A DNA stretch of 64,000 nucleotides, from positions 62,001 to 126,000 of IMG/VR virus record IMGVR_UViG_3300037010_001702; one strand, written 5' to 3'. The notes beneath the pieces are model-generated. The model did no database searches and was not told where the DNA came from. It worked only from the letters and a program-made list of their open reading frames with translations. Position numbers and translations under genes: made by a program. Of this stretch, positions 1 through 64,000 are shown one piece after another. Within the stretch, counting starts at the first letter, position 1, and the number at the start of each line of letters is the position of its first letter.

Positions 1-37
1 TACTGCTGACGGCTCAGCATACGAGTATAATAATCTA

Positions 38-448
38 ATGCATGTTAGCGGCGATCCTATACCACCAAAATCAGAATTAGATCCATATCTTATAAAGGTT
101 CTTCAGAATAACAAGTGGAAAGAAATTCAAACGTACAGAGATCAACGTAAAGTATTAGGTACTTTCGTTGTAGACAAATGGTTTAACTCAGATGACTTCT
201 CCCGTATTCAACAACTGGGATTAGTTATGATGGGGACGAATATGCCGCCAGGCATTATGTGGAAGACTATGGATGGTTCATTCATTCCTATGACCCCACA
301 GTTGGCGCAGCAATTGTTCTTTGCTGTTGCAACACAGGATATGGTAATCTTCGGAGTTGCGGAGCATCATAGAGTAGCTATGATGGCTTCATCTCACCCA
401 GATACATATGATTTTTCACAAGGTTGGCCTAAAGTGTATGGAGAATAA
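38..448 (+). CDS. DUF4376-like tail fibre-associated protein (frame is open to the window edge, so the true start may lie upstream)
   Basis: KW..I...RD.R...G.....KWF.SD..SRIQ..GL and WKTMDGSF..MT...YDFS.GWP patterns; no in-frame stop between 2 and 38. Confidence 0.7.
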   Translation: MHVSGDPIPPKSELDPYLIKVLQNNKWKEIQTYRDQRKVLGTFVVDKWFNSDDFSRIQQLGLVMMGTNMPPGIMWKTMDGSFIPMTPQLAQQLFFAVATQDMVIFGVAEHHRVAMMASSHPDTYDFSQGWPKVYGE

Positions 449-450
449 CT

Positions 451-1086
451 ATGCAAGATTTTCTTAGAAAGTATTTTGGATGGTTGGTGAATTGGATTTC
501 ATCTACTATCGGTAAAATTAATTGGAAACAAACTCATCCAATTACAGATGCGGATAAAGCACTGATCATGTCTATGCTCGAAAAAGATTATTACATTATT
601 GCTACACGACATAGTAATCATTTGTCAACTTATGCAATTAGCTTGGCTGGATTCTGCTGTACAGGAAGATGGAGCACTTATGGCCATGTATGCATGAATC
701 TTGAAGGTGATGCCCCAGGAAAAGAAGATTTCCGTTTGGTTGAGGCTGTTGGAGTTGGGTCAAAGTATTCCACGTTTGATGAAGTATTTGGCGACTGTGA
801 TGGGGTTGCTCTTCTGAAGCCACGTAATATGTCAATTGACCAATGGACATTAGTTCTAGACAAAGCAAAATCAGAAGTCGGTAAACCATATGATACGCTA
901 TTTGATCTTTCAAATGATAAAGCAGTAAGTTGTGTTGAATTAGTTAGAGATGCTCTTCAAGGTGAACAAAACTATGCAACCGACTTTGCCAACTTTGATC
1001 GCATGATAAATAAGATCAACAATCTTACTCCTCAAATGTTCAGAGACTGCCCAGACTTTGAGGTTGTTCTTGAAATAAAGAGATAA
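451..1086 (+). CDS. Permuted papain-like amidase, YiiX/YebB (NlpC/P60, C92) family
   Basis: His before Cys: YGHV...VEAVGVG...GKPYD.LFD......SCVELV. Confidence 0.8.
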   Translation: MQDFLRKYFGWLVNWISSTIGKINWKQTHPITDADKALIMSMLEKDYYIIATRHSNHLSTYAISLAGFCCTGRWSTYGHVCMNLEGDAPGKEDFRLVEAVGVGSKYSTFDEVFGDCDGVALLKPRNMSIDQWTLVLDKAKSEVGKPYDTLFDLSNDKAVSCVELVRDALQGEQNYATDFANFDRMINKINNLTPQMFRDCPDFEVVLEIKR

Positions 1087-1467
1087 ATGTCAATTAACGC
1101 CTGCTCGATTAACGAGTTCACAATTAACACCCTGTGTGGAAGACGTCGGCAGGCTATCATTGATAGTCTGCGTCCACCAGTTCCTGTTATAGGTGAGCGT
1201 GGACATCCACAGCACGTTAATCCTGTAACGCAGGTTCCTATGAGCATCTTCAGAAGAGATGCTGATAGAGACGATGATGTTGAGATCACTAACCTTGAAC
1301 AGTCGCACGTGTCGGTCACTATCCAGTTTGCTGGGCAGACCTTCAGTCAGATACTTGAACGCCCAAGCTTTGATCCTGTGGTAACTGTTTACGGTATATC
1401 AGTTTCTGATCAAATAGACGAACAAGTAAGTATTACTGATTTTAGAATGCACGTTCTAAATGCATAA
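1087..1467 (+). CDS. Hypothetical protein
   Basis: 126 aa ORF abutting the upstream stop; GATAAATA at 1005-1012. Confidence 0.6.
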   Translation: MSINACSINEFTINTLCGRRRQAIIDSLRPPVPVIGERGHPQHVNPVTQVPMSIFRRDADRDDDVEITNLEQSHVSVTIQFAGQTFSQILERPSFDPVVTVYGISVSDQIDEQVSITDFRMHVLNA

Positions 1468-1745
1468 TTTCTACTGCTACATTTGGTTTAATCCTAAGAA
1501 CGATTCACTAATATATGTTGGCAAGGGCCATTGGGCCAAATCTCATCTTCAATCAAAGCAAACACGACTAAGTAAATTATTGAACAAGAGAAATTAAGAT
1601 TATTTTTCCATCTGGTGAGGAACAGGTTATTTCTAATCTGAATAGCTTCTGTAAAGCACGCTCGCTTAATCAGGGAAATATGACTATCATTGCTAAGAAC
1701 GGCAGGCCGAAGCAACATAAAGGTTTCAAATGCCAGTATGTATAA
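1460..1745 (+). pseudogene. Internally deleted GIY-YIG-type homing endonuclease relic
   Basis: Manual translation gives MHNFYCYIWFNPKNDSLIYVGKGHWAKSH...stop, then in another frame IIFPSGEEQVISNLNSFCKARSLNQGNM...HKGFKCQYV (NUMOD1-like HTH). Confidence 0.65.
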
Positions 1746-1748
1746 ATA
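1741..1748 (+). promoter_or_regulatory. T4-type late promoter TATAAATA
   Basis: Exact gp55 consensus 28 nt before ATG 1776. Confidence 0.8.
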
Positions 1749-1775
1749 TTGCTATCAAATTCAGGATTCTTTAAA

Positions 1776-2516
1776 ATGGAATTGTCATTCCCTTCCAACA
1801 AACAAATAGAACTGACCTTCAAGGTTGGTGTAGCTGGTACTTCAAGTGCTCCTCAGTCTGTGTCTGTCGTTCTTGAAAAGAATTCCAAGTCGCAAAGCTT
1901 CTCAGCTAAGCAGGATGGAGATGATTGGATTGCACTTATCGATAACCCAGGTCACCTTTTTGGTGAAGGTGAGGTGAGTATTGCCATCAATGTTCTTCTC
2001 AACAATCGTTTATTCACCCCATTTAAGGGAGTTGCTTCCATTACCGGTGAAGTTGGTGATGAGATTGAAATTCATCCAGAGGTAAAGCCAGCTGAAGTAC
2101 CAACCCCAGAGCCAGCTGAAGTACCAACCCCAGAGCCAGTCGTTCCTCCAATGCCAGGAGTTTCGCCACCAGCTCCAGAGCCTGCAGTTACAGTTGAAGC
2201 TCCAGCTCAGCCTAAGGTCGTTAACTCGCTGCTTAAGTCGGTTGAAAAAGCAGTTCCGCCTGCACGTAAGAAGGTTACCGTCGCTGATGTGAAATCCATT
2301 TTCAAATCTACTACTGTAAAGAAACCAGTTTCTAAATCCACGTCTCAAGATAAGGAAGTTGTAGCAAATGCTACACCTCCAGTTAAGATGGGTTTACTTA
2401 AGTCAATAGAACCAGGAAACAGTGAAAAAAAAGTCAAGAAAGTAGCTGAAACAGTGAATAATGTTTCAACCGGACCTATTTTTAAGATAAAACGTTCTAA
2501 AATCATCCTTAAGTAA
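1776..2516 (+). CDS. Hypothetical late protein with Pro/Glu linker and Lys-rich C-terminus
   Basis: ATG 1776 preferred to TTG 1749; tandem PAEVPTPE repeat (24 bp x2, near 2086-2135). Confidence 0.7.
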   Translation: MELSFPSNKQIELTFKVGVAGTSSAPQSVSVVLEKNSKSQSFSAKQDGDDWIALIDNPGHLFGEGEVSIAINVLLNNRLFTPFKGVASITGEVGDEIEIHPEVKPAEVPTPEPAEVPTPEPVVPPMPGVSPPAPEPAVTVEAPAQPKVVNSLLKSVEKAVPPARKKVTVADVKSIFKSTTVKKPVSKSTSQDKEVVANATPPVKMGLLKSIEPGNSEKKVKKVAETVNNVSTGPIFKIKRSKIILK

Positions 2517-2524
2517 CAAAACAG

Positions 2525-2553
2525 TGTACTTTCTGCAGGTTATGGGGTATAAT
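2525..2553 (+). promoter_or_regulatory. Early sigma70-like promoter
   Basis: TGTACT-N17-TATAAT. Confidence 0.7.
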
Positions 2554-2586
2554 TGCCTTAACAAACAAACAAACAGAAAGGGCATT

Positions 2587-3027
2587 ATGCTTATCCTCGT
2601 TTTTTCAGTAATAGCCATTCTTGCAGGTTGCGGAATGACTCGCACCCTTATAGTTCTGTTTTTCCTTGCCCAGGCCGCGATAGGTATGTCCTGCGCTGTT
2701 ATTATGTCACTCAGTCTTGAATACCTGTTTAGTACTAATGCCGAATGGGCTATCTTCCAAAATCACATTGAATTGGTTTTTGCTAACCAGAATTTAGACT
2801 GGTTCATGATGCCAACTCCTAATGAAACTCTTGGGCACGTTCTTTTTACACTCCCATTTCATGCTTTCTGGGCTCTCTCAAAAATTGTGTTTGTAGTGTA
2901 CCGTGATATTCCAAAGCACTTTTACTTCTGGATACCCCAAGCGATTGTATTTTACTGGGCCATAGTAATGGGAGAGGGAGTAATAAGGTCTGTTCTGTTC
3001 TTGACCCCTCCGCGCAACAATCAGTAA
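2587..3027 (+). CDS. Multi-pass membrane protein
   Basis: Several hydrophobic segments; ATG 2587 follows AAAGGG and the promoter. Confidence 0.65.
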   Translation: MLILVFSVIAILAGCGMTRTLIVLFFLAQAAIGMSCAVIMSLSLEYLFSTNAEWAIFQNHIELVFANQNLDWFMMPTPNETLGHVLFTLPFHAFWALSKIVFVVYRDIPKHFYFWIPQAIVFYWAIVMGEGVIRSVLFLTPPRNNQ

Positions 3028-3042
3028 AGGTCAATAAACCCC

Positions 3043-3072
3043 GTGAAAAGGGCTCCTGGGAGCCCTTTTCAC
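3043..3072. terminator. Intrinsic terminator hairpin
   Basis: GTGAAAAGGGCTCC-TG-GGAGCCCTTTTCAC. Confidence 0.75.
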
Positions 3073-3125
3073 ATTGTGAAATTGCTGATGCACGGCTTCT
3101 ACCCTTTAGGATAAATAAATACATC

Positions 3126-3629
3126 ATGAAACTCTCAGACGTTTTCTACACTATTCGTAGCTACTTTAGACCATACAACGTGGTGAAAATCCAGCACCTC
3201 CCAAGAACTTGGTGCGATCGAGATCACGTCATGTTTCACGCAATGTTTCAGATTTTGGTTGACTTTGTAGAACTTGAACACCCTTTCACCAATGACTATG
3301 AAATGAAAAAGCGCTTTACTAATCGTGAAGCGATGAGAACAGCCATTTTGAAAAAGCGCAGCCCCGCCTACATTGAAGAAAATTACTTTTCAGGCAACTG
3401 CTCAGCTGGTGAGAAGATTGCTCGTATGAGTAACGCTATTTCCAGAGTGATGATAGATGAAGAAGTGTTTGCTCTGTACGAATGGTACAAAGATAAGAAA
3501 TATGAACTGCCTAAAGAAGTTTGGATGTCATGTGATGACACCTCACTCGAAGCTGACGATGCTAACGATAAGAAGATTGACGAAATGCTGCATCGTCTTT
3601 TAGCAATACGAAAGCACCTATGGACTTAG
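3126..3629 (+). CDS. Hypothetical phage protein
   Basis: 167 aa; W.DRD..M.HA.FQILVDFVE.E and R..LWT patterns; GATAAATA at 3110-3117. Confidence 0.7.
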   Translation: MKLSDVFYTIRSYFRPYNVVKIQHLPRTWCDRDHVMFHAMFQILVDFVELEHPFTNDYEMKKRFTNREAMRTAILKKRSPAYIEENYFSGNCSAGEKIARMSNAISRVMIDEEVFALYEWYKDKKYELPKEVWMSCDDTSLEADDANDKKIDEMLHRLLAIRKHLWT

Positions 3630-3630
3630 A

Positions 3631-4275
3631 ATGAAAAATTATCTTGAGAATTCCGATGGGAGCAGAATTGATTTTAACGATATATCGTTAGAGTCTTTCG
3701 GCTCCCATATGTTTTTTGGGGAGGTGGATAATGATACCACGTCCAGTGCGGTTGAATTTATCCTAAAGGCAAATCAAATTTTCCCAGACAGACGGGACCT
3801 AACACTCTACATTAATAGCGTAGGTGGTGATGTTGCTGGAGGTTTTGGTCTTATAGACATTATGCAAGTGTCTAAGCTTCCAATAAGAACTGTGGGTCTT
3901 GGAAACATTATGTCAATGGGGGTCCTTATGCTCTGCGCAGGAGCTAAGGGTAAGCGCTACATGACTAAGAACACTCAAGTAATGGCACACCAATTCTCAG
4001 ATCATACTGATGGAAAATTCCATGAAATTATTTCTGTCTATAAGGCTGAGCTCTACATGGAGCAACAGTTCCTTCATCACTTCAAGACATTCACAAACTT
4101 AAAGGACAAGCAAATCAAGGACATCTTGTTCGGTCCTTCTGACCGCTGGTTGTCTCCGAGCGAATGCAAGAAGTTCGGAATTGTAGATCATGTGGTAGAT
4201 GAACTGCCGCACTTTAATCTTGAACTTCCTGCTCCTGTGACTTCGCGGAAATCAATGCCTCGATCTCAGAAATAA
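3631..4275 (+). CDS. clpP: ClpP-like serine protease
   Basis: YINSVGGDV..G, GLG.IMSMG (Ser), VMAHQ (His), DRWLSP.E..FGIVD (Asp). Confidence 0.9.
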   Translation: MKNYLENSDGSRIDFNDISLESFGSHMFFGEVDNDTTSSAVEFILKANQIFPDRRDLTLYINSVGGDVAGGFGLIDIMQVSKLPIRTVGLGNIMSMGVLMLCAGAKGKRYMTKNTQVMAHQFSDHTDGKFHEIISVYKAELYMEQQFLHHFKTFTNLKDKQIKDILFGPSDRWLSPSECKKFGIVDHVVDELPHFNLELPAPVTSRKSMPRSQK

Positions 4276-4429
4276 ATCGTAGGTATTGGTTAGTGAATGA
4301 AGCATTGATGCCTTTCATGTTGTAGTAACGGTCGGTCATCTGCATCCGCACGTCTATCAACTGCTGGACTGACATCCCAGGCCAATCTGATTTAGGTGGG
4401 ATTACAATGGCTTCTTTATCTTCTGACAT
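4214..4429 (-). CDS. Small hypothetical protein, convergent with clpP and overlapping it
   Basis: 71 aa ORF with upstream GGAG RBS. Confidence 0.6.
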   Translation of the reverse strand: MSEDKEAIVIPPKSDWPGMSVQQLIDVRMQMTDRYYNMKGINASFTNQYLRFISEIEALISAKSQEQEVQD

Positions 4430-4493
4430 AGTTTATCTCCTATGATATGTAGATATTTAATGAATCCAGTATATCAGTTTGCGGTGGGAAGGG

Positions 4494-4501
4494 TATAAAT
4501 A
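4494..4501 (+). promoter_or_regulatory. Late promoter TATAAATA
   Basis: Exact consensus upstream of ATG 4543. Confidence 0.75.
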
Positions 4502-4542
4502 AACAAGAAAATGCAGATGTGCAGCTCTTTATAGGGAATAGA

Positions 4543-4935
4543 ATGAGACTCAATGAAATTAAACAAGTGAATGTCGGTGAATACAATCTTGCAGAAGGCG
4601 TAATTCCAGTGCACATATCTATAACATTGGAGCAGGTTATTTCTGCTGGTAAGGTCACAAACAACGTCCAAAACTTCATTATGGCTGGCCTCATCAGCAT
4701 GTTTAAGGATGGTGGGCCAACTCGTTGGCCTCGAGACCTTAATTCATACGCGATGGCAACAAGTGCTGAGCTGGTAGAAGCTGTCAAGAATCTTTCCCCC
4801 ACTGACTCTGTTCAAATGGCACACTGGCTCCTTCAACAGCTTGCTAATCCGGCGAGCTTTGAATCCAATCCGTACTGTAACTCTGGGATGCAGATGAATG
4901 AATGGGTTCGCTGGGTATTGCGCAGACAAGACTAA
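4543..4935 (+). CDS. Hypothetical late protein, putative internal head protein
   Basis: Starts MRLNEI; follows a late promoter. Confidence 0.6.
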   Translation: MRLNEIKQVNVGEYNLAEGVIPVHISITLEQVISAGKVTNNVQNFIMAGLISMFKDGGPTRWPRDLNSYAMATSAELVEAVKNLSPTDSVQMAHWLLQQLANPASFESNPYCNSGMQMNEWVRWVLRRQD

Positions 4936-5035
4936 TTTCCCGTAACATTTTAACTAAGAAAGGAGTAGGACTCTCAATAGCTGAACATTGCCCGGTGATT
5001 GACTTTATCAACCAAACCAATTAAGGAGTACCTTA

Positions 5036-5845
5036 ATGACAGCTAAGCGTAAACAGCGCTATCCACAACCTGTCCCTGAAACATCAGCAGGCACAAAAGT
5101 CAAAGTTAGACAACAACTCAAAGCGAAAAACTTTACGCAAGAGATGTACATCGAATCGCTCCAAGAACAGCCCCTTACGATCTGTAGTGGTCCAGCTGGT
5201 TCAGGAAAAACCTACCTCGTCACCCACATCGCCGTTAAAAAGCTCATTGACAATCACGTCAATAAGATTATTCTTACACGTCCTGTAGTAGAGGCTGGCG
5301 AACACTTGGGATTCTTGCCTGGTACTTTGGAAGAGAAGTTAGATCCATATCTACTTCCACTTATGGACGCTATTGAGGACCATGTAGGTCCGACAATGGC
5401 TAAAAAGTTAGTTGAGTCTGGAAAGATTGAAGTTGCACCACTAGCATTCATGCGCGGGAGAACCTTCAACAATGCTTTCGTTATTCTCGATGAAGCTCAA
5501 AATGCAACTGTTGAGCAGATAAGAATGTTCGTCACAAGACAGGGTTATGATAGCATCTTCGCTATCAATGGTGATCTAAGTCAAACCGACTTGGTGAAGC
5601 CAAGGGACGCTGGAGCCGATTGGGAAAATGGGCTTCAGTATATTATTCGCAAACTTAAGGGGAGGGACGCAAATATCAACTATATAGAATTCCTAAACAG
5701 AGACGTTGTTCGTTCGTCAATGGTTCAGAGAATACTTACTTTGCTAGACGCACCTGAACCAAAGAAACAAGCTGAAAACCCCGCACGGGTAATTGGCGCT
5801 AGACACTCATTCATAGACGAGCCTCAGGGTATCGCACTACAGTAA
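5036..5845 (+). CDS. phoH: PhoH-family ATPase
   Basis: GPAGSGKT, TRPVVEAGEHLGFLPG, FMRGRTF, DEAQN, GD.SQ.D. Confidence 0.95.
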   Translation: MTAKRKQRYPQPVPETSAGTKVKVRQQLKAKNFTQEMYIESLQEQPLTICSGPAGSGKTYLVTHIAVKKLIDNHVNKIILTRPVVEAGEHLGFLPGTLEEKLDPYLLPLMDAIEDHVGPTMAKKLVESGKIEVAPLAFMRGRTFNNAFVILDEAQNATVEQIRMFVTRQGYDSIFAINGDLSQTDLVKPRDAGADWENGLQYIIRKLKGRDANINYIEFLNRDVVRSSMVQRILTLLDAPEPKKQAENPARVIGARHSFIDEPQGIALQ

Positions 5846-5869
5846 GTAGCTAGCACTTCATCAATAGAC

Positions 5870-5901
5870 CTGGGCTGATTTCAAAGGAGGGATCAGCCCA
5901 G
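5870..5901 (+). terminator. Hairpin terminator after phoH
   Basis: CTGGGCTGAT...ATCAGCCCAG. Confidence 0.6.
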
Positions 5902-5908
5902 CGTTTCG

Positions 5909-5916
5909 TATAAATA
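5909..5916 (+). promoter_or_regulatory. Late promoter TATAAATA
   Basis: Exact consensus upstream of the fibre genes. Confidence 0.8.
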
Positions 5917-5992
5917 CTCTGATTATGCTGCTTAATTATCACCGCCTTTTGAGCAGTACCTTAATTTAGTGAAGCGGCACTAAGGAGTACTA

Positions 5993-6754
5993 ATGACGAC
6001 TTATACAGTTACCTGGTCAAGCAACAACGCTGAGGGTATTGCTGGGAAAACAGCAATTTCTATCCCGCAGCAAACGCTCGACACAACATCTACTACACTT
6101 ACCCTCACGGGAAAAGGCACCCAATACGGGCAAATTCAGCAGCAGAACTTCATCCGCTTGCTTGAGAACTTTGCTTCCGTCATTCCTCCTGTTAATCCTA
6201 CAGTGGGACAGCTTTGGTTCAATCCAACTGATGCTGCTCTTTACTGCTGCGCCGAGCTCGCTCAAACGCCAGGACAGACACTTTTCTATCAGTCAAATGG
6301 TAAGGGGTGGATCAATATAGGTAACATTGGTGCTACGTCTGGTCCAATTACGGTGCTCGCGTCCAGTATTATCAATGCACTTGGTTACACACCATACCCA
6401 ACTGAAACAAATCCTAATGGATACATTGCTTCAGTAAGCTCTACAAATATCACTAATGCTCTTGGCTACATCCCATATAATGCAGCCAATCCTAATAGCT
6501 ACATTAGTGCCGCTCAAGCTCCTGTGCAGTCAGTTGCTGGTAAGACGGGGGCAGTTGCCCTCGCTCAAGCTGACATTACTGGTCTTAAGACCACAGACAT
6601 GCCCACCTTCGCTGGAGTAAGCCTTAGAGGAGGTACTGCTGCCGCCATTAATCCTACAGATCCAGTTGATGGAGACATAAAGGTCGCTGGTTCAATCATT
6701 TCAATCTATGCTGCGGGTGGGTGGAACCAAGTATTCCCAGCGGTCTACTCTTAA
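5993..6754 (+). CDS. Short tail fibre / virion structural protein (paralog 1)
   Basis: YG...QQNFIRLLENFAS..PP.NPT.GQLWF anchor domain; two ALGY.PY repeats; VQSVAGKTGAV motif. Confidence 0.8.
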   Translation: MTTYTVTWSSNNAEGIAGKTAISIPQQTLDTTSTTLTLTGKGTQYGQIQQQNFIRLLENFASVIPPVNPTVGQLWFNPTDAALYCCAELAQTPGQTLFYQSNGKGWINIGNIGATSGPITVLASSIINALGYTPYPTETNPNGYIASVSSTNITNALGYIPYNAANPNSYISAAQAPVQSVAGKTGAVALAQADITGLKTTDMPTFAGVSLRGGTAAAINPTDPVDGDIKVAGSIISIYAAGGWNQVFPAVYS

Positions 6755-6766
6755 TTTGGAGACAAT

Positions 6767-8125
6767 ATGGCAGACACGATTTCATGGTCAAGCGGTGGTA
6801 CCGAGGGTATTCTTGGTAAGTCAACTATCACCATCCAAACAAAAAACGTAAACAACGAAGCATCCTCTCTTGCCCTTGTTGGGACTGGGGTTAAAAACTA
6901 TGGACCGATTGAACAGCAAAATATCATTCGTCTACTTGAGAATTTCGCATCCGCTAATCAACCAGCAAACCCAACCATTGGGCAGCTTTGGTTTAACCCA
7001 GTAGATGGTGTTCTTTATTTGTGCGTTGATCCACTACACGTTTCAAATCTAACCATTCACTACCCTGGAAATGGCATTGGCTGGGTTGACATCAGTAGCG
7101 CTCCAAGTTCATCATCGGTTATTTCAGCTCTTGGTTATACGCCATATAACGCAACGAATCCAAGTGGATATATCTCTGGTATTACTTCTGCCAATGTAAT
7201 TTCAGCTCTTGGCTACACACCATATCCAAGCACGAACCCGTACAACTACATCTCTAGCATTACCTACCAGAACGTTGTTACTGCTCTTGGTTTTACGCCA
7301 TACTCGGCTTCAAATCCAAACTCCTACATTTCAAGTAGCTCACCATCTAACATAATATCAGCACTGGGTTACACCCCTGTAAACAAAGCCGGTGATACGA
7401 TGACTGGCAATCTTGTTCTAAGTGCAAATCCAACAGCAGCCATGCATGCTGCCACTAAGCAGTACGTTGATGCTCATGGTGTAACAAGCGTTACTGTTGC
7501 TGGAGCTGCTGGAAGAATAACTGGTGGTGGCACAATTACATCAACTGGAACAGCTACTCTTGATCTCGCTGCCTCTGGGGTAGCTGCTGGCTACTACGGA
7601 ATGGCCAACATCAACGTTGATGCCTATGGTAGAATTACAAGTGCTGGAGCCGGAACTCTTACTGTTCAAGGTGTTGGTGCTCTTGCTGGTGGGGGTGTAA
7701 TTGGACAGGGTGGTACTGCCCAACTAAACATGGCCGCAATTCATGGTGGCGGAACATTTACCAATGCCACCGTTGTTCTTGACAGTTATGGTCGTGTAAC
7801 ATCTGCTGCATCAGGTGCCTCAGGAAGTGGTATTGGTGCTGGACAATCTTGGCATAACGTAAATGGTGCTCGCTCTTTCGGTACTGCATACTATAATCCT
7901 GCAAATGATGGCCGTCCTTGGATGGTTATCTACACCCCCGGTTCATCTGGTGGTCCATCTGGACAGTGCACTGCTGTTGTAAATGGACTTCAAGTCGCGG
8001 CAACCCACTCAGACACTACTAATGGTGGAACTTTCTATCCAATGTCATTTGTTGTTCCTGCGAATGGTTGGTACTATGTAACAAATGACCATAACAATAC
8101 GGCAAGCTGGGTTGAACTTTATTAA
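6767..8125 (+). CDS. Tail fibre protein (paralog 2)
   Basis: Same anchor domain; four ALG[YF]TP repeats; NKAGDTMTG, AATKQYVD, D.YGR.T fibre motifs; GQSW...SFVVP...WVEL tip. Confidence 0.85.
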   Translation: MADTISWSSGGTEGILGKSTITIQTKNVNNEASSLALVGTGVKNYGPIEQQNIIRLLENFASANQPANPTIGQLWFNPVDGVLYLCVDPLHVSNLTIHYPGNGIGWVDISSAPSSSSVISALGYTPYNATNPSGYISGITSANVISALGYTPYPSTNPYNYISSITYQNVVTALGFTPYSASNPNSYISSSSPSNIISALGYTPVNKAGDTMTGNLVLSANPTAAMHAATKQYVDAHGVTSVTVAGAAGRITGGGTITSTGTATLDLAASGVAAGYYGMANINVDAYGRITSAGAGTLTVQGVGALAGGGVIGQGGTAQLNMAAIHGGGTFTNATVVLDSYGRVTSAASGASGSGIGAGQSWHNVNGARSFGTAYYNPANDGRPWMVIYTPGSSGGPSGQCTAVVNGLQVAATHSDTTNGGTFYPMSFVVPANGWYYVTNDHNNTASWVELY

Positions 8126-8134
8126 GGACTAAAA

Positions 8135-8428
8135 ATGCCACACTACAAAGATAGCAACAACCAGGTGTACTGGCTTGATTCCATAGAGATGGAACATCTT
8201 CTTCCAGTAGATGCCGTTAACATTTCCGACAATGAAGTTGAAGTCATAAAGGCTCTTAAATTTCCCCCAAAAACTGGAAATGCTGCACTGCTTGAACAGA
8301 TAGGAATCATAGAAGCTTCAGTTACACCACGCCGATTAAGAGAAGCTGCTTTAACCGAAGCCGGAAAAGCTTGGCTTGCAGACGTGGATTCTCAAATTGC
8401 TGTGCTGAGAAACCAGCTGGTGAAATAA
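8135..8428 (+). CDS. Putative tail fibre assembly chaperone
   Basis: Directly after the fibre; C-terminal IE...TPRRLREAAL......L...D.QI..LR pattern. Confidence 0.65.
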   Translation: MPHYKDSNNQVYWLDSIEMEHLLPVDAVNISDNEVEVIKALKFPPKTGNAALLEQIGIIEASVTPRRLREAALTEAGKAWLADVDSQIAVLRNQLVK

Positions 8429-8477
8429 GGTTACCTAAAACTAATCGAAATTCTGTAACAAAGTAACCAACAAACTG

Positions 8478-8506
8478 TTTACATTCCTAAGAAATCAGGT
8501 TATAAT
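8478..8506 (+). promoter_or_regulatory. Early promoter for the RNA ligase N-half
   Basis: (G)TTTACA-N17-TATAAT. Confidence 0.8.
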
Positions 8507-8528
8507 AACCTATCTAAAGGAAAATAGT

Positions 8529-9116
8529 ATGTTAAAGATTACCGAAGTTGAAGAATTCCGTGAACTTGTAAAGTGCAAGGAAGAAATCCGTGAAGCCCAC
8601 ATCGGTCATGGCTGCACTTCCTTTTGCTACATGGTCTCTGGTCCAGATACCTTTGACTCGGCTGCTGCGCGTGAGTGTCGTGGTATCGTTTTTGACGGTC
8701 CAGATGTTGTTGGTCGTCCTCTTCATAAGTTCTTCAACGTGAATGAGCGTGAAGAAACCCTTCTAAAGAACTTGGATTGGTCAAAGGTTGTGCGAGTTAT
8801 GGATAAGCGAGATGGATGCTGTGACGAAGATACAGTGCTATTCACTATAGATGGCCCAAAGACCATTAAGGATGTGTGTGACTCCAATTACACAGGGTTG
8901 GTCATGGGCTGGAATCATGTCTTGAATGAAGTTCAGTGGACTCCTATTCTGGGTCATGAAGTTAAACCAAATAACAATGATTGGTATGAACTTGAAATGG
9001 AGGATGGAAGCAAGATCAAATTAACTGGAAACCACCTAGTATGGTGTATCAATCAAGAGAGATATGTTCGAGTTGATCAGCTCACAACACAGGATGAAGT
9101 TCAAAAACTGTACTGA
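8529..9116 (+). CDS. rnlA: T4 Rnl1-type RNA ligase N-extein (aa 1-96) fused to split intein N-fragment (aa 97-195)
   Basis: ECRGIVF and RPLHKFFNVNE Rnl1 motifs; motif I KRDG directly followed by intein block A CCDEDT and block B GSKIKLTGNHLVW. Confidence 0.92.
   Translation: MLKITEVEEFRELVKCKEEIREAHIGHGCTSFCYMVSGPDTFDSAAARECRGIVFDGPDVVGRPLHKFFNVNEREETLLKNLDWSKVVRVMDKRDGCCDEDTVLFTIDGPKTIKDVCDSNYTGLVMGWNHVLNEVQWTPILGHEVKPNNNDWYELEMEDGSKIKLTGNHLVWCINQERYVRVDQLTTQDEVQKLY
8817..9113 (+). mobile_element. Split intein N-fragment (IntN, 99 aa)
   Basis: Cys1 at 8817; TxxH; ends YVRVDQLTTQDEV as Hint N-domains do; no C-terminal HN. Confidence 0.9.
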
Positions 9117-10056
9117 GTAATGTGAGAATGAATTGTTCAAGTTCATTATCTGTTTTGGAGTTTATATCATTCTCCCAGATCGAGAGATATCGATATCCAG
9201 ATTCGATCGCAATATTCCGTTTCTTCAGATCTTTGTTCCAAATATCCTTGGCGGCGATTTTAGTTGTTTTGCCTGGAAAGTTTAACAGACTGTTTTCCGT
9301 GTAAAATTTAGGGTTAGCATGCCAGAAGTCTCCTTGAACTTCAAGAACAACATTATTGTTTATCAAAAAATCATATTGAAATCTTTTGATAAAAAATGAA
9401 TATTGAAATGGAACACCAAGGAAAGTTAAACAGTTAGCGACACGGGTTTCAAGTTTATTGATTTTAAAGTATCGTGGTAACGTTCCATTAGTGATCATTG
9501 TATTTTGTTTCTTTTGATGTATTATATACAGTTGTTCATCGGTGAGATTTTCGTATGGATTAACTCTTTTCTTACCATAATGTTCAAGATGAGTTTTAGT
9601 TATTTTGTCTTTGACCTCTGTAAGTTGAAACACATTAACAATGCCGTAACGTTCCTTAAGAGTTCTTTGTCTTGTAATATATCCAACTGAACCTTTAGAC
9701 AGAGCATTTGTAGTGCCATATTTTGTCAAACATGTTTCTCGATATTTCTTTTTAATTGAGTTAGTATTGTTCGCTGTCTCAAGATTTCGTTTGGGAATTC
9801 TATGCATATCTAAGACAAAGTTCAATACCTTAAAATTGACATTAAACATTTTGTAAAAATCAACTGATGAAAGTTCATCTTCAACATACAGCTTATATAT
9901 CAATTCTTTATCAGATAGATTGATCTTTGAATGATTATACGTCAACACATGTAGTTTAAACTCATTTTTGGGATAATCCTTACCACAAGTTTTATAGTGT
10001 GGCAATTTTGATGCAGTTCCACAGATTGGGCATGTTAGTGGTTTATATGGTTTCAT
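9082..10056 (-). mobile_element. Free-standing Vsr-like/DUF559 (PD-(D/E)XK) homing endonuclease
   Basis: CPICG Zn motif; ETCLTKYG/TLKERYG/THLEHYG repeats; KLE...YDF......EVQGDFWH...IWEND nuclease; AT-rich; ATG 10056 preferred because it lies downstream of the late promoter. Confidence 0.85.
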
Positions 10057-10060
10057 ACTA

Positions 10061-10099
10061 TGTATTTCCACGATAGATTTATGATATAATCTATTTATA
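10061..10099. promoter_or_regulatory. Back-to-back promoters: + strand extended -10 TGATATAAT (10082-10090) and - strand late TATAAATA (10092-10099)
   Basis: Motifs read directly from the spacer between the endonuclease and the IntC gene. Confidence 0.65.
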
Positions 10100-10146
10100 G
10101 ACAAACGCAATATAATCACGTTTTTCCATCAGCATGGTACTACTAT

Positions 10147-10248
10147 ATGAAAATTCTAAATATCTCCAAAGTTAAAAGTCAATCTGACCGATATGACATT
10201 CAGACTGGTACTAAAAACTTTTTTGCGAACGGTATTCTCGTCCATAAC
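10147..10248 (+). mobile_element. Split intein C-fragment (IntC, 34 aa)
   Basis: Blocks F/G ending His-Asn, Ser+1 at 10249. Confidence 0.9.
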
Positions 10249-11142
10249 TCATTGATTCATACTGTGAATACAGATCTGGGTGTTAAGCTAAAATCTAAGA
10301 AGACATTTAGCTCAGCCGTTGCACTAGCTGCTGAAAAGTGGATGTATGAGCAGCCTGGACATCATGTCCTGTCTTTTGTGAACTTTGTCACCGCTCAAAA
10401 TTTAACGGCGATCTTTGAATGGACTGCTCCTTCTGCTCGCATCGTTCTCTTCTACCCAGAAGCTGAACTACAATTGCTTCACATTCGCGATAACGTAACT
10501 GGTGTGTACATGGAATCTGAAGACCTTCATAAGTGGGCTGAAGAGTTCAACGTGAAGGTCGTTGAAGAAGTTGAGTTTGCTAATGTCTTCCCTTCTGAAG
10601 ATGCCAACTGGTATCCAGAAGACTACGAAGACGGTAAGTTCAAGCTTGCTGCATTTAACATGGAGCGTGCTAAGTGGCTACATGAAAATGTTGAAGGTGT
10701 AGAAGGTTGGGTATTTCAGTTTGAAGATGGAAACATGGTCAAGCTGAAGACCGACTGGTATATCAAGCGCCACCACGCTATGACATTCATTCGCGAACGC
10801 GATATTGCTCAGCTGGTTCTAGACGAGGGTCTGGATGACATGAAGGCAATGCTGGTTTCTGAAAACGTGAACATTGACCGTATCCTAGAGATCGAACAAA
10901 ATGTGGTTACTGAGCTGAATGTCCTGCGAAAGCTGGTTGATTCAACTGTAAAGGCATGTGAAGGCATGGATCGAAAGACCTTTGCTATCGCACATAACAG
11001 CCACAAGTACTTCTCTCTGCTGATGCGAGCATTTAGTGGGCAAGAACCTAACTACAAGGATTATTTTGAAAAGAATATCCTTAAGGAAAAGTACGGCCAG
11101 GCTCAAGTAGTCATGATGCCATCTATTGCTGAAGGAGATTGA
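10147..11142 (+). CDS. rnlA: Split intein C-fragment (aa 1-34) fused to the Rnl1 RNA ligase C-extein
   Basis: YDIQTGTKNFFANGILVHN|S, then Rnl1 motifs TAIFEWTAP..RIV, LLHIRDNVTG, EGWV, VKLKTDWY. Confidence 0.92.
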   Translation: MKILNISKVKSQSDRYDIQTGTKNFFANGILVHNSLIHTVNTDLGVKLKSKKTFSSAVALAAEKWMYEQPGHHVLSFVNFVTAQNLTAIFEWTAPSARIVLFYPEAELQLLHIRDNVTGVYMESEDLHKWAEEFNVKVVEEVEFANVFPSEDANWYPEDYEDGKFKLAAFNMERAKWLHENVEGVEGWVFQFEDGNMVKLKTDWYIKRHHAMTFIRERDIAQLVLDEGLDDMKAMLVSENVNIDRILEIEQNVVTELNVLRKLVDSTVKACEGMDRKTFAIAHNSHKYFSLLMRAFSGQEPNYKDYFEKNILKEKYGQAQVVMMPSIAEGD

Positions 11143-11216
11143 GATGCGAAAGTTAATGATGGATCGGATCGTGGAGCTGAAGCCGCTATAGCAATAGGAT
11201 AAGTAAAGGACTTGAT

Positions 11217-11597
11217 ATGAAGTTAACAGAAATAAAATACGAAGAAACATGCATTTTGTCTGAATCTGAAATAATGGAGATGGCAAGAATAAAGGAAGCA
11301 GATTCCGGTATTCCTGTTGTTATCTATGTATCAACAAAGCAGTCTGTTAAAGAACACCACGGCCCACGAATTAAAGTTTCAAATATAAAAACTTTTTCTG
11401 ATTCTGATAATTTTGCAATAGATATTTCTAAAAATCCAAGTCCTATTGCTGGAAAAGTTAAACTGAAAAATTCTGAAGTAGATGATATTTGTGATTGGAT
11501 AAAATTAAATTATGAGCCACTTATGAAGTATTGGAATGATGAATACACTAGCGATGCTATTTTCTTTACAGAAATTAAATCACTAAAGGCTTTATAA
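11217..11597 (+). CDS. Hypothetical protein, possibly DUF4160-like; putative head-packaged protein
   Basis: MKLTEI start; EMA.I....SGIPVVIYV...HGPRIKV; AT-rich. Confidence 0.55.
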   Translation: MKLTEIKYEETCILSESEIMEMARIKEADSGIPVVIYVSTKQSVKEHHGPRIKVSNIKTFSDSDNFAIDISKNPSPIAGKVKLKNSEVDDICDWIKLNYEPLMKYWNDEYTSDAIFFTEIKSLKAL

Positions 11598-11857
11598 TGG
11601 TTAAAGTTTATATTGAGATAGACGAGGGTTGGCGCTGGTGGCCAGTTACTGAACAAGATCCAGTGCATCAATATGGGCCTAAGTCAATGTCGATGGAAGT
11701 ACCGCAAGAGCTCTTAACTGAATATAACATTGCGAACACCTTATACCAGAACGTGCAGGAAAAGCTAGAAGCTCTTTATAGAGTGCAAGAAGGAATGAAC
11801 CCACATCCTAATCAAGTGGTTCCAGAATATACACTGTTGAAGGAGAAAACACCTTAA
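11597..11857 (+). CDS. Hypothetical protein
   Basis: 86 aa; TAATG coupling. Confidence 0.65.
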   Translation: MVKVYIEIDEGWRWWPVTEQDPVHQYGPKSMSMEVPQELLTEYNIANTLYQNVQEKLEALYRVQEGMNPHPNQVVPEYTLLKEKTP

Positions 11858-11908
11858 GTATATCTCTAGAAGATGGTATTCAAGCATCTATTTCAAAAGG
11901 ATAAACAT

Positions 11909-12967
11909 ATGAGAAAACTTGCAACAATTAGAAAAATTTCAAAACTATTACCAATTCCCGGCGCAGATGCAATTGAAGTTGCTGTTGTGGATGGGTGGGA
12001 AATAGTCGTGAAAAAAGGAGATTTTGAAGAAGATACTTTAATAGTGATGTGTGAAATCGATTGCTGGGTGCCACATGAGCTTGCTCCATTCCTGTCAAAG
12101 GGAAAGGAACCCCGGGTCTATGAAGGCATTAAGGGTGAGAAGCTTCGCACGGTAAAGTTGCGTGGTGCTCTGTCGCAGGGTCTTCTGCTTCCACTTTCTG
12201 TGCTTGGTAAGCCTGAAGAAGTCTTTTCTATTGGTGATGAATGCATTGGTACTGACGTGTCAGAACAACTTGGTATCATTAAGTGGGAACCAGTTCTTCC
12301 TGCTAATATGGCTGGACAAGTGAAGGGTCTGTTCCCTAGCTTCATTCGCAAGACTGATCAGGAGCGCTGCCAGAACATTGTCGATGAGATTTTCATTGAC
12401 AACAAGGATGCTCGCTACGAAGTTACTATCAAGCTTGATGGTTCTTCTATTACTACTTACAAGTTCCAGCAAGACACTGGTGTCTGCTCTCGTAACCTTG
12501 AACTGGAGATTAACGAAGAGAACAAGGACAACTCGTTTGTTAAGATGTTCCAGGGTTCTATGCTTCAGGCTGTTCTTGATAAGATGGGTAAGAACATTGC
12601 AGTTCAAGGTGAGCTGATGGGTCCTTGTATCCAAGGCAACCGTGAAAACTTCAAGGATACAAAGTTCTTTATCTTCGAAGCGCAGTTCATTGATGATCAG
12701 CGTAAGCTGACACCTGATGAAAGAAAGGCTCTGTTTGCTGAACTTATGGAATGCGGCGCAGATGCACATATTGTGAATCACGTGCCTATCCTACACTACA
12801 ATGTTACTCTTGCTGAGCTTGGCATCTTCAATGTTGAAGACCTTCTAAAGTTTGCTGATGGCCCGTCGATTAACAACCCTATTAGGGAAGGATTGGTGTT
12901 CAAGCGAATGGACGGTGGATTCTCGTTCAAGGCAATTTCGAATAAATTTTTGGAAAAGGAAAAATGA
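11909..12967 (+). CDS. RNA ligase, DRB0094/Rnl5 family
   Basis: MRKLATIRKI..L.PIPGAD.IE...VDGW.IVVKKG OB domain; KTDQERCQN, KLDGSS, QGELMG, REGLVFK, SFKAISN. Confidence 0.92.
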   Translation: MRKLATIRKISKLLPIPGADAIEVAVVDGWEIVVKKGDFEEDTLIVMCEIDCWVPHELAPFLSKGKEPRVYEGIKGEKLRTVKLRGALSQGLLLPLSVLGKPEEVFSIGDECIGTDVSEQLGIIKWEPVLPANMAGQVKGLFPSFIRKTDQERCQNIVDEIFIDNKDARYEVTIKLDGSSITTYKFQQDTGVCSRNLELEINEENKDNSFVKMFQGSMLQAVLDKMGKNIAVQGELMGPCIQGNRENFKDTKFFIFEAQFIDDQRKLTPDERKALFAELMECGADAHIVNHVPILHYNVTLAELGIFNVEDLLKFADGPSINNPIREGLVFKRMDGGFSFKAISNKFLEKEK

Positions 12968-13129
12968 AATATCCAGTAGGAACAAAGGTTGAATGTAATG
13001 GCTGCATTGGGTAGTCACTGAAAGTTCCAAATTGTCATGGGATATCTGCATTGAATGGGATGTGGGCTTGAAGTCTTCTCATATGATGAAGAGTGGCTTG
13101 ATGAGAATGTCGAGGCCATTACAGACTGA
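12964..13129 (+). pseudogene. Small frameshifted gene relic
   Basis: MKYPVGTKVECNGCIG / VVTESSKLSWDICIEWDVGLKS / SYDEEWLDENVEAITD* across three frames; ATGA overlap with the ligase stop. Confidence 0.45.
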
Positions 13130-13172
13130 GGACATTGGTTTGATAAATAAGTCTATCGCATAAGGTAGTACT

Positions 13173-13481
13173 ATGACCATAGAATTTAAATACCAAACCC
13201 TTTTCACCTGCTCCGTACCTGACGGATACACAGCAATCAAAGACTTCAATGAGCTTATCGCTAGTGACGGCCCACACAGTGCAACAACACTGCTTGACAT
13301 CATCAAGATGTCATTTGACAATGTTGGTGTGTCTATTAAAGAGATGCAGATGTCGCCTGATTTAAATCACTGCGATATTCTTATTGACGGAGAAACGATT
13401 CCAATTCGTGTTATCATCCGTTCAAGACCATCTTTAGTCATTGATGGTGTAATTTACAAACTAGAAGAGTTCGATATCTAA
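13173..13481 (+). CDS. Hypothetical protein
   Basis: 102 aa; GATAAATA at 13142-13149. Confidence 0.6.
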   Translation: MTIEFKYQTLFTCSVPDGYTAIKDFNELIASDGPHSATTLLDIIKMSFDNVGVSIKEMQMSPDLNHCDILIDGETIPIRVIIRSRPSLVIDGVIYKLEEFDI

Positions 13482-13487
13482 TTCAAG

Positions 13488-13888
13488 TTATGCTTTGCAT
13501 TTAGAAAGTGCTATCCAGCCTTTTGCTATTCCTTTCAGCACTGGCACTTTAGTTGTTAGACTATTTGAAATTGATTTCCAAGGTAAATTATTAGCATTTG
13601 CAAAGTCTTTTATCCCAATCTCATTGTGATTAATGTCGTGTGGGTCTATTTAGACCCACAAAGATTTGCTTTTTTATTTTTGCTCGATGTGCCATCTTAC
13701 CAACAGTCTGTGATAGATAAAATGTTCCCCAATAGTAAGTTTAACTATGTTATCAGTATCATCAGAACCACCTAATAATATAGGGCAAGTGTGATGCTTT
13801 CTAACTAACTTGTCCTACAGTTTTCTTCTAGTCGGGCACGTGTTATAATAGCAATTATAACAAGTTGAATATTTATTTTCAAGGAACC
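13488..13888 (-). pseudogene. Decayed HNH homing endonuclease
   Basis: Fragments FLENKYSTCY, KHHTCPILLGGSDDTDNIVKLTIGEHFIYHRLL and a C-terminal ...KGIAKGW (NUMOD1-like), broken by stops and frameshifts. Confidence 0.75.
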
Positions 13889-13889
13889 T

Positions 13890-14363
13890 ATGGAACTCCG
13901 ATTATATAGTTTTGTTCAGATGTATTTATCTGATATCCAAAAGGGTATCCAAACAGGTCACATGGCAGTTGATCTCGTTCGCAAATATGGTGACCAGGAA
14001 TATAGTCTTACTGCTCTTCGCGATATGGTTGCAGACTGGGCAGACAACCATAAGACATTCATTGTTTTGAATGGTGGTAATAATGCTATGCTTGACAATA
14101 CAGCAGTCATCTGTTCTCAAAGTGGATTACCATGCACTGCATTCTATGAAGATGAGGATTCACTTGGTGGTATTCGTACCTGCGTAGGTATTGTAGTCCC
14201 AGAGAACTATTTCACTGCTAATTATTATTCTTCGGTAGATATTGAGTCTGTCAAATTCGAGGGTCGCAATATCTTTGACCAGAAGATTGACAACCCTCTT
14301 CAAAATTCTGATCAAGCGATCTTCAATCTTATCAAACTTCTGAAGACATCGAGACTCGCATGA
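13890..14363 (+). CDS. Peptidyl-tRNA hydrolase (PTH2)-like protein
   Basis: QKGIQTGH, W...HKT.IVLNGG, FYED..L....T.VG. Confidence 0.7.
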   Translation: MELRLYSFVQMYLSDIQKGIQTGHMAVDLVRKYGDQEYSLTALRDMVADWADNHKTFIVLNGGNNAMLDNTAVICSQSGLPCTAFYEDEDSLGGIRTCVGIVVPENYFTANYYSSVDIESVKFEGRNIFDQKIDNPLQNSDQAIFNLIKLLKTSRLA

Positions 14364-14812
14364 AGAAAATTATTAAGGGGTTAATCGATGACCCCGGCGT
14401 TCTAATCAGCGGCGGCATTGGGATTGCTGTGTTTGTTATTACTACATTTGTTTCGCTAAATTCTTCCAGTACGAAGAAAGAAGAGCCTAAGCAAGCAGTT
14501 CAAGTCCAGCAAATCACTGAAGATGCAATGCTCGACTCAATGGTGCAAGCATGGACCGATCCCATCGGGCACCGGTTTAAGAAAGTGTGCTATGATGGTC
14601 CTCGGCCCAACGCTAAGTACGGATTCTTTATTCTATATGGGCCGAAGAATCCAGGTGATATTGAAAATGCTTTAGCTGAGGGGTGGTGGTATGTGGAGCA
14701 AGAGTTCTTTCGTACCAGTGCTGGCAAATACTACACCAATGATGTTCCACGTTTAGATAACAACGCACACGTTTATCCAGACGTAACTGGATTAATCTGT
14801 AAGGATAGATAA
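14360..14812 (+). CDS. Membrane-anchored hypothetical protein
   Basis: Single N-terminal hydrophobic helix. Confidence 0.65.
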   Translation: MKKIIKGLIDDPGVLISGGIGIAVFVITTFVSLNSSSTKKEEPKQAVQVQQITEDAMLDSMVQAWTDPIGHRFKKVCYDGPRPNAKYGFFILYGPKNPGDIENALAEGWWYVEQEFFRTSAGKYYTNDVPRLDNNAHVYPDVTGLICKDR

Positions 14813-15408
14813 TGTCAAAAGCAAGAATCGTTGGTCTCTGTGGAACACACGGAACTGGTAAGAGTACTATCATCAAAGGTATTAAAGACCTGGGGTATCC
14901 AGTTAATCAAGCGCAACTATCCAGATCGGCACAGAAAACACTGGGCTGGGATACTCTAGCTAGAGCGCAAGAATCCAAAGCGAACATGTGGGCTCTTCAA
15001 TATGCTATCCTCGATGCTATGTTTGATCGAGATCAAGAAGCACTTGAAACCAGTGAGATAGTATTAGTTGAACGAACTCCTGCAGATGTTTGGTCATACA
15101 CTGAGATGTGGTGCCGAAGACTGTTAATTGACCATATGACTGATCGTCAAGCAGTCGTGTATAAGAAGGCATGTAGAGATATGGCAACTAACTATTGCAA
15201 TTTTCTATTTGTTCCTATATCTGATGCTGTTTCATTTGTGGCAGATCCAAATCGTGCTGACTTAGAAAGCAGAGCCTTCGTGAATATTGCTATTCGGGAA
15301 TTCATCGAGTCAGGCAATCTGCCCCTAACAGAAATCAAATCTACAAGTATTGCAACTCGCATTGCAGAAGCTCAAACAACAATTTCTATTGCACGGATGA
15401 AACTGTGA
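14812..15408 (+). CDS. P-loop kinase/ATPase (AAA_28/NadR-like, NMP-kinase fold)
   Basis: GLCGTHGTGKST, ERTPADV, D..R. Confidence 0.75.
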   Translation: MSKARIVGLCGTHGTGKSTIIKGIKDLGYPVNQAQLSRSAQKTLGWDTLARAQESKANMWALQYAILDAMFDRDQEALETSEIVLVERTPADVWSYTEMWCRRLLIDHMTDRQAVVYKKACRDMATNYCNFLFVPISDAVSFVADPNRADLESRAFVNIAIREFIESGNLPLTEIKSTSIATRIAEAQTTISIARMKL

Positions 15409-15539
15409 AACTACTACCCATCATTATTGCTCTTGCTCTCTGTCTAAATCACCCTTATTTCCAATATAAAATGGTAAGTTAGATATTGGATCAATAAGCT
15501 GATAAACGCATTTCATAAATATCCTTAAGGAGTAGTTTA

Positions 15540-16172
15540 ATGTCTATTTTAAAAAAGCCGGTTACACCTGATTTCGGCTTAGTTATCGACTGGGAAACAT
15601 CTGGTGCTACATGGGGAGGCGACTCTTCTAAAGACTACCAAGGTCTATCCTTCGGTGCTATCGTCTTCAATGCACTAACGTTTGAACCAGTTGAATCACT
15701 CTATGTAGAGATTAAGTTAAATCCTAAATGGAAGTGGTCTGCAGAAGCAGAAGCAATTCACGGGTTGTCCCAAGAATACCTTGAGAAGAATGGTATCTCT
15801 CAAGAAGATGCTGCTATTAAGTTAGCTGAACTCATCATGAAGTATTGGGGTCCAGACGGCAAAGTGATGTTCATGGGTCACAACGCAGAATTTGACCGCC
15901 GATTCACAAATCAGCTGTTAAATCAAATCGAGATTGAATTCTCTGTTGAAAAGCAAACGCAATTCACTTCATGGATTCAACTTCATCATGTCATCCTTGA
16001 TACATCACCTATCGGATTTGTTACGATGGGACTTTTTAAGTCAGACCTGCTCTTCGAAAAGATGGGATTTGAACAGCGCGGAAAGCATAATGCTCTCCAG
16101 GATGCGGAACAGACTTTAGCAACTGCTAGAGGAATTCGAGGCCTTGTAAATATTGCATTAGAACAGCTATGA
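15540..16172 (+). CDS. DEDDh 3'-5' exonuclease (RNase T/DnaQ-like)
   Basis: IDWETSG, GHNAEFD, LDT, HNALQDA; CATAAATA at 15514-15521. Confidence 0.9.
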   Translation: MSILKKPVTPDFGLVIDWETSGATWGGDSSKDYQGLSFGAIVFNALTFEPVESLYVEIKLNPKWKWSAEAEAIHGLSQEYLEKNGISQEDAAIKLAELIMKYWGPDGKVMFMGHNAEFDRRFTNQLLNQIEIEFSVEKQTQFTSWIQLHHVILDTSPIGFVTMGLFKSDLLFEKMGFEQRGKHNALQDAEQTLATARGIRGLVNIALEQL

Positions 16173-16366
16173 CAACCTACGTTTTTGAAGGCGTGGAGGT
16201 CAAAAAGACTGGGAGAGAAGCTACGCGCAGTGTAAAGCAGCTTCCAGGCAAGCCTCCATCTATTATGATTCTTGCAGAGATTACCCCTGTACGAGACTTT
16301 GACTGGGTTAAGTGGGTATCGCCTGATCAGCTTTATGAAGTAAAGGCACCAAGTGAAAACAGTTAA
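16169..16366 (+). CDS. Hypothetical protein
   Basis: 65 aa; ATGA coupling. Confidence 0.6.
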   Translation: MTTYVFEGVEVKKTGREATRSVKQLPGKPPSIMILAEITPVRDFDWVKWVSPDQLYEVKAPSENS

Positions 16367-16598
16367 GTACTATCAAGTTTCCACTGCGCAGCTTATTATT
16401 ATGGCGATTCTAACTGGCATAATTGCTGCAGGGGTCGATGTAATAAATACCTCCGTAAAGGAATACCTTCAATTACCGCTTGTTGTTATCACTGATGGTG
16501 ACAAGTGCGTTACTGTGTCTAACTTTAAGAACGGTGATGCCTACACTTGCAATGATGTGAGTAATATCCTTAGAAATTACAGAGTCAAGAAGAGCTGA
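16353..16598 (+). CDS. Small membrane-anchored protein
   Basis: 81 aa; one TM helix and two Cys. Confidence 0.6.
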   Translation: MKTVKYYQVSTAQLIIMAILTGIIAAGVDVINTSVKEYLQLPLVVITDGDKCVTVSNFKNGDAYTCNDVSNILRNYRVKKS

Positions 16599-17710
16599 TG
16601 ATAAATTACGTAAAATACCAATGCACAGTCTGCCGCCGAATTAAGGACATCCTCCAAGACAACACTCGGGTGTCTCCAAACCTTTGCATCATTACTAAGG
16701 GATGCAGTGGGAGGATGACGATCATCGGTGAAACATCTACTGCCGAGGTCACCCCTCCCGTAGCAGGCCTAACTGATTGGTATCCACGTGGTGTTTCAAA
16801 CGTCGTGGTTCCAGCTGATATCGCAACTCAACCGTTCTCCCTATCGACATCATCAACCGGAATAGTTACAGTTGCAATCATGGCGGCACAGTCGTGGGTC
16901 GCTGCAAACCAACAAGTTGTTCTTCGATTAATTCAGCGTCGCACGGATGACGTTACGTACCAACAGTACCAATATACTCTAACTGCCGCGAGCAATACAG
17001 TATCTGGCAAGGATACAAATGGAAAGATTCTTAAGTTCTCCCAAGCAGCTATTGATGAGGGCAGGGTCTTCGTTAGGGTTAATGGTGTGGATAGCATTCC
17101 AGCTGATTTTGCTTCGTGGGTTCCAAACATTGTAACGTTCTCGAACATCCTTCCAATTGGAACTGCCGTCGAGGTTACCGTTTACTCTCAAAAGGCAACT
17201 ATTGCTCGTGACCTTCTGTTCACGGCAAATCAAGATGCTACTATTACAGCGAATTCTGGTTCATGGGGAAATGTAAATTGGGCAGAGGATAATTTTGGAG
17301 CAAAGTGGTTCGTTTATAGTTGTTCTACTGTTAGCTCGCTTCCCAACTCAGCCAAGTTTAAGGTTGACGGAATTTACGATGCGCTCGGAACAACGCTTGT
17401 TTCAAGCCCTGCTGTTTTCTTGTTAGCCTCATCACCTTTCGAAAACGTTGACCGCTACATGAATTATAATGTAGACATAAGCTTGCTAAAGGCAGACTTT
17501 AATCTATCAACATCAGAAAATACGTTCATGGAACTAAACGCTGATGCGAATTTTGTAAGAGAAATATTCCCGCCACTCAAATTGATTCAGAATGCAGTGT
17601 TAAGTAACTCATCATTTATAACAGCTGACACGTACGCGACATCATCGGCAATTGTTTCAGACACTAGCGCAACAAGATTATCAGGTGTAAAAATTATAGG
17701 ACCAGTATGA
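16598..17710 (+). CDS. Putative virion protein with N-terminal Cys4 module
   Basis: C..C...C.ITKGC N-terminus, then a beta-rich S/T/V body. Confidence 0.55.
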   Translation: MINYVKYQCTVCRRIKDILQDNTRVSPNLCIITKGCSGRMTIIGETSTAEVTPPVAGLTDWYPRGVSNVVVPADIATQPFSLSTSSTGIVTVAIMAAQSWVAANQQVVLRLIQRRTDDVTYQQYQYTLTAASNTVSGKDTNGKILKFSQAAIDEGRVFVRVNGVDSIPADFASWVPNIVTFSNILPIGTAVEVTVYSQKATIARDLLFTANQDATITANSGSWGNVNWAEDNFGAKWFVYSCSTVSSLPNSAKFKVDGIYDALGTTLVSSPAVFLLASSPFENVDRYMNYNVDISLLKADFNLSTSENTFMELNADANFVREIFPPLKLIQNAVLSNSSFITADTYATSSAIVSDTSATRLSGVKIIGPV

Positions 17711-18231
17711 TCGCTGATAAAGTATCGAAGAGCTTCTACATTGTAGAGCTAACTGGCTCCATCATCGACACGCTTATACCGAGAGAAGAATACGGCATAG
17801 AAAAGATTATGATGGGGGCAAATGACATAGGAGATGATTTGCGGGCGCTTAATGCAATGCAGCACACCTTCGAAACTCTTATTAACTTGAGCGAAAAAGA
17901 TGCGTCAAAGATAGTTAAGGAAGTTGAATTCAACCCTGAATTCTTCCCAATGGTAAAAAACGAATACGCTGAGAAGATAAAGATAGCAAAAGCACAACAG
18001 ACTCTTGACATAGAAGATGAGCTGGAACAGGGTCAAATAGCAATTCCTATGACGAAAGAATTTGATCCTCTTGGTGATTTTGTTTCTTCAAGATGGACTC
18101 TAAGCTCCGACGACTTCAAGATGGTGGGTAAGGTTGGTTTTAACCCGGAAGAATATTCTAAGCTAAAAATTCTTGAAGCGCAGGAAAATGCAAACCCGCT
18201 GATAGCTAAATCTGCTCCTCACCTTCACTAG
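17707..18231 (+). CDS. Hypothetical protein
   Basis: 174 aa coupled ORF. Confidence 0.65.
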   Translation: MIADKVSKSFYIVELTGSIIDTLIPREEYGIEKIMMGANDIGDDLRALNAMQHTFETLINLSEKDASKIVKEVEFNPEFFPMVKNEYAEKIKIAKAQQTLDIEDELEQGQIAIPMTKEFDPLGDFVSSRWTLSSDDFKMVGKVGFNPEEYSKLKILEAQENANPLIAKSAPHLH

Positions 18232-18232
18232 C

Positions 18233-18631
18233 ATGCTACAATACAGCTACGATATCAAAATAAATTCTGGCGCTGGTCTCCTAAACTTACCTACCTTTGC
18301 GGAAGCATGCCCATACGTGAATGAAATGCTCATCACTTCTAAGCAATACGAAAACCTTGTTGATTGCGAGAAGGATATGAATTCAGTTCTTGCGGTGCTT
18401 AATGCCGCAGAACGGCTGCACAAGAACAAGCCGCGTGTAATTCTCGTGAAGATTAATCCTCTCCACTCGCAGGAGCCAGCAATCTACGATCCGAAGGAAC
18501 AGTGGGATGACTTTACCGTCATGAAGTGCTTTATAGCCGACGCTGAGAGACTGAAGAAATCAGAGCTACAGTACGAGGTCTTCTCCCAGATAAAGACCTT
18601 CAATTACGCTAGCATTGATACATATCAGTAG
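18233..18631 (+). CDS. Hypothetical protein
   Basis: 132 aa coupled ORF. Confidence 0.65.
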   Translation: MLQYSYDIKINSGAGLLNLPTFAEACPYVNEMLITSKQYENLVDCEKDMNSVLAVLNAAERLHKNKPRVILVKINPLHSQEPAIYDPKEQWDDFTVMKCFIADAERLKKSELQYEVFSQIKTFNYASIDTYQ

Positions 18632-18644
18632 CATCTGATTCAGA

Positions 18645-18673
18645 TATACATATCACCCTTCGTGTGTTATAAT
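18645..18673 (+). promoter_or_regulatory. Early promoter for the replication operon
   Basis: TATACA-N17-TATAAT with extended TG. Confidence 0.7.
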
Positions 18674-18713
18674 ATGACATACGGCATACTTATCATTAAT
18701 AGGAGAAACTCAG

Positions 18714-19037
18714 ATGAAGAAAAATCAATTGGTGCCAGGTGGCAAGAAGCAATACGTTGAGATGGCAACAGTTTTGCAGAGCCCTGAATTGAAATCAAAG
18801 CTCCAAGGCTTTGTAGATGAAGTCCTCAAGGAAAAGGCTGCTATCCTTGATAAGCAGGAATCAATTAAGGTCCTACGTGATCGTGCCGTCGAAACTTTGA
18901 ACATTGAAGCTAAGATGTTCAACAACATCGTCTCTCTGTATTTCAATAACAACTTCGAACAGAAGCACGATGAGCTTGAAAAGCTTACTCAGGTAATCGA
19001 GCTCCTGACAGATGCAAACTCAGTTGGTAACAAATAA
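18714..19037 (+). CDS. T4 DsbA-like dsDNA-binding protein
   Basis: Helical KL...V.E..........IK......E.L.I..K.FN..V..Y....F pattern. Confidence 0.65.
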   Translation: MKKNQLVPGGKKQYVEMATVLQSPELKSKLQGFVDEVLKEKAAILDKQESIKVLRDRAVETLNIEAKMFNNIVSLYFNNNFEQKHDELEKLTQVIELLTDANSVGNK

Positions 19038-19237
19038 TGAAAAAGAATCTCATTATAATGCTTGAACTTACCATTGAGGACCCTAAAGGTCCTCTTGATG
19101 AAGGGCATCTTGCGCAAATTAAAGAACAAGTAGAAGTAGCTACTCAAGGTTCTTTTGCACGAGCAGTATGGAACTTTGGCTGCTTTACTGATGCCGAAGT
19201 AAAAGAAATGCATGTCGTAGAGAGCTATGGCTTCTGA
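19037..19237 (+). CDS. Hypothetical protein
   Basis: 66 aa coupled ORF. Confidence 0.55.
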   Translation: MKKNLIIMLELTIEDPKGPLDEGHLAQIKEQVEVATQGSFARAVWNFGCFTDAEVKEMHVVESYGF

Positions 19238-21956
19238 TCGCAATTATGTAGCAGCATGGGCCGACTATAAGGCTGACAAGATCATCGTGCTGGAGCGCGA
19301 CAAAGCTGGCACATTGTTCCGTGTTAAATATAATCCCCCATATTACTTCTACGTCCCTGATGAAGATGGTGACTACGAAAGTATTTGGGGCGATAAGCTT
19401 CTTCGCGCAGAGTTCTCTTCTCGTGATGAGTTTGAAGCTGCTAAGAAACATTTCCCTAGAAAGTTTGAATCTGACTTCACCCCGCTGAAACGGGTGCTGA
19501 TGGATTATTACTATAACAGACCAGCTCCGCCAATCAACTTTGCATTCCTTGATATCGAAGTTAATTATTCTAAGAAGTTAGGATTCGCAAGTCCAACAAA
19601 TCCTTATGCAGAAATAAATGCAGTAACGATTTATCAATCATGGACTAAAAAGTTCATCACACTGGTTCTTCCACCTATGGTGGATGGTGTTCTGTGGACT
19701 AATATACCTGGCAACTCTCTTCACACACTTAATGATGCAATCACTACACTCATTAGTGAAAAGAAACTGCGTGATGGATGTATTCCAGATATTGAAATTG
19801 TTATGACGGAGTATGAGCTCTTGTCTAAGATGTGTCAGGCAATTGAAGAAGCTGACATTATCTCTGGATGGAACTCTGAATTCTTTGATATCCCATACAT
19901 CGCAGAAAGATTGCTTCTTGCTGGGGGTGAAAGCTTTCTAGCTAAGCTTGAACACTACGGTGCCCGTCCTCCTAAGAAGGAGATGGTAAACCGTTTTGGT
20001 TCAGAAGAACCAGTCTATAAGTTCTCTGGCCGTAGCCACCTTGACTACATGAAGCTTTTCCAGAAGTTTACCTTTGAAGGTCGCACATCATATGCGCTTG
20101 GTAATATCCTTCAAGAAGAAGTTGGTGTAGGTAAGCTAGAATATGAAGGGTCACTTGAAGATCTTTATCACTATGACTTTCCTCTGTTTGTAGCATACAA
20201 CTTCCGAGACGTTGATGGGCTGGTCCAGCTCAACGATAAATTCAAATTCATCGCACTCGCCAATCAAATGGCTCACGAGAATACGGTTCTATTTGATGCT
20301 GTTCTCGGCACGGTGTCTTATGTTGAGACTGGGATTACTAATCATGCACATAATGTTCTGAATAAAATTGTTCATGACAAGGTAATGGGCAGTCATAACA
20401 AGGTTGAGGGGGCAATTGTTATGACACCCAGGATTGGTTTGCATGAATGGATTGGTTCTGTTGACATTAACTCCCTATATCCGAACGTTATCCGCTCGCT
20501 TAACATCTCTCCTGAAAAGATTGTTGGTCAATTCACTGCCAAGGAAGATGCGTGGCGTGATATTAGGGATGCTAACTCCAAGCGTCACTGCTTTATCTTT
20601 GAAGATGGAACGCAGGAAATTAAGACTGCTGAAGAATGGGGTGAGTTTCTTACTGAGAACAAGCTTGCGGTATCAGCATATGGTACAGTGTTTGACCAAG
20701 GAAATGGTCGCGGTGTTGTAGCAGACATTCTGCAATATTGGTATTCTGAAAGGAAAAGATTACAGGCTGAAAAGAAGAAGTATGCTAAGCTTGCTAAGGA
20801 TGAAACGGACCCAGTTAAGAAGGCCGAGTATCAAAAGCTAGAAGAAGATTTTGACTTGCTCCAGCTAACTAAGAAGATTTCTATGAACTCGCTTTATGGT
20901 TCACTTTTGAATATTGCATTCCGTTTTGGTGATGAGCGCATGGGAGCTTCTGTTACCGGTTCTGGCCGCGCCATTACAACCCACATGATCGAAACCATTG
21001 GTGAGATCATCACTGGCAGGCTTGACAAGTTGGTCAAGACAACTACTACTGACAAGGATGGTAAGCTTGTTCATGAATACTTCTCACCAAATGGCTCGAT
21101 CATCTACGGTGATACCGACTCCTGTTACTACAAGACATATGCAACTAACAAGGAAGATGCAATCGAAGCTGCTGACGCAGCTGCTGACGGTGTGAATGCT
21201 TCATTCCCACCATTCATGCGAAAAGCTTTCAAGTGCCAACCAGAATTTGATCAACTCATCAAGGCTGGTCGTGAAATTGTTGGTGTTCGCGGATTGTTTC
21301 AGGCTAAGAAGAAGTACATGGTCAAGGTAGTTGACATGGAAGGATTCGCAGTCAGCAAGATGAAGTCCATGGGGTCAGAAATTAAAAAAGCTGATACCCC
21401 AAAAGTGATTCAAGCATTCCTGAAAGAAACGGTCGATATGATTTTGGAAGGTCGCTCTTATCCTGAGGTGGTGGAGTATGTAAATGAGCAGCGGATTGAA
21501 ATCCTGAAAAAGAATAAGCTCAGCATCTTCTCCCTAGGGGTTGCAAAGCAAGTAAATAGTCTAGACAAATACATGGCTGAATATCTAAACCCAGGAACGC
21601 AGAAGTCCTTGGATAAGAATGGTAAAATGCGCAGTCTAACTATTCCAGGTCATGTGAAGGCAGCTTTGAACTACAACAAAGCTCTTCAGCACTTTGATAA
21701 GGGTTCAAAAGAAATCCATTCAGGTGATAAAGTGGTTCAGTTCTACCTTAAGAAGAATGAATTTGGCTTTGAGACAATTGCATTCCCATCTGAGTTGTCA
21801 AAGTTCCCGCCTTGGTTCCTTGATAACTTCCAAGTCAATGTAAAAATGACAGAGGATAAGATGTTTGACAACAAGCTGGCTGGGATATTCTCAGCCCTTG
21901 GTAAGGATGTTCCCTCTCCACAATCCGTTTTAACACACAAAATACTGACTTTCTAA
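19227..21956 (+). CDS. gp43: Family B DNA polymerase (gp43-like)
   Basis: Exonuclease motifs DIE, GWNSEFFD, YN..D; polymerase motifs DINSLYP, KISMNSLYG, YGDTDS, KKKY. Confidence 0.97.
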   Translation: MASDRNYVAAWADYKADKIIVLERDKAGTLFRVKYNPPYYFYVPDEDGDYESIWGDKLLRAEFSSRDEFEAAKKHFPRKFESDFTPLKRVLMDYYYNRPAPPINFAFLDIEVNYSKKLGFASPTNPYAEINAVTIYQSWTKKFITLVLPPMVDGVLWTNIPGNSLHTLNDAITTLISEKKLRDGCIPDIEIVMTEYELLSKMCQAIEEADIISGWNSEFFDIPYIAERLLLAGGESFLAKLEHYGARPPKKEMVNRFGSEEPVYKFSGRSHLDYMKLFQKFTFEGRTSYALGNILQEEVGVGKLEYEGSLEDLYHYDFPLFVAYNFRDVDGLVQLNDKFKFIALANQMAHENTVLFDAVLGTVSYVETGITNHAHNVLNKIVHDKVMGSHNKVEGAIVMTPRIGLHEWIGSVDINSLYPNVIRSLNISPEKIVGQFTAKEDAWRDIRDANSKRHCFIFEDGTQEIKTAEEWGEFLTENKLAVSAYGTVFDQGNGRGVVADILQYWYSERKRLQAEKKKYAKLAKDETDPVKKAEYQKLEEDFDLLQLTKKISMNSLYGSLLNIAFRFGDERMGASVTGSGRAITTHMIETIGEIITGRLDKLVKTTTTDKDGKLVHEYFSPNGSIIYGDTDSCYYKTYATNKEDAIEAADAAADGVNASFPPFMRKAFKCQPEFDQLIKAGREIVGVRGLFQAKKKYMVKVVDMEGFAVSKMKSMGSEIKKADTPKVIQAFLKETVDMILEGRSYPEVVEYVNEQRIEILKKNKLSIFSLGVAKQVNSLDKYMAEYLNPGTQKSLDKNGKMRSLTIPGHVKAALNYNKALQHFDKGSKEIHSGDKVVQFYLKKNEFGFETIAFPSELSKFPPWFLDNFQVNVKMTEDKMFDNKLAGIFSALGKDVPSPQSVLTHKILTF

Positions 21957-21959
21957 AAT

Positions 21960-22679
21960 ATGAAACTTTCATCGCAAGACACATTAAATCTGGAAAACAT
22001 CATGTCGGTGTTGGCCGTTGGCGGTATCGAGAACGTTGTTTTCGAAGATGGTTACGTTCGGGGTGTGAACCCTGAAAAAACATTTGCCATTATTTCAAAC
22101 ACAAACGTACCGAAATTTCCACAGAAGATTGGTATCTCTAGGGTTAGTACCCTTGCCTCACGACTAGCTGTCTTTAAGGGTAAGGACCCAATCATTGAAG
22201 CTCGTGAAACAGAACGTGGTGAAATAGCGATGCTTGACATTACTGCTGGTAGAAGCAAGGTTCAATTCCGCTGCACGTCGACCATGCTGATTAAGTTTCC
22301 CAAGGGAGAGTTCAACGATGCGCGAGCAAATGTCATTACTCTTACAAAGGAAGAAATCAAAACCATCCTTGACGCTATTCGAGTGATGAGTTGCAAAAAA
22401 GTCACAATGAGCATCAGAAAAAGCGGTGAGGTAAAGTTTGACATCCCTGATGAATCAAATGACACGTTTACAGTAACTCTTTGTACTGGAGTTAAATCGG
22501 ATAGTGATAGCGTTGTTCACTACTATCAATCAACAGTCTTTGTTGCTCTACTAAAATCTAAGTTGGACAATGATACGACTACACTTGACATCGGTGAGAT
22601 GGGAACAATCTTAACCACAATCAACGATCACAGCGTTGCTGTTTTACCGCAAATCGGCGATTCAGATAAAGAGGAATAA
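21960..22679 (+). CDS. Probable sliding clamp (gp45-like)
   Basis: 239 aa alpha/beta protein directly after the polymerase; size and position fit. Confidence 0.6.
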   Translation: MKLSSQDTLNLENIMSVLAVGGIENVVFEDGYVRGVNPEKTFAIISNTNVPKFPQKIGISRVSTLASRLAVFKGKDPIIEARETERGEIAMLDITAGRSKVQFRCTSTMLIKFPKGEFNDARANVITLTKEEIKTILDAIRVMSCKKVTMSIRKSGEVKFDIPDESNDTFTVTLCTGVKSDSDSVVHYYQSTVFVALLKSKLDNDTTTLDIGEMGTILTTINDHSVAVLPQIGDSDKEE

Positions 22680-22682
22680 ATC

Positions 22683-23048
22683 ATGGAACTAGGTCTCAAC
22701 TATACAGGTCAAGAAACGGGAATGGTGCAAACCATTAAGAACCTTCAGCGACAGCTAGCGGAAGCTAATGCCATTGTTTCTAAATGGGGTCTTAACTTCG
22801 AGGTAAAAGTAGCTCCAAATCCGTCTGGTGCTTTTGACATCAGCGTAAACGCAACCCGTGGAGAGAAGGCATCCACGCAGGTAATTCCAATGTCGCGCGT
22901 GCTTTTCTACGCTGAAGATGCAGCAGGACTTATTGCCGAGCTTGAGGAATCAATCTACGACATGCTTCTAAAACATCTCATCCGTGAAGAGCTTAGTCCA
23001 CTTGTGACCAGAGCAGTAACAAACGTAACAAAGCTGAGCAGAAAATGA
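22683..23048 (+). CDS. Hypothetical protein
   Basis: 121 aa with GAGG RBS. Confidence 0.65.
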   Translation: MELGLNYTGQETGMVQTIKNLQRQLAEANAIVSKWGLNFEVKVAPNPSGAFDISVNATRGEKASTQVIPMSRVLFYAEDAAGLIAELEESIYDMLLKHLIREELSPLVTRAVTNVTKLSRK

Positions 23049-23350
23049 AACCTAAACTTCTAATCAAACTGCAAGAGCTTCTTGTATCTCGTTCAAAGCA
23101 ACCATGGAGCTGTTTTGAAACAAGTGGAATGGATGCTGATGGCCGCATTGGATTCTCAATGCGCTGGAACAAAGCGTTCATTAAGCACCTTCATGGGCGT
23201 GGCTTCCATGGTCTCACTGACGAGGAAACTGTTCAAATGTTCTTCATGATGAGTCAGATGATTCCCGAAGAGCTGGCTAATCAATCAGACACCATCAACC
23301 CATCAGGCACTCCTCACCTTACAAGTGAAGCAAACACCCTACGGAGATAA
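23045..23350 (+). CDS. Conserved phage hypothetical protein
   Basis: WN..FI..L...G..G.TDEE.V..FF motif. Confidence 0.65.
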   Translation: MKPKLLIKLQELLVSRSKQPWSCFETSGMDADGRIGFSMRWNKAFIKHLHGRGFHGLTDEETVQMFFMMSQMIPEELANQSDTINPSGTPHLTSEANTLRR

Positions 23351-23352
23351 TC

Positions 23353-23643
23353 GTGATAGATGATCTTAACAAACTATCAGCGAACGTGAATGAAATTTTT
23401 GAACTTCGCTTCAAGTGTATGGAATCAGATAACTTTGCTCCACTTGAGCAAAAGCTTCAAACTATCATGCAGACCATCACACGCTACTCATCTGCTCAGG
23501 TTGCAGTTCAGCTTCGAGCTACTGCAAACATCAATGACAGGCTGCCGACATGGACTCCTCTACTCAATCGCAGCGTTGAGCTGGGCCATCTGAATGGTGA
23601 TGACGTAGAAGACATCTTCTATGGTTTACTTGCATATAGGTAA
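23353..23643 (+). CDS. Hypothetical protein
   Basis: 96 aa; GTG start with GGAG RBS. Confidence 0.6.
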   Translation: MIDDLNKLSANVNEIFELRFKCMESDNFAPLEQKLQTIMQTITRYSSAQVAVQLRATANINDRLPTWTPLLNRSVELGHLNGDDVEDIFYGLLAYR

Positions 23644-23653
23644 GAGTTATAAT
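23625..23653 (+). promoter_or_regulatory. Early promoter
   Basis: (G)TTTACT-N17-TATAAT. Confidence 0.75.
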
Positions 23654-23855
23654 AAAAGTAGAACTTAACGAAGTGAAGAAAGCCCCCGAGGTTTTTAACA
23701 AGACTAATTCTATCCTGCTAGGATCAATTAAGTGGTTTAATGACGGAACCCCGTTATCCTATCTATCATAACAGAGTATATCATCGATTGGACATACCTC
23801 TTGGGTTAAACAATATGAGCTTTGCTTGAGAATATCTCCTACCTAAGGAATTTAA

Positions 23856-24851
23856 ATGAAACGTTTGATTTTTGATACCGCAAATATTCTATTTCGGGCA
23901 CACGCTGCGAACAGCATGCATAACAAGGGCGGCAGTCCTGAGGAACAAGCTGGACTTGCGATGCATGTTGCACTGCGTTCACTTAACAAGTACTACAAGC
24001 AATTCAAACCAGATCAGGTAGCTGTAACATTTGAAGGTACAAACAACTGGCGCAAGGAATACACGAAGTCTGAAAAATGTATCTCAAAAAAGGTGTACAA
24101 GGCAAATCGTGTGAAGGATTCCTCGATGGAACCATTCTTTGAGCTAATTAAATCATTTGAAGAGCTAGCTCGCAACCACACCTCCCTGGTGTGTCTGTCA
24201 AACCCACTCCTTGAAGGTGACGATCTTTTTGGCGGCTATGTCCGTCGATTCACAGCCCAAGGTGACGAGGTAATCGGTGTTTCCGGAGATAAGGACTTCG
24301 TCCAGCTTTGGAAGCACAAGGGATTCACTCTCATTAATCCAGACAATGGAAAGCCCCGTACCCTTATTGACACTTGTGGTGTTGATGATGCAGATTACTT
24401 TATGTTTGAAAAAGCATTCCGTGGAGATAAGGGAGATAACGTTTTCTCAGCGTATCCACGAGTTCAAGCAAAGCGTCTTCAAAAGGCTTTCAGTGACGAC
24501 TATGAACTAACCAAGCTGATGAATGAAACATGGACATTTACAGATCCAGATACTAATGAGGTTACAACCTATCTCGTATCCGATCTGTTCGAGGAAAACA
24601 ATCGCCTCATGAACCTTGAATGCCAACCAGACAACATCAAGAAGGTTATTGAAGAGACTCTCGATCACGAGTTAGTCAATCACGGAAAATTCTCCTTCTT
24701 TGCATTTACTAAATTCTGCGGAAAATTCGGTTTAAAACAAATTGCAGAAGACTCTACAGCGTTTGTTAATATGTTCAGTGTAACAGGCCAGAGGTCTCCG
24801 TTGAAAGAAGAGACCTCTGCAGTTCGTAAGAAAGCATTACTGGAGTTTTAA
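23856..24851 (+). CDS. rnh: T4 RNase H-like 5'-3' exonuclease / flap nuclease
   Basis: D..N..FR, WRK....YKANR, EGDD, SGDKDF.QL, GDKGDN. Confidence 0.92.
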   Translation: MKRLIFDTANILFRAHAANSMHNKGGSPEEQAGLAMHVALRSLNKYYKQFKPDQVAVTFEGTNNWRKEYTKSEKCISKKVYKANRVKDSSMEPFFELIKSFEELARNHTSLVCLSNPLLEGDDLFGGYVRRFTAQGDEVIGVSGDKDFVQLWKHKGFTLINPDNGKPRTLIDTCGVDDADYFMFEKAFRGDKGDNVFSAYPRVQAKRLQKAFSDDYELTKLMNETWTFTDPDTNEVTTYLVSDLFEENNRLMNLECQPDNIKKVIEETLDHELVNHGKFSFFAFTKFCGKFGLKQIAEDSTAFVNMFSVTGQRSPLKEETSAVRKKALLEF

Positions 24852-25300
24852 TGAAAGCATTCAATTTATCTAAGAAGTCTTTGCATTGGCATCTTGCTGT
24901 CACTTATGGTAATCACTGCGAGTGGGATACTGACCCTGATCTCTGTAGTTATTTACAACGCGTTGTACAGGGTGTAATTGTAGCCTCGCTAGCAGCATTT
25001 GTTGGTGGGTTAGGCATTGGTGTTCCATTTGGCGAGCTACTTGCTTGGATAGCATATGTTGCAGCAAATGAACTTGTGCCTATGACTGTACCAGCTGCAG
25101 CAGCCATGCTCATAATCTTTGCAGTAGTTGTATTCGTGTGTGGATTTCTTCTGTTTAATACTGATAGGGGAGAAGAAATTGTTGGCGTCATCAAAAAGAA
25201 TATCAGAGTGTCAATACCTAAACCTAAGCAGGAATCGTTTATCGTGCTAGCATATCATAGCTTTAAAGATAAGACGTGTGTAAGACTGTCAATTCAATAA
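24851..25300 (+). CDS. Membrane protein
   Basis: Two to three hydrophobic helices. Confidence 0.65.
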   Translation: MKAFNLSKKSLHWHLAVTYGNHCEWDTDPDLCSYLQRVVQGVIVASLAAFVGGLGIGVPFGELLAWIAYVAANELVPMTVPAAAAMLIIFAVVVFVCGFLLFNTDRGEEIVGVIKKNIRVSIPKPKQESFIVLAYHSFKDKTCVRLSIQ

Positions 25301-25324
25301 CCTGTTATCAGTCAGCCCGACCCC

Positions 25325-25332
25325 TATAAATA
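25325..25332 (+). promoter_or_regulatory. Late promoter TATAAATA
   Basis: Exact consensus. Confidence 0.75.
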
Positions 25333-25401
25333 TTAGGTGAATATTCAACCTTGGGTTTTTAAAACGTATGCACGTTATCCCAATATACTAAAGGAGTCTC
25401 T

Positions 25402-25842
25402 ATGGCAACACAAGCACGCGAAACAATCGAACTAACCCCAACATCCCTTCCACACATTTTCTTGTGCGACGTTGATGATTCTGGACTTCTTAAGGAAGTT
25501 ATGGTTGTCAAGAAGTTTAAGGACGGTTCAATCTACTACATCGAAATTGACGCTCTTCACAACATTGACAAGGGTCGTATTAAGAAGATCGTTTCTTCTC
25601 AGCATGCTGACAAGTACGAAGCATGGGAATTGCTTTCACAGGCACGCCTTTCAAATGGTATGAATGCTCTTGATTTCTTCCACTCAAACAACGTTAAGTC
25701 CAAGCGTCCTAAGGGTGCTCGTGCTTCAACAGGTAGTCTTGAATCCGTTCAAGCTTATGGTACAGACAAGATGATTGGTTCTGACTTCGTCAATCCAGCA
25801 GAAGCTCAGCTTGACAAGACCACCGGCAACTTCATCAGCTAA
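25402..25842 (+). CDS. Conserved phage hypothetical late protein
   Basis: AAGGAG RBS; strongly biased codons; L...RL.NG.NAL..FH motif. Confidence 0.75.
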   Translation: MATQARETIELTPTSLPHIFLCDVDDSGLLKEVMVVKKFKDGSIYYIEIDALHNIDKGRIKKIVSSQHADKYEAWELLSQARLSNGMNALDFFHSNNVKSKRPKGARASTGSLESVQAYGTDKMIGSDFVNPAEAQLDKTTGNFIS

Positions 25843-25889
25843 TCGTGTTAGATGAAGTGATTGCACCACCGAAAAACAGAATTGTATGA

Positions 25890-26013
25890 TGAATCTGTGA
25901 AGACATTCACAGATTCAAGGACTTTGATGGCGATGGCAAAGGGAGGCGGACATTCTTCTGCAGAAGAATGTCTAGCTGAAAACTTTTGTTAGGGCAAATT
26001 TTTGCCCTAACAA
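25890..26013. repeat. Three tandem near-perfect palindromes
   Basis: 25890-25917 (12 bp arms, 4 nt loop), 25949-25972 (perfect 24 bp), 25986-26013 (13 bp arms, 2 nt loop). Confidence 0.9.
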
Positions 26014-26024
26014 CAATGACGCTG

Positions 26025-26060
26025 CTGGGACCTGGAGAAATTCAGGTCCCAGTTTTGTTT
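26025..26060 (+). terminator. Intrinsic terminator
   Basis: CTGGGACCTG...CAGGTCCCAG followed by TTTTGTTT. Confidence 0.8.
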
Positions 26061-26193
26061 TATATTACCATTTGATATAATGAATGATACTCCTAGAGTA
26101 TAAATAAAATTTCATCATCTATATTGATATGAAAGCTCTGCTCTCTAACGTAAGAAAGTATGACCAACCCCTAAACAAGGAAGGAAAAACCCA

Positions 26194-26835
26194 ATGAAGT
26201 TAAGCAACTTTATTCTATCAATTGTTGCAAGCACAGTAATAGGGCTGGCAGTAAGTAGCTCCTATTTTGTTATCTCTAAACAATCATCAGCAGAAATCAC
26301 GGTTGTGGCCAGTGATTCCAACAGAGTCTCAATGGACATACCGAAAAATCTATCTCACCACCAAGCTGAGCTTCTTAGCCAGGCGTACGAGATTGCCCAA
26401 AAAGACGGGCACAAGCAACCACAAATCCTTCAGGGTATCATCCTTCAAGAGACAAAGGCTGGTGATCTGAAATCCTACAAGGTTGCAGGTCAAGAGTTTG
26501 GGTTGAAGACAAATGCTCGCTATTACGGTGTTGCTCAAATCAAGCTAGACGCTGCTAAGGACGTGCTGAAAACATTCCCTGATTTAAAGATAGAGTTTGG
26601 ATTCCACACTAACACTGACGAGGAAGTAATTGCCAAGCTAATTGAGAATGACAGGTTCAATATGTCAATAGCCAGCAAGTATCTCTTGTTACTCCGAAAT
26701 GCCGGATATGATACAATAAAGCAATTAGCAGTAGCGTATAACCAAGGTGCTGGTGGTGCTAGGAATATTGATCCAAACAAGAACCATTATTCAAATGGCG
26801 TGATGGCCTACATTCAACAAATTAAGATTAACTAG
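26194..26835 (+). CDS. Lytic transglycosylase (SLT family) with N-terminal signal anchor
   Basis: LQET (catalytic Glu), YGVAQI, AYNQG; TATAAATA at 26099-26106. Confidence 0.85.
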   Translation: MKLSNFILSIVASTVIGLAVSSSYFVISKQSSAEITVVASDSNRVSMDIPKNLSHHQAELLSQAYEIAQKDGHKQPQILQGIILQETKAGDLKSYKVAGQEFGLKTNARYYGVAQIKLDAAKDVLKTFPDLKIEFGFHTNTDEEVIAKLIENDRFNMSIASKYLLLLRNAGYDTIKQLAVAYNQGAGGARNIDPNKNHYSNGVMAYIQQIKIN

Positions 26836-26850
26836 CCTTTGAGATTGATT

Positions 26851-27090
26851 TTATATCAGCAGCACGTGTGCTATAAAATGTTCTCGACCAGTAAGTCTAA
26901 CTAAATTATCCTTATCATTTGTCTGCGAAATACAAAGTGGAATTATGTGATGAAGTTCAGCATATTCTAAAGGCTGATCCCTGTTTAAAGCTTTTTCCAT
27001 CAAGTTATAATAGCATTTTGAATACTTGTTATGTTTAAACAGCTTCGTCTTGGTGATCTGATTAAGGAAAAGGTTCATTTTACACTCCAC
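26851..27090 (-). pseudogene. Truncated HNH homing endonuclease
   Basis: NKYSKCYYNL...ELHHIIPLC.....DNLVRLTGREHFIAHVLL, then stop; DNA-binding tail absent. Confidence 0.8.
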
Positions 27091-28008
27091 AAAGATTGGT
27101 ATGTTGAGAAGTGTCCATGCTGTAACGATTACAAAAACAGAGCTGGATTTAAATTTGAAGGTGATGCAATTATTTACAACTGTTGGAACTGTTCCACAAC
27201 TTCTGTGTATGAAGAATTCTCCGGTAAGATTTCTAGAAAGATGCGAAGCATTCTAAATGCACATGGCATCGATGATACAGAAATTAGTGCAGTGGTTAAT
27301 AGTTCCTTCTTCACTGAAAAGAAAGAAGAGAAAATAACCCTCGCAACTCTTTCCAAGATTAACACTTCAACCCCAACAGTAAAGCTTCCAGAGAAATCGT
27401 TCCAAATTGGAAACTGCCCAGAGTTTATTGATTATCAAATCAAGTTAGTAGAGTATCTTGAAAGCAGAAAAGTGGATGTGAATAAGTTCCCATTCTACTT
27501 CAGCCTAGAAGATCGATTCAAGGATCGCGTCATCATTCCTTACTACCGTAATGGTAAGTTAATCTATTGGCAAGCACGGACAATTCACGACCATGAAAAG
27601 AAGCGATATGACAATGCACCAGTTGGTAGAGAAGCTGTTCTCTTTAACTACGATGCATTGAACTCTTACTCAGCAGAACCGCTCCTTGTTTCCGAAGGTG
27701 TCTTTGATGCTATGATGTTCAATGGTGTCGCTACTCTTGGAAGTAAGCTCACTCCAGCGCAGTTAGAACTCCTACATAAATCAAATCGTAAGTTAGTCTT
27801 CGTAATTGACAAGGATGAAAATGGAAGACACCTTGCGGAGAAGGTGCTCAAGGAAGGATGGCAAATTGCATTTGTTCCTAATGGGTCAAGAGACCTGAAT
27901 GAATGTGTAGTAAAGCATGGCAGAACCTGGACTGCTTGGCAGCTCATGAAGAACCTGCCGAAGGACGCTGACTCTGCGCAGCTTGCTATCAATATAAATT
28001 GTACATAA
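27031..28008 (+). CDS. gp61: DNA primase (gp61-like)
   Basis: CPCC...YNCWNC Zn finger, RVIIP, EGVFD, DKD..G TOPRIM. Confidence 0.92.
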   Translation: MFKQLRLGDLIKEKVHFTLHKDWYVEKCPCCNDYKNRAGFKFEGDAIIYNCWNCSTTSVYEEFSGKISRKMRSILNAHGIDDTEISAVVNSSFFTEKKEEKITLATLSKINTSTPTVKLPEKSFQIGNCPEFIDYQIKLVEYLESRKVDVNKFPFYFSLEDRFKDRVIIPYYRNGKLIYWQARTIHDHEKKRYDNAPVGREAVLFNYDALNSYSAEPLLVSEGVFDAMMFNGVATLGSKLTPAQLELLHKSNRKLVFVIDKDENGRHLAEKVLKEGWQIAFVPNGSRDLNECVVKHGRTWTAWQLMKNLPKDADSAQLAININCT

Positions 28009-28021
28009 CGCTGGAGATATT

Positions 28022-29338
28022 ATGGATTCAGAAAAGCAAAAAGTTATGTTGAGTTGCATGTTAGGTAATCGAGACCTAATGGCAATGTGTTCAGGTATAA
28101 TTAAGCCATCCTACTTTGACCCTTCGCTCAAGAAGACAGTGAAGTTCATGCAAGAGTATTTTACGAAATATAAGGATGTGCCCAAGTTAGGTGCCGTGAA
28201 GGCTGAGACTGGTATTACACTTGAAGATCTTGGTAAGATTGAAAAGTCTGACATGAACTATGTCTCTACTGAAGTAGAAGAGTTCTGCCGCAATCGAGCA
28301 ATCACCGAAGCAATCCTACAGGGCCCAGACCTTCTTGAAAAGGGAGACTTCGGCGAAATTTTGAGGACACTTCGAGATGCCATCTCAGTGGGTCTTCAAC
28401 GCGATCTTGGTATGGATTACTTTGCTAATCCTGAAGAACGCATGAAGCGCACCCATGATACATCAGCTAGAATCTCCACTGGCATCCAAGAGCTTGACGA
28501 TCTTATCGGTGGCGGAATGTCTCGGCAGGAACTTCTCATGTTTGCCGCTAACTCTGGTGGTGGTAAGTCGATGAACATGTTGAACATCGCTAAAAATTTC
28601 CTGGCTCAAGGGTTGCATGGCGTTTATATTTCCCTTGAAATGTCTGAGGATGTTGTGTCAAAGAGACTTGACTCCATGATCACTAAGATTGCCCAGGAGA
28701 ACCTACTTAGGGAACTCACAAAGGCCGCTAACCTGGTTGAAAAGGCAAGTGAGACATATGGTAAGTTCCGGGTCAAGAGAATGCCCGAGAATCGAACCAA
28801 TATAAATACAATTCGATCATGGTTACAGCAGTTAGAGCAGACAGAAGGTTTTGTACCTGACTTTATCTGCGTAGATTATCTTGACATCATGGGTACCACT
28901 ATGAACATCTCGCTGGATAATCTGTTCATCAAGGATAAGTACGTTACTGAAGAAGTTAGAAGCTTAGGTTTTGACTATAATGCCATTATGATCTCCGCAT
29001 CTCAACTTGGACGTACAGCGATTGAGGCAGACAAGTTAAATCAGGCTCACATTCAAGGCGGCATCTCCAAGATAAATACAGCTGACTATGTAATCGGTAT
29101 TAAGCAGGATGACTTAATGAAAGCTGCTGGCGAAATTTACTACGAGTGCCTAAAGTCTCGTAATTCAAGTGGAGTTGGCAACCGAGCATTGTTAGGATGG
29201 GATGCAATCTCACTAACTGTTTCTTCTCTCAAGAAGAAAGGAGCTCTCGTCTTTAAGCCAAAGGTTAATATCGTGTTAGACGAGCGACAACCATCAACCA
29301 AGAAAGCAGACGGCTTATCAAGCCTGATGAATATTTAA
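28022..29338 (+). CDS. gp41: Replicative SF4 helicase (gp41/DnaB-like)
   Basis: ANSGGGKS, YISLEM, VDYLD, ASQLGR, KSR. Confidence 0.95.
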   Translation: MDSEKQKVMLSCMLGNRDLMAMCSGIIKPSYFDPSLKKTVKFMQEYFTKYKDVPKLGAVKAETGITLEDLGKIEKSDMNYVSTEVEEFCRNRAITEAILQGPDLLEKGDFGEILRTLRDAISVGLQRDLGMDYFANPEERMKRTHDTSARISTGIQELDDLIGGGMSRQELLMFAANSGGGKSMNMLNIAKNFLAQGLHGVYISLEMSEDVVSKRLDSMITKIAQENLLRELTKAANLVEKASETYGKFRVKRMPENRTNINTIRSWLQQLEQTEGFVPDFICVDYLDIMGTTMNISLDNLFIKDKYVTEEVRSLGFDYNAIMISASQLGRTAIEADKLNQAHIQGGISKINTADYVIGIKQDDLMKAAGEIYYECLKSRNSSGVGNRALLGWDAISLTVSSLKKKGALVFKPKVNIVLDERQPSTKKADGLSSLMNI

Positions 29339-29355
29339 ACCCAAAGGAGCATATT

Positions 29356-29643
29356 ATGCAAGAAGCAACAGTACCAACAACAATCACAATCGACGGAACA
29401 GAGTATCCTGTTGCCGACTTCAGCGTAAACGTTCAACGTCTTGTTGAAATCCACGCTGAATGGCGCAATGAACTTGCGACAGAACGTCTTGCAGTAGCAA
29501 AGACAGAAGCTGCAATTCGCAGTCTTGACGCTGAGCTTACGCAGGCCGTTGCAGCTGAACTTAAGGCTAAGACAGCAGCTACAGCAGCTACAGCAGCTAC
29601 AGCAGCAGAAGAAGTTCCAGCTGCAGATGCTCCAGCCGCGTAA
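29356..29643 (+). CDS. Small coiled-coil protein with Ala-rich tail
   Basis: ITIDG.EY N-terminus; ACAGCAGCT x3 repeat; AAGGAG RBS. Confidence 0.7.
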   Translation: MQEATVPTTITIDGTEYPVADFSVNVQRLVEIHAEWRNELATERLAVAKTEAAIRSLDAELTQAVAAELKAKTAATAATAATAAEEVPAADAPAA

Positions 29644-29663
29644 TCTTACCTGATTCAAGGTTT

Positions 29664-29695
29664 AGGGAACAGATCGAAAGGTTTGTTCCCTTTTT
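29664..29695 (+). terminator. Intrinsic terminator
   Basis: AGGGAACAGATC-GAAA-GGTTTGTTCCCT-TTTT. Confidence 0.8.
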
Positions 29696-29717
29696 AGTTT
29701 CTCCGCGGGAACCATTC

Positions 29718-29725
29718 TATAAATA
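29718..29725 (+). promoter_or_regulatory. Late promoter TATAAATA
   Basis: Exact consensus 31 nt before ATG 29756. Confidence 0.8.
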
Positions 29726-29755
29726 CTAAACTATCAATTCGTATGCTCGACACTC

Positions 29756-32700
29756 ATGACATCAATCCTTTCAACCGTTGTTTTACTAGAAGGAATCACC
29801 CATCTGGAGGATTTGCCTCCTGGCGAGTTCATTCGCACCGTAAAAACCCTAAAGGATAAGATAATCACTGAGAAGCTAGATGGAGCTAACCTTTGGTTTG
29901 GTCTAGATGAGAATGGTTTATTCACATCACGTGAAGGCAAGTCACCGAAGAAAGGTCGCTTCTATGACGTGAGTGACTATCCAATGGTAGCTAACTATAA
30001 CGGTTTCAGAGCTGCTCACCTTGCTCTTGAAAAAGCAAAGCCAGTCATTGAGCGTTACCTTGAAGAAGGTGACATGGTTGAAGTTGAAATTCTGTTTGGA
30101 CGTCAGCCAAATACGGTTACGTACGGGGTTTCAGACAAGAACTTCATTGTCATTCTTCGTGGGGTGAATGGCACTCCAGATGACAGAATTAAAGCCCTTG
30201 CAAAGGCTGTTGACAAGAAGACTGTAACAGTTGAGTCAACAATCGTTTCATCTCCAGATGGTGAAATACTTCAGCAAGACGATGAGAAGGTTAAGTGGGA
30301 ATTCACCCAAGTAGCACCTATCAGCACAAAGAAGGTTGACACATCCGGTGCTGATGACCTTCTTAAGCAGCTTGAGAAATTCCTGGGCATGAAGAATGAC
30401 GTGCTAAATGATAAGACGAACGGGGAAGTTGCAGAGCTTTCACTTAATAAGGTTCCAAAGGAACAACGAGAAGAAGCTAAGGCAGAGCGTGACAAGGTTC
30501 TTGCACACATTCTAAACAACTTCAAGATTCCAATCAAGGAAATGCTCCTTGGTAAATTCGTGCGCAAGATCAAACCATTCCTTCAAGATTCAAACCTTCA
30601 TCCATCTGAGGACATCGGCGTTGAGGGTGTTGTCGTTAGAGACCCTGTAACTGGTAGTCAAATAAAGATCGTTGACAAGGACGTGTTCACAGCTATCAAT
30701 GCTTTTAACTCTGCTGTAAGAAACAGCATCGCTGGATTGGTTAGAACTACTGATCAAGATGCGGCGATTGAGATGAGAGGTGGAGCATTCGGCCAAGCTA
30801 AAATTCGAATTGCTGAAATTATGGGTGCTAAGGAATTAGCGATGTCCTCTGGTGTAAAGCGCTTCATCACAAAGTTCAAGGCTGAAACTCCTCAAGCTAC
30901 AGCTCAAGCCCTTGCAGACAGCCTTCACATTGAAAGCTTTGGTTCAATCAAGACGAAGGTATCTTCTATCTTGAAGAACGCAATTAGCGAGGTAAATTCT
31001 ATTCTTGACGAATTCAAGAAGGACTCTGGTGAATTCAAGCTTAAGCTAAAAACTGGTAAGGAAATAGGGATCACTCCAGAGATTATGAAGCGTACTCTTA
31101 CAGCGTTTGCAGAAACCAAGAAGGACATCTTGGACGTAAATGCCCGCGTTCTTCGTAGCTCAACGCCTACAGAGCTTGTCCTCGCGCTGTACGGAAAAAC
31201 AATTGAATCCCTATTTGATGGAGCCGAAGACGTGAAAGAATCATATACACTTTTGAAAACAATCAATGAGGATGATGCTGCATCAGGAGCATCGCAAGGT
31301 GCAACCCCTGCCACCAATGGTGCAGTACCAGAGGTAATTTCAGGAACAACATCTTCAGCAGTGATTGCACCACTTCCTAAGATGCTTATGAAGGGTGCTA
31401 AGATGATAACCCGCCGCATCAGAAAGTTTAAGGCTGGCAGCAGGTTCCCAATTCCTAAAGCTATTAAAGCTGAAGGGAAAATTCCCCTTCACAAGTCAAT
31501 GACTGAAGATTGGGCTCACACAAGAGACCTGAAGTTTGCTACAGACGTTGACGATACTGCAGGTGCGAAGAATGACATCGAGTTTAATAGACTGCGGAAC
31601 AATGTTAATATAGGAAATAAGGTAACTCAGATGGACGTTAACCGTTATCTTGATAAAGCCCACGAGCTTAACGATGAAGTTGACACAGTTACCTTTGGTA
31701 TGGAAACAGATGATGGCAAGATCGCAAAGGTCTACGTTAACGCGGCACAGGCTGACGAATTTGAAAAGGCTTTATCAGTCCTTTTAGGGCAGCAGGATGA
31801 TCTTGAAGTTGTCATCAATGACCTTGCAGCTAAGTATGACATCGTTGACATTGAATGGCCAGAAGGTTACGTCTCAAATACCTCTGGCGACGCGCTGGCT
31901 GCGACAGCCGAACAAACTCCTGAAGAGCCAGTTGTCACTAAAGTAAATGATGATGGAGAACCAGAAATTCACCTTGGACTTGAAGGTGGAGAAAGTGATG
32001 AGCTTGATTCATCTGACCAGCAGGACGTAGCAAGTGCTGAATCTGATATTGAAAGCGCTGCAGACACTGATCTCAATCTTGATGCTGACGATGAGGAAGA
32101 TAGGGGTGACGATGAGGAAGATAGGGGCGGTGATGAGGGCGGTGATGATAATGAGCTTGACGTTAGTGGCAGTGATGACACGGACAAGCCAAAGAAAAAG
32201 AAGAAAAAGAAGGATAAGGATAAGGATATTGACTTGGATATTGACTTGAACGCATCTGACATTGAAGAAGCAGCGTGTAGAAGCGGTAGAGTTATTAGCG
32301 AAGATTCCACTGCTGCACAATCATCTATTAGCGCATTCTTGCAGTCAATGGGCGTGGATACATCTTCCAACACGTCAGTTGCAGCTCAGCTAGCTTCACC
32401 AAAGGTGAAGGCAAACCTTAGCAAGGTAGGTGCTAATAGTTCACTTTTGAAGACCATCAATAATGCTTCAGCTAAACTGGCACCTGCTAAGCCTAACGTA
32501 GCACCTTCAAATGCCGCACCGCAGTTTAATGGATTCGTAGCTAAGGGTGACATCATCGCTGAGGATGCGGTTGATCAAGGCAAGTGGATTATCGCTAAGC
32601 TTGGCTCCGCTGGCCTGATGCTAAGAGTTACTGGTCTATCATTCAAGATAGATGACCAGGAGACTGTAAAGCTCCAGCACATTCTTGAAAAGCACAAGAC

Positions 32701-32863
32701 TGGTTCTGTAATCTCAACCGAGGATGTCAGAATCTTGTTCAAGCCAGCCGAAGATGGTGCTTTTGCAGTTAAGAACGTTGATGACGAATCCGAATTTCCA
32801 GATGGCATCTACCTATCGCGCAAGCAAGTAGATGAAATTTTAGAGATGATCGAAACATATTGA
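29756..32863 (+). CDS. Large late protein with N-terminal ligase-type nucleotidyltransferase fold (DUF6267-like) and acidic low-complexity region
   Basis: THLED, TEKLDG, EVEILF, EGVVV, KIVD motifs; D/E tract and poly-K. Confidence 0.7.
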   Translation: MTSILSTVVLLEGITHLEDLPPGEFIRTVKTLKDKIITEKLDGANLWFGLDENGLFTSREGKSPKKGRFYDVSDYPMVANYNGFRAAHLALEKAKPVIERYLEEGDMVEVEILFGRQPNTVTYGVSDKNFIVILRGVNGTPDDRIKALAKAVDKKTVTVESTIVSSPDGEILQQDDEKVKWEFTQVAPISTKKVDTSGADDLLKQLEKFLGMKNDVLNDKTNGEVAELSLNKVPKEQREEAKAERDKVLAHILNNFKIPIKEMLLGKFVRKIKPFLQDSNLHPSEDIGVEGVVVRDPVTGSQIKIVDKDVFTAINAFNSAVRNSIAGLVRTTDQDAAIEMRGGAFGQAKIRIAEIMGAKELAMSSGVKRFITKFKAETPQATAQALADSLHIESFGSIKTKVSSILKNAISEVNSILDEFKKDSGEFKLKLKTGKEIGITPEIMKRTLTAFAETKKDILDVNARVLRSSTPTELVLALYGKTIESLFDGAEDVKESYTLLKTINEDDAASGASQGATPATNGAVPEVISGTTSSAVIAPLPKMLMKGAKMITRRIRKFKAGSRFPIPKAIKAEGKIPLHKSMTEDWAHTRDLKFATDVDDTAGAKNDIEFNRLRNNVNIGNKVTQMDVNRYLDKAHELNDEVDTVTFGMETDDGKIAKVYVNAAQADEFEKALSVLLGQQDDLEVVINDLAAKYDIVDIEWPEGYVSNTSGDALAATAEQTPEEPVVTKVNDDGEPEIHLGLEGGESDELDSSDQQDVASAESDIESAADTDLNLDADDEEDRGDDEEDRGGDEGGDDNELDVSGSDDTDKPKKKKKKKDKDKDIDLDIDLNASDIEEAACRSGRVISEDSTAAQSSISAFLQSMGVDTSSNTSVAAQLASPKVKANLSKVGANSSLLKTINNASAKLAPAKPNVAPSNAAPQFNGFVAKGDIIAEDAVDQGKWIIAKLGSAGLMLRVTGLSFKIDDQETVKLQHILEKHKTGSVISTEDVRILFKPAEDGAFAVKNVDDESEFPDGIYLSRKQVDEILEMIETY

Positions 32864-32879
32864 TTTTCGAATAAGACAT

Positions 32880-33551
32880 ATGAAATTTAATTATGAAGAG
32901 ATGGAAGCTCTCTCCTTCAAGGGAAAGCGCTTTTATCAAACCCCAAGTGGCAAGTTCTATCCATCAATCACTACGGTGTTGGGTGGTACTACCCCTCCTG
33001 AAAAAGCTGATGCTTTGAAAAATTGGCAGGCATCTTTAGGAATGGACGTAGCGCAAAAGAAGACGCAAGAAGCTGCCGATAGGGGTACATCAGTGCACTT
33101 GATGATTGAGCGCTACTTGAAGAAGGAACCCGTTATCCAGGGTGAGAAGTTCGACAGCAGCATTATTACGTCCTTCAATGGGCTGAAGCTAAAGCTGAAC
33201 GCTATTGAAGAAGTTTGGGGACAGGAAGTTGCTCTCTATTCTGACCTTCTTGAAATTGCCGGTCGGTGCGACTGCATTGGTGTTTATAAGGGTAAGGAAT
33301 GCATCATTGACTTCAAGACGGCTGGCCGCTTGAAGGGCGATAAGGATATCGATGATTACAAACTGCAGCTGACAGCATATGCGATTATGCACAATGAGAT
33401 ATTTGGAACAGATATCTCAGATGGTGTTATTCTTATGACATCTGCTGGGGGATTCCCACAGGAGTTTAGAGTTAATCTTTTAGACTATGTTGATAAGTTG
33501 GCAGATAGAGTGGATAAATTTTACGTACAGTTAGAAGCTGAAATAGCTTAA
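32880..33551 (+). CDS. PD-(D/E)XK exonuclease
   Basis: PSITTVL, RGT.VH..IE, AGR.D, IIDFKT, Q..AY. Confidence 0.9.
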   Translation: MKFNYEEMEALSFKGKRFYQTPSGKFYPSITTVLGGTTPPEKADALKNWQASLGMDVAQKKTQEAADRGTSVHLMIERYLKKEPVIQGEKFDSSIITSFNGLKLKLNAIEEVWGQEVALYSDLLEIAGRCDCIGVYKGKECIIDFKTAGRLKGDKDIDDYKLQLTAYAIMHNEIFGTDISDGVILMTSAGGFPQEFRVNLLDYVDKLADRVDKFYVQLEAEIA

Positions 33552-33560
33552 GGAAACAGA

Positions 33561-34193
33561 ATGTGTAATATTCTCATTAGTCTTGGAAAACCAGCTACAT
33601 CTGATCTGCTGGATGCAATTATGGTGGCTTTAGCCTCTGGATGGGGTACTCCAACAGTCACTACAGCTGGTACCACAACGGTAATTAGCTTTGATAGTGA
33701 AAGCGTTGAAGCAAATCCGATTCCAAGCCCAGACACAGAAATGCCAAGCCCAGAAGACTTCGTTGCGGTTGCTACTTTGGAGCTGCCACCAGCTCCAGTA
33801 GAAGATCCATCCACCACGGTTGCCTTGGGACAAGAGCCGGCCTTAATTCAACAGACAACCATTGAACTGCCGAATGTCATTATTAAGTCGCTCTCACTCA
33901 CAACACAGATTAAAGCATTATTCGATTCATCTATCTCAACGTCAGTGCTGAAGGTTGCTAAAGACAAAACGAGACCAGCAGAACAGGGATTCGAAATGTT
34001 TATGTTTGGTGGTATGAGCTACAGGTACCCATTAAGTGATGGATTGATCAACGTGGTTGTTGCATTTACTGATTCTGATTCTCAACAGTTTAGTACATCA
34101 CTTACTGTGTGCAGCAACGAGGATACAGGAATTGAAGAGATTGTGTTTGGCAGTGCTGATGCTGAGAAGCTTGCACCATACTTGAGCGTGTAA
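33561..34193 (+). CDS. Hypothetical protein
   Basis: 210 aa with Pro-rich segment; AAGGA RBS. Confidence 0.65.
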   Translation: MCNILISLGKPATSDLLDAIMVALASGWGTPTVTTAGTTTVISFDSESVEANPIPSPDTEMPSPEDFVAVATLELPPAPVEDPSTTVALGQEPALIQQTTIELPNVIIKSLSLTTQIKALFDSSISTSVLKVAKDKTRPAEQGFEMFMFGGMSYRYPLSDGLINVVVAFTDSDSQQFSTSLTVCSNEDTGIEEIVFGSADAEKLAPYLSV

Positions 34194-34194
34194 C

Positions 34195-34935
34195 ATGGGC
34201 ATGTACCTGCGCAATAACATCGTTTTCAGAATATCCTCTGCAGAAGCTATTGCCAACTTTAAGAGAGCGCAAGCGGCTTCATTCCTTCAACTAACCCGTA
34301 AAGAGTTGGTGTTTGATGAAGCTGCTAAGGAATCAATTCTTCTTGAGTTTGACCGCTTCTCACAGTGGGTATTCAAGATCGAAAAGCTTTGTCTCACATC
34401 AAACTCTCACACTTTGCCTCCAACTTTGATGGCATCTGTCAAAGAATACTTTGTAGATGAACTAAATACTATCGAGGCAGTTATGGATAGTTATCCAGAT
34501 GTTTTCTCGGCAAACGTTAGAGTGTTCGCAAAGATGATTCACACATACTCTAGTGGTATTGTTCTGGAGATATTGGACACAATACAGTCAGACAGAATGG
34601 ACTATGGATTCTTACAGATCATTAAGTGTATCTCAAACTATCTGCAGCACCTATTGCTTTCATTTCACGAATTCAATAATAATATCATCACACATAACAC
34701 GAAACCATTTGTGTGTGCACCTAATTTTTGCACGTCAAAGAATTCAACAAAATTTATACCTGAGACCCATAGAATAAAATTCTATACCGAAAACAAAGTT
34801 GGTAGTGTTTACGTCCTAAAAGACTATTCTGATAAATTTTTATTTACTCCTGCGGTTGAACACTTCAACACGCTAGGAGTAACGATTATTCCAGAAGATG
34901 AAGAGCACACTGAATTTGTATGTTTGGATAAATAA
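34195..34935 (+). CDS. Hypothetical protein
   Basis: 246 aa coupled ORF. Confidence 0.65.
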   Translation: MGMYLRNNIVFRISSAEAIANFKRAQAASFLQLTRKELVFDEAAKESILLEFDRFSQWVFKIEKLCLTSNSHTLPPTLMASVKEYFVDELNTIEAVMDSYPDVFSANVRVFAKMIHTYSSGIVLEILDTIQSDRMDYGFLQIIKCISNYLQHLLLSFHEFNNNIITHNTKPFVCAPNFCTSKNSTKFIPETHRIKFYTENKVGSVYVLKDYSDKFLFTPAVEHFNTLGVTIIPEDEEHTEFVCLDK

Positions 34936-34954
34936 TTTTAGCACTTAGGATTTT

Positions 34955-35650
34955 ATGGAATCATTACTAAACACGCTGGTTCAACTAGCATCATCTTTAT
35001 CGCCAACAGCCTTCTTAGGGGTATTAACACTTGTTGTAGGAACGATTATTTCAACGATAAAGGTAATGATGCACTTGTCCAGTAAGAAGAAAAAACCAGG
35101 TATATTTAGCTTTCTGACTGGACAGGCAGAAGCGGCTGTATCCGATGACGTCACAATTCAAGACATCCACCATAAGATTAACGCGCTTGTTACAACGATT
35201 GATAGATTATCAACCACAAGTCTTACTGAGAGCAGTACTAAGCGCATTATGACAGGACTTGCAGAAATCAAAAGAGAAGTACAGGAACTAGATGAGGACT
35301 TCCAGCGCATCGACACTAACCTTCACGCCATGAAGGAAGAGATTAGCAACTGCTTCAAGGCAATCATTGCAGAATTTGCAGACATTAAGCACTACATGAA
35401 GATGCATGATGTTAGCGTCCATACAGATTCAGAGGCAGCTAAGGAACTTCAACAGCGCATTCACGGTATTCTTGTTCGTGCCATATCCCAGATTGAAAAA
35501 GCTGACGAGTTCACCCGTACAACAGTACCTGAATTTAGAAGCTACCACAAGGAAATTAGCAAGGACATTAGTGACCTGAGCCGTGACATAGCACTCGTGG
35601 AAAGAAGTTTGCAAAACCAAATAAATACATCAGCAGTCAAGCTACGTTAA
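34955..35650 (+). CDS. Single-TM coiled-coil protein
   Basis: N-terminal TM, KKKK, long heptad region; GATAAATA at 34927-34934. Confidence 0.7.
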   Translation: MESLLNTLVQLASSLSPTAFLGVLTLVVGTIISTIKVMMHLSSKKKKPGIFSFLTGQAEAAVSDDVTIQDIHHKINALVTTIDRLSTTSLTESSTKRIMTGLAEIKREVQELDEDFQRIDTNLHAMKEEISNCFKAIIAEFADIKHYMKMHDVSVHTDSEAAKELQQRIHGILVRAISQIEKADEFTRTTVPEFRSYHKEISKDISDLSRDIALVERSLQNQINTSAVKLR

Positions 35651-35672
35651 AACCCCATAACATAGAGGCATT

Positions 35673-36308
35673 ATGAAAAGCCCATTCATCATAATTCAAG
35701 AATTTCTATCTCCCCTAGTTTGCGAACAAATCGTCAATGACATCAAGATACTTGATCCAGACAGGGACGAGGCGGGAGACCCTAAGAAGCTTGAGCGCTA
35801 TAACCTTATGTGGGAAGAGGAAATTGCTTCACGCTTTAGAGAGCACATTCCTGAAGTTGAAGAGCACTACTCAGCTACATATCGTGGTTTAGAGAAGCCA
35901 GTATTTCAGTACTTTCCGGAGAACTCTAAAGCTCCAGCCCAAAATCCAGGTTGTGAAAATTCAACTTACCTTCGCAAGAAGTGGGTTATGAACAAGGACG
36001 TTGACCTTGTCGGATACATCTGGTTAAAGGACTTTAATGATCAGGTTCCTCTTGATCCAAACCATGAAGTCTTTGGTGGCAAACTTGAATTCCCAGTCTA
36101 CAACTTTAGCATTGTACCACAGCGAGGTACGCTGGTTCTATTCCCAGCAGGTCCTCACTTCATCACAGTCATATCACCTATCCTTCTTGGCGACCTTTAT
36201 CAGATTAAGCTGAACGTGTGTATCAAGGAAACTGGCGGTGGCAGATGGTTTTATCAGCCCAAAAACTTCCCCGGTAAGTGGGAACAGTGGTTTGAAGGCC
36301 ACTTCTAA
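35673..36308 (+). CDS. 2OG-Fe(II) oxygenase-fold protein with degenerate active site
   Basis: FLS...C..I, GG.LEFP, P..G.LVLFP framework; canonical HxD/H/R residues not present. Confidence 0.7.
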   Translation: MKSPFIIIQEFLSPLVCEQIVNDIKILDPDRDEAGDPKKLERYNLMWEEEIASRFREHIPEVEEHYSATYRGLEKPVFQYFPENSKAPAQNPGCENSTYLRKKWVMNKDVDLVGYIWLKDFNDQVPLDPNHEVFGGKLEFPVYNFSIVPQRGTLVLFPAGPHFITVISPILLGDLYQIKLNVCIKETGGGRWFYQPKNFPGKWEQWFEGHF

Positions 36309-36382
36309 GTCGAAATCATTAGTTTGGTGCATAGAAATCAAGCATCCGGCTCGACTAATAAGAACACTTTAGCCAGTGCCAG

Positions 36383-36411
36383 TTTACGCTGGGCTTTGAA
36401 TGGGTTACAAT
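36383..36411 (+). promoter_or_regulatory. Early promoter
   Basis: (G)TTTACG-N17-TACAAT. Confidence 0.65.
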
Positions 36412-36437
36412 AATTCATTACATTCGAAAGCACTTAT

Positions 36438-36605
36438 ATGTTCACTATCTGTATCATCGTTTCTCTTTTCTGCAATGTTGCTCTTTCCTTTGTTATCGCC
36501 AACATCGTGGGTAAGCAGCAAAAGGACAAAGATGACATCAAGAACCTCCAGGACAAAGTTCTTGTGCTTGAAAGCAAGACAAAGAATATCGTAGCTGAAG
36601 ACTAA
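36438..36605 (+). CDS. 55 aa membrane-anchored protein (below the ORF-track cutoff)
   Basis: MFTICIIVSLFCNVALSFVIANIVGKQQKDKDDIKNLQDKVLVLESKTKNIVAED. Confidence 0.6.
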   Translation: MFTICIIVSLFCNVALSFVIANIVGKQQKDKDDIKNLQDKVLVLESKTKNIVAED

Positions 36606-36870
36606 TGTCAGCTTTTTGATAAGTTCTCACTCGAGAAGAAGCGAGCTATCCTAGATAAGCGTAAGCTTATCTACCTGCAGTTCAAGCAGAAACAAATAAG
36701 TGGTGGCATTCTTCTCGTTGGTGATTGCCCATGCCCTGCCCATGCCCATGCCCTGCCCTGCCCTGCCCTGCCCTGCCCTGCCCTGCCCAAGGCTCCAACG
36801 GCATCAGGCTATCATACTTCCTTCTACGCACTCAATCACTGCTCTGGCTGGTTAAATGAACAGCCAGTGA
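36605..36870 (+). pseudogene. Disrupted gene containing a microsatellite
   Basis: TAATG-coupled start, early T-run frameshift, then ...GGILLVGDCP[repeat]APTASGYHTSFYALNHCSGWLNEQ. Confidence 0.5.
36726..36788. repeat. (TGCCC)n microsatellite, 12 units, last 8 perfect
   Basis: Read directly from the sequence. Confidence 0.95.
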
Positions 36871-36902
36871 AAATGGCACTTATTGAAGAAGTGCCATTTT
36901 CA
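36868..36902. terminator. Bidirectional terminator at the strand switch
   Basis: TGAAAATGGCACTT-N7-AAGTGCCATTTTCA; followed by AGTACGCTAAACCAC x2. Confidence 0.7.
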
Positions 36903-36970
36903 AATGAGTACGCTAAACCACCTGACTAAACTACTAAGTACGCTAAACCACGCGTCGCTAATCGAGCTGC

Positions 36971-38560
36971 TTAAGCGCTCTTAACCTTAGAGCGCCAGTA
37001 TGATACTCCACCCTTATCAGTACCCGAGACGGCGTTTCCAACTCCATCGTGGTGAATAAGCCCGTACATGAACTCGCCCATGGTGAAATTTGGGTATTGG
37101 ACTGACCATGATGTCTGAGCGATCGTCTTGTTGGCGATCTTAGTCTTACCAGACGAAACGTAGTTCTGGTAGTACGGCTTAAATTCCAATTGAAAGAACT
37201 TGATCATTGCCCGAGTTGACTTTGCAGGGTCAATTCTATTTTCACACGTTGGTGAAAGGTTGAGCAGGCCAAAATACTTCACCGCGATAGCGTCAAGCAT
37301 CTGATAAAGTCCAGTAGCTGAAGATGTAGGATTCTTAGCAGCTGGGTCGAGACCACTTTCGATGGTAGCAACTGTCAAGATGAAGTTTGCTTCCTCAGGA
37401 GTTAATCCCTCGGCGGAACACTCGGCGAGAATTACGTCCTTTACTGTCTGCACGGGTGGGGGGTCACCAATAGCACATGCTGCTCTGTACTTGTTTTTGT
37501 TGTTAGCTGGAAGATCCGGTGTCTGTTCGTCTGATGGTGTCTTCGGTGGAAGATTAGTATCGGCTGGAAGAGTTTGAGGGCAGTCAGCGTTAGAGTTAAT
37601 AGCTTCATTCGAAGTCATTCCAACGTTTGTGCGCGTTACTGGAGTAGAAGGTCCTGAACCTCCACCGCTTCCGCCAGATGTTGCTAGCTCTGTTGAACCA
37701 TTCAGGTAAGGGGCTGGATCAACTGGATTGCCAAACTTTCCCTTGTGCATTTCAAAGTGAAGATGGGCTCCTGTACCTATGCCGACATTTCCTTCCTTCG
37801 CAATCTTCTGACCTGCAGCAACGTGTTGTCCTACGGCAACATAAGCTTCTGACCAGTGTCCATAAACGGTAGTGGCAACTAAACGGCCTTGCGCGTCGTT
37901 GTGTTCAATGAAGATTACATTACCCCAACCCGTACCAGGCCCACAGCGCACTACAGTACCGTCTCCAGCTGCTAGAATATTTCCAAGCGAGTGATCCTTT
38001 CTGGCAAAGTCCATTCCCTTGTGATTGGAAGTCGCGCCTGCTGCAGGCGGTCTGCGAGGACCAAAGTTGCACGTAACATGAGTGTCACCATCAAGAGGTA
38101 TTACGAACTTAACTATACCATCCTTGTCAGCAGACTTAGGATAGAAGTTGAACTCACGAGCATCAATAATCCCAGCTCCATCTGAAGCTGTGACCATCAC
38201 CCTGTAATTCTTATTCGCGTCAGCTTCAGCTATGGTGCAGTTGATTACGCCAGTAGCTGGATCAATCGAGAATCCTGGAATGCTGATTCCACTAATTGAC
38301 CATGTTGGCGTACGAGTTGACCCATCCGTTAGCTTGAACGTTTCATTGACGTGAAGCGCGAGGTCAGAAGTAAGAGAGGTATTCTCAATTCTATCGGGTG
38401 CTTTAACCGGATCAGCATCATCCATTAAGCCGGTAGGGTTTCCAGCTCTCCTCATATAGCAATCTATATTCTCGTGGAGTTGGATGTCGGTAGGCTGTCT
38501 AAACTCTGGAATGGGAGTCCATAAAGCGGCCTTTGCCGGTTGTACGCAGCCACAGCTCAT
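36971..38560 (-). CDS. Multidomain cell-wall hydrolase: Ig-like + M23 peptidase + transglycosylase/lysozyme-like
   Basis: HKGMD, YGH, HLHFE (M23); IESG..P.AKN..SSATGLYQ (SLT-like); FSIDPATGVI..VTASDG (Ig). Confidence 0.88.
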   Translation of the reverse strand: MSCGCVQPAKAALWTPIPEFRQPTDIQLHENIDCYMRRAGNPTGLMDDADPVKAPDRIENTSLTSDLALHVNETFKLTDGSTRTPTWSISGISIPGFSIDPATGVINCTIAEADANKNYRVMVTASDGAGIIDAREFNFYPKSADKDGIVKFVIPLDGDTHVTCNFGPRRPPAAGATSNHKGMDFARKDHSLGNILAAGDGTVVRCGPGTGWGNVIFIEHNDAQGRLVATTVYGHWSEAYVAVGQHVAAGQKIAKEGNVGIGTGAHLHFEMHKGKFGNPVDPAPYLNGSTELATSGGSGGGSGPSTPVTRTNVGMTSNEAINSNADCPQTLPADTNLPPKTPSDEQTPDLPANNKNKYRAACAIGDPPPVQTVKDVILAECSAEGLTPEEANFILTVATIESGLDPAAKNPTSSATGLYQMLDAIAVKYFGLLNLSPTCENRIDPAKSTRAMIKFFQLEFKPYYQNYVSSGKTKIANKTIAQTSWSVQYPNFTMGEFMYGLIHHDGVGNAVSGTDKGGVSYWRSKVKSA

Positions 38561-38949
38561 TTAACTTCTTTGCTGATGGCAGCCTTAGCCTCACCAGCTT
38601 GAGCGTCAATCGCGTCATTAGCCGCCTTGGTGTTTTCAGATTTAGCTTGTTCATCTAACTTGGATTGCTCATCATTGAAAAATGAAGCGATGCCAATGAT
38701 TTGATTTTCAAGAGCCTTTGTACGAATCTCAGTTGATATGATCCAGCGAGCAATGTCTGACTGCTTCGCGGTATCAACGTCAAGCTTCTTCTGCACTTCT
38801 GGAAGAGTCATTAGTTCCTTTGGAGGAATCTTTACAACATACTTCACGCTTTCAGCCACTTGCTGTTCTGGCTTTACGATGTCTGGGTTATTCCAGCTGC
38901 AGGCTGGAATAAGAACAGCTAGAGCGATAATGGTTAGGATGCGTTTCAT
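38557..38949 (-). CDS. Outer-membrane spanin lipoprotein (Rz1-like)
   Basis: MKR + hydrophobic + IPAC lipobox; IPPKELM.LP. Confidence 0.8.
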   Translation of the reverse strand: MKRILTIIALAVLIPACSWNNPDIVKPEQQVAESVKYVVKIPPKELMTLPEVQKKLDVDTAKQSDIARWIISTEIRTKALENQIIGIASFFNDEQSKLDEQAKSENTKAANDAIDAQAGEAKAAISKEVK

Positions 38950-39407
38950 TATTGTCTCCATTCATTCTGCACACCGCGGATAGTTTCACGAAGAACTGGG
39001 GCTACTGCGCCGTCATTCTTTGGATCCTTCAACATGTCATCAATCTTTCCATTAAGACTGGCGATTACCTTCTTGTCATTCTGGGAAGCTAGTGCAAGGT
39101 CGTTGATGACCTTTTGAGCTGCAGCTCTTTCTGAAAGAAGGGATTTTACCGTCCCAAGGTTTGTTTGATTTGCTTCTGAGAACTTCATAGCATTATCCTT
39201 CAAGACTATATTATTCTCCTGAAGGATTTTGTTGTTTGCTTCTAGAGTATTCTTCTGCTCCTCTAGCGTTGCTACTTGTGTTCTCAAGTGGTGAATGTAG
39301 TACAACGTACCACTTATCGCCACGGCAGCCAAGGCTATGACAACAGCTCCAATTATAAGTTTGGCTTGACCTAAAGGTCCTTCAGCAAGGCTGCTAATGA
39401 TTGACAT
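38949..39407 (-). CDS. Inner-membrane spanin (Rz-like)
   Basis: N-terminal TM, coiled coil, VAPVLR.T end; TAATG-coupled to the lipoprotein. Confidence 0.8.
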   Translation of the reverse strand: MSIISSLAEGPLGQAKLIIGAVVIALAAVAISGTLYYIHHLRTQVATLEEQKNTLEANNKILQENNIVLKDNAMKFSEANQTNLGTVKSLLSERAAAQKVINDLALASQNDKKVIASLNGKIDDMLKDPKNDGAVAPVLRETIRGVQNEWRQ

Positions 39408-39441
39408 ATTTTTCTCCGTTATGTTTTATTGCTGTCCGAAA

Positions 39442-39678
39442 TTAGACAACTGTGGATGCAAGACTTACGTATCCCTTTCTATTGGATGACCACGTGACTT
39501 GAACATTGTTTTCATCGATGTGCGTTACTGACAATGGGAATGCTTTTTGAAGATCTCCATTGTCATCATACACCTTAGCGTCGACAGCTGGGTAGTGCCC
39601 GAAGCCGTGGAAGATATTCCATACCTTGGCTTCAGAAACTTGGGTGTATGTAAAGAATTTGATACCACCTGTTGACAT
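39442..39678 (-). CDS. Small virion protein (W.I.H..G domain)
   Basis: YTQ......WNI.H.FG..P.V...P..V...D.N. Confidence 0.7.
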   Translation of the reverse strand: MSTGGIKFFTYTQVSEAKVWNIFHGFGHYPAVDAKVYDDNGDLQKAFPLSVTHIDENNVQVTWSSNRKGYVSLASTVV

Positions 39679-39689
39679 ATTTTTTCTCC

Positions 39690-39929
39690 TTAGGCAATAA
39701 CGATTGCTTCGCCACTTCTTGCCATCGAGAACTGCAAGATGACAGTATTTTTGTCAGCAATTGTAACGGAACCAGGAATGATCTTTGAAAGAACCCCATT
39801 GTCCATAATGAACGCATCCACGATTGGAATAGCTTGACTAGAAGCTCCGCCAAGGTTATGAGTAATAGTCCACGTAGCTGCTGCTACGGACTGAGTGTGT
39901 CGGTACACTGAAGGAATAACTTGTGCCAT
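39690..39929 (-). CDS. Small virion protein (W.I.H..G domain)
   Basis: HTQ......WTITHNLG...IP..V...D.N.V...F....G.A. Confidence 0.7.
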   Translation of the reverse strand: MAQVIPSVYRHTQSVAAATWTITHNLGGASSQAIPIVDAFIMDNGVLSKIIPGSVTIADKNTVILQFSMARSGEAIVIA

Positions 39930-39938
39930 ACTGGCTCC

Positions 39939-40557
39939 TTAGATTGTTTCAGCTGATCTTGCTCTTGCAAGTTTCATGCTGTTTGATATTTTTAATTTAG
40001 TTTCTTGAGTCATGGGTATCCTTTTCTTCGCTGTTTTAGCAGCGGCTTTTAAATTAGCAATATACTCTGGTGTTCTAGGTGGAAGTTTAATTCCAGTTAA
40101 TCGTGTCTTCATTGCTTCTATCTGCTCTTGTGTCCTTTTCAACCCCTTATTAGCTGCACTTATCTTTCGCTTTGACTCTTCTGTTAATTTCATACCAGTC
40201 CGAGCCTTGCACATCTTTGCTCTGGTTTCATCCTTAGTTACAGATCTATCTGTTGCTCCTAACCCCTGGTCCACAATTTAAGCAATTATTGTCAAGCATC
40301 ATTTCCTTTGTTATAAGGATCTTTTCAGCATCGGATGCTTCTTTTCTAGAAGCGTATTCATATAATATTTCTCTAACATGATTAGCATCACCATGCTTAT
40401 TTACTGATCTTCTCAGTCGTTTTCCACTGCCTAAATATCTATCACTTAAGTCATCGGTGCTATGAAGTCCAATATAGTATCTTCCAGTAACAATACAAGT
40501 AGTTTTATAAACTATGTGATGCTTTCTATTTGACGCTCTGACATATTTCTTTTCCAT
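39939..40557 (-). pseudogene. Frameshifted Seg-like GIY-YIG homing endonuclease with NUMOD3 repeats
   Basis: IVY.T......YYIG.H......YLGSG in 40246-40557; TEESKRKIS.A.KG repeats in 39939-40274; frames break at CCAGGGGTTAGG (about 40262-40268). Confidence 0.85.
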
Positions 40558-40614
40558 GTTAATGCTCTCATTGTTTGGATGAGAGCATTTATAGAAATTA
40601 GCAAAAATAGGACA

Positions 40615-41217
40615 TTATATAAGCTTCGCTTGACCAACTTGCGCATCAGCGAACGTAAGGGTAAGAACGTCAAGAGAGTCGAATGTAACTGTCTGAGGTT
40701 GAACTTCTTGATTACCAACGAAGACACGAACGATTGGATAGCGTCCAAGACCATGTGGAATAGTCCAAGTGGTAGAAGGATTTGTCTGGAAGAACTCGAA
40801 AGCGTAGGTTGGCTTTGTCTGTCCATCAAACGTACCTGTAAGAACAACAACCTTACCTTGAGCTGGTGTTCCAAAGTTAACAACAACCTGCGATGGATCT
40901 GTAACTGTAACTTCACCGGGGATGATAACTCTGTTAGAGGTATCGTACACAGTAACGCTTACTTGAGAAGTGTTAAGTGGGTGGTCAACAGTCCAGACAG
41001 AAGCGTCAGTTGCTTGAATGTACGTGTAGGCCGTAATTTCATTTGTGAGTGGAACCCAGTATGGGAGTCCGCCTGTAATTTCAACGCAGATGTAAAGAAT
41101 ACGATCTTTGAATACGATTTGCCCTACAACTGGGACTACAGGGAATGTTGTGTCCAAAGGAATAACAGCTTCCTTTAGAAAGTTCTGTTGAAGGTGAGCA
41201 TCACCAAAGAATTTCAT
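40615..41217 (-). CDS. Virion structural protein with two W.I.H.L domains
   Basis: Internal duplication; AATAAATA at 41258-41265 (-). Confidence 0.75.
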   Translation of the reverse strand: MKFFGDAHLQQNFLKEAVIPLDTTFPVVPVVGQIVFKDRILYICVEITGGLPYWVPLTNEITAYTYIQATDASVWTVDHPLNTSQVSVTVYDTSNRVIIPGEVTVTDPSQVVVNFGTPAQGKVVVLTGTFDGQTKPTYAFEFFQTNPSTTWTIPHGLGRYPIVRVFVGNQEVQPQTVTFDSLDVLTLTFADAQVGQAKLI

Positions 41218-41280
41218 AATTTACCTCTTGTCAAAATAGGTTAGAGTTTACCTGTGTTATTTATTGCAGTAGCGCAAACA

Positions 41281-41306
41281 AGAAAGGAGTCCGAAGACTC
41301 CTTTCT
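41281..41306 (-). terminator. Intrinsic terminator with UUCG loop
   Basis: AGAAAGGAGTC-TTCG-GACTCCTTTCT on the - strand. Confidence 0.8.
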
Positions 41307-41328
41307 ATCATTTTAACCGAGGTTAAAC

Positions 41329-43902
41329 TTAAGCAGCATTTACACCCATTACGATTACGAAGCAGTCGATAGCAGAAGTAAATGTAACAGTCAGCTGTGT
41401 ATCACTGTTGAAGGTGATAGACTGTGGAATAACAACTTCATCAGTTGAGTCTACAACTGTTACGTTGCAGTACTTCTGACCCAAGCTGTGGGTAACAACG
41501 TGGGAAGTTGCTGGACCACCTGATGTGTACAAGTAGTATGTAGGACGGTTAATGAACTTGCTAGAAGCTGCGCTGTAAACAAGAGTTTGACCAGCAGCAT
41601 CACCAGAGGTTGCAACGTCTGTAAGGCTATTAAGACCCTTAGCTACAAGAGATACAGCACCAGAGGTAACGTTGAAATCAGTAGCAGAGAAGCTTGCAAG
41701 ACCCTTAGAAGATGCGGTGGCATCAGCAACGTTGATCGTTACGGAACCAGCAGCAGATACGGTAGTAACTGGAGCTGAACCACCTACGAAGGAGATTGAT
41801 GTGCCAAGAGCAGCAACTTGAACACCACCGGTAGTACCTGAGTAACCGATTGTGCTGTTAGCAAGCTGACCATTGTCAACACCATTAGCCTTAATAGAAA
41901 CTACACCGGCAGTAACTGTGAAGTCACCAGAGTCGAAGCTAGAAACACCCTTAGAAGCAGTTGTAGCATCAGCAATTGTCAAGCTAACGGTTGAACCAGA
42001 GATTGATGATGAAAGACCCTTAACGGAATCACCAAGAATTGAAAGAGTACCACCAAGTGCAATAGAACCAGTATTACCACCATCAACGTCAAGAGTGATC
42101 GTTGAGTTAGCAAGCATTACATTAGCAACACCACCAGCAGGGATGTAAAGACCAGCAGCATCTTGAGTAAGACCACCAGCAGACTTCAAAAGAAGTGCAA
42201 GCTGAGAGTCAGTGTCAGTAGAACGAACACCTGGAGCACCTGCCAATTGCAAGATAAGAGCTGAGGTAGCTACGTTTGCAAGGTCGAGACCTACGTCACC
42301 AGTTGGAAGTTGAGCAATAGCTGCACCAAGGTTAACATTAAGAGTGTTAGCAACTTGCGAAAGACCTACACCAGCTGTAAGAACAGAAGAACCAGTGAAT
42401 TGGTTGAAGTGAACAGGGTCAGTACCAACGGTAGTTACTGCAAGGGTTTGAACCCAACCAGTATCAGCCTGTGTATTACCTTCTTGCACGAATACTGCAG
42501 AACCTTCGAACTCAGTTGCTGCATCCATGTCAGCTGCACGTGCCCAGCCAGTAGCTGAAACAATGTAGATACCGTTTTGGGACGTAGTAGTTTGGTTCTT
42601 AACAAGGATACGGTCACCAGCTACAAGAGCGATGCCGTCAACTGTTTGTTCACCACTAAGAGTCAAGTTACCAACAGAAGATGCCTTAACAGCAGTCTTC
42701 CATGTAAGACCAGATACAAGACCATCAACGTAGTTCTTGTTAGCTGCATCAGTACCAGCAGTTGGTGTTGGAAGGCCAGTTACTGTAGCACCGCTTGTCA
42801 TGGTAAGGTTACCAGTCATTGAATCACCAGCTACGTTAACGTAGGTGGAGTCTACAAGAGCTGTGATGTCACCAGTTACAACAGGAGAAGTACCAGTGAT
42901 ACGTCCATATGCATCTGAAGAGAACTTCAAGAATGAACCACCACCTGCATTAGCAACTGTAGCAAGGTCAACAGTTGGGGAAGCTGCAACGCCGTCACCG
43001 TTTGTAACAACGATGCGAGAAGCAGAACCAGAGATAAGAGAGATACCTGATGTGAATGTACCAGCACCAGTCTTAACTATGAAACCAGTTGAACCATCAG
43101 CAAGAGCTTCAAGTGCAGCAAGGTTGTGAGTAAGGTTGATTGTTGGAGCACCAGCAACGCCATTGCCGTTTGTAACTGTAACACCTGAAGAAGGACCAAC
43201 GATGGTACGATCTACGAATGTGTTTGGAGCAGTTTGAACGATGATACCGGTACCAGAACCATTTGCGGATGCTGCAAAGTTGGTCAAACCAGTGTTAAGA
43301 GGCTGCTTGTTGTCAAGCTGTCCTTGGATACCAGAAGTTACGCCAGAAGAGTAGTTCAATTCTGCTGTTGTAGCTGTGATGCCGTGAAGAGTGTTCAACT
43401 CAGCAGCAGTTGCTGTAACGTCAGTAATGTCAGAAGCTACGAAAGTTTCATTGTACCACTTACCAGTAGTTGTGTTCAACTTCAAGTATTGACCTTGAGA
43501 ATATGTACCCATTGAAACGTCGCCAAGTTCAGCAAGGGTGTCCTTACCGATAGCGTATGTTGCAAGAGCGTTGATTGCGTCAGTAATAGAAGCAGAACCA
43601 GCTATGATGGAGTTTGTGAACGCAGCGGAACCATTGAAGGTACCGTTGGCATTAACAGCTGTTCCAAGAGATGCTTCGACAGCGTCAACTTCAGCTTGAA
43701 GTGCTGAAGCATTACCGCCAGTAGCAAATGCAGTCCATGCTGTACCATCGTTGAAGTAGAACGTTGCAGTGGTTGTGTTGAAGACAACTCGGCCCTTTTG
43801 AGCAGAGTTAAATGTTGGAACTGCTGAAAGACGTTCGATATAAACGTTCTGCAACTCGCCTGTAGCATCTGTATTGAGAACAAGATTGCCATTTAATTTC
43901 AT
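41329..43902 (-). CDS. Long fibre / head-decoration protein
   Basis: G/S/T/A-rich; AELN repeats, DAANKNYVD, GDRILVKNQ..QNGIY, A....KG..SF repeats; TATAAATA at 43947-43954 (-). Confidence 0.8.
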   Translation of the reverse strand: MKLNGNLVLNTDATGELQNVYIERLSAVPTFNSAQKGRVVFNTTTATFYFNDGTAWTAFATGGNASALQAEVDAVEASLGTAVNANGTFNGSAAFTNSIIAGSASITDAINALATYAIGKDTLAELGDVSMGTYSQGQYLKLNTTTGKWYNETFVASDITDVTATAAELNTLHGITATTAELNYSSGVTSGIQGQLDNKQPLNTGLTNFAASANGSGTGIIVQTAPNTFVDRTIVGPSSGVTVTNGNGVAGAPTINLTHNLAALEALADGSTGFIVKTGAGTFTSGISLISGSASRIVVTNGDGVAASPTVDLATVANAGGGSFLKFSSDAYGRITGTSPVVTGDITALVDSTYVNVAGDSMTGNLTMTSGATVTGLPTPTAGTDAANKNYVDGLVSGLTWKTAVKASSVGNLTLSGEQTVDGIALVAGDRILVKNQTTTSQNGIYIVSATGWARAADMDAATEFEGSAVFVQEGNTQADTGWVQTLAVTTVGTDPVHFNQFTGSSVLTAGVGLSQVANTLNVNLGAAIAQLPTGDVGLDLANVATSALILQLAGAPGVRSTDTDSQLALLLKSAGGLTQDAAGLYIPAGGVANVMLANSTITLDVDGGNTGSIALGGTLSILGDSVKGLSSSISGSTVSLTIADATTASKGVSSFDSGDFTVTAGVVSIKANGVDNGQLANSTIGYSGTTGGVQVAALGTSISFVGGSAPVTTVSAAGSVTINVADATASSKGLASFSATDFNVTSGAVSLVAKGLNSLTDVATSGDAAGQTLVYSAASSKFINRPTYYLYTSGGPATSHVVTHSLGQKYCNVTVVDSTDEVVIPQSITFNSDTQLTVTFTSAIDCFVIVMGVNAA

Positions 43903-43949
43903 GTTAAATCTCCTTGAGAATTAGAATATATCTACCAGTCAGCTATTAT

Positions 43950-44180
43950 TTATACAATGCGACGACTTGCGGTTGTTAAAGCCTTAATTGCCGAATTGAA
44001 AGAAACCGGTTCAACTTTGAGATTACCCAGATCATAATCATTGACAATAGCTTCATCCACTTCATTGAAGAAGAAGATTCCCTTATTTCCAATCTTTTCG
44101 ATTGTGTCAAGACGATATCCAAGCACCTTCAGGGTAGCTGCAAGCACAATGTCTTGCGTTTCAATTGTTTTGTTTGCCAT
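43950..44180 (-). CDS. DUF5659-like small protein
   Basis: T.DI.LAA.L...GY.L.......F.F pattern; CATAAATA at 44225-44232 (-). Confidence 0.65.
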   Translation of the reverse strand: MANKTIETQDIVLAATLKVLGYRLDTIEKIGNKGIFFFNEVDEAIVNDYDLGNLKVEPVSFNSAIKALTTASRRIV

Positions 44181-44244
44181 TTTGTTTTATCCTATGGGTC
44201 TAAGTTTTTGATAGACGTACAGATTATTTATGGCAACAACTGAT

Positions 44245-45198
44245 TTAGAAGGCAAGAATCATCGCTTTACCGGATATGGGCATCAGGAACGATATGAGGA
44301 TAGTATTGCTATCTATGATCTTGATTTTTTCTGGAATGATGACTTCTTGATTAGTATCGTAGATGGTAGTGTTAATATTCACAGAATTAAGGTGATGAAC
44401 GACCGTCCAGATCGTATCGACAACAAGTTGAGTGTAAGCGTAACCTCTAACGGTTCCACCTGCGCCACCCATGTCTGCCTTAACATTGATTGCCTCAAGG
44501 GCTTGTTGGACGTTTACAGCCCCAGGAAGGGTTGTAATTGGGGTAATGTCGATATCACTAGCTGGATGTCTGAATGCCGTACCATTTTCGTGGGCGGTCA
44601 TCTCAGATCTTAGCTCGGCAATGTCAACTCCGTTGATGAGACCCCCAACGGTTAAATTTTGAGTAGCGAAAAGATTACCACTTGAATCTATTCTGAAGAC
44701 TGGTGCAGTGCCATATGTTCTACGAACTGAAACAAGATCAACAACCGGGATGACACCGAAGTCTGGCTCAATTTTTAGCGCAGTAGTTGTACCAAGCTTT
44801 GGCGAAATTTGCCAGTGATCACTGTCTTGAATAACAGTATCAATGGTGGATGACGTGCCTTGAACTTCCAGATCACCAGTGATAGTTACCTTCCCAGTTA
44901 GAGCATCAATTCTTAGAAAGTGCCCATCGTTTGCAATGTCTGAGATAACGAAGTCCTTACCTAAAGTAAGAAAGATCCCAGCTGTACCATTGCTTGGAGG
45001 TGTGTTGTTGTAAATTGCCTGGAGCGTAAGCGTAGAACCGCCGCCCGCAGATGACGACCCGTCATCAAAAAGCAACCCTCTACCACCTACAGTGAATGTG
45101 AGATTGCTCGTACCACCAGTATTGATGATCGCGCCATCTGGAAGCTGACTATAGATACCGTCGGTATCCAGGATTAGGGGCTTATTAGTGTCGCTCAT
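44245..45198 (-). CDS. Virion structural protein with C-terminal W.V.H.L domain
   Basis: Beta-rich fibre-like body, NVQQALE, shared terminal domain. Confidence 0.7.
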   Translation of the reverse strand: MSDTNKPLILDTDGIYSQLPDGAIINTGGTSNLTFTVGGRGLLFDDGSSSAGGGSTLTLQAIYNNTPPSNGTAGIFLTLGKDFVISDIANDGHFLRIDALTGKVTITGDLEVQGTSSTIDTVIQDSDHWQISPKLGTTTALKIEPDFGVIPVVDLVSVRRTYGTAPVFRIDSSGNLFATQNLTVGGLINGVDIAELRSEMTAHENGTAFRHPASDIDITPITTLPGAVNVQQALEAINVKADMGGAGGTVRGYAYTQLVVDTIWTVVHHLNSVNINTTIYDTNQEVIIPEKIKIIDSNTILISFLMPISGKAMILAF

Positions 45199-46193
45199 CT
45201 TAGTCTAATAGGAGATTGGAAGTTCAGGTAAATCGACGTAGCATCAGCGATGTGTCCCACGATATGAGCTACACCGACAGTTGGACATGTAAGTGAAATT
45301 TCGCCAGTCATGCCGCAGAAAATCGGCTTGTTAATTGAACTATCTTGCCAGCTCCACTGTTCATTGCGAACGTAACCGCTTGAGATGACTTGAGCCATTT
45401 CTTCTTGGTGATGATCGGCAATAACCATACCCCGAGCAAAATTCTGAGTGTCAAGGCTCGATGCAAGAGCGATTCTGTTCTGTGGGAGGAATTTCACCAG
45501 GTAGTATTTAGGAAGTTCTTCAGCTGCCATCGCGAACATCAGTGCCATGTCAAAGCGAACGTTCTGCCCACTCGTCTGGTAGATGATCAAGTCAGTTTCA
45601 GTTGTAACAAAGGTGCCATCTGACTGCTTGAGCGGCTTGTTGTTTGTACCAAGGATAATGTTACCAGTTGTGTAAACACCGGTATTGATGCCAACTTGAG
45701 AACCAAGAGCGTATGGAAGAATTGACCCAGAAGAATCATACGCCGCAGCGAATAGTCTTACCTTGTCGATCCAATATCCAGTAACACCATTAAACTTGTA
45801 AACACGCATTACATTTTGACTCAAATCAAACCAATGCATATCATCAACTGGGTTTAGCGGCTCATTGAAGGAGTTGATTGGAGGAACCAATGTCCATCCT
45901 CTCGTAAGAGACCCAGTACCAAGGTCAACATCCCAGAAAAGGTATTGCGTCTGTCCAGCTGCTGCAAGAGGTCCATTCATTGAACCAACACCACCTCCAC
46001 CCCAAGCGCCAACGATCGTTCTATCTTCATCAAAAGAATAGTTCGCCCCGTAGTGGGCGAACGAGATGATCGTTGATTCAGTTCCAATGTTCAAGTCGAT
46101 TGAAGTACCGGACAAACTGGTCTTTTGCAACCAGTCTGGACCAGTAAGAACTGTTGGGCGTCTGACGATGCCTTGTCTAAATGGAATCTGCAC
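45195..46193 (-). CDS. Virion structural protein, C-terminal capsid-cement (DUF2190)-like domain
   Basis: A.E.LP....V...IALAS...G.V...W......IF.G..G.I pattern. Confidence 0.6.
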   Translation of the reverse strand: MQIPFRQGIVRRPTVLTGPDWLQKTSLSGTSIDLNIGTESTIISFAHYGANYSFDEDRTIVGAWGGGGVGSMNGPLAAAGQTQYLFWDVDLGTGSLTRGWTLVPPINSFNEPLNPVDDMHWFDLSQNVMRVYKFNGVTGYWIDKVRLFAAAYDSSGSILPYALGSQVGINTGVYTTGNIILGTNNKPLKQSDGTFVTTETDLIIYQTSGQNVRFDMALMFAMAAEELPKYYLVKFLPQNRIALASSLDTQNFARGMVIADHHQEEMAQVISSGYVRNEQWSWQDSSINKPIFCGMTGEISLTCPTVGVAHIVGHIADATSIYLNFQSPIRLR

Positions 46194-46205
46194 GAACTGC
46201 CCCTA

Positions 46206-46805
46206 TTAGGAAACGGTGATTGTCAAGGTGTAAGTAATAACCAACTCTCTGTTAGCCGTCTTAAGGATAGGAGAGAAGATGATGTGCGAAAGAAGCTTAT
46301 CATCAAAGGTAAACAAACCAAGCTCATCAAAAGCATAGGTTGAATTTGGATTTGGATCACCTGGAGAGTCAGTCAAGTCCTGCCCGGAAGGTTCACCTGC
46401 TGCGATGGTGCACGTGCAGATTACAATCGTGGAAGTATCTGAAGGGCTTTCTTGGAAGTTGACGTAGTTTTCTGAAGGTGTGCCAGAAACTTGTTCGTCG
46501 ATAACTTCGAAGTAGGTAGTATTGTAAAGATCAGCCGTTGGGAGAGTAACGTTTGGCGGCTGATATGTAATCTGATTTTGGCTGTCGATGTTTGAACCAC
46601 CATTGCCAAACTTCATCTTATAAATTTGATTGAAGCCGATTCCAGTTGCTGAATCTCGAGACATGTTTGAAAGACCACGAGCAATCGCGATGGCCATATT
46701 CTTGTTGTGGATAGCGTTGTCCTTGTCAAGGAGAACCTCGCCGGTAGTCTTATCCTCAATGTGAACGTGTCCCTTGATCTTTGTTTTTAAAGTCGCTGAA
46801 GTCAT
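46206..46805 (-). CDS. Baseplate/tail structural protein
   Basis: NAIH..N....IA.GL; FDELGL....LLSHIIFSPI.K..NR; CATAAATA at 46852-46859 (-). Confidence 0.75.
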   Translation of the reverse strand: MTSATLKTKIKGHVHIEDKTTGEVLLDKDNAIHNKNMAIAIARGLSNMSRDSATGIGFNQIYKMKFGNGGSNIDSQNQITYQPPNVTLPTADLYNTTYFEVIDEQVSGTPSENYVNFQESPSDTSTIVICTCTIAAGEPSGQDLTDSPGDPNPNSTYAFDELGLFTFDDKLLSHIIFSPILKTANRELVITYTLTITVS

Positions 46806-46870
46806 TTTATCTCCGTTATCCTCTGTGTTCTGAAGGTTTCAACCAATAGAATATTTATGGTTTGTATGAA

Positions 46871-49800
46871 TTAACTTAATGTGAGCCTGAACGGTACAGA
46901 AAGTGTCGTTTTGAATGTGAACGAATTTGCATCTGTAAGTTGCGGCATAGCTGGGAATACAATTGAGCTAGGAATTGGTGCATCGTAAACACCAGTTCCA
47001 GTGTAAACAACCTCACCAGAAGGTAGGGTGTTAGCGATGAGCTGCTCCAGGGAGATCGTTGGCGAACCGCTGTAGCTTCTGTTCTGAACTACAACCATGT
47101 ACTCGTCTGCTGCTTGAGTAACAACCATTCCTGTTGTCTGAACATTCATGTCAAAGAATAGAACAAACTTAGCTGCTACGAAGTCCAGGTCAGTGTCGTA
47201 TGGATATGAGTCATACGCGTATGCATCATAACCGGTTGTTGGATCTGGATCGATTGGACATTCACGTTCCATGATAGTGAGACCTTCAATGATTGCCGTG
47301 CTAGCTTGAACAGCCGTATCACCATCAACGTTGGGAACATCTCCAGTGCTTTGAGTAATAGAGATAGAAGGTCCAGGAGTTGGGTTGATGATTACCCAAT
47401 CGCTATCATTTCCAGTATACTCATAGTTTCCACTTCCCGCAGGAGACTCAACAATGCCAGTAACTATTCCAGTTGTAGAGTCATCGTAGGCAGTTGCACC
47501 ATAAGGAAGGACGTCATAGCCTCCCGTGCTAATAGAGGCTGCACCACCTTCGATAATATGTGCATTAACGATATCAACAAGTGAAATATCTTCAATAATG
47601 TCCAGATACTGAATAGGTTCATCCGCTATGTTAATGCTTGAGATGTCTTGGAAGTTTAGTCTAACACGAGCATAAGTTCTGAAATTTTCAGTAATCTTTA
47701 CTCGAATCTTCTGACCGTACGATTGGTCTGGAAGGAACATCAGTGAAAAGTTAGTACCAAATTTCAGGTACTGGGATACAAAAGCAGAATCAAGAACGAT
47801 TGTTGCTGATGCATTTCTGTTTGATGTTTCATAGCGAGGCTGGAGGATGTGGAATACCTTCACATCTGGATTGCTACCCAAGTAACCTTCAATGTAGGTA
47901 GCAAGATCAGAGAACTCAGCTGCAGACACCGGGACGTTGTTAGCTATGCGATCGTAGTACTTAAGTGTAATTGGGATCCAGTCATTTGAGTCTGGAGCAA
48001 GCTCGGGGAATAGTAGGTTAGCACCTTCAATTCTGAACTTAAAGGTGTCATTAGCTGCTTTGTCAATTATGAACTTATCTCTATCAGTTACGTTCTTGAA
48101 GATAACAGAACCATGACTGTGGTAGAGTGGAAATATTTCCTGGTTGAAGATGAGTGGAACAGTACATTCACCAACCTCAGCATCATAGCCATGAACCCAG
48201 TACTCGCTCTCATCATAGCCAACATCAGTTGTGTAGCTGTACATTGGAGCAAGGTAGATGTGAATGACATCACCAACTTGGTATGGAATTCCATTCGCCA
48301 TTGATGGAATCTTAAATGCTGCACGTCCATCGGTCCAAGGTGTGTCAATCTTTAATCCAGCCAGCTGACCATAAACGTTGCTGACAACGGTTGCTGTAGT
48401 ACTTGACACGAATGTAATCGTGTAAAAAGATGGCTCTGCTGAAGAGTGAGGAACAGGATCGATCTCTGGACCATTTATTCCTGCTGGAATAACAGCTGGC
48501 GGAGTGTAGGCAGCTGTAAGTGGAAGCGGAACAAAGTTGGTGAGGTCATATGGTGTACCGCCTCCACCAACGAACGTTCCATTACCGTATGCGATGCTGT
48601 TCAATCGACGACCACGGTAACGTGTCCAAGAGTAACCATCAATTGAAGATGAGACCCATCCATCAACATTATCAACACCAACAAATTTCCCAGCAGCGAA
48701 AATGATGTCGGAGAACGTACCATCATTGAAGACTGAAAGGTTAGCCCATGTTGACCCGTCAAGTGAACGAAGAATTGTCCCCCGATCACCGACAGCGATG
48801 AACATTCCAAGTGTTGCAGAATAGGTAACAGCTGAAAGATGATTGACTGTATTAGATGGAACTTGGACCCAGTCAATACGATTTACTGATGTTAGAATTG
48901 TTCCATGTTCACCCACAGCAACAAGAATGCTATTGCCAAAGGTGATGTCATTTAGATTTGTTGTTACTCCAGAGCTTTGAGTAGCCCAACCAGAACCATT
49001 TACGGTTGAGATTATTGTACCACTATTACCTACCACAACTGTCACGCTTAGCAGTGTGGATGGGTTTGACGGATCAGTAAGAGCGTTAGCTACTTGAACA
49101 AAGCCATTCAGATCTTCGTTAACGTGGGTGACTGCCTTTTCCCAGATGATTGCTGGACGAAGGGGAAGGTAAGGATATCCCGTGCTAGGATCAACAGCGA
49201 CGTGAATGTAATCAGCTGGATTCGCTGGATAACCAGTTGTGGAGTCTATCGCGTAAACAGCTGGATCTTGCACACCAACTCCGGCTGTTCCATTTGGACC
49301 AATGGTAACTAGGTAGTTTAGCTGAGTTGGGAATATTGTCGTGAGATCAGATGTCCACGTTACACCATCGGTAGACGTACCGACTATAGAGTCAGCCCCA
49401 GTGATGTAGAAAATTCCATTGTTGAATTCTACGGACTTTACTATCTGACCATTGGCGACTGAAATTTTCCAGTCGCCGTTGCTAGCATCTACTGATGTAA
49501 GGATGGTTGAATTGTAAGCGTGCGCAAAGTACTCAAGCTTTGGAATCTTAAGGCCAATCTTTCCATTCCAATACCACTCACCAATGACAGCATTTGGCTG
49601 CCAACCAGATATGCTACCGTAAACAAGATAGTGCTCAACCTTATCACCAACAGTAAAGTTAAATGAATCACCAGCGAAGTAACCATCGAGTGATGGGATA
49701 AGGGTGAATTGGATGTAATCATCTTTATAGCCACAGCCATCTGCTAGGTTGATAGTTAAGCCATTTGTTCCGTAAAGCTTCCCAGATGCATTGATAGCCT

Positions 49801-51022
49801 GAAGCGTGTATGTACCATCACCATTAAAGTTAATAGCCCAGTGAGTGGAAACGTTTGTGTAGCCAAGGGAGTCAGTATGTACCTCAATCGCTGGATATGT
49901 TGTGTTAGCTGGTCTAGCTGAACCGGGAGCAAAGGTAGGGACACCCACCATAGCAATAGGATTTGTCTTGATGAGTGACCACGATTCTTCTGGAGCTGTA
50001 GGAGCTACAACAATGCGAGAATGCGGTGTTAGCGTGATCGTATTGCCAACAAGCATCTCAGTAATACCGTCAAGAGCTGGTCCCATCTTAAATGAGATGA
50101 TTGGATTTACAAAGCTGCCATTCAAAACTGTGACGCCAATATCACCCGAGATTGATCCCTTTACATTTACGTAGTTGAGGTCATCAGGATTTGAAGCGAG
50201 AGTAACTGGGTCAACTATAATAGTTGAATTACCAAAATTGTCAACGCGCGTAAGAGTCCACTCTTCATAGTTGCCACCAGTAATTCCAGTTACTGTAGCA
50301 AATGGTTTAGTTACATCAGCATAGAGGAGAGTACCTTCATTCTCAGGGAATGCTGTAGCGTCCTTTACATTTCTATCCTTCCAGCGCTGAAGTGGTGCGC
50401 CGCTGCCCTGAATAACGTCAAATGAATAAACGCCACGAGACAAGAAGTAGTCAACCGTATCTTGGCAATGAAGTGTAGCATCATATGGGTTAGAATCTGC
50501 TGGTAGGTTAGGAGTGTAAAGTGGGTCCCGCTCGATGCGGTACTTGTACTGTCGTACGTCAGTGATGCCCGGCCCATCCCATCTAATGTTGCTGAATACC
50601 CTGTTTGTTGAGATGTTACCAATCCCAGGAATTTGCGTGTCATCATCAACTCTTCCAGGACGGCGAATGTTATCAATGCCAGCGTAAAACTCCGATCTGG
50701 ATGAGTGGCTAGCGAACTTATTAACCGATGTAAGTGGTACCTGCCACGTCGTTCTGCTACCATCGGACATGATGTCATGGTACCAAGATTGTGAACGACG
50801 AGCTCTAATCTTAGGTGTGCCTATCTTTGGAGATATATCTGCCCCAAGGATGGCAAGAAGCTGGTCATCCTCATCAATCTTTACGTTAACGTCATCATGA
50901 AAGATGTACTGTTCAACAATGGCGGAAAGCTTTACGTGATAAGGCTTTACGTCAAGTACGTAATTGATAAGACTATCAATGTGCCCACTGCTGACGGTTA
51001 AGTAATTGTTAGTAGAGCTCAT
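46871..51022 (-). CDS. Large baseplate-associated protein with Asp-box beta-propeller
   Basis: YV.DVKPYHVKL N-terminus; repeated S.DG..W motifs; YD..PYD repeats; start 51022 preferred to 51052. Confidence 0.75.
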   Translation of the reverse strand: MSSTNNYLTVSSGHIDSLINYVLDVKPYHVKLSAIVEQYIFHDDVNVKIDEDDQLLAILGADISPKIGTPKIRARRSQSWYHDIMSDGSRTTWQVPLTSVNKFASHSSRSEFYAGIDNIRRPGRVDDDTQIPGIGNISTNRVFSNIRWDGPGITDVRQYKYRIERDPLYTPNLPADSNPYDATLHCQDTVDYFLSRGVYSFDVIQGSGAPLQRWKDRNVKDATAFPENEGTLLYADVTKPFATVTGITGGNYEEWTLTRVDNFGNSTIIVDPVTLASNPDDLNYVNVKGSISGDIGVTVLNGSFVNPIISFKMGPALDGITEMLVGNTITLTPHSRIVVAPTAPEESWSLIKTNPIAMVGVPTFAPGSARPANTTYPAIEVHTDSLGYTNVSTHWAINFNGDGTYTLQAINASGKLYGTNGLTINLADGCGYKDDYIQFTLIPSLDGYFAGDSFNFTVGDKVEHYLVYGSISGWQPNAVIGEWYWNGKIGLKIPKLEYFAHAYNSTILTSVDASNGDWKISVANGQIVKSVEFNNGIFYITGADSIVGTSTDGVTWTSDLTTIFPTQLNYLVTIGPNGTAGVGVQDPAVYAIDSTTGYPANPADYIHVAVDPSTGYPYLPLRPAIIWEKAVTHVNEDLNGFVQVANALTDPSNPSTLLSVTVVVGNSGTIISTVNGSGWATQSSGVTTNLNDITFGNSILVAVGEHGTILTSVNRIDWVQVPSNTVNHLSAVTYSATLGMFIAVGDRGTILRSLDGSTWANLSVFNDGTFSDIIFAAGKFVGVDNVDGWVSSSIDGYSWTRYRGRRLNSIAYGNGTFVGGGGTPYDLTNFVPLPLTAAYTPPAVIPAGINGPEIDPVPHSSAEPSFYTITFVSSTTATVVSNVYGQLAGLKIDTPWTDGRAAFKIPSMANGIPYQVGDVIHIYLAPMYSYTTDVGYDESEYWVHGYDAEVGECTVPLIFNQEIFPLYHSHGSVIFKNVTDRDKFIIDKAANDTFKFRIEGANLLFPELAPDSNDWIPITLKYYDRIANNVPVSAAEFSDLATYIEGYLGSNPDVKVFHILQPRYETSNRNASATIVLDSAFVSQYLKFGTNFSLMFLPDQSYGQKIRVKITENFRTYARVRLNFQDISSINIADEPIQYLDIIEDISLVDIVNAHIIEGGAASISTGGYDVLPYGATAYDDSTTGIVTGIVESPAGSGNYEYTGNDSDWVIINPTPGPSISITQSTGDVPNVDGDTAVQASTAIIEGLTIMERECPIDPDPTTGYDAYAYDSYPYDTDLDFVAAKFVLFFDMNVQTTGMVVTQAADEYMVVVQNRSYSGSPTISLEQLIANTLPSGEVVYTGTGVYDAPIPSSIVFPAMPQLTDANSFTFKTTLSVPFRLTLS

Positions 51023-54000
51023 CTGCTTGCTCCACTTGGACAGTGCCGTCAACTACTGAGGTTGAGTTAACCGTTATAAACGAGGTCTTGAACATGTCGC
51101 TAAATTCATAGTTGTTAGAAAGGGCATCATCTAACGTGTCGAAAAATATTTCATTGATCTGAGCCGGACGAGCTGTATTCCAGATCAATGACATCGTAGC
51201 TCTTGCAGTTGCAGCATCCTTAAACCAGTTTTCACTGTCATCAAAGTTAAGAGCTGAGATGTAGTCAGGAATCTTCTTACCAGCAAGATTCAAAACAAGG
51301 TTTGTGTTCAGAATTGTGTTTGTGACTGAAGCTCTGACCAAAGATGTTTCTGCAAAAATCTGTCCAGGATTAAATCCATAACGTGTACGAGTATTATTTC
51401 GAGCATCATAATCAATTCTTGCTTTTGAAGGAAGTTGATTGCCAGCAGTATCAGTGCCAGCAACAGCATTAGTAAGAATTTCCCAAAGAGCTGCAGGAAT
51501 CTTGGATGATTGACCTTTACGGATAAGAGCCCATTCAGTGTGAATGTTCTTAAGGTTCAATTCTTCAGGATCATCGCGAAGTGTAAAATCTCTAAGCATG
51601 CGAAGCTTATAGGAATCATTCTTAGTGATCAAGGTATTCAATCCGGAGATCGCAAAAGAGTCATATGCTGCAGATGGAAGAACCGCACCTGGCTGAAGTC
51701 TAGAGAACACCGCATAGCGTGGTGCTCCAGATTTAAGAAGGGCTGCTGCTTGTGAAAGTGACATTGACTTGTTTGCTTGCGGAATGGTTTTGTCTTGAAC
51801 CCAGAAATAGTACTTCGTCCCAGTAATATTCCCCTGCTCATCTCTTACCTCAAGCTGGGTGTACTGGTAGTCTGACTTATACTGAACCTGAATAGTTACA
51901 TCATCGGCAACTGATGGATCAAAAGCTAATTCTTTAGCTGTCGGTTGATACGCTCTATAAAGAAGAGTAACTATGGTTCCTTCAGGTAACGGAGTATTTA
52001 CAAGTTCCACAACTTTTCCTGTAATCACGTATCCATCAGGATTTACCTGAATGCCATTTGAATAGATTGATAGGCGGTTAGGGTCAATGGTGTCGCTTAA
52101 CATGAACGAAACATTCGTTGTACCATTTGAAATAGCATCAAGCTTCTCATTTGACAAGTCAACCCAGTTATTCCAGGTTGATGAGTAGCGGCTTATGGTG
52201 ATACCAGACTTAAGGGTAAGTGTGGATGTCGAATCCTTCATCGCGGCAATTACCACTGGTGATGGAGCTACGACAACTGGGTCACCCATGACCGGCAGCC
52301 ACGCATTGTACGGTGAAAGAAGATCAGATGTAAGCTGAGCTTGAGTAGGAATTACCCACGTTCTCCAACCATAGTCAGAAGGAACGCTCAAGTAATCTCC
52401 AGAGTTGCTGAATAGCGTACCTGGATCACTTGGAAAATCAACAACTGTTGTGAAGTCAATAGCCTCACGGATAACAACGTCCTTAGCTGGAAGTGCCCCA
52501 AAGATTCCAATGATATCTGTTATGCTTGAATTAGTTGGGAAGGAAATTGTAAGAGCAAGACCGAATAAATCAAACTTGTAGGTGGCCTGGGTGTCAACAC
52601 CCAGAGGTGTGGTTACCTCTACGTCCTGGAAGAATCCAGTCGAATCAGTCATTCTAATGAAGCTGTCGTGTGATGTAAGTGCCACGGCACCAATGCGGGT
52701 ACCAAATACTCCACCGGTGATGATGCTTAGTGAGAGGTCAGCATTAAGAACTGGAGCAAGCGGGTCAGTAGAAGATCCAATGACATAAGACGTTACTGTA
52801 CCAATTGAAAGCTCACCAACAGGTTTAGAGTTGACGATATCCCAACCACTAAATCCACGTCCTGCAATCAAGTCAGCATCCGCGACGCGGCCTGTATCAG
52901 CGATAAGGATGTTACCGCTTCTCCAGATGTTTGTGTTCGTGTTGGTGATAAATGATGGGTGGCCATTAACAGCCCCAGTAGGAACATATGACCATGCAAT
53001 TGGCACTGCTGTTATCTTGCGATCGCGTGAGTAAAACTTAGAAAGAGCTACCTTACCTGAAAGCTTTACTGAGTCGTCAATTGATGAATCACCTTCTTGC
53101 GCTACTGCTTGTGCATTGTAGGCAGATGGGTGAACAGGGCTTTCTGTCCACTCGTAAAGATCGATGGATGCCCATTCAGCAAGTGAACCCCAGCGAGCAT
53201 GGCGCACATCACGACTTGGGAAAATTGTCGCGTCATAGTATGGAATGTAAGCAAGGTTACTCGTATCCCAGAACACTTGGCCTACTTCTCTAGCTCCCCA
53301 CGGCTTAAGGTGCTTGTACTGAACGTTGTCAGTTGTTTTCGTGGTGTAGTTGTAGTTAGCTGGATCTTCTCCAGATATCATGTTAACAACCTCAAGCGGT
53401 GCGTAGGCGTGAATACCAATAGCTGGGTGCCACAAACCAATTTCATCTACTAGGGTGTTCTCAATGTAATCGAACAGCTTAATAGGAGAGTGCTTGGTTG
53501 GATTGTTCCACGTGTAACCACTAACGGTGAATTGCCCAGGACCACTTACCCAGATCATGGAAGCATTAACAACTCTAAAGGTAGCTGCGGCTGTTGTCGT
53601 AATTGATGGGCTCATAGCATCACCGTTATGGTAGATGTTAGTAAGCTTGTAGTAGCCTGCGGCAGGTGCAGTAATGACTTCAGAAATAGGAGTTGCCTCA
53701 AACTTCATTCCAGTACCAAGGTCATCAATTGAGAACCAGTACGTGTCATCAGAGTTTTCAATCTGTGTGTAAAGTGGAAGTGGATCATGAATATCATCCA
53801 CCGAGTAGAACTGGAATCTAGAGAACTTTTGAGTAGCATCCTTTGGGTTGATCTTGATTTCTGGGAATGTGCGCTCACGAGCATCACCGAATGTTGCAAG
53901 CTTGTAAGCCCAGAACTCATCGGTAGAAGCATCAATGAATTTCTTGTAATTAACGAACGCGTTGATAGCCATGTTCGTTCCCTTAGCTTGAATCAAACCT

Positions 54001-57000
54001 CTCCAGAAGTTAAACTGAGTAATGTCATTCGCGTTTACACCGGCAAAGTAATCCTTCTTAACGAAACCAAGAAGGGATAGTGCGTGCTTAGCTGTAAGTG
54101 GGTCATAGAAGGTTTGATCAGCATCGTAGTAGTTTCCAATCGTGTCGATTGAAGACGAGATGTTTCTCTTAACGTCACTACCACTAAGGTAGAAGCCGCT
54201 AAAGGTTGGTTTTCTAGATGTTTCAGCTTGTCTGATATAGGACAAGAATGCGGTACTGAGCCTAAGTCCCAGGAACGTATCAAAGATTACCGTTGAATTT
54301 GTTTCATCTGAGAAGTGTTGGTTCATCAGGATGACGTGCTCATACTCATCGGTAAAGACGTGAGCTGAGAATATCGGTGTTTGACTGTAGGTAATGGAGC
54401 GCTCATCAGTACGAACAACAAAGATGTTGTCAATTGGAATTGCAGTACCGGTCACGTCATACGCTGCTTGAGTAGAGTACTCATCGATAAAGTTCGCGTC
54501 AGAGTACTTAGCCATCAATCCTACTGGAGTGTCAAGTTCAAGACGGGACATGAATGGGTTAAGAATGTAACCCTCACCGGCGGCCATGCCCTCATAAACG
54601 TGATCAATGAACTTTTCAATCTCAAGCTGCCAGTTAAGGTTACGACCAGTCTTAGCGTCTGTTACTGGAGAGTCAGAGCTTATCTTCCATCCAAGGTCAG
54701 CAAGACGATCGGTATAACCGTAGATGAAATCAACGACGTTCTGAAGGCCAGTGATTGAAAGTGGAACCGTGGATGATACAATGCTAGAGTGGTTAAGGCA
54801 GTGCTTCCACGCAAGGTCAGTATGTTCCTTTTGAAGAGCATAGAAAGTTTCAAACTCGCTAGCAGTGTCCAAGATGTAGCGCTCAAGAACTGGGTGCTGT
54901 TGATTGTATGCTTCAACTCTGAAGATCCAATCAGAAGCGTCAGCTGTTGGAATGTAGACACCATCAATGTTTAGCTTCTTCGTACCAAGTTGAACAAGCT
55001 GGATTCGAAGACCAGAAATCCAAAGGCTAGAAGTGTTGGAGGATTTCTTCAAAACAACATCATAGGCGGTAGAAGGAAGAGCCCCAAGTGAGGTGTCAAT
55101 CGAAAGAGTTTCTGGACGGATAAGAACACCGAGCTGGTGAGCTAGCTTGATTGACCATCCACGGTAAGCAACTGCAGCTGGTGACAGTGATGTGTCAACT
55201 GAATTGAATCTTAGAAGATTTGTGAACCACTGTCCAAGACCCTTGAATATCTTCATGTTGCTGGAAGTGAATGCGTAGGTAAATGGAACTTGAACCATTG
55301 GAACAGTTGCATTCTGAGATGCTATGATGGCACCATTAGCAATGCAGTCCTCACACCCAAGTGGAAGAACTTCGACTGCTGGAGGAATGTAAGCAGGGTC
55401 GGGAATGTTATCAAAGAACTTAAGGGTGATCGTGTCACCCATGTCAAATGGGATTCCAAGATCATCAATCTTAACATCAGTTAGAACTATTCCACCAGAA
55501 CTAATTGAGAATGTTTGGCCTTCAGCAACGTAGTCGATGAACGTTCCATTAGCGTAAGCGCTGAACCAAGTAACATTGTCAGCAGTATGTGTAACAACAA
55601 ATGAGATAGTTCCTGCACCAGTCCATGTAATAGGAGTTGAACCTACGATGACGTGCTTTGCTATTTCAGCTGCAGTATAAGTGTTAATGATGTTTAGCTT
55701 TTCACCATGCAGCAAGAAGAATGCTGGAGGTAGTGGTGACATCAAGTTACGCTCAACGCGAACGTTATTGTTTGTCTTAAAGTAGGTTTCACCCCATGTC
55801 TTGTCTAAGAATTGAAGTGGTGAAGATCTAAAGTAGCTACGAGCAAGGCCATATCCATACTCAAGCGACTTCATCCAAATGGTTTCAATAGGGCCGTGTT
55901 GTCCAAACGTGTAGCTTAATGAGATACCAGTTGGCATGACAGTTGTAAGAGCTTCAGCTGATTCAAATGCAGCAGCAGAAACATACGGCGGGAGCAGGGC
56001 GTCAGTGTTAATGTTGACACTTAGCTTAAGTGCAGGGTTTGCTGCCTTGATTGCTTGCCACATTGACTTCAGCCAGGTCCTAATTTGACCAAAGCTAACA
56101 GGAGTAACTGACGGCTGAATTGTTCCGGTTGTTAGGACAGTCCAATTGGTAGTAGCAAAGCTTCCACTAAGAACATTGATGGTGAGACCAGCTGAAAGAG
56201 GATTAGCAGCACGTGACCATCCCCCAGATGATACTAGCCAAATACCATTTTGACGCGCGTCGAACTGTCCAGTTAGTAGAAGAGAGTCTCCTTCTGAAAG
56301 AGTAATACCGTCCACAGTTGGCAAACCAATGAATGGAGGAATGATGTTGACATCTGCAGCGTAAGCTACAGCTAGCGTGGCTACGTTTCCGGTTATGGTT
56401 GAAAGGTACTGAGCGTCCCAGTTGGCTGGCTTAGTTGTAAAGCCCATAAGCTTCCATGGTTCAAGATTAGGACGGCATGTTCCAGGAAGACCATTGCTTG
56501 TAAAGTAGTCAGTAAGTACGTCAAACCAGCGAGCCGCTGTTGTGAATGGAAGAACTGCTTGTGAATAGTTCCATGTGAAAGCATCTGATGCTACATAGTC
56601 TGGAGCATAGGTGTCATAACCATATTTTGCAGCGTAACGAGCAAGCTCAACCTCAGAATAGCTTGAAAGAGCTACGTCTGACAGAGTGACGTGAACGTCT
56701 TGCTTAGCATGAACGCTGTCGTAGAGCTTATTTTCTACGGCTAGAACCAAGCTATTTCTAATAGCTGATGAATTAAATGGCTTCCACAGAGAAGGAATAA
56801 GTCCAAGTGATGCTGGCTGCCAGCTAAGGTTTACCGGGTTCCACTCGTAAAGTTCATTAGCTGACTTCTTATACCAGAAAGCGCCCGCATAGCCAGTTGG
56901 GACAGTATCCGTATCACTAACAACATCAAAGATCGAGATTGCGAATGTAGATGGCTTAACCCAAAGTTGACCAGCATATGGTGTAAGTGGTACTGCTTCT

Positions 57001-59624
57001 GAAAAGATGCCGGCTGAAGATGTCCCATCTGAACGAGGAACAACGGTTTGAACCAGAAGCCTATCTAGCTCTACGTTGCTGCTTGTAACGGGTGACACAT
57101 GCCCATCATGGTGAACCATGACGTCAATTCCAAGTTCAAAGTCAAATGAAATTGATGGTGTTACCTTTGGAAGCAGACCGAGAATAGGAAGGGTTGCTGG
57201 CCAATAAGTTACCTTTGCCGTGGTATCACCAAAAACCGTTTTGAGGGTTACATCCTCAGCTCTAATGCTTTCAAAGTGAGCGAGCAGGCGTTGAATATCA
57301 GGTGCGTCTGGATTTACCATGGAAGTAAGGATACTTCCACTGCCTGCGATGTAGGATGGAAGAGCTTCAGAGATAAATCGGTCAATGCTGGCAAGAGCAA
57401 CCATGTACTGCTGTTGGACAAATTCAAGGATAGAGATGGTTGACATCTCAGGTTGAATAAGGCTTGAAGCTAGAAGAGGAAAGTTGCTGCTGAATTCTCT
57501 GATTGTACCACCAAGGGTTTCATCAAAGTTCAAGTTACGAACGTTATTGATACCGAAAGATGATCCGGTGAATCCATCTTGGTGCTTGACAACGTTGCGA
57601 GCGTGATTAAGAAAGTCGCCAAACGTAATCTCAAGAACTGTCTGTCTATCCAAGTTCTCGAACATACGTGCAGGTGTCATCCAGGCACCGTCAATAACAC
57701 CGTCAAGAGCATCAGCAGTATAGCCACCGGGGTAGTTCACAAGTGAACCATCGCTAAGCTTCTTTACGTAACGTGGCGAAAGAGGAGCGATGATGTTGAA
57801 AGAGAACTGCTCTGCATTTTCAAAAGGATTTATTCCAGCTGTAATAAGGCCAGAGAAGTCTTCAACAGTGAAAGGAGTACCAACAGTTGCTGTGTAAACA
57901 ACCCCACTTCTAATTCCCTTGATGGAGAATTGAGTTGGAGATATAGCGATTGCTTCCCATTTTTGGTTGTCAGCATATTGAGCTACGCTTGTTATCGTCA
58001 TTGTTCCCTTGTTAGGGTTTCCAGCAAACACTGGAGTTGTTGCTATGGCAGTAGTAACGCTACCCTGCCATACTGACTTAAGAATTCCAGAGCTCTTGTA
58101 GTAAAGAAGACGACCATCAATGTCGGCTAGACCACAACCAAAGATAAAATCAGCATCAGCCGTTGTCTTCACGCGGCGCTTTAGGACTGCATCAGTTGTG
58201 TAATCTGGATCTTCAACATAGAAGAATATACCACTCGTTGCACCTTGGTGAGTACCATCATAGCGGTACAGGTTGAATTGTGGAATCTGATTAAGCTTGT
58301 ACTTGAACTGACGAGCATTGATGACTGTGCTGGAGTGCCCTGGAGTTCCGCTGCTGTCAACGTAGGAGTTTAGCTCAACGCTGTTGTTGTATTCAATGAT
58401 TGGGCGAGTAGCCGAAACCATCGTGTAGGCAGCGTAGTTTGGAATGGACGTGATGTCATCGCGGTGAACCCAGTAGTTTCCTGTCTGCCAGTCGTTTAGC
58501 GTACTTAAGCCGATTGGTTGTGCAGTTTGCGCAAAGTCAAATGAGCTAGTAGCAAACGTACCAGCTGATTCATATGTCTTGCCACCATTCGCTGTACCAG
58601 TATTGACATAGACGACTGAACCAACCCCGAATTTAGCTGCTGTGTCAGTATCAGTTGTTCTCTTCCACTCACTATCAAGGGTAACAATGTAGATACCATT
58701 CTTTGACTTGTCAGTTTGATCCTTTACGAGAATTCTGTCACCAACAGCAATCACGCTTCCGTCAATAGTCATTAGTGGGGATAATGTTTGGACAGAACTA
58801 ATCGCTCCCTTTCCAACGGTTGAGATAGAGCTGAAGTTAATCAGAATGTTGCTGGTGAAGTAGGTGATCTTCACTGTGAATGAATCCCCGCTACCAAATG
58901 GTAACGTACCAACAGTAATTACAAATGACATTAGCTGGCCACCAAGGTTGTCATAGACGATTACCTGAGTAGTGTCACCTGAAGAATTGGAGGTAAGAGC
59001 TGTAACGTTGGCTGTAACGTTGCCAAAATCGCTCGTGATAGTAAAGTGCGAGTTGGACGTAAACGTTACAGTGAATGTTTCAGTTGGGCGACCATTTGCC
59101 CAAAGTTGAATGCTGGAAGTTGTGGCAAGACGAACAGGATTCTTTATGATGTCGGTTGGACTAGGTCTAGCGATGACGTAGAACTCTGGATCATTTGTCA
59201 TGTTCCACTCTGGGCCAGTAGTGAGTGGCTTCACCCAAAGGTAGTTAACGTAATTGATGAACTTATCAATGTTGATTGGAAGAGAGTAGTTAAAGTACTC
59301 TTCAGCCATCCACTCACGCATATGAGCTATGTCAACATCAAGGGATACCATCTTATTGATGAAGTCCTCAAATGTATTGATGCTTACCTCTGTACCTGAC
59401 TTAGAGTAAAGTGCAGGAACAAGTGCATTAACCTGTCTGTCGAAAGATGGAGGAACAATATCCGTGTCGCCCACCACGGAAGTTCCTATTCGTCCGTTTA
59501 CAAGAACGCTATTTTCCTCAGAAACGAAACGATTGAACGTATTCGAAATAAGTCCGTCAAGAAGCTCATTTCGAATTGCTGGAGGAATTAGTTTTTTAAG
59601 GTCTAGAGATTGACTGGTTGCCAT
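51009..59624 (-). CDS. Giant (2871 aa) virion structural / baseplate protein
   Basis: IDKFINY.NY.W, RPIIEY, EPW..MGF..KP.WD, G.IQ.KGT, E.WA.K...FG motifs; GATAAATA at 59663-59670 (-). Confidence 0.8.
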   Translation of the reverse strand: MATSQSLDLKKLIPPAIRNELLDGLISNTFNRFVSEENSVLVNGRIGTSVVGDTDIVPPSFDRQVNALVPALYSKSGTEVSINTFEDFINKMVSLDVDIAHMREWMAEEYFNYSLPINIDKFINYVNYLWVKPLTTGPEWNMTNDPEFYVIARPSPTDIIKNPVRLATTSSIQLWANGRPTETFTVTFTSNSHFTITSDFGNVTANVTALTSNSSGDTTQVIVYDNLGGQLMSFVITVGTLPFGSGDSFTVKITYFTSNILINFSSISTVGKGAISSVQTLSPLMTIDGSVIAVGDRILVKDQTDKSKNGIYIVTLDSEWKRTTDTDTAAKFGVGSVVYVNTGTANGGKTYESAGTFATSSFDFAQTAQPIGLSTLNDWQTGNYWVHRDDITSIPNYAAYTMVSATRPIIEYNNSVELNSYVDSSGTPGHSSTVINARQFKYKLNQIPQFNLYRYDGTHQGATSGIFFYVEDPDYTTDAVLKRRVKTTADADFIFGCGLADIDGRLLYYKSSGILKSVWQGSVTTAIATTPVFAGNPNKGTMTITSVAQYADNQKWEAIAISPTQFSIKGIRSGVVYTATVGTPFTVEDFSGLITAGINPFENAEQFSFNIIAPLSPRYVKKLSDGSLVNYPGGYTADALDGVIDGAWMTPARMFENLDRQTVLEITFGDFLNHARNVVKHQDGFTGSSFGINNVRNLNFDETLGGTIREFSSNFPLLASSLIQPEMSTISILEFVQQQYMVALASIDRFISEALPSYIAGSGSILTSMVNPDAPDIQRLLAHFESIRAEDVTLKTVFGDTTAKVTYWPATLPILGLLPKVTPSISFDFELGIDVMVHHDGHVSPVTSSNVELDRLLVQTVVPRSDGTSSAGIFSEAVPLTPYAGQLWVKPSTFAISIFDVVSDTDTVPTGYAGAFWYKKSANELYEWNPVNLSWQPASLGLIPSLWKPFNSSAIRNSLVLAVENKLYDSVHAKQDVHVTLSDVALSSYSEVELARYAAKYGYDTYAPDYVASDAFTWNYSQAVLPFTTAARWFDVLTDYFTSNGLPGTCRPNLEPWKLMGFTTKPANWDAQYLSTITGNVATLAVAYAADVNIIPPFIGLPTVDGITLSEGDSLLLTGQFDARQNGIWLVSSGGWSRAANPLSAGLTINVLSGSFATTNWTVLTTGTIQPSVTPVSFGQIRTWLKSMWQAIKAANPALKLSVNINTDALLPPYVSAAAFESAEALTTVMPTGISLSYTFGQHGPIETIWMKSLEYGYGLARSYFRSSPLQFLDKTWGETYFKTNNNVRVERNLMSPLPPAFFLLHGEKLNIINTYTAAEIAKHVIVGSTPITWTGAGTISFVVTHTADNVTWFSAYANGTFIDYVAEGQTFSISSGGIVLTDVKIDDLGIPFDMGDTITLKFFDNIPDPAYIPPAVEVLPLGCEDCIANGAIIASQNATVPMVQVPFTYAFTSSNMKIFKGLGQWFTNLLRFNSVDTSLSPAAVAYRGWSIKLAHQLGVLIRPETLSIDTSLGALPSTAYDVVLKKSSNTSSLWISGLRIQLVQLGTKKLNIDGVYIPTADASDWIFRVEAYNQQHPVLERYILDTASEFETFYALQKEHTDLAWKHCLNHSSIVSSTVPLSITGLQNVVDFIYGYTDRLADLGWKISSDSPVTDAKTGRNLNWQLEIEKFIDHVYEGMAAGEGYILNPFMSRLELDTPVGLMAKYSDANFIDEYSTQAAYDVTGTAIPIDNIFVVRTDERSITYSQTPIFSAHVFTDEYEHVILMNQHFSDETNSTVIFDTFLGLRLSTAFLSYIRQAETSRKPTFSGFYLSGSDVKRNISSSIDTIGNYYDADQTFYDPLTAKHALSLLGFVKKDYFAGVNANDITQFNFWRGLIQAKGTNMAINAFVNYKKFIDASTDEFWAYKLATFGDARERTFPEIKINPKDATQKFSRFQFYSVDDIHDPLPLYTQIENSDDTYWFSIDDLGTGMKFEATPISEVITAPAAGYYKLTNIYHNGDAMSPSITTTAAATFRVVNASMIWVSGPGQFTVSGYTWNNPTKHSPIKLFDYIENTLVDEIGLWHPAIGIHAYAPLEVVNMISGEDPANYNYTTKTTDNVQYKHLKPWGAREVGQVFWDTSNLAYIPYYDATIFPSRDVRHARWGSLAEWASIDLYEWTESPVHPSAYNAQAVAQEGDSSIDDSVKLSGKVALSKFYSRDRKITAVPIAWSYVPTGAVNGHPSFITNTNTNIWRSGNILIADTGRVADADLIAGRGFSGWDIVNSKPVGELSIGTVTSYVIGSSTDPLAPVLNADLSLSIITGGVFGTRIGAVALTSHDSFIRMTDSTGFFQDVEVTTPLGVDTQATYKFDLFGLALTISFPTNSSITDIIGIFGALPAKDVVIREAIDFTTVVDFPSDPGTLFSNSGDYLSVPSDYGWRTWVIPTQAQLTSDLLSPYNAWLPVMGDPVVVAPSPVVIAAMKDSTSTLTLKSGITISRYSSTWNNWVDLSNEKLDAISNGTTNVSFMLSDTIDPNRLSIYSNGIQVNPDGYVITGKVVELVNTPLPEGTIVTLLYRAYQPTAKELAFDPSVADDVTIQVQYKSDYQYTQLEVRDEQGNITGTKYYFWVQDKTIPQANKSMSLSQAAALLKSGAPRYAVFSRLQPGAVLPSAAYDSFAISGLNTLITKNDSYKLRMLRDFTLRDDPEELNLKNIHTEWALIRKGQSSKIPAALWEILTNAVAGTDTAGNQLPSKARIDYDARNNTRTRYGFNPGQIFAETSLVRASVTNTILNTNLVLNLAGKKIPDYISALNFDDSENWFKDAATARATMSLIWNTARPAQINEIFFDTLDDALSNNYEFSDMFKTSFITVNSTSVVDGTVQVEQADELY

Positions 59625-59697
59625 ATGTGGGCGTACTCAAATAGTCTAAGAAGTTGATATGATATTTATCCAACTTCTCAAAGCCCCAAAAATGTGA

Positions 59698-62600
59698 TTA
59701 CCTGTTTTGTCTAAGAACAGTAGGAGTTAATGCAGTAACGATCTCAATATCATTTACCGTAGCTGCGGACTGAAGAATCTCATCAAAACCGGAGTTAATT
59801 GTAAACAACGAGCCAAATGAATTCACTGAGTACAGTGGAACCAAAACAACAGAAGCTATTTGAGTTGACAGCTTCTGGTGAATAAGAGAGATAAGCTCTG
59901 TAGCGTAGAAGGAATCACCAAAATCCCAGTTTTGGATGTCAAACAGTGTATCAATAACAGTTACAATCTCAGCCTTGATGCGTTCATCTGAGAAGGTGGC
60001 AGTTGCTGACTTAACAACCTTGAACTTAGCGCGAAGAGTTTGATCAGCTAAAGCACCGAACAGCAGCTTAATCTTGCCCGAGTGAAGAACAACTGTGTCT
60101 GAAAGCATCTTATTAGCAAGAAGGTAACCATATGAGGTGCGAAGTTCTAGTGGTGTTGGTGGTTGTGGAACCACGCTTGAAAGACCATGTACGTAGTCCA
60201 TAACGTTGTTGTAGTATCCACGAGTCATCAAGAATGCATCATGGATATTAGTAACGGATGGATCAACCAAGTGAGTCACTGGGCTAAAGTGCTGCCACAT
60301 AAAATCAAGAGTTGATATAGTTCTCAATCTCATTATTTGATATAGCGGACCTGAGGTAGGCTGAGAATCAGAAAGCATGGCGCCAGCTGTAAAGGTAAAT
60401 GTGTATCCAAGCGATGGCACGACTATTGTACCAGCATCATAGCTGTAGTTGTTAGCATAATCAGTAATGTCGTACGCTGAAGTGTACGTATACTCCGAAG
60501 CAGTAAGTTGACTTCCAAGTGACTGCATGCCAGCCGTTGACACATTTACAAGGTAGAACGAAAATTGGTCAGTTGAGAATGCGCTAAATTGAAGAATGTT
60601 GTCAGGTGTCTTATCACCAGCTTGTGCAAATGTAATTGTATCAGTAGGAAGAACTTCGATTTGATTGTAATTCACCACGCCATTCTCATCATAAACGAAA
60701 CCAACAGTATCATAGATGTCAGCCTTTTTAAGTGGCTTACCAAACTCATCAAGATTAGAACGCAGAACTCTGATCTTGTCATAAAGTGGCTTCTTGGTAG
60801 ATGAGTCAATGATCTGCACATCTTGGTTATACCAAAATTTTGTCGCTGTGCTCGCCGCGATAATCTTCATGTTACGATTGTAGATTGACCAGCTATCAAC
60901 TTCACCCGTTGTTGAGTTTATGTTTCTAGAGACCATGAACACCCAAGCATTTACGCTGTCATTAGGGTCAAAGTTAGCTTGTTGTACAGTTGAAAGTTCA
61001 GTAGCTGATGTAATTCCACCTGCAAGAAGCTCACTGTGGGAAATAAGTTCCCACCAGCCATTAAGGTTTGCCTTGTAAACAGCAGTTCCTGCCGGATTAA
61101 AGTTTCTTACTAGGGCTTGCCACGCGGTACCAGTGTAGCTAATGTCAATCACAAATGCATCACCAGCCGAGAATTGATTTGCTAGATCATTTGTGATGAT
61201 GAAGTCAAATGGATAGCTCGTTAAACCAGCCTGTACAGACCAGCGCGTATTAACTGCTGACAAGCTGTAGTCATGAAGTTTACCACGAATGCTACTAATT
61301 ACGGTGAATGTAGTAGCATCAGAAGTCATTTCGATGGTGATAACTTCTACCTTGTGCTTGTAGTAATCAACGCCAACAGCTGAGGATGGCGTTGCATTGC
61401 TAACGGCAGTAACACCAGCTTGGTCAACAAGCGCAATCGTTCCACCACCAAAGGCAGCAAGGAACCGGTTGAAGCGAAGTCCAAACGATTCCTGCGCGTT
61501 CAAAGCTTGAAGGTTCGAACCAGTATCTCCTGGTGGGTAGGTGTTAAGACCGTCAATAGTTCTTGGCAGGCTTGGTAGGTAAAGCTTACCATCATCCATT
61601 GGGTTAAGAATAGGGTCAGCGATGATGCCGTGCTGGATACCATTGATCGTAGCATATCCAAGAGGGTCACCATACCAGTGACCATCAATGGCTGCCTGGA
61701 TAGCTGTCTTTTCATTCAAACTACCATTACCAGTTGAAAGAGAACCATACGGGTTAACAAACGTTCCATCAATGTTCTTGTATATTTGGCGGTTGTCTTC
61801 AATGAATTTTCGACGTGGGTAGCTGATGATACCGTAGGAACCGGCACTGGTTGCCATGATGTGAACAAGACAGTTGAGAAGCGCATTTGACTGAAGAAGC
61901 GGCTCAAGAAACGTGTCAATAAGAGTTTTAGCTGCTAGACGAGTTTCAACCATGTCGGCGGTAATGCTGTAGGACATGTTGAGGTCATCGCCGAACAACT
62001 TTACATTTTCATACGTAAGAGAAGAGTCATTCCACTCAATGTACTTTGGCTGACCGGCAAAGGTTCTGTTAATTGTCTTAAGCTTAAGGATCGTAGAGTC
62101 CTTAAGTGGGTAGGTGTTATAGTCTTGTCCATTTACCATTCTGTTCTGTGAATAGTAAGTCGAAGGAGCTGACTGACGAATGTGTTCGATGTTCTCAGAC
62201 GCGGCATTGTTTTGAATTGCCGCAGTTAGTGAGAATGTAAATCCGAATGTCTGTCCAACATTTACTTGGTTGACATAAGAGAAGCTGACTGGCTGGCCAA
62301 CGATTGTGTTCTTTGGAATATTAACGTCTTGGTTAAGTGAGACACGAGTCCAAAATTGAAACGTTCCAACGGGCATGTCGCTAAAGTTACCATCCCCAAA
62401 CAACAAAGCAATTGCATCATTTTCAAGAGTTGAAATTTCATACTTTTTGCGGGTTGATGTAACATCATTGAAGTAAAGGTTCTGCTCATTAAGAGCTTCA
62501 ACACGAAGCCAATTCTCGAGGATGGTTCCATTGTCATCAACACGATATACCCAGACGTCGGTGTCATTTACATTAATTGGGTCAAGCTCAATTCTACGGT

Positions 62601-63411
62601 TTGCAGTGGGAGATGCGATTAAGTAGTTAGTAAGGACCATTGACCCCTGCTTTACGAACCCCAAGAAGCCAGTAAAGTCAGAGCCATCACCCTTGCCATC
62701 AGAAGCGTAGATGATATTGAACTGAGCGTTAGCATCAGGAGCCCGCTCGAACGGACCATTTGAATCAATGTCAGCTGGAACAAGTTCCATTTGAACTTGA
62801 GAAGAATTACCTGCAACGCTGAAGGCGAGCACACCGTTTCTGAAAGCGTTAAGGTCATTGTTCAGCGTGTAGAGCTGCATCGACACGTCGCCAATCTGGA
62901 ACGCCTTTGATGGATTACCAAACTTAGATGTCAGGGCCTTGTTCATAACAAGGAAGAACTGTTCCTTCCAGTTACTGTTGTTTGGATCATTCCACGTGAT
63001 AGTGGTGTTAGCAAGGTTGTTACCAAGAGAGTCATAAACTGCTTCTGAAGTAACTACAGTGTTAATCTTTACCAAACCTCTACCAGGAATGTTACGCGCT
63101 GCTGTGTAGGAAATAAGTCTTGCGAGCTTAAGGACAGACTGCTTGCGCTGAGCTGTAGTGATGAAATTTTCATGTACCATCGTATCAACGCGGTATGCCA
63201 AAAGTTCAGCAACGTACGCGAACATTTCAAGAACAGCGATAAGTTCAGAGCTTTCAATGAAGTCATTGAAGTGTTCAGCGTGATAAATTTTCAGGTACTG
63301 AAGAAGAGATTCCTTAACAGTATCGTAATCATATGACGTGAAATTAATCTGAGAAAAAGCATCATAAACCTTATCCCATGCTTCAGCTGCGTATGTGGTT
63401 CTAATGGTCAT
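59698..63411 (-). CDS. Baseplate wedge protein (gp6-like)
   Basis: F.SYDYDT.K..L..Y......FNDFIESS....LE..AY, ENF..TA.R..SV, FGDG.F, Q.RMV..DY. Confidence 0.88.
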   Translation of the reverse strand: MTIRTTYAAEAWDKVYDAFSQINFTSYDYDTVKESLLQYLKIYHAEHFNDFIESSELIAVLEMFAYVAELLAYRVDTMVHENFITTAQRKQSVLKLARLISYTAARNIPGRGLVKINTVVTSEAVYDSLGNNLANTTITWNDPNNSNWKEQFFLVMNKALTSKFGNPSKAFQIGDVSMQLYTLNNDLNAFRNGVLAFSVAGNSSQVQMELVPADIDSNGPFERAPDANAQFNIIYASDGKGDGSDFTGFLGFVKQGSMVLTNYLIASPTANRRIELDPINVNDTDVWVYRVDDNGTILENWLRVEALNEQNLYFNDVTSTRKKYEISTLENDAIALLFGDGNFSDMPVGTFQFWTRVSLNQDVNIPKNTIVGQPVSFSYVNQVNVGQTFGFTFSLTAAIQNNAASENIEHIRQSAPSTYYSQNRMVNGQDYNTYPLKDSTILKLKTINRTFAGQPKYIEWNDSSLTYENVKLFGDDLNMSYSITADMVETRLAAKTLIDTFLEPLLQSNALLNCLVHIMATSAGSYGIISYPRRKFIEDNRQIYKNIDGTFVNPYGSLSTGNGSLNEKTAIQAAIDGHWYGDPLGYATINGIQHGIIADPILNPMDDGKLYLPSLPRTIDGLNTYPPGDTGSNLQALNAQESFGLRFNRFLAAFGGGTIALVDQAGVTAVSNATPSSAVGVDYYKHKVEVITIEMTSDATTFTVISSIRGKLHDYSLSAVNTRWSVQAGLTSYPFDFIITNDLANQFSAGDAFVIDISYTGTAWQALVRNFNPAGTAVYKANLNGWWELISHSELLAGGITSATELSTVQQANFDPNDSVNAWVFMVSRNINSTTGEVDSWSIYNRNMKIIAASTATKFWYNQDVQIIDSSTKKPLYDKIRVLRSNLDEFGKPLKKADIYDTVGFVYDENGVVNYNQIEVLPTDTITFAQAGDKTPDNILQFSAFSTDQFSFYLVNVSTAGMQSLGSQLTASEYTYTSAYDITDYANNYSYDAGTIVVPSLGYTFTFTAGAMLSDSQPTSGPLYQIMRLRTISTLDFMWQHFSPVTHLVDPSVTNIHDAFLMTRGYYNNVMDYVHGLSSVVPQPPTPLELRTSYGYLLANKMLSDTVVLHSGKIKLLFGALADQTLRAKFKVVKSATATFSDERIKAEIVTVIDTLFDIQNWDFGDSFYATELISLIHQKLSTQIASVVLVPLYSVNSFGSLFTINSGFDEILQSAATVNDIEIVTALTPTVLRQNR

Positions 63412-63779
63412 TTTGTAGGTACTTCAATATTGAGGACATCACGTACGTTGAACTCAACATACAAAAGATCGGCCATCGCTAGAATGGCATTGTTGTTTGG
63501 AAGGGAGAGCACTTGAAGTGAAATAACGCTAACACGTGGATCGTAGTTAAACACTTCTGTCAGATCTGTTTCAATAATCTGGCGCGTATTATCGTCATTT
63601 GGCTCAAACACCATCATTGGAATTCTTGTGCCATAGTTAGGCATCATGAGGCGCTGACCCTTAATCGTGTAGATATGGTTCAACAAGTCTTGCTTCACAA
63701 GCTCTATATCCTTCAAGCCGAACGTTCTGTTCGCCATCCAGTTTGCAGTAGAAAAGCCATTGTAGAGTGATGTTGCCAT
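63408..63779 (-). CDS. gp25: Baseplate wedge subunit (gp25-like)
   Basis: D.ELVKQDLLNH..T.KG.R.M.P.YG..I....FEP...DPRV; GATAAATA at 63801-63808 (-). Confidence 0.9.
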   Translation of the reverse strand: MATSLYNGFSTANWMANRTFGLKDIELVKQDLLNHIYTIKGQRLMMPNYGTRIPMMVFEPNDDNTRQIIETDLTEVFNYDPRVSVISLQVLSLPNNNAILAMADLLYVEFNVRDVLNIEVPTK

Positions 63780-63829
63780 GGTATGATCGGAGTAATGAAT
63801 TATTTATCAGAAAAATCGACTACCGTAAA

Positions 63830-64000
63830 TCACTCCTTCCAGTTAGCTCCGCGGGTACCAGAAGTTACTGGCCGCGTCCATGGCTCATGACCTGGGATTA
63901 CAGAAGGTGAGTCTGGAAGGTCTGGGCATGAAGCATCTGAAGCTACTGCAGCTGGAGGTCCGTTAAGCTGAATGCTTGCACCTGATTGCTTGATATCCCC
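63830..64000 (-). CDS. 3' end of a probable baseplate hub/spike (gp5-like) gene, truncated by the window
   Basis: Manual translation GDIKQSGASIQLNGP...IPGHEPWTRP...WKE*; lies upstream of the gp25-like gene. Confidence 0.6.
   Translation of the reverse strand, partial: GDIKQSGASIQLNGPPAAVASDASCPDLPDSPSVIPGHEPWTRPVTSGTRGANWKE

What the first reader, a model, noticed from the sequence alone, without database searches (positions are those of the whole stretch)
8529..11142. Fractured RNA ligase: a natural split intein cuts T4 Rnl1-type ligase inside its adenylation motif
Seen: ORF 8529-9116 encodes the Rnl1 N-part ending in motif I K-R-D-G, followed directly by a 99 aa IntN (Cys1 at 8817, block B TGNH). 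ORF 10147-11142 opens with a 34 aa IntC ending VHN, followed by S-L-I and the rest of Rnl1. Joining gives KRDG|SLI, matching T4 Rnl1 KEDGSL, in a 393 aa product (96+297). IntN has an acidic half and IntC a basic N-terminus. Known: fractured genes (split intein plus free-standing endonuclease) are described in phage gp41, NrdA/NrdJ, IMPDH, DnaE, terminase and DNA ligase; I do not recall an RNA ligase host. Inference: the catalytic Lys and motifs III-V lie on separate polypeptides, so RNA repair strictly depends on protein trans-splicing. The pair is a candidate new orthogonal split intein with a G|S junction. The block F His position is Lys (GTKNFF).
Basis: partly seen in the sequence, partly recalled or inferred. 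Interest (0 to 1): 0.92.

Follow-up and report, generated by a model that had tools for sequence, protein, structure and literature searches.

The report
Phage RNA ligase split by intein
An uncultivated jumbo phage carries its T4-type RNA ligase 1 gene in two pieces, cut in the catalytic KxDG motif by a mobile cassette (split intein plus homing endonuclease) that should rejoin the halves by protein splicing. The arrangement is real and apparently unreported for this enzyme, but it is a known kind, and the intein is a relative of the well-studied NrdJ-1.

Summary
ORF 8529-9116 is the Rnl1 N-part (96 aa, ending K-R-D-G) plus a 99 aa IntN. ORF 10147-11142 is a 34 aa IntC (ending VHN) plus the 297 aa Rnl1 C-part, which starts with Ser. 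Between them, on the minus strand, lies a 324 aa free-standing homing endonuclease of the EDxHD/Vsr-like family.

Intein-free alleles in related phages read KRDG-SMIH with no gap at the junction. In another phage the IntN-endonuclease-IntC cassette is 88-97% identical in DNA, while the flanking ligase is only about 64% identical. The identity steps fall at the two splice junctions. All three cassette genes are under purifying selection (dN/dS about 0.1-0.2).

This is a "fractured gene" in the sense of Dassa et al. 2009. I found no paper describing Rnl1 as host. The intein is not a new type: both halves hit NrdJ-1 best, so orthogonality to NrdJ-1 is doubtful. The Lys at the block F His position is one of many substitutions in this family. 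The arrangement is common in metagenomes, with at least 58 clusters of C-halves. Related inteins also sit at motif I of other RNA and DNA ligases. Splicing itself is inferred, not shown.

Verdict: new member of a known kind, moderate interest.

The parts
8478..8506 (+). Sigma-70-like promoter match (TTTACA, 17 nt, TATAAT; 11 of 12) ahead of the N-half. An AAGGA ribosome-binding site lies about 8 nt before the ATG at 8529.
   Evidence: Consensus match only; function not shown.
8529..8816 (+). Rnl1 N-extein, 96 aa, ending in motif I K93-R-D-G96 (catalytic lysine).
   Evidence: Pfam RNA_lig_T4_1 positions 1-55, E 5.8e-10. Aligns to T4 Rnl1 2C5U up to KEDG. phrog_562, E 3e-17.
8817..9116 (+). IntN, 99 aa plus stop. 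Cys1 at 8817; block B TGNH at IntN residues 70-73; Trp and Tyr at the positions of NrdJ-1 Tyr83 and Tyr89; net charge -9.
   Evidence: Pfam Intein_splicing positions 12-92. Best PDB hit is NrdJ-1 8UBS, E 2.6e-5. Residue comparison. dN/dS 0.08-0.10.
9082..10056 (-). Free-standing homing endonuclease gene, 324 aa from the conserved ATG at 10056 (ORF listing extends it to a GTG at 10119). It has an N-terminal CxxC..H..C motif, a helical DUF7487 region and a C-terminal EDxHD/Vsr-like nuclease domain. It overlaps the IntN 3' end by 35 nt in antisense.
   Evidence: Vsr, E 0.0066. Same start in L001. Homologues align from residue ~24-29. Conserved E239, D243, H246, D276. AF2 pLDDT 91.7. Foldseek: I-Bth0305I catalytic domain 3R3P with TM 0.68-0.74, and Vsr 1CW0. 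dN/dS 0.11-0.19.
10082..10100 (.). Invariant spacer block. The + strand reads TGATATAAT (extended -10-like). It is followed by the reverse complement of TATAAATA (minus strand 10099-10092, a T4-type late-promoter box) 36 nt before the endonuclease ATG. These may be back-to-back promoters for the C-half and for the endonuclease.
   Evidence: (TATAAATA 9 times in the window against 2.3 expected). The block is kept even in the endonuclease-less allele L004. Function inferred only.
10147..10248 (+). IntC, 34 aa. Block F has Asp and has Lys at the His position; it ends V-H-N; net charge +3.
   Evidence: Pfam Intein_splicing positions 122-155. NCBIfam intein_Cterm above its cutoff. Best PDB hit is NrdJ-1 8UBS, E 1e-6. 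dN/dS 0.10-0.12.
10249..11142 (+). Rnl1 C-extein, 297 aa plus stop. It begins with Ser+1 (S-L-I-H) and carries motifs III, IV and V and the Rnl1 C-terminal domain.
   Evidence: Pfam RNA_lig_T4_1 positions 63-227 and T4_Rnl1_C. phrog_562, E 8e-51, from profile position 107. Alignment to 2C5U. Motif positions.

Best explanation
This is a fractured Rnl1 gene. A 1432-bp mobile cassette (8817-10248: IntN, an antisense EDxHD homing endonuclease gene, IntC) sits in frame between the Gly of motif I and the next Ser.

Inferred protein-splicing mechanism:
1. The two halves are translated separately.
2. The acidic IntN and basic IntC associate into a HINT fold.
3. Class 1 splicing follows: an N-S acyl shift at Gly96-Cys97, then transfer of the N-extein to Ser+1, then cyclisation of Asn34 helped by His33, then an O-N shift.
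4. The product is a 393 aa Rnl1 with the native KRDG-SLIH sequence. Only this product has the adenylated Lys93 and motifs III-V in one active site.

Inferred mobility: the endonuclease cuts intein-free Rnl1 alleles of co-infecting phages near the motif I codons, and recombinational repair copies the whole cassette in.

Shown here: the architecture, the homology, the catalytic residues, purifying selection, empty-site alleles and recent horizontal transfer of the cassette.

Inferred only: splicing, endonuclease cleavage and the timing of expression.
For: - Architecture and domain hits.
- Seamless junction against T4 Rnl1.
- Empty-site alleles: P0016-P0020, P0028, P0031 and P0034 read (R/M)DG-S(M/T)(I/L). 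L006 is colinear with the joined window flanks, has no gap at the junction and shares the downstream synteny.
- Splicing residues are conserved. K, D, G, Cys1 and T-G-N-H are invariant in 17 N-halves. HN and Ser+1 are present in 59 of 59 C-halves. Aromatic residues stand at the NrdJ-1 Tyr83/Tyr89 accelerator positions.
- Closest solved relative is NrdJ-1, an experimentally ultrafast Ser+1 split intein.
- A natural contiguous 127 aa mini-intein sits at the same site in L015. Its model best matches 8UBS (TM 0.80, rmsd 2.7 A).
- dN/dS is 0.08-0.19 for IntN, IntC and the endonuclease.
- Mosaic against L008: cassette 88-97% nt identity, exteins 64-65%. Identity falls abruptly at 10248 and rises near 8808. 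Cassette dS is 0.10-0.37 while extein dS is saturated.
- The endonuclease fold matches I-Bth0305I and Vsr. I-Bth0305I is known to cut the uninterrupted allele next to its insertion site.
- The same arrangement recurs in L001, L002, L008, L013 and L014. Variants have a sense-strand endonuclease (L005) or none (L004).
Against: - No experiment here shows a spliced product, adenylation or DNA cleavage.
- The block F His that NrdJ-1 work lists among the autocatalytic residues is Lys here. The position is free to vary across the family, but kinetics could differ.
- ORF2 has no clear Shine-Dalgarno sequence.
- The -1 residue is Gly, whereas NrdJ-1's native -1 is Cys. NrdJ-1 is reported to tolerate most -1 residues.
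- The promoter and hairpin assignments are consensus-level only. The hairpin z-score is -1.66.
Confidence: 0.85

Rival explanations
1. Decaying relic. The intein no longer splices, Rnl1 is effectively a pseudogene in two pieces, and the intact downstream DRB0094-type ligase covers the phage's needs.
For: An intact second RNA ligase lies at 11873-12967. Lys stands at the block F His position. The ribosome-binding site of ORF2 is weak.
Against: dN/dS is about 0.1 on IntN and IntC and is low on the endonuclease. All ligase motifs and splicing nucleophiles are intact. The arrangement is kept in lineages whose exteins are only 57-69% identical. The same synteny, second ligase included, occurs in intein-free relatives, so the second ligase is not a replacement.
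Confidence: 0.06
2. Non-covalent reconstitution. The intein halves serve only as a dimerisation device, and the two ligase pieces work as a heterodimer without splicing. The intein-less genes-in-pieces NrdA of phage Aeh1 is a precedent for split genes that retain function.
For: Split genes that retain function without splicing exist (reference to Friedrich et al. 2007 seen). Tight IntN/IntC binding is typical; NrdJ-1 has a Kd of 68 nM.
Against: Every residue needed for splicing chemistry is conserved: Cys1, TGNH, HN, and Ser+1 in 59 of 59. A mere dimeriser would not need these. A ~133 aa HINT domain would also sit one residue after motif I, inside the nucleotide-binding pocket.
Confidence: 0.05
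3. Joining at the RNA or translation level (group I/II intron, bypassing), or an assembly chimera, rather than protein splicing.
For: None found. Phage genes are often interrupted by endonuclease-bearing group I introns.
Against: No Rfam intron or other RNA family is found in 8000-12000; the only hit has E 0.49. The insert encodes both intein halves in frame with the exteins. The endonuclease is on the opposite strand. The sequence is identical in two independent IMG/VR contigs, and the arrangement recurs in many loci.
Confidence: 0.02

Closest known systems
Fractured genes of Dassa et al. 2009 (split intein plus free-standing GIY-YIG or Vsr-like endonuclease in gp41, NrdA, NrdJ, IMPDH, DnaE, DNA ligase, terminase)
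   Same: Two adjacent same-strand ORFs each carry half of a conserved enzyme fused to half of an intein. A Vsr-like endonuclease ORF lies between them. A TATAAATA late-promoter box sits in the endonuclease 5' region. IntN and IntC carry opposite charges. The origin is phage.
   Different: The host enzyme is Rnl1, an RNA ligase, which is not among the eight host types listed in that paper. The endonuclease is antisense here and overlaps the IntN 3' end.
NrdJ-1 split intein (PDB 8UBS/9OMB; ultrafast, Ser+1)
   Same: It is the best solved relative of both halves. It shares the Cys1, T-x-x-H and HN|S chemistry, an aromatic pair at positions 83/89, an acidic IntN with a basic IntC, and the canonical split site.
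   Different: The host is different (class II RNR, native junction NPC|SEI, against Rnl1 KRDG|SLI). The halves are shorter (99 + 34 aa against 105 + 40). Lys replaces the block F His29. IntN is only about one-third identical over 81 aligned residues.
I-Bth0305I, prototype of the EDxHD homing endonuclease family (PDB 3R3P)
   Same: The C-terminal catalytic domain has the same fold (TM 0.68-0.74) and the same conserved E, D, H, D residues. There is a separate N-terminal DNA-binding region.
   Different: I-Bth0305I is encoded in a recA group I intron. This one is free-standing inside a split intein. Sequence identity is about 20%. Its target site is unknown.
T4 RNA ligase 1 (RnlA/gp63; PDB 2C5U, 5TT6)
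   Same: It has the adenylyltransferase domain with motifs I, III, IV and V and the Rnl1-specific C-terminal domain.
   Different: The gene is in two pieces. Identity to T4 Rnl1 is only about 30%, and it is below the NCBIfam equivalog cutoff. The closest cultured relative is the uninterrupted gene of Ralstonia jumbo phage RsoM2USA, at 36%.
Contiguous LAGLIDADG intein in the RNA ligase of cluster J mycobacteriophages (e.g. Phoebus gp158)
   Same: The intein is inserted directly after motif I (KLHG|C ... VHN|S) of a phage RNA ligase. Its C-terminal 23 residues are 65-70% identical to this IntC.
   Different: It is a contiguous 800 aa precursor with an in-frame LAGLIDADG endonuclease. The host is a PF09414/PHA02142-type ligase, not Rnl1.

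Membership tests
Class 1 intein (HINT), naturally split | Nucleophile (Cys/Ser) as first intein residue, directly after the N-extein | tested here: met
   Cys97 of ORF1 follows KRDG. It is invariant in 17 related N-halves.
Class 1 intein (HINT), naturally split | Block B T-x-x-H | tested here: met
   TGNH at IntN residues 70-73. It is invariant in alignment A1.
Class 1 intein (HINT), naturally split | C-terminal His-Asn followed by a Ser/Thr/Cys +1 extein residue | tested here: met
   VHN|S. Ser+1 is present in 59 of 59 family members. NCBIfam intein_Cterm is above its cutoff.
Class 1 intein (HINT), naturally split | Block F Asp and His | tested here: inconclusive
   The Asp is present (YDIQT). 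The His position is Lys. Across the family that position is H 21, N 20, E 8, Q 4, K 3 and others, so it is not a defining residue for this clade. Its kinetic effect is unknown.
Class 1 intein (HINT), naturally split | HINT fold | tested here: met
   Both halves hit NrdJ-1 8UBS by sequence. The model of the contiguous relative in L015 matches 8UBS with TM 0.80. The window's own halves were not modelled together.
Class 1 intein (HINT), naturally split | Protein trans-splicing activity | not testable with these tools
   Needs co-expression and mass spectrometry.
Fractured gene (Dassa 2009) | Host gene halves adjacent on one strand, each fused in frame to an intein half, with uninterrupted homologues elsewhere | tested here: met
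Fractured gene (Dassa 2009) | Free-standing homing endonuclease ORF between the halves | tested here: met
   EDxHD/Vsr-like ORF at 9082-10056 on the minus strand.
T4 Rnl1 (RnlA) family | Pfam RNA_lig_T4_1 and T4_Rnl1_C above gathering scores | tested here: met
   39.8 and 55.6 bits against 28.3; T4_Rnl1_C 39.6 against 27.
T4 Rnl1 (RnlA) family | NCBIfam TIGR02308 equivalog cutoff (242 bits) | tested here: not met
   34.4 and 127 bits for the two pieces searched apart. It is a family homologue, not a called equivalog. Splitting the protein lowers the score.
T4 Rnl1 (RnlA) family | Nucleotidyltransferase motifs I (KxDG), III, IV, V | tested here: met
   KRDG, FEW, EGWV and KLKTDW align to the T4 motifs.
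T4 Rnl1 (RnlA) family | ATP-dependent RNA end-joining activity | not testable with these tools
   Needs an enzyme assay.
EDxHD (Vsr-like) homing endonucleases | Vsr-type nuclease fold with conserved Glu, Asp, His, Asp | tested here: met
   Foldseek hits to 3R3P and 1CW0. E239 and H246 are invariant, and D243 and D276 nearly invariant, in 44 homologues. The motif layout matches the description.
EDxHD (Vsr-like) homing endonucleases | Site-specific cleavage of the empty allele | not testable with these tools
   Only indirect evidence: a recently transferred cassette with boundaries at the splice junctions.
NrdJ-1 intein allele | Insertion in class II ribonucleotide reductase at the NPC|SEI site | tested here: not met
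   The host is Rnl1 and the junction is KRDG|SLI. It is a relative, not an allele.

The most novel reading that the evidence does not exclude
The fracture may be more than a tolerated parasite and may act as a post-translational timer. The N-half would be made from an early sigma-70-like promoter. The C-half would be made from its own extended -10-like promoter in the conserved spacer. The antisense endonuclease would be transcribed from a T4-type late promoter whose transcript runs into the N-half message. Active Rnl1 (RNA repair, and possibly tail-fibre attachment) would then exist only in a defined window of infection.

A second, more likely extension is that this NrdJ-1-like intein/EDxHD cassette is a specialist of motif I. 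It may move between Rnl1, PF09414 RNA ligases, ATP- and NAD-dependent DNA ligases and NrdJ.
Probability: 0.12. Interest if true: 0.7.

Novelty: new member of a known kind. Interest (0 to 1): 0.5.

Why it matters
1. It adds RNA repair (Rnl1) to the enzymes known to be fractured by split inteins, which so far were DNA replication, repair and packaging enzymes. The cut lies one residue after the catalytic motif I.
2. The related loci give an unusually complete natural series of the homing cycle at one site:
   - empty site (L006);
   - contiguous mini-intein (L015);
   - split intein without endonuclease (L004);
   - split with a sense-strand endonuclease (L005);
   - split with an antisense endonuclease (window, L001, L008).
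   One pair shows that the cassette moved recently between ligase genes that are only about 64% identical.
3. NrdJ-1 is valued in protein engineering because it is fast and uses Ser+1. The 59 natural IntC variants and their partner IntN sequences are a ready pool for studying specificity, orthogonality and the dispensability of the block F His.
4. Genome annotation pipelines call these halves 'RNA ligase' or 'hypothetical protein' and miss the arrangement.

Tried and rejected
- Near-identity DNA search of 8400-11300 against GenBank phages gave no match. The phage is uncultivated. Its closest cultured relatives are the jumbo phages RsoM2USA and PA5oct, at about 30-37% protein identity.
- Sequence search of the endonuclease against the PDB gave only noise. 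Its family came from NCBIfam (weak Vsr hit), the family alignment and the fold search.
- An RNA intron was rejected because Rfam finds nothing.
- The RNA hairpin over the endonuclease ribosome-binding site, as described for other fractured genes, is weak here (z -1.66, 12 of 200 shuffles fold as well). It is only partly conserved in L001. I do not rely on it.
- I looked for a polynucleotide kinase-phosphatase partner near the ligase and found none in 11-18 kb. There is only a PTH2-like hydrolase, an AAA_28/thymidylate-kinase-like P-loop protein and an RNase T-like exonuclease.
- A pattern scan of the window for further inteins or EDxHD genes found none.
- Papers that mention both inteins and RNA ligase (phage CBB, Lactobacillus phages, Campylobacter phage IBB_35, cluster J, the jumbo-phage survey) do not connect the two. 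The actinobacteriophage intein survey lists RtcB-type ligases only.
- MAFFT misplaced the last ~17 IntN residues in alignment A4. The model of the L015 intein is therefore of moderate confidence (pLDDT 77). I use it only for the fold assignment.
- No joined or read-through protein was given to any tool.
Full report
**What is there.** The ORFs are at the stated coordinates.
- ORF 8529-9116 (+, 195 aa) is an Rnl1 N-terminal piece. It matches Pfam RNA_lig_T4_1 positions 1-55 and phrog_562. An intein N-terminal region follows (Intein_splicing positions 12-92).
- ORF 10147-11142 (+, 331 aa) starts with an intein C-terminal region (Intein_splicing positions 122-155; NCBIfam intein_Cterm above its cutoff). 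It continues with RNA_lig_T4_1 positions 63-227 and the Rnl1-specific C-terminal domain.
- The intein begins at Cys97 (nt 8817), directly after K93-R-D-G96. IntN is 99 aa with TGNH at residues 70-73. IntC is 34 aa ending V-H-N, followed by S-L-I-H.
- Against the T4 Rnl1 crystal sequence (2C5U), the N-extein ends on the Gly of KEDG and the C-extein begins at the very next residue.
- The catalytic Lys is therefore on one polypeptide, and motifs III, IV and V are on the other. The joined product would be 393 aa.

**The gene between the halves.** A 345-codon ORF lies on the minus strand at 9082-10119.
- Homologues align only from residue ~24-29. The ATG at 10056 (M-K-P-Y-K-P-L) is the start conserved in L001. 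The protein is therefore 324 aa.
- It hits phage homing-endonuclease PHROGs and DUF7487, and weakly hits Vsr.
- It belongs to a very large family: 7454 representatives at 50% clustering have E up to 0.001.
- In 44 homologues E239, G242 and H246 are invariant and D243, D276 and K279 nearly so. There is an N-terminal CxxC..H..C motif.
- The AlphaFold model (pLDDT 91.7) has a C-terminal domain that matches the catalytic domain of I-Bth0305I (3R3P, TM 0.68-0.74) and Vsr (1CW0).
- This is the Vsr-like family first seen in fractured genes, later named EDxHD and shown to cut the uninterrupted allele beside the insertion site.
- The gene is antisense to the ligase and overlaps the IntN 3' end by 35 nt.

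**Empty sites and the spliced junction.** Several close relatives of the ligase lack the insert and read ...MDKRDG-SMIH... (P0016-P0020, P0028, P0031, P0034).
- The contig of P0028 (L006) has the same downstream genes, including the second RNA ligase.
- It aligns colinearly with the window's joined flanks at 75% nt identity, with no gap at the junction.
- The insert is therefore exactly 8817-10248 (1432 bp), and the predicted spliced sequence is the native one.

**The cassette is mobile and functional.** The same arrangement occurs in L001/L002, L013/L014 and L008.
- Against L008, the exteins are 64-65% identical in DNA. IntN is 92%, the endonuclease 88% and IntC 97% identical.
- In 30-nt steps, identity rises at about 8808 and falls abruptly at 10248. 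These are the two splice junctions.
- Synonymous divergence of the cassette is 0.10-0.37, while that of the exteins is saturated. The cassette therefore entered one of these ligase genes long after the genes diverged.
- dN/dS is 0.08-0.15 for IntN, 0.10-0.12 for IntC and 0.11-0.19 for the endonuclease. All three are kept by selection.
- Across 58 clusters of C-halves, IntC stays 56-82% identical while most C-exteins fall to about 20-25%.

**Relatives of the intein.** Both halves have NrdJ-1 (8UBS/9OMB) as best solved relative (E 2.6e-5 and 1e-6).
- NrdJ-1 is an experimentally ultrafast split intein. It needs Ser+1, tolerates most flanking residues, and has a native junction of NPC|SEI.
- The window intein keeps Cys1, the block B His, an aromatic pair at the Tyr83/Tyr89 accelerator positions (Trp and Tyr), the block F Asp, His-Asn and Ser+1. 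It has Lys where NrdJ-1 has His29.
- In 59 related IntC sequences that position is H 21, N 20, E 8, Q 4, K 3, R 1, S 1, G 1. The Lys is an ordinary variant for this clade.
- L015 encodes a contiguous 127 aa mini-intein at the same Rnl1 site, also with Lys. Its model best matches 8UBS (TM 0.80, rmsd 2.7 A).
- L004 has the split intein with only 27 nt between the halves and no endonuclease. L005 has the endonuclease on the sense strand.

**How widespread.**
- At least 15 N-half clusters and 58 C-half clusters exist in public metagenomes. Nine divergent C-extein groups that I tested are all Rnl1, starting at the same profile position. The family also includes NrdJ-like halves (P0085, P0093).
- IMG/VR holds 41 further loci with related IntN sequences, mostly at Kx(D/H/E)G|C.
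- Hosts include PF09414 RNA ligases, an ATP-dependent DNA ligase and an NAD-dependent DNA ligase.
- No fractured Rnl1 was found among GenBank phage genomes.
- Cluster J mycobacteriophages have a contiguous LAGLIDADG intein with a related C-terminus after KLHG in a PF09414-type RNA ligase.

**Expression signals (weak evidence).**
- A near-consensus sigma-70-like promoter and a good ribosome-binding site precede ORF1.
- The spacer before ORF2 holds an invariant block. It reads TGATATAAT on the + strand, next to TATAAATA on the minus strand, 36 nt before the endonuclease ATG.
- TATAAATA occurs 9 times in the window against 2.3 expected, often just upstream of ORFs. This agrees with T4-type late promoters and with what was reported for other fractured genes.
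- The block survives in the endonuclease-less L004, which suggests the endonuclease was lost there by deletion.
- ORF2 lacks a clear Shine-Dalgarno sequence.

**Alternatives.**
- No intron or other RNA family is detected.
- The sequence is identical in two independent IMG/VR contigs.
- A dead relic is unlikely given the selection on both intein halves.
- A purely non-covalent complex would not need the fully conserved splicing residues.

**Literature.** Dassa et al. list gp41, IMPDH, DnaE, NrdA, NrdJ, DNA ligase, terminase and one unknown protein as fractured hosts. Searches combining split intein or intein with RNA ligase, Rnl1 or RnlA found no report of this arrangement. The actinobacteriophage survey reports inteins in RtcB-type ligases only. 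InBase itself could not be consulted.

**Verdict.** This is a genuine, selectively maintained and recently mobile fractured Rnl1 gene. It is a new host for a known kind of element. Its intein belongs to the NrdJ-1 family and is not a new or demonstrably orthogonal one. Splicing and homing are inferred from strong comparative evidence and remain to be shown at the bench.

Noticed in passing
window 11873-12967 (+); L003:656-3168: A second, intact RNA ligase (PHA02142 OB domain plus PF09414; NCBIfam DRB0094 family at 207 bits against a cutoff of 151) lies 0.7 kb downstream. In another phage (L003) this ligase type is itself fractured at KMDG|CC by a related split intein and a DUF7487 endonuclease on the sense strand.
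   Followed up: partly
window 1741, 4494, 5909, 10092(-), 25325, 26099, 28801, 29718, 43947(-): TATAAATA occurs 9 times against 2.3 expected (0 of 100 shuffles reach 9). Several copies lie just upstream of ORF starts, for example at 1749, 5993, 29756 and 43902(-). This suggests T4-type late promoters in this jumbo phage.
   Followed up: partly
window 10082-10100; L001, L004, L008, L013 spacers: An invariant block combines a + strand extended -10-like TGATATAAT with a minus-strand TATAAATA. It is also retained in the endonuclease-less split allele L004. It may be a pair of divergent promoters.
   Followed up: partly
L015:4106-4486 (IMGVR_UViG_3300027983_000058): A contiguous 127 aa mini-intein sits at the same motif I site of an Rnl1-like gene (EKLDG|CC ... 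VHN|ST). It appears to be the unsplit form of this intein family.
   Followed up: yes
L009:905-3304 (Mycobacterium phage Phoebus gp158) and relatives Beem, Dallas, Bobby, KashFlow, Hannaconda: The 800 aa 'RNA ligase' (annotated 'HNH endonuclease' in Hannaconda) is a PF09414/PHA02142 ligase. It holds a LAGLIDADG intein after KLHG. The intein is not mentioned in the record annotation.
   Followed up: partly
L040:5257-6216, L048:5297-6997, L030-L038: Related split inteins fracture an ATP-dependent DNA ligase (PKLDG|C), an NAD-dependent DNA ligase and several PF09414 RNA ligases. In two loci the cut is two residues later (KLDGEN|C). The intein family seems tied to motif I of covalent nucleotidyltransferases.
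   Followed up: partly
window 5993-8428: The fractured ligase lies directly after tail-fibre-like genes (5993-6754, 6767-8125) and a weak tail-fibre-assembly hit (8135-8428). T4 Rnl1 (gp63) also promotes tail-fibre attachment, so both activities would depend on splicing if the second one is conserved.
   Followed up: no
window 9085-10056 (-), model ma0d92ecdd557: The best whole-length Foldseek hits of the endonuclease model are helical-repeat proteins of the Toxoplasma mitoribosome (E about 3e-4, TM only 0.27). This may reflect a shared 'helical repeats plus Vsr-like (RAP/FASTK-type) nuclease domain' layout.
   Followed up: no
L001:3742-4056, L002:2674-2988, L008:1149-1469: A cREC_REC gene lies a few genes upstream of the fractured Rnl1 in related phages. 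It belongs to the phosphoesterase family proposed to heal 2',3'-cyclic ends for RNA ligases. It is not in the same position in the window. No Pnkp was seen in 11-18 kb.
   Followed up: no
P0085, P0093: These NrdJ-like C-halves carry an IntC of the same family (...HN|SEIILRD). Pfam finds two intein stretches in P0085, which suggests a further intein in the same protein.
   Followed up: no
window 19227-21956, 28022-29338, 51009-63411 (-): Context genes are a family B DNA polymerase, a DnaB-like helicase, a 2871 aa virion protein and a 1237 aa baseplate wedge protein. The contigs reach 239-290 kb. The window comes from an uncultivated jumbo myophage distantly related to RsoM2USA and PA5oct.
   Followed up: partly

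What the first reader, a model, noticed from the sequence alone, without database searches (positions are those of the whole stretch)
9082..10056. Antisense Vsr-like homing endonuclease occupies the intein split point
Seen: the only intact-looking homing endonuclease in the window lies on the opposite strand exactly where a cis-intein would carry its endonuclease domain. It is AT-rich and overlaps the IntN 3' end by 35 nt. It has a CPICG module, three KYG-type repeats and an E.QGDFWH...IWE nuclease. Inference: it invaded and split a mini-intein and now mobilises the IntN-endonuclease-IntC cassette by cutting intein-less rnlA alleles near the KxDGS codons.
Basis: partly seen in the sequence, partly recalled or inferred. 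Interest (0 to 1): 0.68.

Follow-up and report, generated by a model that had tools for sequence, protein, structure and literature searches.

The report
Backwards homing nuclease splits phage intein
A large environmental phage carries its RNA ligase 1 gene in two pieces joined by a split intein, with a selfish Vsr-type homing nuclease gene sitting backwards between the halves; this is a new, widespread opposite-strand version of the known "fractured gene" layout.

Summary
The T4-type RNA ligase 1 gene (rnlA) is cut after motif I (KRDG|S) into two ORFs. One is N-extein+IntN (8529..9116, +). The other is IntC+C-extein (10147..11142, +). Between them, on the minus strand, lies an intact 324-aa gene (9082..10056), AT-rich and overlapping the IntN 3' end by 35 nt.

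Its C-terminal domain is an EDxHD/Vsr-like nuclease. The catalytic residues are invariant in 29 homologues, and the model matches I-Bth0305I and E. coli Vsr.

The 1432-bp cassette behaves as a mobile unit:
- Ten distinct loci share the same antisense layout, with nuclease identity down to 33%.
- Intein-bearing alleles are scattered in the extein tree.
- The cassette is 86-97% identical to one whose exteins are only about 56% identical.
- Empty sites lack exactly the intein codons, including in a related contig in the same metagenomes.
- A contiguous mini-intein occupies the same site in a distant ligase.

This is the "fractured gene" architecture of Dassa et al. 2009, with three differences. 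The nuclease is antisense, the host gene is new, and a T4-type late promoter (TATAAATA) upstream of the nuclease is conserved.

Cleavage, trans-splicing and expression were not tested. Verdict: a new variant of a known kind, of moderate interest.

The parts
8478..8506 (+). Candidate sigma-70-type promoter (TTTACA-17-TATAAT) upstream of the rnlA N-half. An AAGGA ribosome-binding site lies 8 nt before the ATG.
   Evidence: Consensus scan gave 11 of 12 matches; sequence read. This is a consensus match only and function was not shown.
8529..8816 (+). RnlA N-extein, 96 aa, ending in motif I ..MDKRDG
   Evidence: Pfam RNA_lig_T4_1 profile positions 1-55. It is 92% identical to the N part of the uninterrupted RnlA of L002.
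8817..9116 (+). IntN: 99 aa (CCDEDTVL...TGNH...QDEVQKLY) plus stop
   Evidence: Weak Intein_splicing and Hint hits. It is 51% identical to the N part of the contiguous mini-intein of L004. The closest solved intein is NrdJ-1, 8ubs.
8817..10248 (.). The whole mobile cassette (IntN, antisense nuclease gene, promoter region, IntC), 1432 bp
   Evidence: A related contig in three runs skips exactly this stretch. Empty and occupied syntenic pairs (L034/L024, L035/L036) differ by exactly the equivalent stretch.
9082..10056 (-). Homing endonuclease gene, 324 aa, EDxHD/Vsr-like family
   Evidence: PHROG homing endonuclease families and Pfam DUF7487. Relatives are annotated as VSR endonuclease. dN/dS is 0.10-0.20. 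AF2 model has pLDDT 85.9.
9112..9414 (-). Nuclease domain, about residues 215-315, with E239, D243, H246, D276 and W294-E295
   Evidence: These residues are invariant or nearly so in 29 homologues. Foldseek matched 3r3p (I-Bth0305I catalytic domain, TM by target 0.69-0.74, prob 1.0) and 1vsr/1cw0 (Vsr, 0.52-0.60).
9487..9729 (-). Three helical (K/R/H)YG repeats, about residues 110-190; presumed DNA-binding region
   Evidence: Pfam DUF7487 hit at residues 151-211. Conserved YG..N motifs. Predicted as helices. DNA binding is inferred.
9967..10056 (-). N-terminal C-x2-C...H-x3-C module (probable zinc knuckle)
   Evidence: C9 and C12 are nearly invariant. Predicted as a small beta hairpin plus helix. 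Metal binding is inferred.
9082..9116 (.). 35-nt tail-to-tail overlap of the nuclease gene and the IntN gene
   Evidence: Tail-to-tail overlaps of 17-89 nt are seen in the related loci whose gene calls were compared. The overlapped nuclease tail has low pLDDT.
10092..10099 (-). TATAAATA (T4-type late promoter motif), 36 nt upstream of the nuclease ATG
   Evidence: Nine copies in the window against 2.3 expected; all lie on the coding strand of the surrounding gene block. It is invariant in six aligned loci and present exactly in 8 of 10. Promoter activity was not shown.
10082..10116 (+). TGaTATAAT (10082..10090) and TATAAT (10111..10116): candidate -10 boxes facing the IntC gene
   Evidence: Read from the sequence. 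The first box is kept in 4 of 6 aligned loci. This is inference only.
10147..10248 (+). IntC: 34 aa (MKILNISKVKSQSDRYDIQTGTKNFFANGILVHN)
   Evidence: Hit to the end of the Intein_splicing profile, positions 122-155. It is 64% identical to L004's mini-intein C part. The IntN+IntC complex model scored 0.81 against a best control of 0.01.
10249..11142 (+). RnlA C-extein, 297 aa plus stop, starting SLIH
   Evidence: Pfam RNA_lig_T4_1 profile positions 63-227 and T4_Rnl1_C. PHROG 562 at 8e-51.

Best explanation
This is a "fractured" rnlA gene. A class-1 split intein interrupts T4-type RNA ligase 1 three residues after the catalytic lysine (KRDG|S). A free-standing EDxHD (Vsr-like) homing endonuclease gene lies at the split point on the opposite strand.

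Proposed working:
1. The two halves are translated separately. IntN and IntC associate and trans-splice, restoring ..KRDG-SLIH.. and so an active ligase.
2. The nuclease is made from its own conserved T4-type late promoter, reading away from the IntC gene and converging on the IntN gene.
3. In a mixed infection the nuclease cuts an intein-less rnlA at or next to the KxDG|S codons. The occupied allele is immune because 1.4 kb separate the two half-sites.
4. Recombinational repair copies the whole 1432-bp cassette into the cut allele.

Shown here: the anatomy, family membership of the nuclease domain, purifying selection, precise presence or absence, and horizontal movement of the cassette as a unit. 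Inferred: trans-splicing, promoter use, cleavage and its position.

The composite arose once, long ago, and has since spread among phage rnlA genes. This phage acquired it ready-made.
For: Anatomy.

Nuclease family:
- Relatives are annotated as VSR endonucleases, including the one in the split-intein DNA polymerase of Aeromonas phage Aes508.
- Some homologues carry Pfam Vsr PF03852.
- E239, D243, H246 and D276 are invariant.
- The model matches 3r3p and 1vsr.

Real gene: dN/dS 0.10-0.20.

Intein:
- A contiguous mini-intein sits at the same site in L004.
- The closest solved intein is NrdJ-1.
- IntN+IntC complex score 0.81, best control 0.01. This mark was reached by 51 of 78 solved complexes and 2 of 108 mismatched pairs. 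Runs agree in at least 95% of contacts and the partner's pLDDT is at least 78. Similar complexes are solved, so the pass may be from memory.

Mobility:
- All nine nuclease homologues whose context was looked up (33-86% identical) sit antisense in a split rnlA; a further locus (L036) was found through its C-half.
- Window against L028: IntN 93%, IntC 97% and nuclease 86% identical, but exteins 56-57%. Cassette dS is 0.1-0.37 while extein dS is saturated.
- The window's exteins are closest to intein-less alleles (L002: 92% and 66%).
- Of 120 RnlA relatives, 110 are uninterrupted and 8 carry IntC.
- Intein-bearing alleles need 9 changes on the extein tree (starred branches force at least 6) and are no more clustered than shuffles. 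Sister pairs with and without the cassette are 88-93% identical.
- The syntenic pair L024/L034 differs by exactly the intein codons.
- A related contig in three metagenome runs that also hold this phage joins 8817 to 10255 and reads KRDG|SLIH.
- The cassette is AT-rich relative to the exteins in all six loci.

Promoter.
Against: - No experiment: cleavage, target site, splicing and transcription are all untested, and no RNA run holds the locus.
- No clear co-conversion tract was found in the flanks. L024/L034 shows none. The window shows only a hint in C-extein residues 1-45.
- No strong Shine-Dalgarno sequence precedes the IntC ATG.
- The 5' hairpin reported for other fractured genes is not significant here (z = -1.35).
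- One related nuclease gene is frameshifted (L027). Copies do decay, so this copy's activity cannot be assumed.
- Sporadic distribution could in part reflect precise loss rather than gain.
Confidence: 0.8

Rival explanations
1. Domesticated relic. The split intein is now a fixed, vertically inherited part of rnlA, and the antisense nuclease is inactive or serves some other role. The cassette no longer moves.
For: One related copy is frameshifted (L027). Homing cycles predict decay after fixation (PMC8966425; bioRxiv 10.1101/2025.01.02.630785). No activity data exist.
Against: The ORF is intact with all catalytic residues. dN/dS is 0.10-0.20. The cassette is far younger than the exteins it sits in. 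The distribution is sporadic, with near-identical empty sisters. An empty allele is present in the same samples.
Confidence: 0.1
2. Independent passenger. The nuclease is a free-standing homing endonuclease that merely landed in the intein. It targets a different sequence, or promotes its own spread without the intein, as in intronless or collaborative homing. The intein halves are then carried only by linkage.
For: Free-standing EDxHD, GIY-YIG and HNH genes are common beside rnlA in relatives (L002, L003, L038). The target site was not determined.
Against: All nine relatives whose context was looked up, down to 33% identity, sit in the same place in the same gene and the same orientation. Presence or absence always involves exactly the intein boundaries, never the nuclease gene alone. 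No locus with IntN and IntC adjacent but without the nuclease gene was seen among the rnlA loci examined.
Confidence: 0.07
3. Artefact. The antisense ORF is a chance open frame, or the inversion is a misassembly of a normal same-strand fractured gene.
For: AT-rich DNA gives long chance ORFs. The source is a metagenome assembly.
Against: The ORF has family hits, invariant catalytic residues and purifying selection. Contigs from four separate runs lie colinear on the stretch; single contigs in X1-X3 cover 8000/8153..10316-10318 without a mismatch, and X4's covers 8173..9951. Ten loci from separate samples share the layout.
Confidence: 0.01

Closest known systems
[quoted passage not shown] 2009, PMC2677866). 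Annotated example: Aeromonas phage Aes508 split DNA polymerase.
   Same: - The host gene is broken in two at a conserved motif.
- IntN and IntC are fused to the two halves.
- A free-standing Vsr-like nuclease gene lies at the canonical endonuclease insertion point.
- The context is a phage.
- A TATAAATA late-promoter element lies upstream of the nuclease gene.
- The nuclease gene overlaps a neighbouring intein half.
- The closest solved intein is NrdJ-1, one of that paper's inteins.
   Different: - In all 26 loci of that paper the three ORFs are on the same strand, as in Aes508. Here the nuclease gene is on the opposite strand.
- The overlap is therefore tail to tail with IntN, not with the downstream IntC.
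- The host, T4-type RNA ligase 1, is not among the host types listed there.
- No significant 5' hairpin was found.
I-Bth0305I, prototype of the EDxHD homing endonuclease family (Taylor et al. 2011, PMC3239194; PDB 3r3p)
   Same: The C-terminal Vsr-like nuclease fold and the E, D, H, D catalytic residues match. The N-terminal region is helical and presumed to bind DNA.
   Different: I-Bth0305I is encoded in a group I intron of recA and has two NUMOD2 motifs. The protein here has a Cys/His knuckle and three DUF7487-type YG repeats. No sequence-level hit to 3r3p was found at E of 1 or less. Dimerisation, the roughly 60-bp footprint and the 2-nt 5' overhang are known only for I-Bth0305I.
Antisense VSR-like or LAGLIDADG endonuclease genes inside contiguous inteins of actinobacteriophages (Gosselin, Arsenault and Gogarten, bioRxiv 10.1101/2025.01.02.630785; Gorbalenya 1998 as cited there)
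   Same: An intein-associated nuclease gene is read from the strand opposite to the intein. It is interpreted as the result of a free-standing endonuclease gene invading an intein.
   Different: Those inteins stay open in the sense frame and are cis-splicing. Their hosts are DNA polymerase, minor capsid protein, terminase and thymidylate synthase. Here the sense frame is closed, the intein is split, and the host is rnlA. The preprint predicts split forms as a likely outcome but does not describe one with an antisense nuclease.
Same-strand fractured RNA ligases of the PF09414 family
   Same: The intein halves are related (IntN 31-44%, IntC 53-56% identical) and so are the nucleases (25-33%).
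   Different: The ligase family and insertion sites differ (KTDExR|C and KLDGEN|C). The nuclease gene is on the same strand. These nucleases fall outside the antisense-rnlA group in the tree.

Membership tests
EDxHD / Vsr-like homing endonucleases | Vsr-type nuclease fold in the C-terminal domain | tested here: met
   The AF2 model (pLDDT 85.9) matches 3r3p chains A and B (TM by target 0.69-0.74, prob 1.0) and 1vsr/1cw0 (0.52-0.60).
EDxHD / Vsr-like homing endonucleases | Composite motif E, D, x, H, D of catalytic residues | tested here: met
   E239, D243, H246 and D276 are invariant in 29 homologues. The motif is as defined in PMC3239194.
EDxHD / Vsr-like homing endonucleases | Site-specific double-strand cleavage of the empty allele next to the insertion site | not testable with these tools
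   This needs an in vitro cleavage assay.
EDxHD / Vsr-like homing endonucleases | Residence in a self-splicing element, with sporadic and horizontally transferred distribution | tested here: met
Class 1 split intein | Block A Cys1, block B TxxH, block F, block G HN, and a nucleophile at +1 | tested here: met
   C97 (CCDEDT), LTGNH, RYDIQTGTKNFFANG, ILVHN|S, read. Weak Intein_splicing hits cover both ends of the profile.
Class 1 split intein | The two halves are separate polypeptides that associate | tested here: inconclusive
   Separate ORFs are shown. The complex model scored 0.81 against a best control of 0.01. That mark was reached by 51 of 78 solved complexes and 2 of 108 mismatches. Similar complexes are solved, so the pass may be from memory. 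This is a prediction, not a measurement.
Class 1 split intein | Protein trans-splicing that ligates the exteins | not testable with these tools
   This needs co-expression and mass or gel analysis.
Fractured gene (Dassa et al. 2009) | A conserved enzyme gene broken in two, both parts kept in the original order and orientation, with split-intein halves at the break | tested here: met
Fractured gene (Dassa et al. 2009) | A free-standing endonuclease gene between the intein halves | tested here: met
Fractured gene (Dassa et al. 2009) | All three coding regions on the same strand (as described for all 26 loci) | tested here: not met
   The nuclease gene is on the minus strand and the halves are on the plus strand. 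This is why the locus is filed as a variant.
T4 RNA ligase 1 (Rnl1/RnlA) | Nucleotidyl-transferase domain with motif I KxDG, plus the Rnl1-specific C-terminal domain | tested here: met
   Pfam RNA_lig_T4_1 runs across the two halves and T4_Rnl1_C is in the C half. Uninterrupted homologues read MDKRDGSMIH.

The most novel reading that the evidence does not exclude
The opposite-strand orientation is selected rather than accidental. On this reading the cassette carries a compact two-way promoter module. TATAAATA faces the nuclease gene, and a TGnTATAAT -10 box immediately beside it faces the IntC half. The module uncouples late nuclease expression from early ligase expression, supplies transcription for the orphaned C half, and lets the converging transcripts damp each other. 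That would explain why this one lineage has held the layout while its nucleases diverged to 33% identity and it spread through phage rnlA genes. Its relatives in other RNA ligases kept the same-strand form.
Probability: 0.25. Interest if true: 0.6.

Novelty: new variant of a known kind. Interest (0 to 1): 0.5.

Why it matters
- It adds a third layout to the known ways a homing endonuclease can associate with an intein. The known ones are in-frame, same-strand free-standing within a split intein, and antisense within a contiguous intein. The new one is antisense within a split intein, and it is a stable, widespread lineage rather than a one-off.
- Contiguous, split/antisense and split/same-strand relatives were all found among phage RNA ligases. 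This gives a natural series for testing how endonuclease invasion creates split inteins, the "gene-breaking" model of Dassa et al.
- It names RNA ligase 1, a tRNA-repair enzyme, as a new intein host.
- It offers a new family of naturally split, NrdJ-1-related inteins (99 + 34 aa, Cys1, Ser+1) that could be tried as protein-ligation tools.
- It offers an untested EDxHD nuclease with a defined candidate target.

Tried and rejected
- **Near-identical DNA in the phage collection:** none found.
- **Sequence search of the nuclease against solved structures:** only a chance RNase HII hit at E 0.26. The relationship to 3r3p and Vsr needed a fold comparison.
- **Co-conversion tracts:** at protein level, the window's C-extein residues 1-45 look closer to intein-bearing alleles than to L002. 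DNA near the junction is too diverged to confirm this. The L024/L034 pair shows no dip in flank identity next to the junction. I make no claim from this.
- **Regulatory 5' hairpin as in Dassa et al.:** a 7-bp stem exists, but the fold is not better than shuffles (z = -1.35).
- **Pseudopalindrome at the empty site, as for I-Bth0305I:** GGNTCNATGATCC can be nearly palindromic. The real empty sites match only partly, by eye. Not pursued.
- **Terminators:** none found between the halves.
- **RNA evidence:** no RNA run holds the locus.
- **Foldseek top hits to Toxoplasma mitoribosomal proteins:** rmsd 22-24 Å. I take these as a loose resemblance of a helical region followed by a Vsr-like nuclease domain, not as kinship.
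- **Not used:** the large representative protein search, because family scans and the word search settled the protein.
- **Left out:** The N and C exteins were analysed separately, and the extein tree uses the C part only.
Full report
**What is there**

The window is part of a 239-kb virus record, estimated 67% complete, from sediment and microbial-mat metagenomes. It also appears as an 88-kb IMG/VR contig. The neighbourhood holds tail-fibre-like genes upstream. Downstream lies a replication block with DNA polymerase, exonuclease, primase and helicase.

From 1 to about 36300, every ORF of 120 aa or more that does not lie inside a longer + strand ORF is on the + strand, with one exception: the ORF at 9082..10119. 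Three ORFs make up the feature:

| ORF | Coordinates | Content |
|---|---|---|
| N half | 8529..9116 (+) | 96 aa of RNA ligase ending ..VMDKRDG, then 99 aa beginning CCDEDTVL and containing LTGNH |
| Nuclease | 9082..10056 (-) | 324 aa from the ATG used by all homologues |
| C half | 10147..11142 (+) | 34 aa ending ..KNFFANGILVHN, then 297 aa of RNA ligase beginning SLIH |

Pfam places both ligase parts in RNA_lig_T4_1, at profile positions 1-55 and 63-227. The Rnl1-specific C-terminal domain is also present. Weak Intein_splicing hits cover the two ends of that profile. PHROGs agrees.

The nuclease gene and the IntN gene overlap tail to tail by 35 nt. GC falls from 44-46% in the exteins to 32% in the nuclease gene.

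**The nuclease**

- It hits Pfam DUF7487 and PHROG homing-endonuclease families.
- Its relatives in deposited phage genomes are annotated as VSR endonucleases. One lies between the intein halves of the split DNA polymerase of Aeromonas phage Aes508.
- A word search found 37 homologues. Several carry Pfam Vsr and several are named G:T-mismatch endonuclease by their source.
- In an alignment of 29 homologues, E239, D243, H246 and D276 are invariant. These form the EDxHD motif of Taylor et al. 2011 (PMC3239194). W245, N248, P249, W273 and W294 are also invariant. C9 and C12 of the N-terminal knuckle are nearly so.
- An AlphaFold2 model (mean pLDDT 85.9) matches the I-Bth0305I catalytic domain (3r3p, TM by target 0.69-0.74) and E. 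coli Vsr (1vsr and 1cw0, 0.52-0.60).
- Between the window and two relatives, dN/dS is 0.10-0.20. This is similar to the intein, at 0.08-0.11.

It is a real, selected protein-coding gene of the EDxHD family.

**The intein**

- A distant RNA_lig_T4_1 ligase in locus L004 carries a contiguous 126-aa mini-intein at the same place (..KLDG|CCDGDT...GILVHN|STL..). It is 51% identical to IntN and 64% identical to IntC.
- Aligned to that mini-intein, the break in the window falls between ..QDEV and ..NISKVKS. This is between blocks B and F, where nested endonuclease domains normally sit.
- The closest solved intein is NrdJ-1, one of the split inteins of the original fractured-gene paper.
- A complex model of IntN with IntC scored 0.81 against a best control of 0.01. 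That mark was reached by 51 of 78 solved complexes and 2 of 108 mismatched pairs. The runs agree in at least 95% of contacts, and the partner's pLDDT is at least 78. Similar complexes have been solved, so the pass shows likeness rather than proof.
- The insertion lies three residues after the motif I lysine. Neither half alone should therefore be an active ligase (established knowledge of nucleotidyl transferases; inference here).

**Evidence that the cassette moves as a unit**

1. *Shared layout.* I looked up the genomic context of nine nuclease homologues, from 86% down to 33% identity. All nine lie antisense between an rnlA N half with IntN and an IntC with the rnlA C half, in different phage backgrounds. 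With the window and L036, this makes ten distinct loci.
2. *Cassette younger than its host gene.* Against L028 the window's IntN, IntC and nuclease are 93, 97 and 86% identical, while the exteins are 57 and 56%. Cassette dS is 0.10-0.37. Extein dS is saturated, at 54-56% nucleotide identity. The window's exteins are instead closest to uninterrupted alleles such as L002 (92% and 66%).
3. *Scattered distribution.* Of the 120 best RnlA relatives, 110 are uninterrupted and 8 start with IntC. On a tree of the C-extein, the intein-bearing alleles need nine changes of state. Well-supported branches force at least six, and the alleles are no more clustered than shuffled labels. Three intein-bearing alleles have intein-free sisters that are 88-93% identical. 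This was the quick tree; the careful search did not finish.
4. *Precise empty sites.* L024 (occupied) and L034 (empty) are syntenic, with flanks 81-84% identical. They differ by 1423 bp that run exactly from the intein's Cys codon to its Asn codon. L036 and L035 behave likewise.
5. *Empty allele in the same samples.* In three of the four metagenome runs that hold this phage, another contig joins position 8817 to 10255 with five other letters between. It reads ..GATGGA|TCACTAATTCAT.., that is KRDG|SLIH. What it skips is exactly 8817..10248. That contig differs at about 15% of nearby positions. It is therefore a related co-occurring phage, not a variant of this strain.
6. *Foreign composition.* In all six loci compared, the cassette is markedly more AT-rich than the exteins. 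In L028, for example, the nuclease gene is 36% GC and the exteins 58%.

Together these are the usual signatures of an active or recently active homing element.

**Age and origin**

In a tree of the nucleases, the eight copies known to be antisense in rnlA fall on one side of a branch with 100% SH-aLRT support. Seven unexamined homologues fall with them. The same-strand copies fall on the other side. One origin of the antisense layout is therefore sufficient.

The more distant nuclease relatives (25-33% identical) sit with related intein halves in PF09414-type RNA ligases. There they are on the same strand as the host gene, at the sites KTDExR|C and KLDGEN|C.

The window's own second RNA ligase (11873..12967) has the first of these sites uninterrupted (KTDQER|CQNIV).

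So the splitting event was old and did not occur in this genome. Whether the L004-type mini-intein is the ancestor or a derivative is not resolved.

**Expression signals**

- TATAAATA, the T4-type late promoter motif, occurs nine times in the window against 2.3 expected. Every copy lies on the coding strand of the gene block around it.
- One copy is on the minus strand at 10092..10099, 36 nt upstream of the nuclease ATG.
- It is invariant in the six aligned antisense loci and exact in 8 of 10.
- Dassa et al. reported the same element upstream of many fractured-gene nucleases.
- Immediately beside it, on the + strand, are TGaTATAAT (10082..10090) and TATAAT (10111..10116), facing the IntC gene. 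The first is kept in four of six loci.
- A sigma-70-like promoter (11 of 12 matches) and an AAGGA ribosome-binding site precede the N half.

These are motif matches, not evidence of function. No terminator lies between the halves. The small hairpin upstream of the nuclease gene is not significant. The IntC ATG lacks a clear Shine-Dalgarno sequence.

**Comparison with what is known**

The architecture is that of the fractured genes of Dassa et al. 2009 (PMC2677866). [quoted passage not shown] The listed hosts are gp41, IMPDH, DnaE, NrdA, NrdJ, DNA ligase and terminase. It states that all three coding regions lie on the same strand. The annotated Aes508 example also has all three on one strand.

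A 2025 preprint (10.1101/2025.01.02.630785) reports antisense VSR-like and LAGLIDADG nuclease genes inside contiguous actinophage inteins. It suggests split inteins as a likely outcome of such invasions.

I found no paper describing an intein in rnlA, nor a split intein with an antisense nuclease gene. The library searched is not complete, so this absence is weak evidence.

I therefore file the finding as a new variant of a known kind. The parts and logic are the same. The orientation and host gene are new, and the variant forms a coherent, widespread lineage.

**Limits**

Nothing here shows cleavage, splicing or transcription. The target site is inferred from where the cassette sits and from I-Bth0305I, which cuts next to its intron insertion site. 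The claim that this is the only intact homing endonuclease of any family in the window was not checked exhaustively.

Noticed in passing
window 11873..12967 (+): A second RNA ligase (PHA02142 OB-fold plus RNA_ligase PF09414; PHROG 968) lies 0.7 kb downstream. Its KTDQER|CQNIV site is uninterrupted. In relatives L011, L013 and L014 the same site carries a same-strand split intein with a related Vsr-like nuclease gene.
   Followed up: partly
window 1741, 4494, 5909, 10092(-), 25325, 26099, 28801, 29718, 43947(-): TATAAATA occurs nine times against 2.3 expected. Every copy lies on the coding strand of the gene block around it, and most sit just upstream of an ORF start. This suggests the phage uses T4-type late promoters.
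   Followed up: partly
Read laying on window 8000..11600 (runs X2, X3, X4): A related phage with an intein-less rnlA (about 85% identical near the junction, reading KRDG|SLIH) co-occurs with this phage in three metagenome runs, at similar or higher contig depth. A potential homing recipient is thus present in the same community.
   Followed up: partly
window 10249..10260: The window and the co-occurring empty allele read S-L-I-H after the junction. All other RnlA relatives inspected read S-M-I-H. Whether this affects nuclease recognition is unknown.
   Followed up: no
L027 4001..4983; L036 1427..2016: Signs of decay in relatives. The nuclease gene of L027 is frameshifted near its 3' end (ORFs of 281 and 57 aa). 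In L036 the N-extein and IntN are called as two ORFs (89 and 106 aa), which could be a frameshift or a sequencing error.
   Followed up: partly
L002 6191..7009; L003 638..1438 (-); L038 263..865: Other homing-endonuclease-like genes sit beside rnlA in relatives: GIY-YIG-like with repeated NUMOD-like motifs, and HNH_3. The rnlA neighbourhood looks like a hot spot for such genes.
   Followed up: no
window 5993..6754 and 6767..8125 (+): Two adjacent paralogous tail-fibre-like genes share an N-terminal region and carry repeated ..ALGYTPY.. motifs. The L002 counterpart instead carries a long collagen-like G-x-y run.
   Followed up: no
nuclease model m4e008cc4f544: The top whole-chain Foldseek hits are Toxoplasma mitoribosomal proteins, with the human FASTKD4 FAST/RAP module further down the list, all at very high rmsd. 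They share a helical region followed by a Vsr-like (RAP-type) nuclease domain. This is probably an architectural resemblance only.
   Followed up: no
window 46871..63411 (-): Three very large ORFs in a row (1393, 2871 and 1237 aa) on the minus strand were not examined.
   Followed up: no
L005 3379..5538; L006 2134..4599: IntC-like ends (..NFFANGILVHN|C) also occur in contiguous inteins of a DegT-type aminotransferase-like gene and a terminase-like gene. This intein block G is widespread beyond ligases.
   Followed up: no

What the first reader, a model, noticed from the sequence alone, without database searches (positions are those of the whole stretch)
29756..32863. Third ligase-fold protein: a late, probably head-packaged polyprotein
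Seen: ordered nucleotidyltransferase-like motifs (EKLDG, SR, EVE, EGVVV, KIVD) in the first ~310 aa and a late promoter. Repeated hydrophobic-x-E sites (LLEG, VKES, INED, MTED, IEEA, ISED, IAED) fall near apparent domain boundaries, and there is a D/E tract with K7. Known: T4 gp21 protease cuts after (I/L)-x-E. Inference: it is matured in the prohead and ejected, delivering an RNA ligase or AMP/GMP-transferase before any phage transcription. The substrate is unknown.
Basis: partly seen in the sequence, partly recalled or inferred. Interest (0 to 1): 0.6.

Follow-up and report, generated by a model that had tools for sequence, protein, structure and literature searches.

The report
Ligase-like jumbo-phage protein, probably head-packaged
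This 1035-residue jumbo-phage protein joins an RNA-ligase-type enzyme to a single-strand nucleic-acid-binding module through linkers carrying conserved T4-style protease-site motifs, so it is probably cut up inside the phage head and injected with the DNA, which has not been described for a ligase-type enzyme.

Summary
Residues 13-320 fold as an RNA-ligase-type covalent nucleotidyltransferase (Z 8-9 to REL1, NgrRnl, T4 Rnl2 and Rnl1). The catalytic residues K40, D42, G43, R59, E111, E290, G291 and K304 are invariant in relatives.

New findings:
- The protein is a fusion of two genes that are adjacent but separate in other jumbo phages. The fused form is common (>80 clusters).
- The C-terminal ~105 aa has a Whirly/PUR-like single-strand-binding fold.
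- The raw count of hydrophobic-x-Glu sites is at chance. Four sites (E12, E505, E584, E849) are nevertheless strongly conserved and lie in disordered linkers. Three of them sit in a repeated motif, [FY]SL[LI]KS[IV]xE.
- The N-termini of relatives resemble the T4 capsid-targeting peptide MKTYQEFIAE.
- The genome encodes an S77 prohead protease and a gp55-like late sigma factor. TATAAATA lies 31 nt upstream of both this gene and the protease gene.
- The RsoM2USA homologue (ORF438) was reported among the abundant virion bands. The PA5oct homologue was not detected in virions.

Verdict: the ligase fold is established. Head packaging and proteolytic maturation are plausible (~50%) but unproven. The substrate is unknown.

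The parts
29664..29691 (+). Intrinsic-terminator-like hairpin (12-bp stem, T-run) that closes the upstream primase-helicase-small-ORF unit
29718..29725 (+). TATAAATA, a T4-type late-promoter-like box 31 nt upstream of the ATG
   Evidence: 9 in window vs 2.3 expected. The same box at the same spacing precedes the prohead protease ORF. A gp55-like sigma factor is in the genome.
29756..32863 (+). Whole ORF, 1035 aa, 112.7 kDa, pI 4.8
29756..29791 (+). N-terminal 12-residue disordered peptide ending in LLE before G13. Candidate propeptide or capsid-targeting signal.
   Evidence: pLDDT <50 for aa 1-11. L10/E12/G13 kept in 78/78 fused homologues. 86/95 family members have hydrophobic-x-E in the last 10 residues before the fold, against a 16-21% baseline.
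29792..30715 (+). RNA-ligase-type covalent nucleotidyltransferase domain (aa 13-320). Motif I is K40xDG (K40 codon at 29873-29875), Ia R59, III E111, IV E290-G291, V K304.
   Evidence: AF2 pLDDT 89.7. VIA Z 9.0/8.9/8.3/8.1 to REL1, NgrRnl, T4 Rnl2 and T4 Rnl1. Foldseek top rows are all RNA ligases. Invariant residues.
30716..31225 (+). All-helical domain (aa ~321-490) that always accompanies the nucleotidyltransferase domain in the family
   Evidence: Only generic helical-bundle matches, plus alignments to Trl1 that extend into it.
31235..31273 (+). Conserved linker motif 2 (aa 494-506, KESYTLLKTINED; family consensus KESFSL[LI]KS[IV]xED). Candidate protease site after E505.
   Evidence: E505 75/81. 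pLDDT <50.
31274..31480 (+). A/G/T-rich linker plus basic segment (aa 507-575). In split-gene relatives this is the C-terminal tail of the first gene.
   Evidence: aa 506-584: 8.2 kDa, pI 10.5
31481..31510 (+). Conserved linker motif 3 (aa 576-585, IPLHKSMTED; consensus FSL[LI]KS[VI]xED). It equals the N-terminus (MSLLK...) of the separate partner gene in relatives. Candidate protease site after E584.
31541..31864 (+). Highly conserved small alpha/beta domain (aa 596-703; core DEVDTVTFG.ETDDGK), the hallmark of the partner family
   Evidence: 58% identity to P0111. Invariant columns. pLDDT >90 for aa ~640-700. Only weak fold matches, Z about 5.
31880..32293 (+). Acidic, disordered, length-variable tract (aa 709-846) containing K7 (aa 813-819, nt 32192-32212)
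32294..32305 (+). Conserved [VIL]-x-E site (ISE849) at the end of the disordered tract. Candidate protease site.
   Evidence: E849 74/81; hydrophobic P3 plus Glu P1 in 64/76
32306..32479 (+). Helical segment (aa 851-908)
32534..32860 (+). C-terminal Whirly/PUR-like domain (aa ~927-1035), a predicted single-stranded nucleic-acid binder
   Evidence: VIA Z 9.5 (MRP1/MRP2), 8.7 (PBF-2 p24), 8.4 (Pur-alpha), 8.4 (StWhy2) over ~105 aa. Foldseek PURA probability 0.97-0.98.

Best explanation
The gene encodes a late-expressed multi-module protein of a T4-related jumbo phage. Module 1 (aa 13-505) is a catalytically intact RNA-ligase-type covalent nucleotidyltransferase with its own helical domain. Module 2 (aa 506-584) is a small basic peptide. 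Module 3 (aa 585-849) is a highly conserved small alpha/beta domain followed by an acidic disordered tract. Module 4 (aa 850-1035) is a helical segment plus a Whirly/PUR-like single-strand nucleic-acid-binding domain. The modules are joined by disordered linkers carrying a conserved motif, [FY]SL[LI]KS[IV]xE, or a simpler hydrophobic-x-Glu site. These fit the specificity of the phage's own T4-type (S77, gp21-like) prohead protease. The most likely mechanism is as follows. The precursor is targeted to the prohead core by its N-terminal peptide, as T4 internal proteins are. It is cut after E12, E505, E584 and perhaps E849. The pieces then leave the capsid with the DNA, so a ready-made polynucleotide-end-joining or end-nucleotidylating enzyme and a single-strand binder act on incoming phage DNA or on host or phage RNA before phage genes are expressed. 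Shown: the ORF, the folds, the conserved catalytic residues, the fusion, motif conservation, and the protease, sigma factor and promoter box. Inferred: packaging, cleavage, ejection and substrate.
For: Fold and catalysis. Fusion of two neighbouring genes: RsoM2USA_438+437; a 771-aa gene plus a 671-aa gene with an ATGA overlap in L007; the fused form in >80 clusters at 48-71% identity. Whirly/PUR fold. Linker motifs are conserved while the flanking linker is gap-rich and disordered. N-terminal peptides in the family resemble the T4 IPII/IPIII capsid-targeting sequence MKTYQEFIAE; 86/95 carry hydrophobic-x-E just before the fold, against a 16-21% baseline. The partner family starts with MSLLK.. 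and has hydrophobic-x-E within 12 residues in 54/77. An S77 prohead protease is in the genome, and the MCP N-terminus has ..TLLE|G. The late-type promoter box has the same 31-nt spacing as at the protease gene, and a gp55-like sigma factor is encoded. Homologue RsoM2USA ORF438 is one of ~10 abundant SDS-PAGE/LC-MS bands of purified virions (PMC8504454); its numbering was checked against GenBank and the paper's supplement.
Against: The PA5oct homologue EST35_0228 is not among 93 ESI-MS/MS virion proteins, although that list even includes abundant enzymes such as RNR, thymidylate synthase and DNA ligase. The RsoM2USA assignment is worded 'most likely correspond'. It lists 51.69 kDa against 62.4 kDa predicted, and it comes from gel bands that also include a putative transposase. 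The gene sits in conserved synteny with primase, DnaB helicase and a PD-(D/E)XK exonuclease. TATAAATA also precedes the non-virion gp32-like gene. The total number of hydrophobic-x-E sites is at chance. The conserved LxEG could be part of the fold, and the SLLKS motif could be a docking motif rather than a cleavage site. No experiment shows cleavage, ejection or nucleotidylation.
Confidence: 0.5

Rival explanations
1. A cytoplasmic nucleic-acid repair or replication accessory that is not packaged. It would be a third RNA-ligase paralogue (or a DNA/RNA nick sealer) working with a Whirly-like strand binder or annealer beside the primase, helicase and exonuclease. The conserved SLLKS..E motifs would be docking or regulatory peptides. 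The RsoM2USA gel band would be a co-purifying contaminant.
For: Conserved synteny with primase, DnaB and the PD-(D/E)XK exonuclease in RsoM2USA, PA5oct and L007. PA5oct homologue absent from virions. Jumbo phages are known to carry several non-redundant RNA ligase paralogues (PMC7824862). The late box also drives the gp32-like gene. The best fold matches pair a nick-sealing ligase (REL1/Rnl2) with an annealing or ss-binding fold (MRP1/2, Whirly).
Against: It does not explain why both gene families carry short N-terminal peptides ending in hydrophobic-x-Glu that resemble the T4 capsid-targeting sequence. It does not explain why the partner's N-terminal motif is kept inside the fusion. It does not explain the RsoM2USA virion band. 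A terminator plus a late box separates the gene from the replication genes upstream.
Confidence: 0.3
2. An abundant internal head or DNA-condensing protein in which the ligase fold is kept for binding only. The basic peptide and acidic tract would organise packaged DNA, and no nucleotidyl transfer would occur.
For: Coomassie-visible abundance of the RsoM2USA homologue. A strongly basic 8-kDa segment and a long acidic tract. The second lysine of motif V (KxK) is replaced, giving K304-I-V306.
Against: Every residue needed for step-1 chemistry (K40, D42, G43, R59, E111, E290, G291, K304) is invariant over >140 diverged sequences. That is not expected of a purely structural relic.
Confidence: 0.1
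3. The long ORF is an assembly or annotation artefact that joins two genes.
For: The two halves are separate genes in RsoM2USA and L007.
Against: More than 80 independent clusters of 950-1540 aa from many samples carry the same fusion, with a conserved junction.
Confidence: 0.01

Closest known systems
ATP-dependent RNA ligases of the covalent nucleotidyltransferase superfamily (T4 Rnl2 / T. brucei REL1, Naegleria NgrRnl, T4 Rnl1, fungal Trl1 ligase domain)
   Same: Same nucleotidyltransferase fold (Z 8-9, ~170-195 residues aligned). Ordered motifs I (KxDG), Ia, III, IV (EG) and V. A family member reaches the Pfam PF09414 cut-off. An all-helical domain follows, as in Rnl1 and Trl1.
   Different: Only 12-18% identity. 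The window protein itself scores below the Pfam cut-off (15-17 bits vs 27). There is a ~170-residue insertion between motifs III and IV. Motif V has a single invariant lysine (K-I-V-D-K/R). It has a cleavable-looking N-terminal peptide and is fused or linked to an unrelated partner. The phage already has Rnl1-like and Rnl2-like genes and a DNA ligase gene.
T4 internal proteins IPI/IPII/IPIII and Alt (capsid-targeted, gp21-processed, ejected with the DNA)
   Same: A short N-terminal peptide ending in hydrophobic-x-Glu before a small residue. Some relatives are strikingly similar (MKTFKQF..IAE|G vs T4 MKTYQEFIAE|A). An S77 protease is present, the promoter is late-type, and one homologue is reported in virions.
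   Different: No sequence homology beyond the peptide. It is far larger and multi-domain, with internal repeats of the motif, so it is polyprotein-like. The cargo is a ligase-type enzyme plus a nucleic-acid binder rather than an ADP-ribosyltransferase or an anti-restriction protein. Processing and ejection are untested.
Whirly / PUR-alpha / MRP1-MRP2 single-strand nucleic-acid-binding fold (a phage example is ChmC of Chimalliviridae, bioRxiv 10.1101/2023.09.22.559000)
   Same: The C-terminal ~105 residues match the beta-beta-beta-beta-alpha repeat fold (Z 8.4-9.5; Foldseek probability up to 0.98).
   Different: 8-13% identity, a single ~105-aa unit at the end of a long protein, and neither oligomeric state nor binding is known. 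There is no relation to nucleus-forming phages.
Ralstonia phage RsoM2USA ORF438 + ORF437 (and PA5oct EST35_0228)
   Same: True homologues: 35% identity over 560 aa, 49% over the conserved partner domain, and 31% over aa 12-362, respectively. The neighbourhood is the same (primase, helicase, exonuclease).
   Different: There they are two separate genes (PA5oct has only the ligase-like gene) and are annotated as hypothetical. ORF438 is listed as a virion band, while PA5oct 0228 is not detected.

Membership tests
Covalent nucleotidyltransferase superfamily (polynucleotide ligases / capping enzymes) | Motif I lysine in KxDG | tested here: met
   K40-L-D42-G43. Invariant in 60 family members and in 79/79 aligned fused homologues.
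Covalent nucleotidyltransferase superfamily (polynucleotide ligases / capping enzymes) | Motifs III, IV and V in order | tested here: met
   E111 (III), E290-G291 (IV) and K304 (V) are invariant. The second lysine of the usual KxK is V306, and K/R308 follows.
Covalent nucleotidyltransferase superfamily (polynucleotide ligases / capping enzymes) | Nucleotidyltransferase fold | tested here: met
   AF2 pLDDT 89.7. Z 9.0 (1xdn), 8.9 (5cot), 8.3 (1s68), 8.1 (9do4). The top Foldseek rows are all RNA ligases.
Covalent nucleotidyltransferase superfamily (polynucleotide ligases / capping enzymes) | Formation of a covalent lysyl-NMP intermediate | not testable with these tools
   Needs a labelled ATP/GTP assay with a K40 mutant.
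Pfam PF09414 RNA_ligase (Rnl2/DraRnl-like) | Score at or above the gathering cut-off (27 bits) | tested here: inconclusive
   The window protein scores 15.1-17.2 bits over motif I only. 17 of 60 relatives hit at E<=0.01. One (P0064) reaches 29.1 bits over profile positions 2-160.
T4-type capsid-targeted, prohead-protease-processed internal proteins | N-terminal peptide ending in (L/I)-x-E before the mature fold | tested here: met
   MTSILSTVVLLE|G. Residues 1-11 are disordered. Conserved in 78/78. The family-wide rate is 86/95 against a 16-21% baseline. T4 IPII/IPIII peptides were verified.
T4-type capsid-targeted, prohead-protease-processed internal proteins | Cognate S77 (gp21-like) prohead protease in the same phage | tested here: met
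   PF03420 E 4e-25 and phrog_207 E 1e-55 at G000 146265-146879.
T4-type capsid-targeted, prohead-protease-processed internal proteins | Presence in purified virions | tested here: inconclusive
   Literature only. RsoM2USA ORF438 is listed among the abundant virion bands. PA5oct EST35_0228 is not among 93 MS-detected proteins.
T4-type capsid-targeted, prohead-protease-processed internal proteins | Actual cleavage after Glu, and ejection into the host | not testable with these tools
   Needs N-terminomics or semi-tryptic proteomics and infection experiments.
Whirly / PUR-like ssDNA/RNA-binding fold | Fold match over the whole domain, standing above unrelated rows | tested here: met
   The top four VIA rows are all of this class (Z 9.5, 8.7, 8.4, 8.4; ~105 aa). 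The next unrelated classes are at Z<=6. The Foldseek top 10 are PURA or Pur-alpha. The domain's pLDDT is 90-97, but its alignment was shallow.
Whirly / PUR-like ssDNA/RNA-binding fold | Binding of single-stranded nucleic acid | not testable with these tools
   Needs EMSA or similar.

The most novel reading that the evidence does not exclude
A widespread clade of T4-related jumbo phages packages a polyprotein in the head. The prohead protease cuts it at a dedicated repeated motif into an active RNA-ligase-type enzyme, a basic peptide, an acidic protein and a Whirly-like strand binder, and all are injected with the genome. This would be the first ejected polynucleotide ligase or end-nucleotidylating enzyme. 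It would act on the entering DNA ends or on cleaved RNAs before any phage gene is expressed.
Probability: 0.35. Interest if true: 0.8.

Novelty: new variant of a known kind. Interest (0 to 1): 0.64.

Why it matters
If the packaging model is right, jumbo phages deliver a ready-made nucleic-acid end-joining enzyme and a single-strand binder with their DNA. That would be a new class of injected effector alongside T4 Alt, IPI and the virion RNA polymerases, and a possible pre-emptive answer to host nucleases that nick DNA or cut tRNAs. The repeated [FY]SL[LI]KS[IV]xE motif would be a usable signature for finding other head-targeted cargo and for engineering cargo delivery. Even if the protein is not packaged, this is a large uncharacterised RNA-ligase-like family: about 100 clusters of the standalone form and more than 80 of the fused form. 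It has an unusual architecture and an obligate, often fused, partner, and it is directly testable in cultured phages (RsoM2USA, PA5oct).

Tried and rejected
- **Direct family scans of the whole protein:** Pfam gave only a sub-threshold motif-I hit. PHROGs and NCBIfam gave nothing.
- **PDB sequence searches:** neither the single sequence nor the profile gave a meaningful hit.
- **ESM Atlas feature search of aa 575-720:** uninformative, scores <0.8.
- **DUF6267 (PF19782):** it matched 9/60 relatives weakly, but a search of the phage genome and the control genomes returned nothing. I did not pursue it.
- **Partner as the phage's main SSB:** rejected. gp32 homologues exist in this genome, RsoM2USA, PA5oct and XacN1.
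- **PA5oct EST35_0229 as the partner homologue:** rejected by BLASTP.
- **XacN1 ORF350 as the ligase-like gene:** rejected by hhalign, probability 0.2.
- **Enrichment test of CTS-like N-termini among PA5oct MS-detected proteins:** too few matches to be informative. One example is the MS-detected EST35_0227, which starts MTNKTFKRFLSTE.
- **Other proteomics sources:** the PA5oct supplement is not held. The MIJ3 proteomics covers only four proteins. The XacN1 band list is only in a figure.
- **RsoM2USA mass discrepancy:** 51.69 kDa is listed against 62.43 kDa predicted. ORF429 would be 51.58 kDa. I could not resolve this.
- **MAFFT --auto on 81 long sequences:** timed out. The FFT-NS-2 alignment used instead is rough in the variable C-terminal third.
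Full report
**1. What is there**

The window is bases 62001-126000 of a 239,441-bp IMG/VR virus record judged about 67% complete, so this is a jumbo phage. The ORF at 29756-32863 (+) is open for 1035 codons.

- Upstream lie a DnaG-type primase (27031-28008), a DnaB-type helicase (28022-29338) and a 95-aa ORF.
- Downstream, 17 nt after the stop, lies a PD-(D/E)XK exonuclease (32880-33551).
- Between the 95-aa ORF and the target are a strong terminator-like hairpin (29664-29691) and TATAAATA (29718-29725), 31 nt before the ATG.

**2. The ligase fold is real**

Direct family scans give only a sub-threshold PF09414 hit over motif I. The word search, however, finds about 100 clusters of a roughly 500-aa family on 340-380-kb contigs.

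- Invariant residues in that family are K40, D42, G43, G49, R59, K62, E111, P118, N119, Y123, E290, G291 and K304.
- 17 of 60 members hit PF09414, and one reaches the curated cut-off.
- AlphaFold2 of aa 1-520 gives pLDDT 89.7 and pTM 0.87. Residues 1-11 and 492-520 are disordered.
- VIA-align over 48,161 chains ranks T. brucei REL1 (Z 9.0, 193 aa), Naegleria RNA ligase (8.9), T4 Rnl2 (8.3/8.2) and T4 Rnl1 (8.1) first.
- Foldseek's top PDB rows are all RNA ligases. BFVD returns the PA5oct homologue (E 1e-26) and then viral RNA ligases.
- Residues ~321-490 form a helical domain that always accompanies the nucleotidyltransferase domain.

The phage also has an Rnl1-like gene (10147-11142), an Rnl2-like gene (11873-12967) and an ATP DNA ligase outside the window. 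'Third ligase-fold protein' is therefore accurate. Multiple RNA ligase paralogues are known in jumbo phages (PMC7824862).

**3. It is a fusion of two neighbouring genes**

- In RsoM2USA the match splits into ORF438 (560 aa) and ORF437 (386 aa).
- In a 375-kb metagenomic contig, a 771-aa ligase-like gene overlaps by ATGA a 671-aa gene that carries the conserved domain aa 596-703.
- The fused form is not an artefact. More than 80 clusters of 950-1540 aa at 48-71% identity carry it.
- Synteny with primase, helicase and exonuclease is kept in RsoM2USA, and with primase and helicase in PA5oct.

**4. The partner half**

AlphaFold2 of aa 550-1035 shows these parts:

- an ordered alpha/beta domain (aa ~625-701, pLDDT >90; the best conserved part of the whole protein)
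- a disordered acidic tract (aa 709-849, including K7)
- helices (aa 851-908)
- a C-terminal alpha/beta domain (aa 932-1034, pLDDT 90-97)

The C-terminal domain matches MRP1/MRP2 (Z 9.5), the Whirly protein PBF-2 (8.7), Pur-alpha (8.4) and StWhy2 (8.4) over about 105 residues. Foldseek agrees, with PURA at probability 0.97-0.98. It is thus a Whirly/PUR-like, probably single-strand-binding, domain. The phage has its own gp32 homologue, so this is not the main SSB.

**5. The cleavage-site idea**

Counting alone fails: [LI]xE occurs 14 times against 12.3+/-3.1 in shuffles. Conservation is what carries weight. In 81 fused homologues, hydrophobic P3 plus Glu P1 is kept as follows:

| Site | Kept |
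|---|---|
| E12 | 78/78 |
| E505 | 72/80 |
| E584 | 62/79 |
| E849 | 64/76 |

- All four sites lie in low-confidence or disordered stretches between domains, and the surrounding linker columns are gap-rich.
- Sites 505 and 584 are the ends of a repeated motif with consensus [FY]SL[LI]KS[IV]xE[DE]. The N-terminus (consensus MxKLLKS[VI]VLLE|G) is a third, longer variant.
- In split-gene relatives, the partner protein begins with this motif (MSLLK..).
- IAE936 lies inside a strand of the Whirly-like fold.
- IEE838 and VKE495 are not conserved as such sites.

If all four sites were cut, the products would be about 54.5 kDa (ligase plus helical domain), 8.2 kDa (pI 10.5), 29 kDa (pI 4.05) and 19.7 kDa.

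**6. Head targeting**

- I verified from the T4 record that IPII and IPIII begin MKTYQEFIAE|A. That this is the capsid-targeting sequence, cut by gp21, is established knowledge.
- The N-terminal extensions of the ligase-like family look alike, for example MKTFKQFIFQKTPIAE|G, MKTTFSTFQKLFE|G and RsoM2USA ..MLTFKQYAQPILTE|G. 86 of 95 have hydrophobic-x-E in the last ten residues before the fold, against 16-21% for comparable windows in this genome's ORFs.
- The genome encodes an S77 prohead protease next to the portal, scaffold-like and gp23-type capsid genes.
- It also encodes a gp55-like late sigma factor.
- TATAAATA sits 31 nt upstream of the protease ORF, just as it does for the target gene. 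The same box also precedes the gp32-like gene, so it marks late timing and not virion location.

**7. Proteomic literature**

- For RsoM2USA, PMC8504454 lists ORF438 among the ~10 most abundant SDS-PAGE/LC-MS bands of purified virions. I checked that the paper's numbering equals the GenBank locus tags and coordinates.
- The listed mass (51.69 kDa) does not equal the predicted 62.43 kDa, whereas the other listed masses equal predictions. This may be an error or a processed form.
- In PA5oct, the homologue EST35_0228 is not flagged, although 93 proteins were detected, including clear non-structural enzymes.

The evidence for packaging is therefore mixed.

**8. Conclusion**

The fold, the intact active site, the fusion and the Whirly-like domain are well supported. 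Head packaging with proteolytic maturation is the best single explanation, at about 0.5. It is the only reading that accounts at once for the conserved linker motifs, the CTS-like peptides, the late unit and the RsoM2USA band. The main rival, at about 0.3, is a cytoplasmic repair or replication accessory. The substrate and the chemistry (ligation versus end nucleotidylation; ATP versus GTP) remain unknown.

Noticed in passing
G000 24592-24897, 157813-158223, 161320-162195, 168854-169510 (outside the window): Four other ORFs start with T4-CTS-like peptides: MKTSFKQFVQE|G, MIIFKNFLNE|A, MRPSFKEFLNE|S and ..MISFKQFLSE|A. Two of them are paralogues (phrog_11975) lying among the sheath and tube genes. 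They are candidate head-internal proteins.
   Followed up: partly
window 26024-26053 and 26099-26106; 29664-29691 and 29718-29725: The same three-part layout occurs twice: a strong terminator hairpin, then TATAAATA ~30-50 nt later, then a gene start. TATAAATA occurs 24 times in the 239-kb record, 9 of them in this window.
   Followed up: partly
window 9082-10119 (-) and 44245-45198 (-): A homing-endonuclease-like ORF lies immediately upstream of the Rnl1-like gene, and an HNH-endonuclease-like ORF lies among the structural genes.
   Followed up: no
window 46871-51052 (-) and 51009-59624 (-): Two giant ORFs of 1393 and 2871 aa lie next to a baseplate-wedge gene (59698-63411). The 1393-aa protein has no PHROG hit at all, and the 2871-aa one was not scanned.
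   Followed up: no
window 29356-29643 (+): A 95-aa ORF sits between the helicase and the target. It has an alanine/threonine-rich repeat tail (..KTAATAATAATAAEE..). An ORF of similar length sits in the same position in RsoM2USA, PA5oct and L007. It has no family hit.
   Followed up: no
window 5036-5845, 35673-36308: A PhoH-like ATPase, and a protein with a weak 2OG-Fe(II) oxygenase hit that is conserved in RsoM2USA (ORF431, 46% identity).
   Followed up: no
L020 (PA5oct 150-200 kb): The published PA5oct 'virion' ESI-MS/MS list includes ribonucleotide reductase, thymidylate synthase, DNA ligase, FtsH, ClpP and MazG. Presence in that list is therefore weak evidence of packaging, while absence from it is fairly telling.
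   Followed up: partly
PMC8504454, RsoM2USA ORF438: The paper gives 51.69 kDa for ORF438, but the deposited 560-aa sequence predicts 62.43 kDa. ORF429 predicts 51.58 kDa. This is either a typo, a mix-up or a processed form.
   Followed up: partly
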